A stretch of DNA of 63,816 nucleotides, counting the filler, from Reclinomonas americana ATCC 50394 (Eukaryota), in the NCBI GenBank assembly GCA_048213135.1. It is 6 parts of 5 records of this genome, joined end to end, with 100 filler letters (N's around TTAATTAATTAA, not from the genome) between each part and the next. Parts side by side here need not be neighbours in the genome. Positions count along the whole stretch, not along the records: positions 1 to 17,264 come from PS015293.1; 5 more parts are not named here. One strand, written 5' to 3'. Each line of letters opens with the position of its first letter. Within the stretch, counting starts at the first letter, position 1. The position numbers were made by a program, and so were the translations under genes. Below are positions 1 to 63,816 of the stretch, in pieces. The notes under the pieces are model-generated. The model searched no databases. It was not told the origin of the DNA and saw only the letters and a program-made list of their open reading frames with translations.

Positions 1-1374
1 ACCCGACGTCTCAATCAACACGTAGAACGGGTACGGCTTCTCGAACGGCTCACTGCGGCCCGTGAGTGAGTTTCCTCGCCTGCACACGGCGAGTGACAAC
101 ACACAAACACACTCACCGAGCGCCATTGTGGGCCAGATGCTTGATCACAGTCTCGCACGACTGGCGATCAAAGAACTCGAACGCTTCACACATTATCCGC
201 AATCAGCCACACGAGTAAACGGGCAGAGCGACGCTTGGTACGCACCCGACAAAATATCGCTCAGTGCCGCGCGCGCCTGTGTAAACACTTGCAGCACTTG
301 CGCGAAAGAATCGAGGCCCAGAACGCACACGTTGAGCGCACGCGGTCGCACCGGCAGCAGCACCGCGGCCTTGGTGATCACTGAACAAGAAACGACGGTG
401 AATCAAAGCAACAAGACCACGCGTCATGCAACTGACACACTGACCGCCGAGCGTGCCCTCCGCTCCGATGAATATCTGCTTGAGGTCGTACCCCGTGTTG
501 TCCTTGCGCAGCGTCTTGAGCATGTCCAGCACGGTACCGTCGGCCAGCACCACCTCCAGACCGAGAGTGTTGCCGTGCAGTGAGCCGTACCGCAGATATC
601 GAAGACCGCCGGCATTGGTCGACAGATTACCACCAATCTGGCAGCTTCCCTTGGCGCCCAGATCCAGCGGGAAGATGTAACCGCGCTGCGCCGCATACGT
701 GTCCACTTGCTCCAGCACACAGCCGGCCTCGCAGGTGAGAATGCCACTGACGGCATCGAAATCTCTGCGGCAGACCAATCATTGAGAAGGCCACAAGCGC
801 GACACTGCATGCACATGCAAGAACGCAACACAATCTTGTTCATGCGCGACAGTGACAGCACCACCTCGTCGTACACTGGCACCGAGCCACCCACTAGCCC
901 AGTGTTGCCACCCTGCGGAGTCACCGCCAGACTGCGTGCATGACAGTGTCGGAGAATCGCGCTCACTTGCTCCGTGGTCTTCGGGCGCAGTGCGAGCTTC
1001 GACTGACCGCAGTTGTGCTTCAGCCAGTCTCGGTTCAACGGCTACGCACACACGCGCGCACATACAGTGAGAGTCACGCAGACAACTCCTCATGTGCATG
1101 ACAACGACCTCACCTCCAACTCACTCGCATCAGTGACGAGGCCGTCGCGGCCAACAATCGACTCAAAGTGAGCCACGTCCTTGTCTGTCAGCTGTGCGCA
1201 CGCACACACTGGAGTGAGTGGGAGGAGGAGAGTGACTGGTGCACACAAGTCACACACCTTTGCAAAGCGCGCATCGCGTGGTGTGTCCTTGCGCGCGCCA
1301 AAGAGACTCGTCATGCAGCGCACATGTGCACGCGCAGGCACAGTGCCACAGCGATGCCACAGCGCACTCAGCAT
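1..1374 (-). CDS. D2HGDH: D-2-hydroxyglutarate dehydrogenase, FAD-linked (multi-exon, runs off window start)
   Basis: Spliced translation has [57 protein letters not shown] and LSAFEFFD. Arg-rich N-terminus resembles a mitochondrial presequence. Confidence 0.93.
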
Positions 1375-1447
1375 GACGAGCAAAGAGTCTGCAGGTCAAC
1401 CAACGAATGGACTTTGTGACTGCATAAGCACACTCATTCACTACTCG

Positions 1448-2887
1448 ATGGCCAGCGGAGGCAACGCGCTGACACGGCGACCACTGCTGCTGCTGGTCAT
1501 TGTGGCCCTGCTGGCCGGTGCCTTTCTGCTCGGTCGCCTGTCCACGCACATGTGGTCCAACAGCGCATCGCTGTCATCGTCATCGTCTTCATCATCGTCG
1601 TCTTCTTCTTCGTCATTGTCATTAGCCAGTGGTGCATTGGGCGGTGCAGTGGCTGGTGGGCGAGCATCGGCTGCGTCGGCCTGGACCAACTGGGCGCTGG
1701 CATCGAGTGTGTCCTCAGTTGCGTGCCAGACGCCTCTTCGATCGCTCTCATCCTTCCCTCCCACTGTTGCTGCTGTAGGCGAGTGGCGAACCGCTGCAGT
1801 GGTCGCAGCGACCGATCCGCGTGTGCCTCATGCATCCGGTGACATCGGTCGGTGCGCCTGGCACGATCGAGGACCAGCCGTCGCTGACCAAGTTTGTCGA
1901 CTCGTTGGCGCGCACGGGCGAGGCGGCACCGCGGTACGAGTATCGCCTGCTTGTGGGCTACGATCTGTTCGACATGGTGTGGGACCAGGATAGGAACCGG
2001 CAACGGTATGTGGAGTTGGCGAAGCAGCGAGTGGCGTCGTCGGGAGTGCATCTGGACGTGCGCTTCGTGCGGCTGTACGGACTCAAGGGCCACATTCTGG
2101 CCATCTGGAACGTGCTGGCGCGGCAGGCGCTTGTCGATCAGTGCGACTACATTATGCCCTCCAACGACGACTTGCTGCTGAAGACCAAGGGCTGGACGTC
2201 GCTGGCGATCCAAGTTGCGTTCCCCGCTCCGCTCCGCTACGATGAGGGTGAGGGTGTTCATTGCGTCGTGTGTGCACACAGCAACTCCTCGTCAGTCCGG
2301 TCGCTCCAAACTTTGGCCTGGTGGCCTTCTTCGACGAGTACATGCCCGAGGTATCGATCTCTGTGTTGTAATGCAGAAACTGCAGAGAAGCTGACTGGGT
2401 TTCACACAGTGGCCGACGTTTCATCTCGTGCATCGCACTCATTTGGAGATTTTCGGTGCGGTGTTGCTGGTGCCGTTCGTCTTCGTCTTTATTTACTCAA
2501 CGATAGCCGACAGACGGCGTGTACTACCCGTTCCACTTCAAGGCGTCCCTCGTCGACCCGGCCATCTTTGATGTGTACGCACCGTTCCGTGGTGCCATTC
2601 ACCGCACCGATCTCGTGGTGCAGAATCGCGTGGGCATCGACAACGGAGCTGCCAGATACGACTACGACGACAAGTGCGACGAGGTGTGCGTGGAGCTGTT
2701 CAAGAGGTGGCGCCTGCACCTCGCAGACGTCATCGACAACAACGGCCTCTATCGATCGTGGATGCCCACCGCACAGCAGCTGCAAACGTTCCGCTCGGAA
2801 ACATTCAAGGATAAGTCATATCGCAGCGGTTCACTATGGGTTCTGGAGCAGGCGGCAGCAACAACGCCGCCACCATCACCAAAGTAA
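1448..2887 (+). CDS. Type II membrane glycosyltransferase-like protein (GT-A fold, multi-exon)
   Basis: N-terminal TM (LLLLVIVALLAGAFLLG), poly-Ser stem, then YRLLVGYD...AIWNVLARQA...DYIMPSNDDLLLKTKGW with a DxD-like NDD motif. Confidence 0.65.
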
Positions 2888-2956
2888 TGTTAGAGTGAAT
2901 GCCGACGTGTGTAAGAGGAGAGCTCCGCGTCGTCGTCGTCGTCGTCATCGCTTCGC

Positions 2957-3346
2957 TCACATGATCTGCCAGCCGCTAACCAGGCTGACCATCGGCAGGA
3001 GACACTCGGCCGGCTGGCCACGCAGGTTGACGTGCGCAGTGACGGCCCGACGCGAATCGTGGTCAACGGCGAACTGATCGCCATGCTCGGTATGCAGAAA
3101 GGCGGTGACCGCCTGCTTGAGACGGGCCAGTTCGCTCTCCGGATCAATGAGGATGCTCCGGGCGCCCCACATCCGTGTCGGCACCAACGGAAGCTCCGTG
3201 ACGCCCTCCGCCACATGCGTCTGGCAAAAGGCACGCACAAGCTCAAGCGCCGTCTGCGCCTCGGCGGAACCCGCCGACTTGCCATTGACGTACACCATGG
3301 TGAAATGGTTGTCGGAACCAGCGTCGAGGACAATTGCAAAGCCCAT
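2957..3346 (-). CDS. Small intronless 2H-phosphoesterase-like protein (129 aa)
   Basis: ATG in A-rich context. Two His motifs about 90 aa apart: NHFTMVY and TAHVNL. Confidence 0.5.
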   Translation of the reverse strand: MGFAIVLDAGSDNHFTMVYVNGKSAGSAEAQTALELVRAFCQTHVAEGVTELPLVPTRMWGARSILIDPESELARLKQAVTAFLHTEHGDQFAVDHDSRRAVTAHVNLRGQPAECLLPMVSLVSGWQIM

Positions 3347-3503
3347 TTTGTGTTGAAGTTGATTTGATGGTGATGTTGAGGTTGTTGAAGATGCAGATGA
3401 GGTCGGCTCGCAGAAGCTCGGATAATGTGTGTATGTTGGTAAACCGTGTACACGCGCGCGGTATTTGTAGCGACCTCAACTCGATCCGATTTCGTTCATG
3501 GAC

Positions 3504-4800
3504 TCACGTGGACTTCACGAATCGTGCTTGGAGCCATTTCCGGTCCATGCTCACTGCATAAATATGCACGAAAAAAATGAGTTGACCGTAAAACCCCACC
3601 ACAAGAGACGAGAGTGGAGTAGGCAGTGGACTAGAGGAAAAAGGAAAGGGAGAGACGGAAAACACACCTTCGAGTTTCCGATTTTCGACCGTCCGCTCAT
3701 GCCGTTTCATGTCGATCAGAACAAAGCCGCACTCGCGCATCATACACACCAGCTCGTCTGCGTAGCAAATGAGCACAACACACGCACACATGCACCATGG
3801 TAGCACTGGCCTTACGCACCTGGGTCGAAAAAGTACACCAGCGTGCCGTCACCGCGCATGAAATAGTGATTGCCGAGCTCGGCCGGCGCACCGGCCTCGT
3901 CCTCAAACTGGCGCTGCCGCAAGTCGTCGCGCAGGTAATCGCGGAACAGCAAGTGACCGCCGACCTTCATCTTGCGGTTGATGCCACGCAGCGCCGCCGA
4001 CATGGTTTGCGGCGGCAGTGCGCTGAGCACAAAGATGAGCGAGCACAGGTCGACGCCACCGTCGGGAATCCCCGCCGGCAGCACTCCTGTCATCAGATCG
4101 CACGTCTGCATGTGCACGCTGCGTGGTAAGCACACTTGACTGACCGCCCCACACGTGCGACACACACGCACCGTGGCCACAGCGCCCGCCTGTTGCATCA
4201 ACTCATGCTCATTGACAATGCGCACAGCGGCCGCCGACACATCAAACGCATGGTACTGCCAGTGTGGATGATCGCGCATGACCGGGAACAGCGTGTTGCC
4301 CGCACCACAACCGGCCTCCAAGTACACAATCGCGGGCGACGATGAAGAAGAAGAGGGCTCCAACTCGGGGAACTCACGCGCCAAGTAATGCCGATCCTTG
4401 AAGAAGCGGTCGCCTTTCTCGCGGAAGAAGCGCTCCCAGGCGTGGTTCGAGCGCGACTCGATGCGCTGACGCCGACGAAGCTGCACTGGCAATGAGAAAC
4501 CGAAAGGAGCAGAGGAGTGTGTGGGGGAAGGGAGAGACGCGCCCGTGGATTGCACACATCGGGGTTGGGCATGTACGAGGCGAACCCCGCCGTGTATGGA
4601 CGATATGCGGGATCACCACGATACACCTCCTCTTCTTCCTCTTCTTTTTGCTCTTCCTCTTCCTCTGCTGCCTCGTGCACATGCACATGTCCGCGCTCCT
4701 CCTCCTCAGCCTCGTGCACAGACATCCACTGTCGCCACGCGGCTGCCACCAGTGGCGAGGCAAGTGCGAGCACAGCAGCTGCTGCGTTTGCGCTCCACAT
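3504..4800 (-). CDS. tRNA m3C methyltransferase, METTL6/METTL2/Trm140 family (multi-exon)
   Basis: WERFF...FFKDRHYLAREFPEL, SAM motif YLEAGCGAGNT, LIFVLSA, LLFRDY...D, YFMRGDGTLVYFF, C-terminal MDRKWLQARFVK. Confidence 0.88.
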
Positions 4801-4883
4801 TCACTTGTGAGTCTGTTGGTCCGCACTCAGCGAAAAACGCTCACTTTTTTTCGCAAAACACTGAGAACTTCTCACACGCCGAC

Positions 4884-7598
4884 ATGCAAGACGGTGGCTT
4901 GTGGCAGCTGAGTGTGGACCGTGGTCGTCAAGTGTGGGACTACGTGGTGGAGAAGCAGGCGCAGAAGCTGAATCGCACAGTCGAGGAGCATCTGCTGTCG
5001 AAGAAGAGTGTTGCGTCGTCATGATGACATGCGTGAGAAAGTGAGAGGCACACACACACATGCACGCACTCTGTTATAGAGGCTGTTGGTGTCACACGCA
5101 TGTGCTTATGCGCGTGATGAATGATGGATCGCAGAATGATCCGCATTCTCGATACGAGAATCTCGAGCCGGTGTTTGGTTCGACTGATGAGTCTGTGCGC
5201 GCCGCCATTCGCTTCTACTCGACCATTCAGACCGAGGATGGCCACTGGGCTGGTGACTATGGCGGTCCCATGTTCCTCCTGCCAGGTGCGTGTCGCTGGA
5301 GATGAGGGGAGCGATTGGTCAATGCCATGGCTTCTCATGAAATTGTGCACGGGCAGGCTTGGTGATTACGTGCTACTCGGCACAAGTGGAGCTCCCGGAG
5401 CCGCACAAGCGGGAGATGATTCGGTACTTGAGCAACCAGCAGCGCGAGGATGGTGGCTGGGGACTGTTGCGTGCGCGACGATGCGTTATCCCGCGTCCTC
5501 GCCTGGCCGCTCATCTCGTCTCTGGCAGGCACATCGAGGGCCGATCGACCGTGTTCGGCACTGCGCTCAACTACGTGTCGATGCGCCTTTTGGGAGTGGA
5601 CAAGGACGATCCACGTGCGGTGCGTGCACGCCACTGGCTGCACGAGCACGGCGGTGCGTGCGGAATCCCCTCGTGGGGCAAGTTTTGGCTCGCCACTCTC
5701 GGTGTGTACGAGTGGCATGGCATGAACCCCGTGCCGCCGGAGCTGTGGTGGTTGCCGTCGTGGTTGCCGTTCCATCCGTCGCGCATGTGGTGCCACTGCC
5801 GTGTGGTGTATCTGCCCATGGTGTGTGTGAGAAAGGAGAGGGAGCCAGAGAGTTGCCACTTCTCCACTTCAGCTCATCCCGTGTGTATGCACACAGGCCT
5901 ACATCTACGGTTCGCGATCTCAGTGTCGCCGCACTCCACTGATTGACTCGTTGCGCGAGGAGTTGTACCCGATGCCATACGATCAGATTGACTGGCCGGC
6001 ACAGCGCAACTTTTGCCACCCGATCGATCTCTACAAGTCACACTCGTGGCTGATGAAGACCGCCAATGGTGAGTTTCTCTTCGAGGCCTCCTCCCTCCTG
6101 TGTGCATGCTCACTCTGGCACGCGCAGCCGTGCTCAACGTGTACGAACCAATGCACTCGGCGCGTGTGCGCAAGCTCGCTCTCGACGAGTGCATCGACCA
6201 CATTGTGCACGAGGACAAGACGACAAAGTACATTGACATTGGACCCGTCAACAAGGTCTGCAACATGCTGTGCTGCTTCTACGCCTTTGGCCCCGACGAC
6301 GAGAGATTCACGAAGCACATTCCGCGTATCTACGGTGCGCAACGTCAACAATCGCGACATGATTCTTCTCTCTCCTCGACTCTAACACTCGCGCGTGCCG
6401 CAGACTACCTGTGGCTCTCCGACGATGGCATGAAGATGCAGGGCTACAATGGCTCACAACTGTGGGACACGGCGTTTGCCGTGCAGGCCATTATCGATAC
6501 GGGCCTGGGTGAGGAGGTGGCCGACACGCTGCAGCGTGCCAGCGACTACATTGATATTACGCAAGTCGACGAGGATGTGGACCAGCTCGACAAGTACTTC
6601 CGACACATCTCCAAAGGCGCCTGGCCCTTCTCGACCAAGGATCACGGTGAGTGGATGGAGTGCGACCTTGGTCGCCGCTGTGTGCTCAAACGACACGCGC
6701 AGGTTGGCCGATCTCGGATTGCACGTCGGAGGGTCTGAAGGCGGCCATCAAACTGCGCCACTTGCCGTACATCACCAACCCCATTCCGAAGGAACGCCTG
6801 TACGACGCCGTCAACGTGTCGCTGTCGATGCAGAACGAGTGCGGAGGGTGGGCGACATACGAGCTGATGCGCGGCTCGAAGATCCTCGAGTTGTGCAACC
6901 CATCCGAGGTCTTTGGCGACATCATGATCGACTACCCATACGTCGAGTGCACGAGCGCGTCGGTGCAGTCACTGCTGGCCTTTGCGCACGACTTCCCGCA
7001 TCACCGCAAGGCCGAGATTCGGCAGTCGATTGAGCGCGCAATCAAGTTCATCGAGAGCATTCAGCGCGCCGACGGCAGCTGGTACGGCAGCTGGGGTGTG
7101 TGCTTCACCTACGGCACGTGGTTCGGCGTCGAGGCTCTGGTGGCGGTCGGTCGTTCGTACGAAAAATGCCCGCATGTGCAAAGTGCGTGCGACTTTTTGG
7201 TGGGCAAGCAGATGGAGTCGGGCGGGTGGGGCGAGACCTTTGAAGTTACGCTCACTCGTGTAAGCTCCAGCATTTCCCCTGTCGATCTCACACACGCATT
7301 TACTTCCTCGCAGTCGTGTGTGGTCAAGGAGTACTCGCAGAATGAGTGGGCGCAGGTAATCAACACATCATGGGCTCTCCTGGCGCTGATGGCTGCCGGC
7401 TATCCCGACCAGAAGGCGATCGATCGCGGCATTCAGCTACTGCGACGGCGCCAGCTGCCGAACGGCGACTTCCCACAAGAGTGCATCAGTGGCGTCTTCA
7501 ACGCCAACGCCATGATCAGCTACTCCAACTACCGCAACATCTTCCCCATCTGGGCTCTCGGTCGCTACCGCCAGCTGTATCCGCAATCCAAGCTCTGA
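4884..7598 (+). CDS. CAS1: Oxidosqualene cyclase, cycloartenol-synthase type (multi-exon)
   Basis: [22 protein letters not shown] repeats, [20 protein letters not shown] and [16 protein letters not shown]. Carries the Tyr/His/Ile triad diagnostic of cycloartenol synthases. Confidence 0.93.
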
Positions 7599-7920
7599 TC
7601 GCAGCGACGTCGCGCGCGATCATGCCTTTCTTGAATTTTCTGTTTAGATGCTGCTTGCATTCGCTTCTTATACCTCTTGTTTTCTTTATACTCTGTTGTC
7701 TGCACTGAATGAATGCAAGGTTCGATGTACACCCGCCCTCACGTGATGTGCGGTCGACGTCCGGGAGAAGATTCTCCGGACCGCATCTTTTGTCGTCTCT
7801 CTTTCTTTGTGAGCCAAGCGCGCTGGTACGTACAATATGCATATGTGCATAAGTGGGTGGGTGGGTAGGTGTACTCGCCTGACTGACGCTCTCTCATGCC
7901 TGTATGCAGCGACGCGGATC

Positions 7921-10626
7921 ATGGCCAGTGAATCATCATCATCATCGTCGACATCATTTTTGCGTTTTGAGCCGCTGCACTGTGTAATCGACCCGGCTTT
8001 CTGGTGGGAACTCGCCACGGCCAAGTTGGATGTGCTGCACGCCGACGAAGGACCATTGCCGTTGCGAGTTGCGTCCACAGTGAGGGAATCTCCACTCCAG
8101 GCAATGTGCTGACTGTGCTTGTTGTGTGTGTGTGAGGCAGGCATTGTACTCGTGGAGTCAGCGAGCATTCACTCCACTTCCGCTGGCGTCGGCAGCGGCC
8201 GCCACTGCGACAGCCGACACGGATGAGGATGAGAGCGAATCCGGACACGCGACAACAACGACAACAGAGCTCTGTTATTCGCATGGAATGCAGGTGGGCG
8301 ACGGATCGACTCCGGCGCGTCTCTTTGTGCCGAGTGGAGCGCTCGACTGCCGCTCCGACTCGCTGCCGACGCCATTCGGCGGCGACTACGCTGTGTGGGT
8401 GCGTGGCTCAGTGATGGTCTACAACAACAAACTGGCGATGAAGCACGTGGACAAGGCGGCGATGCTGCAGGAGATTGTGCGCCGCATGCGAGCCGAGTGG
8501 GCGACTGCGGAGGCCACCGAGCATGGCCCCCAGTTGCACGGCTTCATTCTGCTCGTGTACATGGACATCAAGAAGCAGAAGAACTGGCACTGGGCGGCGC
8601 ATGCGGCACTGGTGACGCCACTGCCGGCTGTCATCACCTCCGCCTCGCTCCTCGATGAGGTCCCGGCGACGGCCACTGCCTTGAATGTTCACAATGCGCA
8701 CCACGTTGAGACCGTGTGCAACTGGTTGCGTCACCACAGGCATGCGCACAGCTTGGCCGCGTTCGCCATCAAGTCCGGCCCATCTGGTGCCGTACATCCA
8801 GAGGTGTTGTCCACTGCCCTCTTCCGTCACCACTGCACCATGCGAGGTATGCTCGTTCAGGCTACTCACAGTTGCGCATGGCGACGACAACGAACTCACT
8901 GATTGTGCCGATCGCACAGAGACGAGTGACGGTGTGGAACTGCTGGTGGATCCACGTTCACTGCTGGTGTGCGTCCTCGATCCGTGTGCTCGATCCGACA
9001 GTGTCGGGTGGCCGGCTCGGAACTTGCTGTACTGGTGCCTCGATGCAGTGCAACCCATGCTCACCGACCGCAGGTTTTGTCGCCCGCTGTCTTTACGTCG
9101 GGAGTTTTGTTCGCATCTCACGATCGCACGCAGCCTGCCTGCCACTCTGTCGTTCACGCTGCTGGCGCTGCGGCACGATGCGGAGCACGGACTGCATCAT
9201 TCGCGACTCCTCACCCTCCAGTTGGCCATTCCAGTGCGCAGCGAGGACGGCGAGGAGTCGGTGCGCTGCGTCGGCTGGGAACGCAGCAGTGATGGGGAGT
9301 TGTTGCCGCAGACCACCGACCTCGGTCTGCTGGTCGACCCAGAAAGGTGAAGACATTCTTCTCAACACTGTCGTTGTATTTTCCCTCGCCTCGCTACTCA
9401 CCCGTCACTCGTACCCACAGCATGGCTCGTCGAGCCTCGGTGCTCAACCTCTCGCTGATGCGCTGGCGTGTGGCACCCAAGCTGGACTTGGACCTAATTG
9501 CATCCACACGCTGTATGCTCGTCGGTGTCGGCACGTTGGGATGCGATGTGGCGCGCGCATTGTTGGTGAGTTTNNNNNNNNNNNNNNNNNNNNGAGAGAG
9601 AGAGAGAGCAGCACGGTATTACGTGGGTTCTCATTTCTTTGCTGCGCATGCACAGCACGTCCGATCCGTCCACATGTCGTTCCCGCTCCTGGGTGAGCGC
9701 GTGCCCGTGGCCAACACCAAGCGCGACATGGAGACATTTGGGGCGCTTTTGCAGGAGGTGGACGTGGTGTTTTTGTTGTTGGATTCGCGAGAATCCCGTT
9801 GGTTCCCGGCCGTGATGGCCGCCCTCCACGACAAGGTGCGTTTTTTTGTGCGCAGTGCCTCTTGAGTGCCTCCCCTCATCCACTGCGTGCGCAGGCTGCA
9901 ATCACGGTTGGCCTCGGATACAGTTCCTACACGGTCGTGCGTCACGGCTCGCCCAGTGTGCCGCTCGATCAGCGGCTCGGTTGCTGGTTTTGCCCCGACC
10001 CATCGGCCCCTCGACCTGTGCGTTGCTGCCCCCCACCCACGATGTGCACGAGATGCACTCCAGTTGTTCACTTTGTAGTGTGCAGCCGTCGTCCAACCTG
10101 ACACTGGATCAAAAGGCCACCGTCAGTCGCCCGGGAGGTGCCATGGTGGTGTCAGCCATGGCGGCAGAGTTGCTGGTCAACATGCTGCATCATCCGCTCA
10201 GGTGCTCCCAGTCTACGCCGACTACTTCCACCCTCATTCTCATTTTCCCTTTTCCGCAGACACCGCGCCGGTGCTCAGGTGCCGGCCACGTCGCAGGCGC
10301 ACGGCCCGCATGTGATTGGCGACGTGTCGCACTCGAGCCCCATGGGCGAAGTACCGCACGAGCTGCGCGGTTCACTCGAGGACTTCTCCCTGACGCCCAT
10401 GCTTGGAGCCGCCAACTCGCAGTGCATCGCCTGCTCGTCGCACGTTCTCGACGCCGTGCGCACCGGCGGCGCGGAGTTCATCAATCGATGCACGCGCAGA
10501 CCGCGAGTGCTGGAGATGATCACCGGACTGACGCCGTTGCTGGAGGAGGCCGATGATCTCAACGAGCACGCACACGCAGAACAGTGGACATGCGGCGACG
10601 AACCAGACGAGTGGCAAGTTTTGTAG
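7921..10626 (+). CDS. ATG7: ATG7-like E1 enzyme homologue (multi-exon, internal gap at 9574-9593); catalytic Cys position is Ala
   Basis: IDPAFW, DP...GWPARNLL, VGWER, LNLSLMRWRVAP, GVGTLGCDVARAL, DVVFLLLDSRESRWFP, LGCWFC, TLDQKATVSRPG, VPHELRG, CIACS. Confidence 0.88.
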
Positions 10627-10653
10627 GCAGGGTAACAATTAAACGGACTGAGT

Positions 10654-12271
10654 TCATTTTGTTGATGGTGGTGGTGGTGGTGGTGGTGGTGGTGGTGGCG
10701 GTGGCGGCGACACGGAGAGCGCTCTGAGACCACCGAGCGCGAAGAAGCGGTCGTGCACCTCGCGCCACTTGTCGTGTCGCTGCACATTCATGGCGACGAT
10801 TTGCACAAAGAGCTGCTCCCACAGAGGCTGCGGATTGGGATTGTCGGAGGCCACTCGATGATACTCGGGATACACGCGCACCAGCCGTCTGTGCGTCCCT
10901 CCCCCGCAGTGAGAAACAAACCAATGAGCAGCGGTGAGGCACGGGGCACATACCTGACTGGGGTGGATGAGCTGGAGGCACCCAGTTGTTGTTGCTCAAA
11001 AGCGCGCAGCTTGCCGGCCTCCTCGAGTGCCTCGGATTCGCTCACATTGAGCACCCGATTGACGGCCTCGGGACGCAACAGCACAGCCTCGGCGCTGGCA
11101 TACGAGTAGAGGTGGCACATGGCGACGAGCTCCGGTGCCAGTTCGCGATGGTGAAACTGATCGTACATGCCACTGTGTCGATGGTGCTCCCGCATGCGCA
11201 GTTGCGGCCGATCACGCTCGTCGAAAGGATCCACAAAATCGAGCCACTCGTTTCGCACAAAACTCTCTCGCCACGGATTCCCGTCAATGTCAACGCATCC
11301 GGGCGGCGTGCTCCAAGCGTACTCGCGCAGCACCGTCCCCGGCCCCGGCATCTCCAAAATGAACCGACCTGCATGCACCACGTCAGTTGAAGGAGTCACA
11401 GTCTACCTCTGCTGCTCGAGACACGCACCCTGCATCTGCTCAATCGTCGGCAGCTGTCGATTCCATTGCCATTCGTCGCGCGGCGCCAACTTGTCTGCAC
11501 CATCTTCGTCAGCAGATGGATCATTGGCCCCAACTGACGACGGACAGCAACTCACCACCCAGCACCTCACGCAGCATGCCCGCCAGTCGCCTCTGCTGCT
11601 CCTCCGAGCACCGAATGTCGAGCGAGAGAATGACACCAAAACTACGCAAAAATGAAGATCATCAGCGGTGGATAGCTGTGTGCGCGTGTGCGTGTATCGC
11701 TCACTCACGGACTGTGCTCGAACGCATGATCGCGAATCACATGCAACGCCTCACGCAACCGCACACTCTCCGTCGTACGCCCGTGCGACAACACCGGCTC
11801 ACCATCGGGACCATCAAACAAATCCACTGTCATATCAATGAGCGTCACATGAGAGTCGTCAATCACACACACTCACGCACATTCACGCACGCACATTCAA
11901 TGCATCGGCACTGTGAGGTGGTCAATGCGTGTCGAATGGCCTCGAGAGAGCACGCGGAAAAGAACTGCCATGTGCGCACACTGGTGTTGTGCGACGACTT
12001 TATGTACACATGACTGAGAGGTGCTGTGTGCAGATCGTGCGGGCCTGCAGGGATCATTGATACTCCAGGCAAGGGAAGAGGTGGTGGTGGCGGTGCGTCG
12101 TGTTGAAACACCCAGCGATGCTGAGCAAACAAGAATGAACAACTACAGTGCGACAACTCCAGCTTGAGAGATGTGAAGAGAAAGAGGCACCTGTAAGTGT
12201 GAGTGCAGCCATGATGCGCTGACACCAGTGGCGCCACAGAGGGCCAGTGTGAGCCACGGCCACAGGCGCAT
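10654..12271 (-). CDS. Phosphoinositide-specific phospholipase C, X+Y domains only, with putative signal peptide (multi-exon)
   Basis: X-box: PLSHVYIKSSHNT...[21 protein letters not shown]...HAFEHSPFGVILSLDIRCSEEQQ...LPTIEQMQGRFIL. Y-box: PELVAM...NVSESEA...RVYP...SDNPNPQPLW...QIVAMNVQ. Ends in poly-Pro then a stop. Confidence 0.85.
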
Positions 12272-12494
12272 CTCCTCTCTCGCCGGGACAGTCGTGATTT
12301 TGCGGGAAGTGGCTCGCGCGATCCACTTGAACCACGCGCGACTTTGACGAGCAACAGCTGCACGTGACAGTGGTGTGTGTGTATGCTTGTGTGTGTGTGC
12401 GTGCGTGTGTGCGTCACATGGGCTGACATTTGTGAAATTGTGCTTGTGTGTGCGCGCGCGATGTCGACTCTTGGTCAAAAAGAGCCTCCACACA

Positions 12495-15400
12495 ATGTCG
12501 GCGCCTCAAGGCGGTGCTTCAGGTGCCGCAGCAGCTGCAGCAGCTGCAGCAGCGGCGGCAGGTGCGCGACTGGCGGGAGTCACTGCGCAGATGCCGTGGT
12601 ATGGAGGTGTGATTGATGCAGGCGGTGCTGTGGCCACCCCGCTCCTCTTGCCACTTGTCTCGTGTGTGCCGCCTCCGTTTCTGTACCCGGCAGGTGGAAG
12701 TGTGGTTGGTGGGACGGGTGTGACGGCCTCGCCGCATGGAATGGCGATGCGACCGGTGATGGAGGTGAGGGCGGGGCGAATTGAAGTGTGTTACGACGAT
12801 CATCAAAGTGCGCACTTACACAACGCGCGTGCCCCAGGTGAATGCGTTTCCCGCCGAGATGTTGCAGCAGAGTTGCGTGTTTGTGTGCTGTCGTCGCCAC
12901 TGCAGTGTGTGTGTATGTGTTGATGTGCGGGGACAGGTCGATCCTATGTTGTCGATCCGCGACTGGCGCAGCCGGTGGTGCCAGAGGGTGAATCGTCGCG
13001 CGCTCTGCTGCATGCTCTTGACAAGACCAATGCCGTGTTCACGCAGCAAGGTGCATTGTCTGTCTCTGTGCGTGCATGTGTGAGTGTTCGTGATCTGACT
13101 CGCCGCCAGTCTTGCCGCCAGTCTTGCGTCATCCTCCACCGCCACCACCTGCAATGCCGGTAACACCACCACCACCACCGCCACCACCACATGTTCCTAT
13201 ACAAGCCGCCTCGCCTGCAGCAGCGCCACCTCCTCCTCCTCCGCCAGCGCCTGCCGTACCCTCCACTCCACCACCACGTGTTGTGGATTCCGACGGTGGC
13301 TGGGTCGCAGCCTTGCCGTCCAAGAGTCAGTCGGCCAAGAAGGCCAAGGCGACCACCGCTGCTGCGGTTGCCTACCGTCGCAGTGGTGGGCCACCGACAC
13401 CACCTGCTCCGCGTCCGACCGTGTCCGCCGTCAGCCCCGCTGTCTCGCTGCTGTGCTCGCCTTCCACGCCAGCACCCACGTTTGTCTCACCACCGCCATC
13501 AGCTTCGCGGCAACCACAGCCACCGCAACTCCAACAGCAGCAAGCGCAGCAACAGCAACAGAATGCCATGTCCGTGGAGAAGACGCCGCGTGTGGCACAC
13601 GAAAACGTTCGCCGAGATCTGTCGGCTGCGGTCAGCGCCGCTGCCTGTGCCCTGCAGCAGACGGCACAGGCGAGGAATCCGGTCAAGCGAAAGCCCTCGC
13701 TCAATGTCTCGCGCCGCTCGGTTTGTGAATCAGTGTGTGAGAGAGAGAGAGACATGCATGTGCTGCTGTTCTGCGCACCTGATTATGATTGTCGCGACAG
13801 TTGATGCCGACGGCAAGAGCGCCGCTCTCCTCCGAATCGTCCGATGAACTCGAGGCCGCGGCCGACATGTTCGGTGCGTGTGGAGAACGCGCGTGTCCCC
13901 GGTTGCTGATTTTGTGCGACTGACTCGGGCTGGGCAGATCACTTTCGCGAGTGTGCGACGACACTGGCGGAGGAGGCAGTGGAGGACGTCACAGACGCGA
14001 TGCTGAAGAACTTTGAGACCACGTTTTCTCGTGCTGCGGCTGCCGGTGACGGTGAGCTCGTACATGTATGGTACGCTCTTGGCGCCCGCTGCGTGCTAAT
14101 CCTTTGATCCTGCCAGGCACCACGGCCGACACGGGTCTCCTGCCGACCGTGTGCACCAAGCTGGAGGCCATTATCAGCTCTTTCTTCGACCGCGGCAAGC
14201 AGTTTGCCGACTTCCTCGCCGGTCCGGGAGCTCCCGCTGATCCTGCGCTGCTGTCGCTCTTGATCAAGAGCATGCGTGCCTCGTGTGTACTGTTGCGCGT
14301 TGTGGCGTCTCCAGAAACGCCGCAGGATCTACGCGACTCTACGGTGGGTGCAGTGGCGAAATGATCATGTGCGTGCGTTTGAGCTGATGTGCTGTCGTGC
14401 AGCTCATGGATGGCGTGGTGCGTGTAAGCGATCTGGTGCGTTTTGTGCTCGACACGGTGCTGTTTCCGTACTTTTCTCGCGTGTACGACGACAAGGCGCC
14501 AAGAGGTGCGCGCAATCGTGTTGGTGTCATCTTTGTATTTCCAGTATCCCTCCACTCACTCCCTGAGCAGCGACACTGAGTGAGGACGCCAGCAAAGTGA
14601 CTGCTATGCTCTGCGTTGTGCTGCGATTGCTGGCGCCTTTCATGCAACTCAATCACGCATTGCACGTGCCACTGGAGGATGTGTGTGCGCGTGTTTACGT
14701 GCACGGGTCCCTGGTGCGCGCCAATTCCTCCAGAGCCTACGACGATGTGGGCGAATTGCAGTCGGCGGCCATTGTTCTGCTGGTGCAGGTATGCTGAGTG
14801 ATACGCGACAGTGTCCGTCAGCGCTCGCTGATCTTCTGCATCACAGATCTGGCAGCACTCGCAAATGGACATGCGTCGCAGCATATTGATGGACCTGATT
14901 GTGCACCTGGGCTCCATGCCACGTCGTCGTGCCGTTGTCTTGTTGCGTTGGTGTCACGACTCATCATTGTGTGGCGCATCTTGACGAGGCTGCGTGCGTT
15001 TCACAGTGTGGCGGGCTGCGAGCACCGACCGGCGGTGTTCACTGTGCTGCTGTTGGAGCTGTTGCAGGCTTCGTGTCAGCTGCCGCCGCAGGCATCGGCT
15101 CTGTCGGCCGACATTATTATGGAGGGCGAGGATGTTGGTGATGCGTGGTCCGAACCAGCCACGGTGCTGCGCGCCCTCGAGGAGTCCAATCAGGCTCTGT
15201 TGCAGTGCTGTAAGTTCTTTGCCACCAATGTGATTGCCAGGTTCTTTTCGTGATGAAGAAGACACGCGCGTGCTCTACGTCACACTGCATGTTGCTGATG
15301 CCGTTCGTGCGGTTGCTGCGGCAGGTGGCTGGATGACGAGAGGTCGGCTGCCAATGTCCGCAAATCGACGCGCGAGACCGTCTTGCGTGATGTGATTGAC

Positions 15401-17264
15401 TTTCTTCTCACCGACTTGTGTCAACTCGTGGATACTCCCGAGTATCCTGCGTCGTCGCTGCTGTTGCTTCGGTTCCTGTTCGATGAATTGCACGCGGTTG
15501 TGATGATTGCGGACGCGAAACTCAAGGACGGCAAGGCGGCCGCAGTCGAGATGCTGGCGCGCATCGGTGCCCGTGTTCGTGGCTTCTCCACCAGTCGCCT
15601 GGACGCGTTCATTCGACCGCCTGCACACGTGTGGCAGGTATTGTCGTTTCGCGATCTTGAGAGCGTTGCAGCTGCATTGGCTCACACCCTGCTCCAGCCC
15701 ATCGCCTACGCAAGTCTCAACGAGGCGCCTGTGGAGTGTGTCTGCAAGAAGGTGCATTTTCATTTCAATTCGTTATCATATGCACACGCACGCAAAGAAA
15801 CTGACGTTGGCGTGTGTGGCGCGCAGCACGAGCCGGGCCGAAGTGGAAATCTTACTGCATGCAGCCGCTGCTCGCGATGGTTCCACAATCGGTGTGTGGA
15901 TCTGCCAGAGATGTGCGACGTGCCGAACTGGCTCTGCGATGACTGCCAGTTGCGACATGTGTGCACTGTGTGCTGGTCGCGACTTTGTCTCCTCACGCGT
16001 GGTACCTCGACCTGCACAGACTGGTGCAGAAAGTGGCACTTGTGCGCACACTGTGCGGCAGTACCGCTTCTGCTTCCACCACAAGCAGCAGCGCCAGCAC
16101 AGCAGTGGCCATGTCGGTGGACGTGCAGAATGAAACCTCTGGCAGTGCCGACGCCGTTGCTACCTCTGACGAACTGCGTGCGGCCGCCATTCTACTGTTC
16201 TGCGAGTTTCTGTCGAGCAATGCAAGAGGCGGTGTGTGGTGTCTGCATGCATTTGCGTCATTACGCCTGTGTTGTCCGCACGTGTTGACGCTGCTTATGC
16301 GCACGCAGCCTTTGAGACCTCGCTGTTGTGTGCGCGTCAGTGTGCTATTGCCGATTGGTGGAGTCGATCGTCTCTCGCAAGTCGCACAGCGACCGCTACC
16401 GACGAGGCTGTTCGCTCGGTTCGTGGCTCCCCATCTCTCTTTGCTCGTTCTCTCGGGTCGGTATTTTGCGTGACATGTTGATATGCAGCAGAAGCCGGAG
16501 AGGAAGCGTCGAAAGGTGGAACCCGCGAGCGCACCGCCACTCAGCTCTGCTGATTTGGTGGCCGTGGCGTGCTTCCGAGAGAGGCCCACTGGTGGTCGTC
16601 AGCGGTGAGTGAGTGTGCATGTCATGATCGTGTGTAGACTGTACTGAGCAGAGCCGGGTTGGGTGCGCAGGATGCACGTGTCGCGTTTCCGAGCACACGA
16701 GATTGCGCGACTCCTGCGACTTTCGTTCGCCGCAGTGAACAAGTTGGTCCACGACAGTGTCGGCGTGGCGCTCAGTGTGTTGCACAACGCGGGCCCTGCG
16801 TTGTTGCAAGCGAGCGGAGCCAAGGCGCTGAAGACGCTCATTTTCACCGACCATTCTCTCTTGCGCACCGATGTTTCGTGCCCCGTACACACTCTGCGCG
16901 CGTCCATCTGGTGGACTCACTGTTGTGGTGTGCGACAGCGACGCATCGTGAAAACCATTCAAGACTCGATGTCGTCGAATTCGGCCAGCGTGCGCGCCGA
17001 GGCCATCTTGCTACTCGAGCAAGTCATTGGGGCCACGGCGGCGGAGGACCACGACGCTCTCTTCAACATGGTGGTCGGCATGTTGCAAGACCAGAGTGTC
17101 ACTGTGCGCAAGAAGACAGTGGAGCTGTTGATTCAGTTCTACGCCCCGGATCCCTTCCTCGATCGCAACGTCGAGGTGTGTATCCAGCTAGCCGGCGCCA
17201 ACACTGAGGACGTTGACCGCGCAGCAGTTGCGCTACAATCCACCTGCGTTCCTCGTCCTTTATG
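12495..17264 (+). CDS. SCC2: Cohesin loader SCC2/NIPBL homologue with internal PHD finger (multi-exon, 3' truncated by gap)
   Basis: Pro-rich N-terminus; FLLTDL...PEYPASSLLL; CVC...CSRCSRWFHNRC...WLCDDC; HEAT repeats SASVRAEAILLL and LQDQSVTVRKKTVELL. Confidence 0.78.
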
Positions 17265-17364
17265 NNNNNNNNNNNNNNNNNNNNNNNNNNNNNNNNNNNN
17301 NNNNNNNNTTAATTAATTAANNNNNNNNNNNNNNNNNNNNNNNNNNNNNNNNNNNNNNNNNNNN
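17265..17364. other. Assembly gap linker (N44-TTAATTAATTAA-N44); repeated around 42225, 49224, 58261 and 62532
   Basis: Identical 12-mer with stops in all six frames, centred in 100-bp N blocks. Confidence 0.97.
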
Positions 17365-17401
17365 GGGAGAGGGAGAGAGAGCACAGCCCCATGTTCCTCA
17401 C

Positions 17402-17795
17402 TCTGATACGTACCGGTGGCGGTGGTTCGTGGCCGTCGACCACCAGTCGATGACAGTGGCGAGGAGGAGGAGTGAATCGGTGACAGTGGCGGCGGTGACC
17501 TGCTGAACTCGAAAAACATGGTGGCCGCCGTCTCGTCGTGACTGTCGTCGCGGTCGACACTGCCAGCATTGTCCTCGCACGCTTGATTCTGCTGCGCACC
17601 ACGCGGGCCACGACGACTGACACAAAAGAGGCCGGGGGGCACACCGCGGTCCACTCGCGGAGTTTGAAAGTGCAGTTTGCGACTGCCTGCTGATGAGATC
17701 GTGGACGGAGAAAGTGAGCCGTCGACCGCCACTGCAGGTGGCAGCCGGTGGCCACCACCAGCATCTGCGGGAAACGACTGTCGCCTCCTGTCCAT
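17402..17795 (-). CDS. First exon of a hypothetical Ser/Pro-rich protein (rest lost in gap)
   Basis: ORF MDRRRQSFP... ending at a GTGAGG donor next to the gap. Confidence 0.45.
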
Positions 17796-18009
17796 GACGA
17801 GATGAGAGGAAAAACGAATCACGCAAAGGAGTGAGGATGAGAAACGAAAAAAACTGATCGTCCCGTCGCAGCGGATTTACGGATGAATTACGGCTCCGAA
17901 GCTCGAAGTTTTTACTTTTTCAACTATCGTGCTTGTGCCGCCGCCGCTGCTGCCAGGTCTTCGTCGGTCAACACAAAAGCATAGCGCGGTGTGACAAAAG
18001 CACCCGATC

Positions 18010-18486
18010 TCAGCAACAGCCACTCGCTTCTGTCAACAGCACTTGCAGATCCGGATCCNNNNNNNNNNNNNNNNNNNNNNNNNNNNNNNNNNNNNNNNNN
18101 NNNNNNNNNNNNNNNNNNNNNNNNNNNNNNNNNNNNNNGCGCACAAACTCCTGGCGCACTGCCTCATGAGCGCTCTCCTGCGCCGCGGCCTCCTCTCGCG
18201 CTGCTTGTCGTCGGTCGATCATATTCTGCACTCCCGCCGTGACGCCGGTGGCGTCGGCGGCCAGCTTCAGCGGAATAGTCACCGGCGCCGCAAATGTCAC
18301 TCCCGCACTCAACACTCCGGCCACCGTGCCACACACAAACGTCACCCAAGCTCTGTTGCAGTCGCCGTCGTAGAAGAGTGCAGTCTCCGTGGCTTGAACG
18401 ACGGCAGTTGCCACTCCCGTCACCGCAGCCACGTACTTCCACGTGCCATAGAAGCCGATGAGCAGGCTCGTCACCTCCACAATCAT
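18010..18486 (-). CDS. Hypothetical small membrane protein (interrupted by gap)
   Basis: Gly/Ala/Val-rich hydrophobic segments followed by a charged helical tail. No family recognised. Confidence 0.4.
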   Translation of the reverse strand: MIVEVTSLLIGFYGTWKYVAAVTGVATAVVQATETALFYDGDCNRAWVTFVCGTVAGVLSAGVTFAAPVTIPLKLAADATGVTAGVQNMIDRRQAAREEAAAQESAHEAVRQEFVRXXXXXXXXXXXXXXXXXXXXXXXXXXXDPDLQVLLTEASGCC

Positions 18487-19126
18487 GTGTGCGCGCTCTC
18501 AAGCGAGTCTTCCGTCTTTGTTGTGGCTGTTGTCCTCCAAGCTGTCGATTTCCGGCAGACACGACGAATGGCACATTTTCTACGCTCGCAGTCGCCGACT
18601 GTGCGGTGTGGATGGAGTTCTCCGTGCACGTGAAGAAGCGAAGTGCCACTCCCATGCTGCCTTTCTCAAGTTCTTCCGAAGCTGTCACCGAAAAGTGAAG
18701 ACAATTATACCCGTATGCGGATCCAACGAACGCGCAATGCATGCACCATGCGATGTTGTCTTTCTGAGCGCGCAGGAGCTTGTAGTAGGAGAGATATTGC
18801 CGACGATGCTTTTTATGGTTGACTTCAACTCTTGCGGATACGAACAAACCGAACAAAAGCTGGCAACTCACACACGTCTGCCTTGGATGGTGTCAGGCGT
18901 CCGACTTCACCGCGTTCTCATGTGTCCCAGTACTGCCAACAACGGGCACGGTGAATGGCCACCGTCGCGGTGTGCGTGGGCGTGAAACGCGTGTGACAAC
19001 AAAAACCGAACAGCAATTCCGGTTTGGCGGTTTGTCCCGAAACATCAGTGTGAACGAGAAGACGAGCAAAGAGAGCCTGCCTGCTGCTATTGCTGCCTGC
19101 ACAGCGACACATTTACGCTCACGTTC

Positions 19127-21980
19127 ATGGGTTGTGGAGCTGCGAAAGCGGTGGCGCGCGTGGTGCCAGTGGGCACAATCCCGGCGAGCGGCATTGTGAA
19201 GGCCGCTCACAAGGGCTCGGTGGACCACACCGACGACACAGTGACGACGGCGGGCACCGGCGACGACCTGTCCACCGTGATCGTGCACTCGTCGAGTCGT
19301 GGCACGTCGGCCAACGTCAGTCGGGAGCCGTCGCCACGGCGTGAATCGCCGCAGCAGCAGCAGCTGGTGCGTCACACCACACACTACAGCAAGAGTGGGG
19401 GCCCAGCGGCGGGCGGCGCTGAGTTGCCGCCACTCAAGGGCACCCCTCGTGGATCATTCCGCGTCAATCCCAGCGATCGCCGACAGTTGCGAAACAGAGA
19501 TGCTGCGGAGTGTGTGTTGTCGTTTGCTCACGAATCATTTCCGATCCCAACCCAGGTCGGTCGCACTTCCAAGAGGCTCAGAAAACGCCACGAGTGCATC
19601 ATTCCGCGCCGCAGGAACAGGCGAGCGCCGACAGTTGCGGATCGACGCCGTGCGTGGAGGTCACGTTTTTTTGAGTTGTCTGACATTTTTTCTCCCTTCG
19701 AACAGCTCGGTGGCTTTTGCAGCTGCAGCCAAACCCTCAAGGTGAGGAGCTGGAACGCAGCCACCCGACTTCTCTCTCAGTGTGTTGACTCATTCGTTGG
19801 TATTGCAGTGAGGCGGCGGCGTCGACGACGGACGCGAACGGGGCGGACTTTGATCCGACCAAGTGCCCGTGTGCACGTCGGTTGTCACGCATCGCTGCTG
19901 GTCTGCGCAGTCGGCGCAAGTCACGGCTGCTGTCGGAGCTGTCCGCACCCGACTCACCATCGGCGAGCGAAGATCGGCGAAGTCGGCGTCGCGATGGATC
20001 CGATCACTACGACTCGTCAGAGTCACCAGCGAATCGCGTCTCGTCGATCCCAAGCACACCGTCGCAGCTGCTGCCGTCGAGACCTGCAGAGGCAGTACCT
20101 GCACCAGTATTGCTCCCGTCATCACCCACACTTCCGCAGACGGTGGTTGAGTCACCAGCAGCGGCACCACCGCCGGTGGCCGACAAGGTTCACGTGCAGT
20201 CGCAGTTGCCGCCACTGGTGACCAATTTGTGCAAGCGAGTGGCCGGCTCGTCGAGTTCCATGCGCCTCACGGCGGCGAGCGAGGCAGGTGTCGATCCATC
20301 GGCGGCAAGTGAGGTGAGTGCGATCGCCGCAGAGCAAGGTAATGCAGTGGACTCACTCCTCCGCGACAGGCACCTTTATCCTCTCGATCGCGCGGTACCG
20401 GTGGTACCGGTGGCAGCACCAGTGGGCGACCGACGCGGCGTACCGATGTCGAGCTGGATCCTGTGGAACAAGGCCTGCGTCGTCACGGCTCCCGGCGCAT
20501 TGCTCCACCTCCACCGCCACCATCACACGACGGGTATGGTGGTGACAACCGGCGGCATTCTTCGCATCGGGATCGACGAGAATCGATCGTATACGACGAC
20601 GGTGGGAGTGGCTTGCGACGACAGGGCAGTGCACGACACGGCTCGTCACATCGACGCATGTCGACGATCGAAGTGGAGCCGGCATATGCCCGAGGCGCAT
20701 CAACGCGTCGCATGTCGCACGTGCACGATCGCGATCACGATCGACGAGACTCGGTGGATTATGCCGATCACGGTGGCCATCGCCACCAGGGTCGACGAGG
20801 CTCTCGAGCGCACGTGGACGACTACACGTACGGTTCGCCATCGTCGAATCATCATCGACGCGGATCGCGCGATACTGCCGATATGTACGATCGCGATCCG
20901 TACGCCGGCGATCGCGATCCGCCGTACCGAGGGGCACGGCGCGGTAGCCGACGGCACAACACTTACGACGGTGGCGACTTACTCGGTCTTGGAGACTCTG
21001 GCAGAGCCGCTTCCATTCGCGTGCATCCGTCGCGGTTGCGCGAACAACAGGAGGAACAGTTTATCCGACGGTCGACGGCGTTGCGACTCGACTTGCGTCT
21101 CGACGAGTACCTGCCCGATGGACGCATGTACAAGGGACCGTCCGTCGCAGCGTGCCTGACTCCCGATGCCACTCTCAACGATGGTGCTCCTGATCCTGCT
21201 GCCGCAGCCGTCGTCGATGCGGGGTCGGCAGAGTCACCATCGTCGGTATCGCCGGCTTGCCGACGATTGAGCGATGCGGACTCACCACCGTGTCCACCTC
21301 GTGATCGGGCTCCAGTGCCACAGATATCGGTTGTCGCCGGCGCCACTGCGCGTGCGGCCGCTGCCAACTCTGCGTGCCGAGAGAAAGCGGCGCCCAGTGT
21401 ACACGTGCAGCCTCCTCCCGCCGACAGTTGCGATGTGGATGCCGGTGGCTCTCTGCAGCTGGCCATGTCATCGCCGTCGTCGGCCGCAAGTGCCTCTGGG
21501 CCTCAGCGGGTGCAGATGCCACAGCGCGCACGGGGGTCGGTCGTGATAGCAGAGGAGGTGGAGGCGTCGGCGGACGCATCTCCTCGGTGCTCGACGCCAT
21601 TGTCGGAGGCCGCACTTCGGCAGGCAGCAGTGTCGAGACGGAGACCGTCGCTCCTCCTGTCACAGATACAGCAGAGTGCCGTAGAAGAGCTCAACAAGCG
21701 CCGAGCCACCGGCGACCCGCTGTCGGTGAAGGAGCTTGAGGAGGCGGCATCGAAGCGTGCTATCGCCATTCTGGCGGCCAACCGCGAAGTGCTGGACACC
21801 GATGACGACGACGACGACAATGGCGGAGCCACGCCGTCGCCCATGCCGCTGCGGCGCGAAGACTCGTACACGCAGTTGTTGGGAGAAAAAGGGCCCACTG
21901 TGGCTCTGGCCGAGCTCGTGCGTCGCGAGGACATGCTCAATCGAGTTGAATCGTGGCGTGTGGATGTGCAAACGCAGTGA
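19127..21980 (+). CDS. Low-complexity protein with N-terminal MGC acylation motif (multi-exon)
   Basis: Starts MGCGAAK; Ser/Pro-rich and Arg/Asp/His-rich exons; long terminal ORF 20463-21980. Confidence 0.55.
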
Positions 21981-22043
21981 AAACAACAGTCTTATGGTTC
22001 ATTCTTAATTCATTATGCTTGCGCTCCCTCCCCCACCATCACG

Positions 22044-23181
22044 TCACTCGGCAAATCGTCTGCTCAGCTCCTCGTAGTCCTCGTGCGCAACGAGGCGATG
22101 CACGCAAATGCTGTGCTCCGTGATCGGTTCCACGGCGTAGCGCTTCGACTGGCCGGGAGCATCGTGGAAACGCGTGTCCGTCACAAAGTGCACCGGCACA
22201 TCGGCGCGGGCAAACCAGTACGACAACGAGCAATCGTCATATCCCAGCATCTCCAGAGCGGACGCGATTGGTACTCGCCGCAGCCAGGCCACCAGGTCCC
22301 ACGACAGCGTGACCACGAAACCCAATGGAAACTCGTACACAGCACCACCACGAGTCGCCGTGGCCGGTGAACCCCATACCAATCGCTCCCGTGGCAGCCG
22401 AGACAGCTCGCGCTCAAACGTGACTGTGCGCAGCACAATGTCTGGATCGCACTTGGCCACGTACCGCACAAGTGTTCCCTGGTAGTGGTCGTGTGCGGCC
22501 GCAAACCACGCTTGGAGCTTGCCGGTGTGGATGTTCTCGCGAACAGTCAGGAAGAACAGGTCGCCGTACTGCAGCTGCTCGGCGTGCAGCTGTGCAGCGA
22601 CCCGCGCCGAGCGTGGACCGCCAAGCACGAATACTACTTGCACTGTGCCGTGTGGATTGCGCGTGCGGTGGTACACGTTGCTGAAGCGCATCCAGGTCTC
22701 ACGCATAGTATTGCGCGCCTTGAGGCCGGTGTCGATCGAAAAAACACCGAGCACAATCGTGACTCGTGAACCCGGTGGGGGTGGCGGATTGGCCCGCACG
22801 AACCGCAAACCGCAGACTGGACATTGCACAGTCGTCGGCTCGTTGCGACCGGAGTCCAGCACAAACCCCGCGCTGTACGGACACAAGGCCGGCACTGCGC
22901 GCTGCTGCCGCGACTTGGAATCCGCCTGAGCAATGCGCAGCGAGCGCAGCGCGTCGTCTTCGCTAAACACTCGTGTCTTGGCCGGTGGCGGGCACGGCAT
23001 GGGTGGTGGCGCAATCCGCGGCGGTCTCGGTGGCTGCGACAAAAACAACAACAACAACAGAAAACAGTTGCTCAGGCGCTGGCCAAGCAACAGCGAGCCA
23101 CACAGCACAGCTCACCATAAAGTGCGCGACAAAGCGCTGCATGTAGACAGGGAAGCAAACATTGGTCAGCAATCCCATCTC
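22044..23181 (-). CDS. Beta-1,3-galactosyltransferase-like protein, GT31 family (5' end in gap)
   Basis: RNTMRETW, VVFVLG, EQLQYGDLFFLTVRENIHTGK, YVAKCDPD, LSWDLVAW, DDCSLSYW. Confidence 0.8.
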
Positions 23182-23201
23182 NNNNNNNNNNNNNNNNNNN
23201 N

Positions 23202-24997
23202 TCGACGATCCGCCCGCGCACGGGTTGCCGCCCATCGTGTGTCGCTTGGGATTCGCCAACACGGCGGGCTTGCTGGCAATCGTCCGCGGCGTCCTCGCAC
23301 CAAAGACCCTCTGCGACTGGCAAGACGTGCAGCAGACTGCAGTGTGTCTCCTACAAGCCTTCCTGTCCGGTCTCACGCCCACCGATCCGCCGAGCAAGCC
23401 GCAGGTGAAGGTGATCACCAGTTGCGTGCCGACGCAGGAGGGCACCGTGCAGTGTGAGCTGGTGGACGGGTATCTGTTGTCGGGTGGCGGTGGAGTGGAT
23501 TGGAGCACGGAGTTCTCCCGACAGACGAACCAGCGCGACCCTCAGCTGCGCGACTGTCGCATTCTCCTGTTTGTCGAAGCTGTGGAGCCACCGCAGGTCG
23601 GCGTCGATGCTGTTACCACGGTGCGTTGATATTCTCTCCATGATGCGTGAGTGTGTGTCTCACGATTGTGCATGCGCAGAGCGGGCAACCGTTGCAAGAC
23701 ATTGCGCTGGTGAATGTGTCGTCGGGTGAGCAGACGGCGGTGAATGTGGAGTTCTTGTCGGCGGCGGCGCGCGCCGTGCTGCTGTCGTTTCCCCTCAGTG
23801 CAGTCGTGGTGGTGGCCTGCCAGAAAACCGTGCATCCGCTGTTTGTGGAAGTCTTGCGTAAGCAGGCAGGCTCGCGCTCGGTGCTCGTCCTCGAACGCTT
23901 GTCGGCCTTCCATGTGCGCGAGTTCGCGATGATGACCGGCTGCAAGCCAATTGTGTCGCTCTCGCGTGTGCTTTCGAGCCAGCCCGTCGATCGCTGGGCG
24001 CAGTTGTTCCAGCACGCGGCCGGCTCTTGCCAGCGGCTGTCACTGTTTTCGTTGCCAAGCGGGAAGCGGTGCATTTTTTCTTCTTCACCTATCACGTGCC
24101 ACGGGCTCTCACTGACCGCTTCGCGTCTGCCAGTGTTGTGCGCGTTGAGAATGCGGCCGTGCGCAGTTGCAGTGTGGTGCTGTCGCACCAGAGTGAGGTG
24201 GCGCTGCGAGATTTGGAGAGCGCTGCTCGGGCGGCGCTACAGTGCCTTTCGTTGTGCTTGAGGTGTGGCGCCGTTGGTGCCTACTGTAAGGTGCTTCTTC
24301 TTCTGACTGCCGACTCTTGACGCAGTCATCCATTTGCGTGCCCGGGTGCCGGTGTTACCGAGATTCTGCTGGCCGATGCTCTGAGAAGAGAGAGTGCTGT
24401 GGTGTGCGCAAGCGACGCTCGTGGTTCGTTGGGCTGCGTCTATATTCTTCTGCTGCGCTCTCTGTGTTTTCACGCAGCACACGCAGACGATCGCGAAGCG
24501 CGAGAGTTGCGCGCCTGCTTTGATTGTGTTGCCGAGGCACTGGAGGACGTGGCCACGTGCGCTTTCATGAGAGGCGTGTCGCGGGCGGCCGCGGTCACTG
24601 CACGCGAGCTGTGCGACACTGTGGTCGCACACAACAGGAAAGTGGCGACGCCCGTCCCCAGTGCCGAGTGTGTTACCATCACGGGTGCGACAGTGGCAGG
24701 CGATGACGATTGGTCGCGCGCAGTGTGTGACGAAGAGTGGAGTGTGCCACTGCGACCGCTCATGCGTCTGGAGCGCCGAGAAGGCGGTGCGTTTGTCAAC
24801 TGCCTGCTGTCGCGTGCCATCGATCCTGCGCTTATCTCTCTGCCACAGGCGAATGGAGGTTGGCGGAGGAGGAGGTGTCGTCGTCGTCGGACTCGGTGCT
24901 TGACAATCTGCACGTTCTGCAGTCGGCATTGGAGGTGGCCGTGGACACGTGCGGCGAGCTACTGCGCACACAGGAGATCGTGTTCGAGGTGGACTGA
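23202..24997 (+). CDS. MKKS: MKKS/BBS6 chaperonin-like protein (multi-exon, 5' end in gap)
   Basis: LLAIVRGVLAPK, LLQAFL, VVACQKTVHP, PGAGVTEILLA, AEALEDVA and C-terminal VLDNL...ALEVAVDT...LL resemble MKKS. Confidence 0.68.
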
Positions 24998-25051
24998 TGC
25001 GACCAAGACGAGCTGCTGTACACTGACGGGGATTCTTGCGAGTTGAGTGTC

Positions 25052-26632
25052 TCATCGTGGCCTTTGTGATCCAGAGGCTGCTGGCGCTGCCGCTGCTGCG
25101 GTGGCTCTTGCCTGTGGCTTGGGTGGTGGTGGTGGTGCTGCTGCTGCCGACGGTGCCGCGGATTCGTGCACGCCACTGGCCCCGACTCCCTCGCGAGTCC
25201 CTTCGTCCTCATCGCCCTGCGTGATGAACGCGAGCCGCCGATCAAACCACTCGACGTCCTCCTCCATCTGCGCGACACGGTGAGTGAATACAATCAAAGC
25301 AAGTGTGCAACCCTTGATTCAGTGTCCCCACTCACGCAACTCCAGGGTACCGAGAGAGCGTGTCGCGCAGATTGCGGTACCTGTCGACAATGTCGAATCC
25401 GAGCACAATCTGCAGCTTCCGGAGGCACACGGGGCACAGATGCATGGACTTGCGGTCGCTCTCGTCGAGGTGGTTGCTGCCGTTCATCCTGCGAGAGAAT
25501 TCATGTCAGTCAGTGCAAGCGGCGTGCGCGGACAGCCAACAATTGCAACGCAACAGACACGAATAATAGATGCAGTGCTGCAGGTGGGAGGGAATCAGTG
25601 AAAATCAGCTTCGCGTGAGACACAAACACTGTGAAGAAGAAGGTGTACCTTGAGGCCGTACAGGTGACCGATTTCGTGACACACCACCTTGATCGCCCGA
25701 CGCAGCAGCACGGTGGTCCAGTCGTCGTCACGATCGAAGCCGTCGAAGCTCGGGTCGTACCGCGCAAAGGAGAAGACACCGTTGCGCTCCATAAAGTTGG
25801 CCATGCTGCAGAGAGATGTGCGTCAGTGTGCGAGAGAGAAGGAGAGTGGTGGACACCAGTGGCATGCCGGCGCACCCAAACACAAAGTTCCACTCCGGGC
25901 CTGGGTACAGATCCATCATGGTGACACCAACGATGCATGAGGCGTTGCGCTTCTTGGCCATCCCATGGCCGAGCACCTTGAAGACGTCCTTGGTCAGCAT
26001 CTGGCGATGGCCGCTGTCATCACAGTTGAGGACAAGCGCAATGGAAAAAGACGACAGATCGCTCACGCAACTCGTTCATGCGCACAGTGATCTGCGACAG
26101 GTCGGTGAGGGCCGGCAGCAGCTCCACTCGCAGCGGTGGGAAGAAGGCGGCACACACATCCACCACCGCGGGAAGCAACAGCGGGTGATCGCGCCTGTGC
26201 ACGATGGCGCAGTGAGTGGAGAATGAGAGCACGAGTGATGCTGATGCTGGCGTGGTCGCAACTCCACACTGCCGCCTGCCTCGAAGCCGTCGCCCATCGG
26301 TTCAACGTAGAGGATGTTGCGGCGCTCCGACACCAGTGGCACTTGTCCTTTGCGCCCAACCATGCGTCGCTCAAAGGAGGTGACCGTCTGGCCGGTCTCA
26401 TTGTGCTCCGAAAGCCAGTCGCCTGCCGTGGGCTTTCGCGGGAGCTTGCGAAAGCTGCGTGCGCTGCGGTTCAGCACAAAACACACATGCGTCGTACAGC
26501 GATCGTAGCGATGCAACGCAACAAGTCTTCGCTCGTATCGAAAGCGCGCGCGGCTCGTGGCGATAGACCGGCCAGTGAACCGAGCGCACCCACGCGCTCC
26601 TCGTCCGTTGGTGAGTGCCAGCGTTTGCTCAT
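25052..26632 (-). CDS. Archaemetzincin zinc metalloprotease (multi-exon)
   Basis: PTAGDWLSEHNETGQ, DLYPGPEWNFVFG, GVFSFARY, HEIGHLYGLKHCIYYSCLMNGSNH and HLCPVCLRKL. Confidence 0.92.
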
Positions 26633-27247
26633 CGAAAGAGTGAAAAATATTAATGACAAAAATAACACTTCGTCGCCCGCGGACGCATGCGCATTGTTGA
26701 CTCAATTCTCCGGCGCGGACGGCAGACACACAGGCAGATGAAACCGATTCACGCATGTGTGGATGCACGCATCCTGCCGTGCGTAGAAACCTGCTGCAGA
26801 CGTTGTTGCGACGTCGCGATCGACGTCGAATGAATCTGGAGACGACCTCTGTGATCTCAATGCGCGCACACCATTTGATTGGCGAGTTCACCGCACGCGT
26901 GTTTGACAGCAGGGACAGCGCCTTCTTCACATTCTTGCATCCTGTCATCGCCGTTTGCATTCCCGGCACATCCTGTCACGGAGGTTATAAACCGGACTCT
27001 CTACGGGCTTCTTCGACTTTGAACTTCGTGGAGCCGCAAGCATCGATCGGCGGCACTGAAGAGCTCCGAAGGCCTGGTCGCCGGTCCACCGAACACGCAG
27101 CGATTTTCCCGCGCGCGCGAGATCACAAGGAAACCTGTCGCACAAAATCTGCGAGTTGTCCTCGTCGCTCAGGGATCACCCCGCTCGTTCCCCACCACAC
27201 CCCCGTGCTCTAACAGACACGCGCACGCGCGTGCACACAATTAACAA

Positions 27248-30200
27248 ATGACAAGTGTGGACAGCTCTCTTGATCTCTCTCCTGTCGACCATGTGCGCGC
27301 GCTGGTCAAGAATCCACAGAGCGACATTGTTGCGTGCCACACTCACGCGTGTGCTCTTGTTCCTCGCCACACACTGGCACTCATCTGTGTGTGCGTGTGC
27401 TCATTGTCATCATGATCAGGCGTCCGTGCTCTCCTTCGTGCAGCGCTCATGCGCGAGCTCCAACAGTGTGGACATGACGGCAGCCGAGGAGGCTGCCGTG
27501 TGTGCACTGGAGCTCGATGAGGTGCAGCGTGGAGCAGATCTCATGCGGTTCGTGTTGTTGTCCGACCGCAGTTGTCTCTTGGGGGTGTTCTTTATTTATC
27601 GACATCTTCCACAGCGCCCTGCTGCAGTTTCATGGACTGCTCTCGCGCCGCGCGCCGCGTGGACAGGCGCTGCTTCGAGTGGCCATTCAGCGGAAGCGAA
27701 TCGAGGCGAGAGACTGTTCTTTGTTATTCATTGTTGTTGTGGTGCGTGACCTCATGCTCTCTCCTTGCCCACAGTGCTGCCGCTTGCTGCTTGTCTCGGG
27801 CGCCAGCACCGACAAGTTTGAGGACGACTACGGTGACGAGACGCCGCTGATCATGGCCGCAGTTACGTTTGGCGGCACGCAAGAACAAGATATCGGCTGG
27901 CTGACATGTTTTGTTTTTCCCTCATCCACACAGGAGGTGTGCAGCAGCGCCATCTTTCGCACGCTGTTGGATTTCGGAGCCTCGCTCTATGCCGTGGACA
28001 CCTCAGGCAACACCATTCTGCACGTGGTTCGTTGTAGGAGGCTGAAGAGCTGTTATCTTGCGACACTCACTGCGGAGAGCACAGTGTGCCAAGGTCGGCA
28101 GTGGCGAGCTCGTCGACATTGTGCTGCGTCGCTTCGACTCTGCCGACGCACGATGCAAGTTCACATCACTCGCCGAGTTTGTTAGTGTCACCAACTCGCT
28201 CGGTCAGACGGCCGTGCACTGTGCACTGATGTCGTTGCGTCTGCGCATCACAGCAGGCAGCTTATGTGCTCTAACATTCGCGTGTGTGTTGTGTGGAGCA
28301 GATCACAGCGGTTGGCTATGGACGATGGTGAGGCGACAATCACCGCTGCTGTAAGTGTTGCAACAGCGCAGCTCATGTTGTGTCTCCCCTGCAGCCACCA
28401 TGGCATCCCTGGCTGCGGATCCGCCCCTGGCGATTCTCAAGAGTATCCTCACATTCGCTGGCGATCGCATGTCGGCGGTGAGTGCACGCTCTCCCTTGTC
28501 GACGCGCTCACCTCCACTCACACGTTGTGTCTCCAGTGGACACGGCCGGACAAACAGGGTTGCACGCCGTTGCATGCGGCGGCCGAACACGGCAGTGTCG
28601 CCGTCGTCGACTTCTTGTTGGCCCGCGGCAACACAGTGTACGCCAAGACGTTTGACGAGGTTTGTGCGTGTGTGTTTCTTGTGTCTGTGCTTGCCACTCA
28701 AAACCATGCGCAGCGAACGGCACTGGACGTGGCGCGTGAGAAGGGTCGACCGGATGTGGCTGCGCGGCTCGTGGCTCACACGTCCTATCCTGCTTCCCCC
28801 ACTCTGGGCAAGGAGGACGGACAGAGGGAGCCTCTCAACGCCATGTGGACGTACGGTTCGCCCCCTCGCAGCGTGTCGTCTCCGGCGTCGACGTGCTGGT
28901 CTCCGGCGGAGGGGAGCGTGCGCGTTCTTCCCGACAGCCCCTCATCGTCGCCGATCAGACAGCTCTCCCAGTTTGGTCTCCCCGAGGTCGACGTGGCCAC
29001 TCTGCGTTGCTCGGTGATTGTACGCACCGAGTTTGAGGTTTGTGGTACCCGAGTCGAAGAAGGCTTGCCTCGCACGCTTACACCCCTGTTCGTTCCCCTC
29101 CAGCGGCTGCAGTACATTATCGGTGGCCGGGAGGCGGCGGCACAGGAGGCACTGTGGACCATTTTGCAGCTCGAGGAGAGCAACAAGATGGAGACTCTGC
29201 TGCGGTATGTCATGCGTGCGTCCACCCAGTCAGCCAGCCAGTCCACTCGTCTGCTCACTCGTGTGCCACCAGTGAGTTGCTGCGTGATCAGCAGGTGCTG
29301 CTGGCCGATCCGGTGCAGGCGGGTGGCCTCCTCAAACGTGCCATTGAGGCCGACCGACCAAAGGTACGCGCGCTTTCCTTCGCACTGTGTGAAACACTCC
29401 AGGTGCCTCACACATGCTATTGCGTTCCAGTGGGTGCTGTTGCTCCTGGAGGCCGGCGTGTCTCCATCAACCTTTCCCGGTGACCCACATGGAGACATTC
29501 CGTTGTTTGCCGCCGCCGTTGCGAACATCCTGCCGCTTTTCTCTGGATCTCTTTCTGTCGATTTGCTCATCGGTGCTCACCTTGCAGCGTCTGCATTCGC
29601 TCGACATTATGTTGACGCTGGTGGACCACAGCGTGTCCATGTACCAGGTTGACCGTGCAGGCAACACGCTGTTGCAAGTGGTACGTGACCAGCATCTTCG
29701 TCTTCGTTGCCTGCTTGCATCGCAGCAACGATGACTGAGCGATTCTTGCAGTGCGCCGCCGAGAGAAATGTGTCGGCCGTGGATCTCATTCTACGCCGCT
29801 TCACCCCGAACGATACTTGGGCGACACTGGGCGAGTACTTGTCGCACACGAATGTTTACGGGCAGAATGCGGTGCACTGTGCCGTGCTGCAGTGAGTACT
29901 CGTCGATATTGTCGAATCTCTGCTCCCCATCGCTCTCCTGACACATACTTGTTCCTCCATGCCGCAGTCGAGCGCAACTCAGCAGTTCTGTGTACTAGTC
30001 CCTGTTCAGTCTCTCTTTCTGCCTCCCGCTCACTCTCAGCTGTGCACAGACCGCGTTCAGGATCCGGCCGCTGCCTCGTTTCAGATTCTCCAGCACCTCT
30101 ACCGTGCCGGCATGAGCGAGACCATCAATGTGAGATCGCCCGTTTTCGTGTGCATCGTCGACCGCATGTTCGTGCTCTGATAAAAGTTTCCGCGCGCAGT

Positions 30201-33200
30201 GGACACTGGCAGATGCTGACGGCTGGACTCCGTTGCACCACGCCTGCATCACGAGTGGAGTGGAGGTAATTTGCTTGCTGCAAAAGGTCGGTAACTCGGT
30301 CAACGCACAGACGCACAATGGAGTTACGTTGGTACACGTGGCTTCATTCGGTATTCGCCGGGTACACCCTTATTCACAGAGCACTCCGTTGACAGAGCAC
30401 GCCGTTGCATTTGGCTTGTCTGCAAGGCAAGATCGACGTTGTGCGCGAACTAGTGCACAAACCGACTGTGGATCTTAACGTGGTGGACAAGAACGACTTC
30501 AACCCGCTGTGTGTGGCCTGCGAAGTTGGTTAGTCGGTCTCCCTTTGGCTTGTAGTTCGCGGTGATTGCTCGTACGTGCTGAATGCGCCGTCGCTTGCTG
30601 CAGGCGCCTCGGATTGTGTCGCACTGCTGTTGCAGCAGGGCGCACACATTGTACCGTACCACGCATCAGGGACTCTCAAGCAGGGCACTGCGCTGCACGC
30701 GTGTGTCATGTGCGCCGACCCAGATCGCGGTCTCATCTGTGCCGAGTTGCTGCTGGAGGCCGTGTGCTCGGTGTCGGCCAAGCAGTCTGTCAGCTCGCCG
30801 GGTGGGTACAAACTCGCGTACTTAAAAAAGCATGACAAAGACGCTTACTCCCACCACCTCCAGATGCTGGCTCGACCCTGCTGCAGATGCACGGTGCGGT
30901 GTTTCTGGATCACCGGACGGATGCTGGTGTCACTGCAGGCCAACTGGCGTCCGCTCGCTGCAACCGGCTCCTCATGTCGTTCTTGTCGAGTGCCGAGGTA
31001 TCGTCCCCGCCACGAAGAGATTCACACACATCGTTTCTCCTCGAGTTCATCCTCACCCCGCTGCATGCAGATCTCGTTTGGATTCCCCCGCGCACTGCTC
31101 CCTTCGGCTGTCGTCAGTGCCGACGACGGTACGTTCTTGATGCATATAGAGTACGCACCTATTTTTCTTCATCATCACTGTCGTCTCACTCCTCGAGCAT
31201 GGCGGCAGTGTCGCGCACAAAGGTGCTCAGTGCACGCATCAAGCCGCGCGACTACGGCATGGTTATGCGATCGATCAGCTCGTTCGGCTTGCAGAGCGAG
31301 GGTGCTGCGATTATCGCCAGAACTGCCTTGATGCTGGCGGCGGAGAGCGACGCACATGTGTGGCTCCTCAGGTGCGTCGTGTCATCTTTGTCTTCTTCTT
31401 CTGTTACCCGGGTTGACGTTGATGGTTGTTGATCTGCAGCGACCTGCTGCAAAGTGTGCCCTCGTGTGTGACGGCGGTGAGCAGCGATGGACTCCAGCGC
31501 TCTGCCACTCACGTGGCCGCTGCTTCCGGTGCTCTGCAAGTTACGTGGCCTTGCCGCGAGGCGGCTCCGCAGTCACCAGTTTCGTGTCCTTAACCGTGTG
31601 CATGTTTCATGGTGTGCAGAATCTGCAAGTCCTCCTGAGCGCCAAAGCGTCGGTGAATGCCATGGATGCGAACAAGCAGACGCCGCTGGCTCTCGCCATC
31701 GAGGCGTGCAACATTACCGCTGTCGACATGTTGATTCGTGCTGGTATGTGCATGCTCTGTGCGCTCAGCACATTGTTTCCGCCCACTGAGCATTGGTGTA
31801 CCAGGTGCCTCCATTCGGAAAAAGGATGCGTCTGGCGAGAACATGTTGCACAAGGCCGTGCGTACCGGCAGCATTGAATTGGTGCTTCGTGTACTGCAGT
31901 CTTGCGAGTCGGTGCTCCGCAAGCACAAGCTCGTGACCGACACCAAGAAGGCCGGCTTCTCTGCGCTGCATGCCACGCTGTCGTCGTGCGTTGAATGATT
32001 GCATGGTGTTGTCCGGTGACAGAGATGCTGACTGCTTGCTGCTCTCGTCATGCAGGCACGTGCGAGTGTCGCCACGGGAAGGTAACGATGAGGTGGCTGC
32101 CTGGTCGCCCAACGTGCACCGCAGCAATGCGAGGAGCGGTATGTGCTTCTCGCGTAGACTGCCTGCGGCCGATGTGCACGCTGACACCGCGAGCTCTGTG
32201 TTGCTGCAGACATTGCCTTTGACTGGCGACCGGCACCGATGGAGCGCCTCGCCGTCCAATGGCGCATTCTCAAGCTGCTTGTCGAACTGGCGCAGTGCAC
32301 TGTGGCCGACGTGCGTCGTGCATGGACTGCATTCCCTACTCTAGTCACCACACCGTTGCTTATTTCTTCGCTTCTGCAGCTGGACGCGCGTGACAACCGC
32401 GGCTATACGCCGCTCCACTACGCCGCGGCCACGGGCGACTCGACATCTGTTGCACTGCTGTTGGGCTGGGGCGCATCGGTCAACAAGCAAGTGCTGCCCA
32501 CGCGTGGCGCAGGTCTGTTCTCCACCGATGAAGGAGCCACTGCGTTGTGTCTGGCTGCCGGTGCCCGCGAAGCCGGCGCCACCCAGGTGCTGCTGTCTAC
32601 GCCCGACGTGAATGTGGACGCTGCCGACGCATACGGACGTACGCCGCTCTACCGTGCTTGTTGCCGAGCCGCCGTCCGCTGCGTGCGCCTGCTCACTCTC
32701 TACGGCGCCGACGTGACAAAGCAGGCGAGAATACGGGTGCGTCACAGTCATTGGTACGAGCCTGTGAATGCGCTTGAGTGACACCAGACTTGTGCAGAAC
32801 GCTGTCTGCACTCCAGTTACCGCTTGTGTTCGTCAAACCACACATCGCCGGCGTGCTGCAGTGTGTCTTGAGCTGTTGCTGGAGGCCCTTGTGCGGCAGC
32901 ACGAGCAGCATGCAAGCACTGGCCAGCTGCGGAGCGTGTACGACATGCTCGCTGAGTGCTGCTGCAGCGCCGATGAAATCAACTTTGCACTGGAGCACAC
33001 GACGGATGTGAACCGAGTGGATGTCACTCTGCGATCACTGGTGGTGCGTGTTCATTTTGTGTACGTGCATTTGTCGACGGTGATCATCCTATCACTGAAT
33101 CGCAATCGACGCAGCGTGTACTGGATTGCACCAGCAGCACGCACACGACATCGGTACGTATGTGAGCCACTACACTAGCCCACGCGTATCATCTCCCCGA

Positions 33201-33492
33201 CTGACACCTCAGTGCTACTGACTTGCAGCCGGCCGTCACTGCTGGATCGTCGAGTGCCGTTGCTCCGTCGTCCTCGTCGCCACGAAAGACGACCACTCGA
33301 CAGCACCACTTGCAGACGCACCTGCATCGGCAGGCTGCCAAGTGGCGCTCCATGCCACTCCTTCTCATCCTATTCATGGTCGTGGCTATTGTCGTTCTTG
33401 CCGTGCTCTTCTCCGCGTGGTCTCCACTCAATGAGCTGGCCGCCGGTGTGAGTGTGGACCACACCGAAGCCTCTGCTTATCTGTATCGTTGA
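27248..33492 (+). CDS. Large ankyrin-repeat protein with C-terminal TM segment (many exons; could be two genes)
   Basis: Repeated ankyrin motifs (GCTPLHAAAEHG, GWTPLHHAC, KQTPLALAI, GYTPLHYAAATG, GRTPLYRAC). Terminal hydrophobic stretch LLLILFMVVAIVVLAVLF. Confidence 0.75.
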
Positions 33493-33552
33493 AAACGAAA
33501 AAAAAAACAGAGTGGACGTCACATTGTGTTATCGTTGTCAGCAACTGCAAAT

Positions 33553-35712
33553 TCATGGTTCAATCGTCCGAGCGTGTGTCAGCACTCGCGGCGCAATGGT
33601 CTCCACATGGAGGAGCAGCTCATGAACACTCATCTCCATCGCGCTGTCCATGCTTTCCACGTGACGAGCTGCCTCTCGCAAACTCGTCACCGGCAGCAAC
33701 TGCAATGCGCGCGGCCACACCACCGAGTCCACCCACGCAGCGTCGGCATTTGTGGCATCGTGCCCGTCACTTTGCTGCTGCCAGGCCAGAGCGCGCTGAG
33801 TGCGTCGTTCCTTGTGGACCTGCTGTGAAATGTTGCATGCCACCAGATAGGCCACAGTCAACAGCGGGGCGGCCAGCACCTGCTCAGCGACAGTGGTGCT
33901 CGTCGACACGTGCAGAATGCGAGTGCGAACCGAGTCCTCCATGCCCGCACCCTGTCGTTCGTCACGCGNNNNNNNNNNNNNNNNNNNNNNNNNNNNNNNN
34001 NNNNNNNNNNNNNNNNNNNNNNNNNNNNNNNNNNNNNNNNNNNNNNNNNNNNNNNNNNNNNNNNNNNNNNNNNNNNNNNNNNNNNNNNNNNNNNNNNNNN
34101 NNNNNNNNNNNNNNNNNNNNNNNNNNNNNNNNNNNNNNNNNNNNNNNNNNNNNNNNNNNNNNNNNNNNNNNNNNNNNNNNNNNNNNNNNNNNNNNNNNNN
34201 NNNNNNNNNTGCCGTCGAAGCACCACCACCCGCCGACAGAGTGCGCGCAACATTCCCAGGCAGTCCTTGACCACCGGTCATCATGTGCTGCAGAAAGTCG
34301 GCAAACGATTGACGTGGTGACGGCGGCGTAAGCAGCATCGGCTCCGGCGCAGCCTCTTGGCGTGTCACCGTCAGCATGTCGTCTTCGCTCAGCTGCATCT
34401 CCTGCAACACGCGATCACGGGCGACTCGCTGTGCGGCCAAGCGATTCCACTCGTGGACTATGGCGCTAGCATTCGTCGACGTCGACGACCCACTGGCGGG
34501 CGGCCTTGCTGCCGTCTCTCGAGTGCACCACGACTTCAACGGAAGGTGTGCACCGTTGGGCAGTGGCGCATTGAATCGCACGGTTCTGCAACCAAGCAAC
34601 ACATGTCAGTGTCGCCAGCTGATGCCACCAACACACTGTGAGTTCCACTTCACCCTACAGCTGGCGGCGACGCAGTTGCGGCCTTGATGTGAATCGATAC
34701 GCGTCGGCCGCACACGGTCTCCACCACGCGACGAAAGCCACGCCACTCGCCCGTCACACTCGATTCACCTACGCAAGCCAGTGCGGGTGTCACCAAACAT
34801 GTACATACACACACGCACGCACGTGCACGGCCGCCTCACCCGCATCGAGTGGAAGAGGCGCGTCGACGGCATCGATAAGGCGCTCCATGCGTCGTCGCAA
34901 GAGAAGCAAGCGGCGGTGCCGATCGTGGCCGTCGGATTCATCGGCAGCGGCAGCGGCCTTGTCCTGGCGGGGGACGGCGCGCCAGAGGATGCGTCGAAGA
35001 AACGAGGCCAGCTCACGCACCCATACGTGTGGTCTCTCTTCACGAAACACGCCACGCGACAGCAGAAACTGCGTCCATGTGTGCACAAAGACGTACACCG
35101 AGCGCAGAGTGCGACGAAAGAATGCGACGTCTGCGGTCGGTCTGTGTGCAAAGAGACGCGAACACTGCCGCAGGAAACGCACTCGCAAGCACTGATCGTA
35201 GTAGTCGCCACTGACGACCAGCTGGAGAATGTCGTCGGGTCCGCGCCACCCTGGATCGGCCGCCACCTGCGCCTGCATGCGTTGCACACAATAACGCATC
35301 AACACACACGATGACGAAGTGCAGCCTGTCCATCAGCCATCCACATGCACACCTGACATTGTTGCAGACGTCGTCGCAGCAAGTACACGTCGGCCAGCTG
35401 TGTACTGATGAGATGCTGCTTGGCTTGCACGCGATCCAGCACCGCTGCAGCATCCAGAAAGCGCTGCAGCACACACGCACCGTACGCTTCTCAGGGGCAT
35501 GCGCAGCAGAGACTGATCATGCCAACCCCCACACCAACCTGCGTATGCTCGCTGCACACCTGCTCCAGTCGCACCCGTCGCGATAGCAAACCATGCAACA
35601 GACGATCGCCATGCATGTCGCTCGGCGTCGCAGCTTCCTCTCGGAGACGCATCAAGGCTTGCACAGCGGTGTGCACTGCATGTGCATACACCTGCTCTTT
35701 GACACTCTCCAT
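33553..35712 (-). CDS. Hypothetical protein (multi-exon, internal gap)
   Basis: Chain of GT-AG-bounded exons from MESVKEQ to the stop at 33553. No family recognised. Confidence 0.5.
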
Positions 35713-36032
35713 CGATGTGTGTGTGTGTGGTGGGGACAACACGACAACCAATGCATGCAACGTTCAAANNNNNNNNNNNNNNNNNNNNNNNNNNNNNNNN
35801 NNNNNNNNNNNNNNNNNNNNNNNNNNNNNNNNNNNNNNNNNNNNNNNNNNNNNNNNNNNNNNNNNNNNNNNNNNNNNNNNNNNNNNNNNNNNNNNNNNNN
35901 NNNNNNNNNNNNNNNNNNNNNNNNNNNNNNNNNNNNNNNNNNNNNNNNNNNNNNNNNNNNNNNNNNNNNNNNNNNNNNNNNNNNNNNNNNNNNNNNNNNN
36001 NNNNNNNNNNNNNNNNNNNNNNNNNNNNNNNN

Positions 36033-49179: not shown

Positions 49180-49555
49180 NNNNNNNNNNNNNNNNNNNNN
49201 NNNNNNNNNNNNNNNNNNNNNNNTTAATTAATTAANNNNNNNNNNNNNNNNNNNNNNNNNNNNNNNNNNNNNNNNNNNNTCTCTCTCTCTCTTTGTGCCT
49301 GTTGCTGTTGTGTCGTCATTGTACTCTTTGTGCCCTTCATGTGACCACAGCTGTGCGCACTCCCTCCCTCCCTCTCTGTGTGTGACTGTGTTGAGCTCCA
49401 CATCTGCTTTCCTCTCACAGTGATGCTGATGATGATAATGGAGAGTGCATCGTTTCCTCCCCCCCCCCCCTCCTCCTCCTCCTCCTCCATCTTCTTCTTC
49501 TTCTTCTTCCTTCTTCCTCATCATGAATTGTCGCTGTTTTCATTCCCTGTTGCAG

Positions 49556-49662
49556 AACCAACTGGCTTGTTAAAGGACAAGAAGAAGAAGCACACCGATG
49601 AGAGCACAGCTGCCATTGCCGCTGCCCGAAGTGACGCGGATAATCGCACGGAGCACGGTGCG

Positions 49663-49699
<37 letters not shown>

Positions 49700-49845
49700 C
49701 TGTCTTTGGTATCACGTGATATCTCACCTGGGCGATGCATGCGTGCACAGCTGCTCACCAGGAGCAAATGGAACACACAGCGATGGAGGGCATCGTCGAG
49801 GTGAAGTGATTGTGTGTCATCCCAAGATGAGCATGTGTCTCACTA

Positions 49846-49876
<31 letters not shown>

Positions 49877-52800
49877 TGGCATGATTGCACAGCAGCATGC
49901 GAGGAGGCAGCGAGTCGACTCGTCTCTGGTGGATCACAGTGAGGACTTGCCTGCACGTGACTTAGCTGAGACATCGGTCCGCAAGCGATCTCTGGAGGTG
50001 AGCTCCGATGAGGCACGCATCTCACTTGCATCTATCGCTCGTGCTTGGCAGTTGACACCTGTTGTTTGTCTTCATTCTCCGCAGGGGGATGCATCCAGCG
50101 ATGACGAGCTGGTACCGCCAAAGAAGAAGAACAAGGTTTGGATTCTCTTTCGTGACTTGTTGTGTTTATTTTTTCGATCTGCATTTGGGGTTCTGGTGTC
50201 AATGATGCATGTCGTGGATTCACAGCGTGGCAAGACTCGAGCTGCGGAGGAGGCAGAGGAGTTAAGCGCAGACGAGAGGCTGCTGTTGAACAAGCTGCTA
50301 GTTGCGTGTGCATGCTCTCTGTCATCATCGCAGTCCAGCTCACTCCTCCTTTCCCTCGGTGCACTCACCATTCTTCCTGTGCCACTCACAGCGATGCAAT
50401 CGAAAGAGGGTTTTGATGAAGGCATTCGGCCTGATGGCGCCCATCGTACACGGATACACAGTCCTCCACCATCAGAGTGCTCTCTTTGAGCTGGCTTGTG
50501 ATGACTCTGGGATTCCTTTATCGGAGCCGGGTCGCACGTCGTCTGCCGTCAAGTGTGCATTTGGCAAGAAGCTTGGCAGCACTGCCAATACTGCACGCAC
50601 CAGAACGCCGAAGTCAGTTGAGGGTGTGCTCCGTAGCGAGAGCAACTACATCGAGGTGAGCTAGCATATGTGCCTGTGAACGACCGTGGTATGTGGACCA
50701 ACATGCAGATGATTGCAATCTGCAGATGAGCCAGCTAAGTGGCGCGATTCTGGTGGATGCTGTTGAGAGACCACTGATTGTGGTGGATGAGCGAGGGTAT
50801 TCGGAAGTGAGTTTTTTTGCATGGTAATTTGTGTTTGTTTGATCGGTGACCGGTCTTCGGCCTCTCGCTTTGCATGTGACAGGAGTCGTGGGAGAAACTG
50901 CCTCCTCATCACAAGATCCAGAAAGACCATCTTCAGCCGTTTGTCAAGCAGGCCATGAATGCGATGCGTGAGTGCGACGATCTGATGACTGTTCTGCTTC
51001 GAGACAACCACCTCTCTGAGGCCGAGATATCACGCGCTGTCACGTGGTGTCTATCGAAAGGTCTGCAATCTCATGTATCTGGCAGTGTTGGTGTCTCTGG
51101 TGTTGACAAGTACTACGCAGAATCTGGCGATGTGAAGATGGTGGTGAAGAAGGAAGAGGAGAAAGAAGACGAGGAGGACAATGAAGAAGAAGAGGCTATC
51201 ATCAAGCATGAAGACGATGATATCAAGGTAGGCAGCAACTGTACATGAGTAGCAGGGGCTGAGCGCGAGTGCGGGTGTCTTTGTGGACTTGACCAACCAT
51301 TGATGCCATGTGTCTGCAGGAGGATGCAGGTAGCGACGATGTCGACGAATCAATGCCGAGAAAGGTCTGTCGATGCCGATATCTGTGCATGGTTATTGAG
51401 GTGGATGTGCCGATTGTCGATGTTGCATCGGGTGTGCATCTGCAGCCCGTTAAGAATAGTCGCCGCGCTTTCGATGCGGATCTGAGCAAGGATGAGCGCA
51501 TGGTGTTGGACAGACTAATTGTTGCGTGTGCATGTTCACAACACATCAGCAAGGCGGATTTGTTGACGCTGCCATGATATTGCCTGCCATTACACCTGTT
51601 GTGTGCTTGTGTGTGTGAATGTGTGAACAGCGGTGCAACAAGAAGAAGATACTGGTGATGGCATTCGGCATCATGGCGCCGATGGTGAAAGGGAACACAG
51701 TCATTCATCATCAGAGGGTTCTTGTTGAACTCGCCTGCAAGGAGTGTGGCATCCCTTCGTCAGGAGCTACCAACCCGTCGTCCGCAGTCATCGACTCATT
51801 CGGCACGAGTCTTGGTGGTGTCGTCAATGATGTGCGCTTTAGGACGCCCAAGTCAGTTGAGGGAGTACTGCGGCGCATGAGCAAGTTCATCGAGGTGAGC
51901 ATCTGTCTTGTTCTGTCCATCTCGCACGCGGCTGGAAAGTGAACCTACATCGATTCATGTGCAACCCTTGCAGAAGAGTGAAATGCGCGGTGCTGCTCTG
52001 GTGGATGCAATTGAGAGACCACTTATTGTGGTGGATGAGCGGGGCCATTCAGAGGTGTGGCAACCTTCCTCTGCGCGCTCGGACATTTCTCGGTATGCGT
52101 CAACTCACTTGCTTCGTTCACGATGTCGATCGTGCCGCAGGAGTCATGGAAGATGGCGAGGAATAGGCAGAAGGGCATCGACAGTCTCCTGCCGCTCATC
52201 GCCCAAGTCGCGCTGGCACTATGTGAGTGTCCTGGCCTGCAGGCGTCGTTGATTCGAGACGGCTGTCTCACCGAGGCGGAGATCGCACGGGCAGTCGAGT
52301 GGTGCAGCGAAAGAGGTTTGACTGCATCGGTTGTATTCTACTGTGTGCTGTGTGTTGGGACTGAGAAGCGTGACGCAGCCGTGCTGGAAGCAAAGGTGCT
52401 GAAGAAAGAGGAGGTGAAGAAGGAGGAGGAGGAGGAACAGGAGGATGATTCGAGGGTCGATGTGGAAGATGATGAAGACGACGACATGGATGAAGGTGAC
52501 AGGAGCAAGGTATGACCATGGATGATGGGGCGGCTGTGCACACTGTGGCATCATCTCATGGAGCGCATTCACAGCGACGGAGGAGCGGATCTGTGAGAAT
52601 GAGCAAAGCAGAAGAGCTGATGCTGGCGAGGCTCCTTGTTGCGTGTGTATGCAGTCATGTCCGTCTTTGTTAGTTCGTCTGGCTAATTGAGAATTCATCG
52701 CACTACCCGTGTATATGTGATTCATACGAGAGCAGTGCTGCAACAAGACGAAGATACTGGTGAAGGCATTCGGCATCATGGCTCCGATCGTGATGAGATC

Positions 52801-55686
52801 TACAGTCCGCCATCACCAGCGCTTTCTTCTTGACTTGGCATGCAAGGAGTGTCTCATCCCTTCATCGAAAGCGATCTGTCTTTCGTCGGCAGTCGTGAGC
52901 TCGTTCGGCAAGAGTCTCGGCAGTTGCTCTAGCAGCGCACGCAACAAGACGCCCAAGTCGGTTGAGGGAGTGCTAAAGATGATAAGCGACTTTGTCGAGG
53001 TGAGCAGCGTACATTTGCACCACAGACCAGTGCTGATACATGTTGTATTTTGCAGAAGAGTGAGCTGCGTGGAGGTGCTCTGGCGGATGCGATTGAGAGG
53101 CCATTGATTGTGGTGGATGTGCATGGCTATTCGGAGGTGCGTCTGCCCTGCACTCGGTGTGTGTAGTGCGTGATGGATGGTGTCTCTCATGTTCTTTGTT
53201 CGGATGTCAGGAGTCGTCACGCTTGGCGAAGGCGCAGCATAGCAACAAGCGGAGTCCTCTTCTGCCGTTCGTCACACAGGCCGTGGATGCTCTTCGCAAC
53301 TGCCCTGGCTTGCTGGTCACCCTGATTCGTGACGCCTATTTATCCGACGAGGAAATATCACGTGCCGTCGAATGGTGCTGTAAGCAAGGTTTGCTACGTG
53401 ACTTAAAATTGATGCACACTGTGCGCATGTGCTGACAAGCCTGCGAACAGTACTGAGGGAGATGGAGATGGTAAAAAAAGATGGATGGAGGGAGGACGAG
53501 CAGGGGAATGATGGTGACAAGAGCGAGAATGATAGCGGGAAGGGAAATAGGGGAATCAAGGTATGCCCGTCGCCGATTTCAATGACGTGACGAGAGATGC
53601 GTGCATCTCAACATTGCGGGGTTTGCAGCGCCGCAAGAGTGGTCCAGCGAAGCTGAGCGTCAACGAGCAACTGATGCTGGCGAAACTGCTTGTTGCGTGC
53701 TGCTTTCGTCTCTCTGCGTGCCACTGAAAGTGCTGTCACTCCCATCTTCTCACCTCGCCTTGGAGCAGGGCTGCAACAGGAAGAGGATACTGGTGAAGGC
53801 ATTTGGCCTTATGGCGCCCGTGGTGATGGGATCCACAGTCCTTCATCATCAGCGTGGTCTCTTCCGGCTTATCTGTGACGACTGCGGAATACCGTCGAAG
53901 GGACCTGGCTGTCCATCATCTGCTGTCCTGTCAGCACTTGGCAAGAGTCTCTCCATATGTGCCACTTGGACACGCAACAAGACGCCCAAGTCAGTGGAGG
54001 GTGTGCTCAAGAGTGTGAGCATCTTCATAAAGGTAATCGTTTGTGTGTTTATTGTTTTTCGCCTACGCTTGTGCTGTGCCCAAGAATCTGACCGGCAGCC
54101 ATGTGTCGGCATTCATTAGAAGAGCGGTCTTCGAGGGGCTGGGCTGGTAGATGCTGTCGAGAGACCGCAGATTGTGATTGACGAGCATGGCTACTCTGAG
54201 GCAAGTGGACTGTGGTTGTGTGCGTGCTGCTGTGCGTCGATGATGTTGACTCACTGCGATGTCTCTGCCGAGTGGCAGGAGTCAGCAAAGTCGACAATGA
54301 AAAGCGGTGCGCTGAATTCCCTATTGCCATACGTTACACAGGCCATGTGGGCGCTGCACAGCTGTCCTGGTCTGCTGGTCACGCTGCTTCGGGACGGCTG
54401 TCTGTCTAAGGTTGAGACTGCACGCGCCGCAGAGTGGTGCAGTGAGGGAGGTATGGCTTTGACTTTCCTTCTATGCACACTGTGCGCATGTGTTGACAAC
54501 TGCGAGTGAACAGCTCTGAGGGAGATGGTGAAGTATGAGGACACGATGGAGGACGAGCACGGGATCGATGACCACGAGAGCGAGAATGAGGGAAATCGGA
54601 GAATCAAGGTACTTCCGTCGCTGCTTTCAGTGACATGCGAGAGTTGCATCTCAACATTGCAGAGTTTGCACTCGCAGCGTCGCAAGAGTGGTCCAGCGAA
54701 GCTGAGCGTCAATGAGCAACTGATGCTGGCTAGACTGCTTGTTACGTGCTGCTGTCATCTCTCTGCATGCCACTGACAGAGCTGGCATGAGCTCCTCACT
54801 TCCACCCGCCCGTCACACCTGGGAGCAGGGCTGCAATAGGAAGAGAATACTGGTGAAGGCATTTGGCCTTATGGCGCCCGTGGTGAAGGCATCCACAGTC
54901 CTTCATTGTCAGCGTGGTCTCTTCCGGCTTGCCTGTGACGAATGTGGGATACCGTCGGAAGGACCTGGCTGTCCATCATCTGCTGTCCTGTCAGCAATTG
55001 GCAAGAGTCTTGCCAAGAGTGCGAAAGCGGCACGCGACAAGACGCCCAAGTCAGTGGAGGGTGTGCTGGCGAGCGTGAGCATCTTCATCGAGGTAATCGT
55101 TTGTGTGTTTATTGTTTTTGCATACGTTTGTGCTGTGCCCAAGTACCTGACCGGCAGCCATGTGTCTGCATTCATTAGAAGAGTGGGCTTCGAGGGGCTG
55201 AGCTGGTGGATGCTGTCGAGAGACCGCAGATTGTGATTGACGAGCGTGGCTTCTCCGAGGTATGTGAACAACCATTGTGTGAGTTGTTGTGCATTGATGA
55301 TCGTTGACTGACTTTGCTATCCTCTTCTCGGTTGATAGGAATCCGCAAAGTTGCCGAGGCGAGGTCCTCCAAATGTTCTTCTGCCATTCGTCACACAGGC
55401 AATGGATTTGCTCCGCACTTGTCCTGGCCTGCTGGCCACTCTGCTTCGGGACGGCTGCCTTTCGAAGGCGGAGATTACGCGTGTTGGTGAGTGCTATAAA
55501 TGCAACAATCTGGGGTCACCTTGTGTTGTTGAATGTTGTGCGAGCATCGGCACTGACAAGCATGGTGCAGTGGTGGGCGATGAAAAGCCGGTGAAGGTGG
55601 AGCTGGTGAAGAAAGAGGAGGAGGAGGAGGAGGAGGAGGAGGAGGAGGAGGAGGAGGAGGAGGATGAGGAGGACGAGGATTTGTAG
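49556..55686 (+). CDS. Unknown protein with five tandem copies of a ~190-aa domain separated by acidic linkers (5' end uncertain)
   Basis: Five homologous 264-nt core exons (50392-50655, 51631-51894, 52736-52999, 53769-54032, 54829-55092). In-frame spliced linkers join the units; single terminal TAG at 55684-55686. Confidence 0.75.
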
Positions 55687-56979
55687 AGCAATTAATTCAA
55701 GATGACGAGGGAGAGGAGCTGAATGCAAAGAGCAAGACGCTTTGTTCAATCTCACCAACTACGACACCACCACTGTTTTTGCTTTGCTTCTCTGATCCGG
55801 ACCCGGCTTTGCTTTGTTTGCCCGGCTTATGGCCTCTTCCCGAATTCGATNNNNNNNNNNNNNNNNNNNNNNNNNNNNNNNNNNNNNNNNNNNNNNNNNN
55901 NNNNNNNNNNNNNNNNNNNNNNNNNNNNNNNNNNNNNNNNNNNNNNNNNNNNNNNNNNNNNNNNNNNNNNNNNNNNNNNNNNNNNNNNNNNNNNNNNNNN
56001 NNNNNNNNNNNNNNNNNNNNNNNNNNNNNNNNNNNNNNNNNNNNNNNNNNNNNNNNNNNNNNNNNNNNNNNNNNNNNNNNNNNNNNNNNNNNNNNNNNNN
56101 NNNNNNNNNNNNNNNNNNNNNNNNNNNNNNNNNNNNNNNNNNNNNNNNNNNNNNNNNNNNNNNNNNNNNNNNNNNNNNNNNNNNNNNNNNNNNNNNNNNN
56201 NNNNNNNNNNNNNNNNNNNNNNNNNNNNNNNNNNNNNNNNNNNNNNNNNNNNNNNNNNNNNNNNNNNNNNNNNNNNNNNNNNNNNNNNNNNNNNNNNNNN
56301 NNNNNNNNNNNNNNNNNNNNNNNNNNNNNNNNNNNNNNNNNNNNNNNNNNNNNNNNNNNNNNNNNNNNNNNNNNNNNNNNNNNNNNNNNNNNNNNNNNNN
56401 NNNNNNNNNNNNNNNNNNNNNNNNNNNNNNNNNNNNNNNNNNNNNNNNNNNNNNNNNNNNNNNNNNNNNNNNNNNNNNNNNNNNNNNNNNNNNNNNNNNN
56501 NNNNNNNNNNNNNNNNNNNNNNNNNNNNNNNNNNNNNNNNNNNNNNNNNNNNNNNNNNNNNNNNNNNNNNNNNNNNNNNNNNNNNNNNNNNNNNNNNNNN
56601 NNNNNNNNNNNNNNNNNNNNNNNNNNNNNNNNNNNNNNNNNNNNNNNNNNNNNNNNNNNNNNNNNNNNNNNNNNNNNNNNNNNNNNNNNNNNNNNNNNNN
56701 NNNNNNNNNNNNNNGTGTTGATGCTTTGGATCCGGATACGGTTGAACTTGGTCGCAGCGTTGCTTGCAATTGTACATGTTGACTTGTTCGAAGCTCCGAG
56801 AACACATGTACACCCAAGGAAACATGCCGCCTCCCTCAAGACTGGTGTTTGAATAGACGTTTGCAACAGAGGCAGGTTAGTTTGCATTGATTGGTCATGA
56901 TCGCGACGGATCTCCTTCGTTGATCCACCACATCCATCACCGTTTCTCTCACTCTACCCCTCGCGCGAGAGCTCCTCCA

Positions 56980-59900
56980 ATGCTGCACAAGTCTCTCCTC
57001 ATCGCCGCACTGTGCCTCGTGCTGGCCGTGGTGGCCTCCGCGCAGGAACTCCGTTGCGTGAGCGTGCGCAGACAAAAAAGCACTCTCTCTCTCTTGTTTG
57101 TTTGTTTGTTTGTCTGTTTCTTTGTGCGTGTTGTTGCTCTCCCTCTTGCTCCTCCTCATGTGTACGCGCGTGTGTGTCTGCGTGAAGATGACAGACAGTG
57201 CGTGTGTGTCTCGTCGGAAGTATTGGGGGTCGTTGTTCCGCATTTTTCTCTCTCTCTCACACACACGCGCGCGCTCTTCCTCCTGCTTGCCTCTCTCTGT
57301 GTGTTTGTGCGAGAGAGAGTGAGCATGCACGCACACTTGTTTGTTGTTGTTCCGCGACATGGCCGCGACATGTTCATGTCACTCTCTCTCGTGTGCACAC
57401 TTCTGTGTCACTCTCTGTGTGTATGCTCCATCACCTCCCTCCCTCTCTCTCTTTCCTTCTCATTGTCTATGTTCCATCCGCTCTCACTTGTCTTGTCCTC
57501 TCTCTCTCACACTCTCTCTCTCTTCTTTTTGTTGCAGCCACGCTCAACATTGACCCGAATGGCGTCTCCACCAGCGGCATCTCGTCGGGCGGCTTCATGG
57601 TAAACCGTCTTCTTTTCTTGTGTGACTTTTTATGTGTTTTTTTATTGGTCAATTGACTGTTTCTCTCTTTTGTGATTAGGCGGTGCAAGTACACTTTGCG
57701 CACTCGAAGGTCTTCAAGGGCACGGGTGTGATTGCCGGCGGTCCGTACTACTGCGCCCAGGGCAATATCTCCACGGCGTTTGTGTCGTGCATGTATGTTG
57801 CGTGAAGGAGGGAAAGGGAAAGAGGGGAAGAAGAGGAGAAGAAGAAGAAAGAGAATGAGAAGCAGCATGAGAAAAAAGAAGACGGAGGGGAGCAATCGCT
57901 TCTTTCTCTTATACACCAACGCCTTCTCTGCGTTGGAATCTCCTCCATCCTGCTGCAATCTCTTCCATGCTGGCTGCAATCTCCTCCATCCAGTGTCTTC
58001 CATCGGTGCTGCAGCCTTTTCTACCCGAACCTCTCTCTCCCGTTTCCCTTTCCCTCTCTTTTTCGTTCAGTGCCTCTGTACCTCTCACTCTCACGTGTTA
58101 ACTTTGTTTCCGCTCACCCGATCCGTCGCACAGGAGCTCAATTGCTTTGTTTGTCTCTTTCTTCACCCCGACTCCTCTCTGTCTCTCTCCTTTAATTCCT
58201 CTCTCTCTCTCTCTCTNNNNNNNNNNNNNNNNNNNNNNNNNNNNNNNNNNNNNNNNNNNNTTAATTAATTAANNNNNNNNNNNNNNNNNNNNNNNNNNNN
58301 NNNNNNNNNNNNNNNNATCGCCTCCCTCGGTGCGTTCGCATTGTTCCGCACTTCGTACTTCCTTCTTTCCTTCCTCCTCTCGTTCACTTCGCATCCAGTC
58401 TCCACATCGTACCTCGTCGCGCTGCCACACACGTGCGATGTGTGTCCTGCTCTTCATTCGCCACGCCTCCACTCTCTCTCCCTCTCCGTCTCTTTCTCTC
58501 TCTCTCACGCGCAATCTCCCTCCCCTCGCTTTTTCTTCCCTCGTCACCGTTTCCTCCCTCTAGTTCTGTCTCTCTCCCGTCTGTCTCTCTCACTCGCATT
58601 GACTTTGTTTCCCAAGCTCTTTCCCTTCCTCATTCCCTGTCCCGCGCTCCCCTCTCCGCTCCTGACACCCTTCCCCCCTCTGTCCTCCACCCCAGAACAC
58701 CATGCCGATCAGCGTCGACACCCTTATCAACTACGCCAAGGGCAAGGCATCGTCTGGCGACATTGACGACCTCAGCAACATTTCCGGTGCGCTCCACACT
58801 GTCTCTCTGTACTTGATCTCGTTTGTCGGATTGTGTTCTGACTCACATCATCACTCGCAGGCTCGAAAGTGTGGCTGTACTCGGGCAGCAAGGACACTGT
58901 GGTCAAGCCAAACGTCATGCACAGCCTGCAGACCATGTACCAGAACCTGCAAGCTGATGTGGTCACCAACTTCACCACCCCGTCGGAGCATTGGTTGGTT
59001 ATGAACCCCGTTTCCTTCTTCTTTTCTTCCTCTCCTTCTGTCCCCCATTCGGTCTCCCCCGTCCTCTTCCCTCATCCTCATTCCCCATCCTCTTCCTTCA
59101 TTACTTTCCCCTTAGTCTTCCCCCTCCCTCGTTCTCATCCTCCGTTGCACATCCCTGGTCTTCCCCCTTGCTCTTCCCCCTTGCTCTTCCCCCTTCGGTC
59201 TTCCCCCTCTTCCGTCATTCCCCTTCGGNNNNNNNNNNNNNNNNNNNNNNNNNNNNNNNNNNNNNNNNNNNNNNNNNNNNNNNNNNNNNNNNNNNNNNNN
59301 NNNNNNNNNNNNNNNNNNNNNNNNNNNNNNNNNNNNNNNNNNNNNNNNNNNNNNNNNNNNNNNNNNNNNNNNNNNNNNNNNNNNNNNNNNNNNNNNNNNN
59401 NNNNNNNNNNNNNNNNNNNNNNNNNNNNNNNNNNNNNNNNNNNNNNNNNNNNNNNNNNNNNNNNNNNNNNNNNNNNNNNNNNNNNNNNNNNNNNNNNNNN
59501 NNNNNNNNNNNNNNNNNNNNNNNNNNNNNNNNNNNNNNNNNNNNNNNNNNNNNNNNNNNNNNNNNNNNNNNNNNNNNNNNNNNNNNNNNNNNNNNNNNNN
59601 NNNNNNNNNNNNNNNNNNNNNNNNNNNNNNNNNNNNNNNNNNNNNNNNNNNNNNNNNNNNNNNNNNNNNNNNNNNNNNNNNNNNNNNNNNNNNNNNNNNN
59701 NNNNNNNNNNNNNNNNNNNNNNNNNNNNNNNNNNNNNNNNNNNNNNNNNNATCTTCTCTCTTACCTTCTCCTTGTCCCCTTCCCCCCCCCTTCTCCCTTT
59801 TCCTTGTCCCCTGTCCCTCCTCCCCCGGCTAATCTCCCTTCCCCCCCACCCCCCTCACAGCCACCCGACCGACAACTTCGGCAACTCCTGCAGCGCTCTG

Positions 59901-60567
59901 GCGTCGCCCTACATTAGCAACTGCAACCTCGTTGCGTCGCAGTCACTCCATTCCCTGCACTATACTCGTCTCACTCTTCCCCCTCTTCCCTCAGGACGCC
60001 TCTGGCCAGCTGCTGGCCAAGATCTACGGCCAGCTGAACCCGCCCGTGCAGGCGGTGAGCGGCAACCTGCAGCGCTTCACCCAGACCTCGTACGTCCCCG
60101 GCATTGGCTACAGCGGTTTCGCGGCCGACGGCTACATTTACATCCCGACCGCCTGCAAGGCCGGCGGCTCTGTCAGTTGCGTGCCCTCCATCCACCCCTT
60201 TTTTTAGATCCCCGCCTCACCACGCCTCCTCGCAGAGTGCAAGCTGCACTTTGCCTTCCACGGCTGCAGCATGACGTACGACTCGATTGGCGACGCCTAC
60301 ATCTCGCACGCCGGCTACAACGGCTGGGCCGAGGCCAACAACATTGTGGTGGTGTACCCGCAGGCGGCCGGCTCGGCGCTCAAGTCGAACCCGCAGGCGT
60401 GCTGGGACTGGTGGGGTTTCACTGGCTCCAACTACGTCACCAAGAAGGGCAAGCAGATTCAGGCCATCTCCAACATGGTGTCGTTGCGTGGCGGGGTGAC
60501 ATTGCCCTGGCGTGAACGCGGCGTTGTGTTTCTCACTCCTCCCCACAGGAAGATTGCCAACATCTAA
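56980..60567 (+). CDS. Secreted poly(3-hydroxybutyrate) depolymerase-like serine esterase (multi-exon, spans gaps)
   Basis: Signal peptide; lipase box SGISSGGFMAVQ; AGGPYYCA; SGSKDTVV; SEH; CKLHFAFHGC; GYNGWAEANNIVVVYPQ; NPQACWDWWG. Confidence 0.88.
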
Positions 60568-60793
60568 ACCTCCCCTCCAATGGCGTCCATTGCATGCATC
60601 TCCCTCCCCCACAAGGACGTGTAAAAAAACAATGTCTCGCCATCACTTTCAATCACCCTCACACCACAACTGTGTCGGCGGTGGTTCACTGCGCGGCGAG
60701 TCTCTGTTTTTTCCCCCTCTTTTGTCACCTTCTGCGTATGCATATGGATGCTGTACAACACACCACCTCCATTGTTCGAGTGAACTGTTTGTT

Positions 60794-62184
60794 TCACGCC
60801 GACACTGAGCCGCCGCCGCCGAGTGCCTGTTCGTTGTCAGTCAGTACATTTCATGCACGTAGCGAAAAGGGCGTGAATACAGACGCAACTCTCTCCCTCT
60901 CGGCGCCGGTGACCGGGTACCCGTCCAGTCGCTTGAGATTCGGCAGCCGCCGAATCACCTCAATGCGCCAGTCCTCGCCGGCGTGTTGTTGCACTGGGTT
61001 GTTGGTCATGAGCAGGTCTTCCAGGTCGGGGAGGTCGCGCTGGGAAGGGGGATAAAGGGGGAAGGGTGAGTGGAATATACAAATCTGCATCAGAAACAGC
61101 AATAAAAGCCACAGAAAGTACGCGGGCGCAAAAGCAATCAGCACATGACGTCTCTCTCATAATCTCTCACACACAATTCGTCTTGTACCTCATCCTCTTC
61201 GTCTTGTCTCTTCTGTTTCTTTCGAACTCTCTGTATCTCGTCTTTTCATTTATTTCTTCTTCCTGTTTCTTTCTTCTCTCACTTCTTTGCACAACTCTCT
61301 TTCTCTCCGTCTCTCTAACTCTTCCTCCACTCTCAGAGTATTCTGATTGCTTTTCGATTGCGATTCTTCTTCCTCTGCCTTTCACGTTCTTCTCTTCCTT
61401 GGTCTCTCTTGGCTCATTATCGCGCTCTCTTCCCTTCCTCCCTTCTCTCTTTTCTCTTCTCTCTCGCTCTATCCATACCACTCTACTCATTTGTTCGCGA
61501 TTCTTCTTTCTCTGTCTCCCAAGTTCTTCTCTTCCTTTGTCTCTCTTGGCTCATTGTCGCGCTCTCTTCCCTTCCTCCCTTCTCTCCTCGTCTCCATTTG
61601 TGATTTCTTCTCTTTCTCTCTCTATTTCTTTCCCTCAACTCTACATTCTTCAAAGTTCTTTTCGATTGCGACAATTCTCTTCCTCTGTCTTTCACGTTCT
61701 TCTCTTCCTTTGTCTCCCTTGGCTCATTGTCGCGCTCTCTTCTCCCTTCCTCCCTTCTCTCCCAATCTCGCATCCTCATTTCCTTCCCTTCGCCTTCCGT
61801 CCCCTCTTTCTCTCTCTCTCTCACACTCAAAGTCATCTTCCTTTTATCTCATGTTTTCTGTCTCTCCTTCTCCTTCCTCTCCCCCTTCTCCCCCCTTCTT
61901 CTCCCCTTCCTCACCAATCGCTCAAACTCGCTCCACGTCGCCACTTTGTTGTTCGACATGTACAACACCTGCAGCCGCTTGAGCTTCTCAATGCCGGCCA
62001 GCTTCTCGATATTGTTGTACGAGATCCACAGCTCGCGCAGCGTGCCGGCCACCGGGTCGAGGCCGGCCAGGTTCTTTAGCAGATTGCGTCCCATCGAGAG
62101 GATCTCCAGCTTGGTGAGGGCGCCGAGGTTGGAGATTTGTGCAATGTTGTTGGTGGAGAGTGAGAGCTTGCGGCAGTTGACGAG
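60794..62184 (-). CDS. DNAL1: Axonemal dynein light chain 1 (LC1, LRR protein), 5' end missing
   Basis: [17 protein letters not shown]...[12 protein letters not shown]...[15 protein letters not shown]...VLYMSNN...NNP...[17 protein letters not shown]. Confidence 0.92.
61352..61760. repeat. Three diverged ~95-bp copies within a CT-rich DNAL1 intron
   Basis: Unit containing gttcttctcttcct...cttggctcattRtcgcgctctctt...cccttcctcccttctct, starting near 61352, 61495 and 61660. Confidence 0.8.
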
Positions 62185-62603
62185 CTGTGGGGTGGAGGGA
62201 GAAGGGGGCATGAATACAAGGACGAGGAGACAATTTCTAAACTCCAGAGCGAGCTGCGCCTCTTTCTGCAGAATACGCTTGTGCTCCTTGCAACAATCTC
62301 AATCAAAAGGCAGCCCTTATGCAACTGAGTTTCACAGACAGGAGCTGACTCGGCACCGACCAATTGTTGTTTCACATCTAACTCGCTCTGTTCACTCTCT
62401 CCTCTTTTTCTCGCTCCATCTATTCTCGCCTGCTCTTTCTCTCCTCTTGTGCTCTCTCCTCTCCTTTGCACTCTCTCACACCGTCTCNNNNNNNNNNNNN
62501 NNNNNNNNNNNNNNNNNNNNNNNNNNNNNNNTTAATTAATTAANNNNNNNNNNNNNNNNNNNNNNNNNNNNNNNNNNNNNNNNNNNNTCCTTACCTACTC
62601 CTC

Positions 62604-62656
<53 letters not shown>

Positions 62657-62830
62657 GATTTCTCACCTGTTCACGATTTCTCTCAATACATTGGCAAGCA
62701 TCTGCTGTCGTTGTTCGAAGACATGTGTCTGTGGGCTTTTGTTTGTGTTCTTGGGATTGAGACTCATGTTCGCCTTGCAAAGTGCTCAAATCATTGCTAA
62801 ATTCTCTTCTCACCCCTTCTCCCAATGCAG

Positions 62831-63690
62831 GTCATGTACAAATCCAACGACGATCTCCGGCAGGACCAGTTGGTGATTCAAATGGTCCGTTTCATGGATC
62901 GCGAGCTGGTGCGCAACGGGCTCGATCTCAAGCTCACCCCGTATCCGGTGCTGGCCACTGGATGGCAAGCTGGTGCGCGCGCGCGTAGAAATGCCTTGGT
63001 GTTCTCCTTCCCCTTCTTGTTGACGACTGAGTTTTGCTTTTCCTATGTAGGCATTGTCGAATTGGTGAGCAACGTGTCGTCGCTGACAGACATTCTCGAC
63101 AACTACGGCAAGGACATCAAGCGCTTCCTCCGCGAGCACAACCCCGATCCGGTGGCTCCTTACGGCATCAAGAAGGAGGCGATGGACAATTTTGTGCGCA
63201 GCTGTGGTGAGTGTTGTGTTGTGTGGAGAAGCATGAGCGTATCTGTGGCGTACTCACTGTGCGCATCTCTGCCTCAGCTGGCTACTGCGTCATTACCCAC
63301 ATCTTGGGTGTGGGCGATCGGCACATGGAGAACCTTTTGATGACCAACGATGGTGAGTAGGTGGTTTGGTGCCCGCACGGCGTGTCATCTGCTCACGTTC
63401 TTGGTGTGTTTCGTGGCAGGCAAACTCTTCCACATTGGTTTGTCGTTGCGGTGATTGTGAATGTCTGTGGGAGTTGTCACTCACCCTGTTTTTGCAGACT
63501 TTGGCTTCATCTTTGGCGAAGATCCCAAGCCGTATCCACCACCCATGAAGATCACTAGGGAAATGGTGGAGGGCATGGGCGGCAAGGATAGGTGAGTGTC
63601 ATTTTGGCGTGGTACGTGAATGCGACACAGACTCATTTGCGCTGTGTCGACAGTGCCGAGTACATGAATTTCAAGGCCATGTGTGGCGAG
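62831..63690 (+). CDS. VPS34: Class III PI 3-kinase Vps34, catalytic-domain fragment
   Basis: [76 protein letters not shown]. Confidence 0.94.
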
Positions 63691-63816
63691 GTGAGCGGTG
63701 GGGAAGAGGGTGGGGAAGGGTGAAGGGGGAAGGGGGAAGGAGGAAGGGGGAAAGGGGAAAAGGGGAGGGGGAAGGGAGAGGTTTGCTGGGAGAAGGGAAT
63801 AGAGAGGGTGGATAAT

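Follow-up and report, generated by a model that had tools for sequence, protein, structure and literature searches.

Canonical ATG7 acts as a dimer and in trans; its N-terminal domain is the E2-docking domain, and its acidic W-x-x-L tail recruits ATG8. The catalytic cysteine of ATG7 is treated as universal. In other ubiquitin-like cascades, SAE1 and NAE1 are catalytically silent subunits which pair with an active subunit. The bacterial E1-like enzymes MoeB and ThiF pass an activated C-terminus to an external nucleophile. According to excerpts of the literature, the catalytic cysteine is Cys507 of the crossover loop in yeast Atg7 and C572 in human ATG7 (PMC13712035, PMC11864663, PMC12355090). 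Passages of PMC12355090 also state that yeast Atg7 truncated at its C-terminus no longer binds Atg8, and that SAE2 combines the active adenylation domain with the Cys domain and the UFD. A natural human and mouse form, ATG7(2), is described in parts of PMC13712035 and PMC11864663 as unable to lipidate ATG8s, and E1-independent roles have been proposed for it. No naturally Cys-less ATG7 was found in literature searches or in excerpts of PMC13712035, PMC11864663, PMC11449223, PMC10104450, PMC11354881, PMC12355090, and PMC5244887.

I analyzed a 63,816-nt stretch of DNA (the window) of Reclinomonas americana ATCC 50394. An ATG7-family gene with at least nine exons occupies positions 7921-10626 on the plus strand (Table 1). 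All of the seven visible introns have GT..AG borders, are 58-74 nt in length, and have consistent phases. The modelled frame contains no stop codon in 720 codons, as a previous sequence-only reading had noted for the visible exons. A further in-frame intron may lie inside exon 3 (9074-9133, 60 nt); this candidate has GT..AG borders, a length that is a multiple of 3, and the CTCAC motif seen in the other introns. If intron 7 is retained, the reading frame meets a stop.

Table 1. Features of the ATG7-family gene, in positions of the window.
Feature	Position	Strand	Description
Exon 1	7921..8079	+	ATG at 7921, GT donor at 8080; ATG7 N-terminal domain begins
Exon 2	8141..8846	+	ATG7 N-terminal domain; Pfam ATG7_N 43.1 bits; AG/GT borders
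Exon 3	8920..9346	+	End of N-terminal domain, GWPxRN and GWE motifs; ATG7_N 43.9 bits
Exon 4	9421..9565	+	Linker and start of adenylation domain, GVGTLG (GxGxxG) loop; yeast Atg7 E 1.9e-11
Run of 20 N	9574..9593		Inside the intron after exon 4
Exon 5	9656..9835	+	Adenylation domain with DSRESRW; yeast Atg7 E 1.6e-8
Exon 6	9895..10017	+	First Zn-site pair GCWFC, start of crossover loop; yeast Atg7 E 9.1e-6
Exon 7	10086..10201	+	Crossover-loop catalytic motif TLDQKATVSRPG; aligned to yeast Atg7 DRTLDQMCTVTRPG
Ala codon GCC	10116..10118	+	Position of the thioester-forming Cys
Exon 8	10260..10626	+	PHELRG, second Zn-site pair CIAC, extreme C-terminal domain, tail, stop TAG

The gene is an ATG7 homologue by descent, with intact visible exons and without the thioester cysteine, as the domain matches, the alignments, and the 720-codon frame attest. 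Yeast Atg7 is the best PDB match of each of exons 3 to 8; the top match of exon 3 is the N-terminal domain of yeast Atg7 (E 2.8e-3), and exon 8 matches across 87 residues (E 8.3e-11). The hallmarks that the sequence-only reading had called intact were recovered in the alignments. The GVGTLG(C) of exon 4 is aligned to GAGTLG(C) of yeast Atg7, DSRESRW is aligned identically, and the GCWFC and CIAC pairs are aligned to the yeast CYFC and CPAC of the Zn site. The N-terminal domain is likewise present; exons 2 and 3 each exceed the cut-off of 27 bits for ATG7_N (Pfam PF16420), while the 53-residue piece of exon 1, taken alone, scores 24.3 bits against profile positions 1-35 and does not reach it. 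The tail encoded by exon 8 is acidic, contains W-x-x-L, and ends with DEPDEWQVL.

It had also been pointed out that part of the adenylation domain falls in the gap at 9574-9593, and this proved to be so. Exon 4 ends at a phase-0 donor (GTGAGT at 9566). In the coordinates of the yeast chain, exon 4 ends at residue 346 and exon 5 begins at residue 400, and the panel alignment described below shows that a block of about 53 residues is missing after ...ARALL and before HVRSVHMSFP... No trace of this ATP-binding block was found elsewhere in the window. Single exons score 19.5 and 13.2 bits against Pfam ThiF, whose cut-off is 28.1. If the block were truly deleted, the protein would be deader than is assumed here.

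The translation of 10086-10140 is PSSNLTLDQKATVSRPGG, in which GCC (10116-10118) encodes Ala within TLDQKATVSRPG. When the catalytic exon was compared with the PDB by phmmer, yeast Atg7 alone was matched (7 of 7 distinct sequences, E 2e-4 to 7e-4). In these alignments, the Ala faces the Cys of DRTLDQMCTVTRPG, or a Ser in entry 3rui. Thus, the replacement of the catalytic Cys by Ala, the central claim of the earlier reading, was verified against the yeast structures. There is no Cys elsewhere in the crossover loop. No alternative Cys-bearing exon was found in the window; the one other pattern match, at 9434 on the minus strand, looks like a chance match.

Is the cysteine ever absent from other ATG7 sequences? 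With a pattern that allows any residue at the catalytic position, Cys was found in all of the 76 other ATG7 sequences showing the motif among the matches listed. These comprise all 15 library representatives in which the motif is present (among 150 matches listed) and 61 of 61 metagenome loci that show it (of 80 retrieved). In the remaining 19 loci, the catalytic region is not seen, one cause being that the contig stops before it. Redundancy among the 61 loci is high, and 36 distinct 18-residue motifs were present among 74 sequences in an earlier count. The residues flanking the Ala are also unusual. Leu occupies a position where 70 of the 74 sequences have Arg, and Lys stands directly before the Ala, where Met or Gln is present in 73 of 74 and Lys in only one.

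The rest of the protein has diverged faster than its relatives as well. At 64 columns that are invariant in 13 full-length ATG7 proteins, a small panel picked by similarity to one 48-residue exon, the protein encoded in the window departs at 8, while the others depart at 0-4 of 56-60. At the 90% level, the departures are 21 of 96 columns for this protein and 2-10 of 99-104 for the others. One of the changes affects the Asp of LGFD, which is invariant in 13/13 panel proteins and is replaced by Ser. The mean identity over the C-terminal half is 0.41, compared with 0.47-0.51 for the others, and the terminal branch is the longest in a quick FastTree run (1.33 vs. 0.64-1.12). Thus, this ATG7 is the most divergent of the 14-sequence panel. 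Its nearest group is not clear among 20 panel proteins from a fungus, a plant, Rigifila, diplonemids, and a labyrinthulid.

No close relative was found in the database searches. A full HMMER search with exon 4 gave 1182 matches at E <= 1e-3, and the best 150 of them contain none (identity 57-71%). A metagenome scan with exon 4 alone gave 596 pattern matches and no relative, and a scan with alignment A1 gave 470 relatives among 591 stretches, of which 80 were kept (identity 54-71%). Word-indexed searches of longer proteins gave 99 candidates for exon 8 with none at E <= 1e-3, 49 for exon 5 with none at E <= 0.01, and 12 for a 40-residue extension of the catalytic exon with none at E <= 10.

The coding signature of the gene is retained. 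Its GC3 amounts to 0.73 in one half and 0.77 in the other, compared with 0.55 in its introns, and resembles that of the neighboring oxidosqualene cyclase gene (0.73 and 0.78). No premature stop, frameshift, lost splice site, or lost codon-position bias was seen in the visible exons. An intact frame and coding-type GC3 would also be expected from a very recently inactivated gene. If the excess of replacements at invariant columns is taken to correspond to about 100 substitutions over 2,160 bases of coding sequence, and 3.5% of single changes make stops, about three stops as well as frameshifts would be expected under neutrality; none was seen. The codon-position composition and the intact frame argue against a long neutral decay. 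The neighboring cyclase reaches 346 bits when compared with human lanosterol synthase, so the faster divergence seems particular to ATG7 and not a property of the whole genome. An Atlas look-up of this cyclase gave family-level matches only.

How can an ATG7 without its cysteine be understood? A tentative answer, drawn from one draft sequence, is that the gene encodes an ATG7 which is maintained by selection but cannot form the thioester, that is, a pseudo-E1. The E1~ATG8 and E1~ATG12 thioesters would not be formed because the nucleophile of the crossover loop is Ala. Ongoing selection would still keep the N-terminal domain for E2 docking, the dimeric adenylation fold together with the Zn site, and the C-terminal region and its tail. 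The most likely role of such a protein would be non-catalytic, with a presumably retained ability to bind ATG8-type proteins and/or E2s. Since the ATG7 dimer works in trans, the most economical version may be that it partners or regulates a Cys-bearing ATG7 whose gene lies elsewhere. No second ATG7 was found in the 63.8-kb window, where no tblastn match beyond the gene is better than E 0.13. Neither were other autophagy families found among the window's 148 ORFs with a length of 150 residues or more, a set from which genes that are small or split by introns, for instance ATG8 and ATG12, would escape.

The gene may instead have been inactivated recently; it would then be a young pseudogene, or the sequenced strain or culture would be fixed for a loss-of-function allele. 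Removal of the Cys is treated in the laboratory as abolishing E1 function, entry 3rui has Ser at this position, and reviews, in the excerpts concerned, call the Cys the thioester-forming residue (PMC13712035, PMC12355090). Moreover, the assembly is a fragmentary draft, and good splice sites, together with the intact frame and the GC3 values, are what a recent loss would leave. This reading seems rather unlikely, however, given that the codon needs two base changes, as deduced earlier from the genetic code (TGY to GCC), that two more rare substitutions lie in the same loop, and that the departures from invariant columns are 2-8 times those of any departing panel member, yet are accompanied by no stop or frameshift. 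So many departures in an undamaged frame suggest a constraint that has long been altered rather than absent, although this argument hinges on the timing of these changes. A sequencing or assembly error hiding a true TGY codon is very improbable. The draft does contain many runs of N, and its contigs are chained by artificial linkers, but it would take two base errors side by side, at a site in unique, non-repetitive sequence with the nearest gap some 520 bases away. Besides, a single local error would not explain the unusual neighboring residues of the loop.

It is also conceivable, though improbable, that the protein is an E1 that only adenylates. It would adenylate ATG8 or ATG12 at the C-terminal Gly and skip the E1 thioester; the Cys of ATG3 or ATG10 docked on the other protomer, or another nucleophile, would attack the acyl-adenylate directly. 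The visible GxGxxG, the Asp of DSRESRW, and the Arg of SRPG are kept, and the protein also has its Zn site, the N-terminal domain on which E2s dock, and the tail that recruits ATG8. The adenylation domain of ATG7 resembles MoeB and ThiF according to parts of PMC11354881 and PMC12355090, and the rare Lys directly before the Ala may help a direct attack on the adenylate. On the other hand, the ATP-binding core falls in the gap, the panel-invariant Asp of LGFD is Ser, and the excerpts of the literature gave no precedent for a eukaryotic E1 that passes an adenylate directly to an E2. Quite improbable, too, is the stricter version in which this is the organism's sole ATG7 and is active, the ATG8 or ATG12 acyl-adenylate being passed straight to an E2 Cys or another nucleophile in trans.

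If a Cys-less ATG7 is indeed under selection, it would represent either a new regulatory dead E1 in autophagy or a sign that the E1 thioester step can be bypassed. The former would echo the silent subunit of the heterodimeric SUMO and NEDD8 E1s. In either case, the protein would be a natural tool for separating the binding roles of ATG7 from its catalytic roles. As the sole active ATG7, it would mark a natural eukaryotic ubiquitin-like cascade that dispenses with the E1 thioester step. Even a recent loss-of-function allele would mark a eukaryote, or a strain, living without canonical ATG8 lipidation.

Among the known systems, canonical ATG7 (yeast Atg7, PDB 3VH1-3VH4 and 4GSK/4GSL; human ATG7) shares with the pseudo-E1 candidate the ATG7_N domain, the visible part of a ThiF-type adenylation domain, and the extreme C-terminal domain, as well as GxGxxG, DSRESRW, two CxxC pairs, PHxxRG, and an acidic/aromatic C-terminal tail. 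It differs in the Cys that is Ala here, in the Arg and Met/Gln that are Leu and Lys, and in the Asp of LGFD that is Ser. The yeast Atg7 form of PDB 3RUI, with Ser at the Cys position, is a full ATG7 C-terminal domain that lacks the nucleophile only; I take it to be a trapping or inactive mutant. Its fold and Atg8 binding are independent of the Cys. In contrast to this engineered form, the protein described here is natural and has additional changes. MoeB and ThiF resemble it in having a homodimeric adenylation fold with a Zn site, but they have no ATG7_N and no E2, and their substrates are sulfur carriers. SAE1 (with SAE2/UBA2) and NAE1 (with UBA3) are also E1-fold proteins without a thioester Cys, and by analogy the heterodimeric E1s are a precedent for a pseudo-E1 partner. 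SAE1 and NAE1 belong to ancient separate families, whereas the present protein is clearly of ATG7 descent and no partner was seen in the window. Finally, ATG7(2) retains the Cys and arises when an exon required for ATG8 binding is skipped, while the protein of R. americana has kept the ATG8-binding end and lost the Cys.

It was found that the segment 10086-10140 translates into PSSNLTLDQKATVSRPGG, as the sequence-only reading had it, with the codon GCC at 10116-10118. In aligned yeast Atg7 chains, the alanine encoded by this codon pairs with the cysteine of DRTLDQMCTVTRPG; in the entry 3rui, the opposite residue is serine. Reviews place the thioester cysteine at that site, which is Cys507 of the crossover loop in yeast and C572 in human. 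Thus, the claimed replacement of the catalytic cysteine by alanine holds. The crossover loop has no other cysteine. The alternative exon supplying a cysteine and the second ATG7, both raised in the sequence-only reading, were not found in the whole window (all matches outside the gene have E ≥ 0.13). Retention of intron 7 was rejected as a source of the cysteine, since it reads into a stop. A protein lacking this cysteine is predicted to be unable to form the E1~ATG8 thioester.

I built the exon model from the three-frame translation and GT/AG borders. All seven visible introns have GT..AG borders, lengths of 58-74 nt and mutually consistent phases. Exon 3 probably contains a further GT..AG intron of 60 nt at 9074-9133. 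A CTCAC motif precedes its AG by 15 nt, as in other introns of the gene; the intron is in frame, and the reading frame alone fits either way. Exon 4 is directly followed by a GTGAGT donor (9566) and then by 20 N at 9574-9593. Since exon 5 resumes about 53 residues downstream of exon 4 in the ATG7 family alignment, past these N, the assembly lacks one or more exons of the ATP-binding core, in agreement with the earlier remark that part of the adenylation domain lies in the gap. The missing piece was not found in the rest of the window. A (GA)n run at 9594-9608 adjoins the gap and may be the reason for the assembly break. The exon-sized ATG7 fragments of the library all go on with V right after ...ARxL(M/L) in an alignment of exon 4 with 19 fragments. 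This V is an intron GT read through; therefore, a phase-0 intron after the GxGxxG exon (donor 9566 here) seems to occupy the same site in many eukaryotes.

Positions in the window of the ATG7 gene, its neighbours, other Pfam-matched ORFs and the spacers
Feature	Position	Strand	Basis or remark	E value to yeast Atg7
ATG7 gene	7921 (ATG) to 10624-10626 (TAG)	+	translation, splice borders	
ATG7 exon 1	7921-8079	+	translation, GT/AG borders	
ATG7 exon 2	8141-8846	+	translation, GT/AG borders	
ATG7 exon 3	8920-9346	+	translation, GT/AG borders	2.8e-3
ATG7 exon 4	9421-9565	+	translation, GT/AG borders	1.9e-11
ATG7 exon 5	9656-9835	+	translation, GT/AG borders	1.6e-8
ATG7 exon 6	9895-10017	+	translation, GT/AG borders	9.1e-6
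ATG7 exon 7 (catalytic motif; seventh visible)	10086-10201	+	translation, GT/AG borders	2e-4
ATG7 exon 8	10260-10626	+	translation, GT/AG borders	8.3e-11
Oxidosqualene cyclase	5121-7598	+	upstream neighbour of ATG7	
FAD_binding_4	206-1041	-	Pfam match, long ORF	
Methyltransferase	3815-4612	-	Pfam match, long ORF	
PI-PLC X	11866-12474	-	Pfam match, long ORF	
PHD	15299-16285	+	Pfam match, long ORF	
Galactosyltransferase	22047-23111	-	Pfam match, long ORF	
Ankyrin repeats	27478-32778	+	Pfam match, long ORF	
RGS	40164-41255	+	Pfam match, long ORF	
HECT	44161-45575	-	Pfam match, long ORF	
PI3/PI4-kinase	62801-63337	+	Pfam match, long ORF	
Spacers	17265-17364, 42181-42280, 49180-49279, 58217-58316, 62488-62587		identical sequence	

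Is this gene really an ATG7? Its sequence indicates an ATG7 by descent, without the defining enzymatic feature. ATG7_N scored 43.1 bits on exon 2 and 43.9 bits on exon 3 (Pfam; cut-off 27), and its start on exon 1 fell below the threshold; ThiF scored 19.5 and 13.2 bits on the short pieces of exons 4 and 5, against a cut-off of 28.1. The best solved-structure match of each of exons 3-8 is yeast Atg7. GVGTLGC is aligned with GAGTLGC of the yeast protein, DSRESRW is identical, the Cys pairs GCWFC and CIAC correspond to GCYFC and CPAC, PHELRG is aligned with PHQIRG, and the extreme C-terminal domain is also aligned. These results bear out the assignment to ATG7 in the sequence-only reading, including its intact N-terminal domain, its retained GxGxxG, DSRESRW and CxxC motifs and its stop-free exons (no stop in 720 modelled codons). 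At its end, the protein has an acidic run and then W-x-x-L (DEPDEWQVL); according to a review, recruiting Atg8 requires this end of yeast Atg7. In the tail (10578-10623), the acidic run ends in W-Q-V-L, a motif of the classic ATG8-interaction type. The tail also has a cysteine 11 residues before the end, while only 1 of 13 full-length library ATG7 proteins (the panel) has a tail cysteine.

A full HMMER search with exon 4 against 1.84 billion library representatives gave 1182 matches at E ≤ 1e-3. Among the 150 matches listed, all 15 representatives containing the motif have cysteine at the catalytic position; most of the others are exon-sized fragments. A metagenome scan with the alignment of exon 4 and 19 fragments returned 80 ATG7 loci; using a pattern that leaves the catalytic position free, the motif was found in 61, all with cysteine, and the other 19 show no catalytic region (one, L049, stops just past the first CxxC). 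No exception was found in these two sets, which are redundant (36 distinct 18-residue motifs in 74 sequences by an earlier count). At the column of the window protein's Leu in this motif, 70 of the 74 have Arg and one has Leu; at that of its Lys, Met (43), Gln (30) and Lys (1) occur. No close relative was found among the 150 listed matches and the 80 loci (identity to exon 4 54-71%), and word-indexed searches of proteins longer than the query, exon-sized fragments excluded, gave no match. One panel protein, P0032, groups with the window's ATG7 in a quick tree and is about 39% identical to it in the C-terminal half. It has the same rare Leu in ...DLTLDQ... but retains the cysteine, and is perhaps the closest relative available. 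Full-text searches of the literature, with the passages found by term, turned up no natural ATG7 that lacks the cysteine. The alanine is confirmed in one draft sequence and is unusual against every ATG7 examined. A sequence error at the GCC codon is very improbable; it needs two adjacent miscalls, and the codon lies in unique sequence, with the nearest gap some 520 bases away.

The alanine may instead mark a recently inactivated gene or a strain allele, which is unlikely, though less so than an error. A script-built spliced model (X at the gap) was aligned with the panel, whose nameable members cover fungi, Rigifila, diplonemids and a labyrinthulid. The window protein departs from 8 of 64 columns invariant in the rest (the other 13: 0-4 of 56-60) and, at the 90% level, from 21 of 96 (2-10 of 99-104); its mean identity in the C-terminal half is 0.41 (0.47-0.51) and its terminal branch in the quick tree is 1.33 (0.64-1.12). 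Of the eight departures, five are conservative and three radical: Cys to Ala, Asp to Ser (in LGFD) and Pro to Leu (in PMPGH), the last at a position where yeast Atg7 has Ile. On the other hand, the intact frame and splice sites speak against decay. So does third-position GC, at 0.73 and 0.77 for the gene's two halves: the adjacent oxidosqualene cyclase has similar values (0.73 and 0.78), unlike the gene's own introns (0.55). Had the excess of replaced invariant residues arisen neutrally, on the order of 100 coding substitutions would be implied; with stops arising from 3.5% of single changes, about three of them should then have appeared, along with frameshifting indels, and none was seen. The cyclase is very similar to human lanosterol synthase (346 bits, last exon), so the genome as a whole would not be fast-evolving, and the acceleration seems confined to ATG7. 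These comparisons favour some time of evolution under altered but real constraint; a lineage with an already divergent ATG7 may also have lost the cysteine only recently.

The five spacers each consist of 44 N, TTAATTAATTAA and 44 N, and the linker has stops in all six frames. Thus, the window joins at least six separate contigs or scaffolds, and genes from different pieces may not be adjacent in the genome; ATG7 lies on the first piece (1-17264). While the last exon of the cyclase matches human lanosterol synthase, its nearest Atlas clusters are named cycloartenol or lupeol synthase. No further autophagy family was found by Pfam among the long ORFs of the window. Microsatellites of (GGT)n and (GT)n type lie beside genes at 10660-10705 and 12380-12440.

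The Cys-less ATG7 is an interesting lead resting on a single draft sequence, and claims of mechanism are premature. Canonical ATG7 uses the N-terminal domain to dock ATG3/ATG10, the adenylation fold and Zn site for dimerising and nucleotide binding, and the C-terminal region for ATG8 capture; the visible parts of all these are kept here. The protein may tentatively be regarded as a pseudo-E1 that binds these partners and forms no thioester, the preferred reading at somewhat short of an even chance. An adenylation-only enzyme, whose adenylate would be attacked directly by the E2, is a doubtful alternative, less probable than recent inactivation; MoeB/ThiF-type chemistry would be its model. A review describes ATG7 transfer as running in trans, from one protomer of the dimer to the other. 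A pseudo-E1 would most simply assist or regulate an ATG7 that has the cysteine, much as SAE1 and NAE1 do for the active subunits in the E1s of SUMO and NEDD8.
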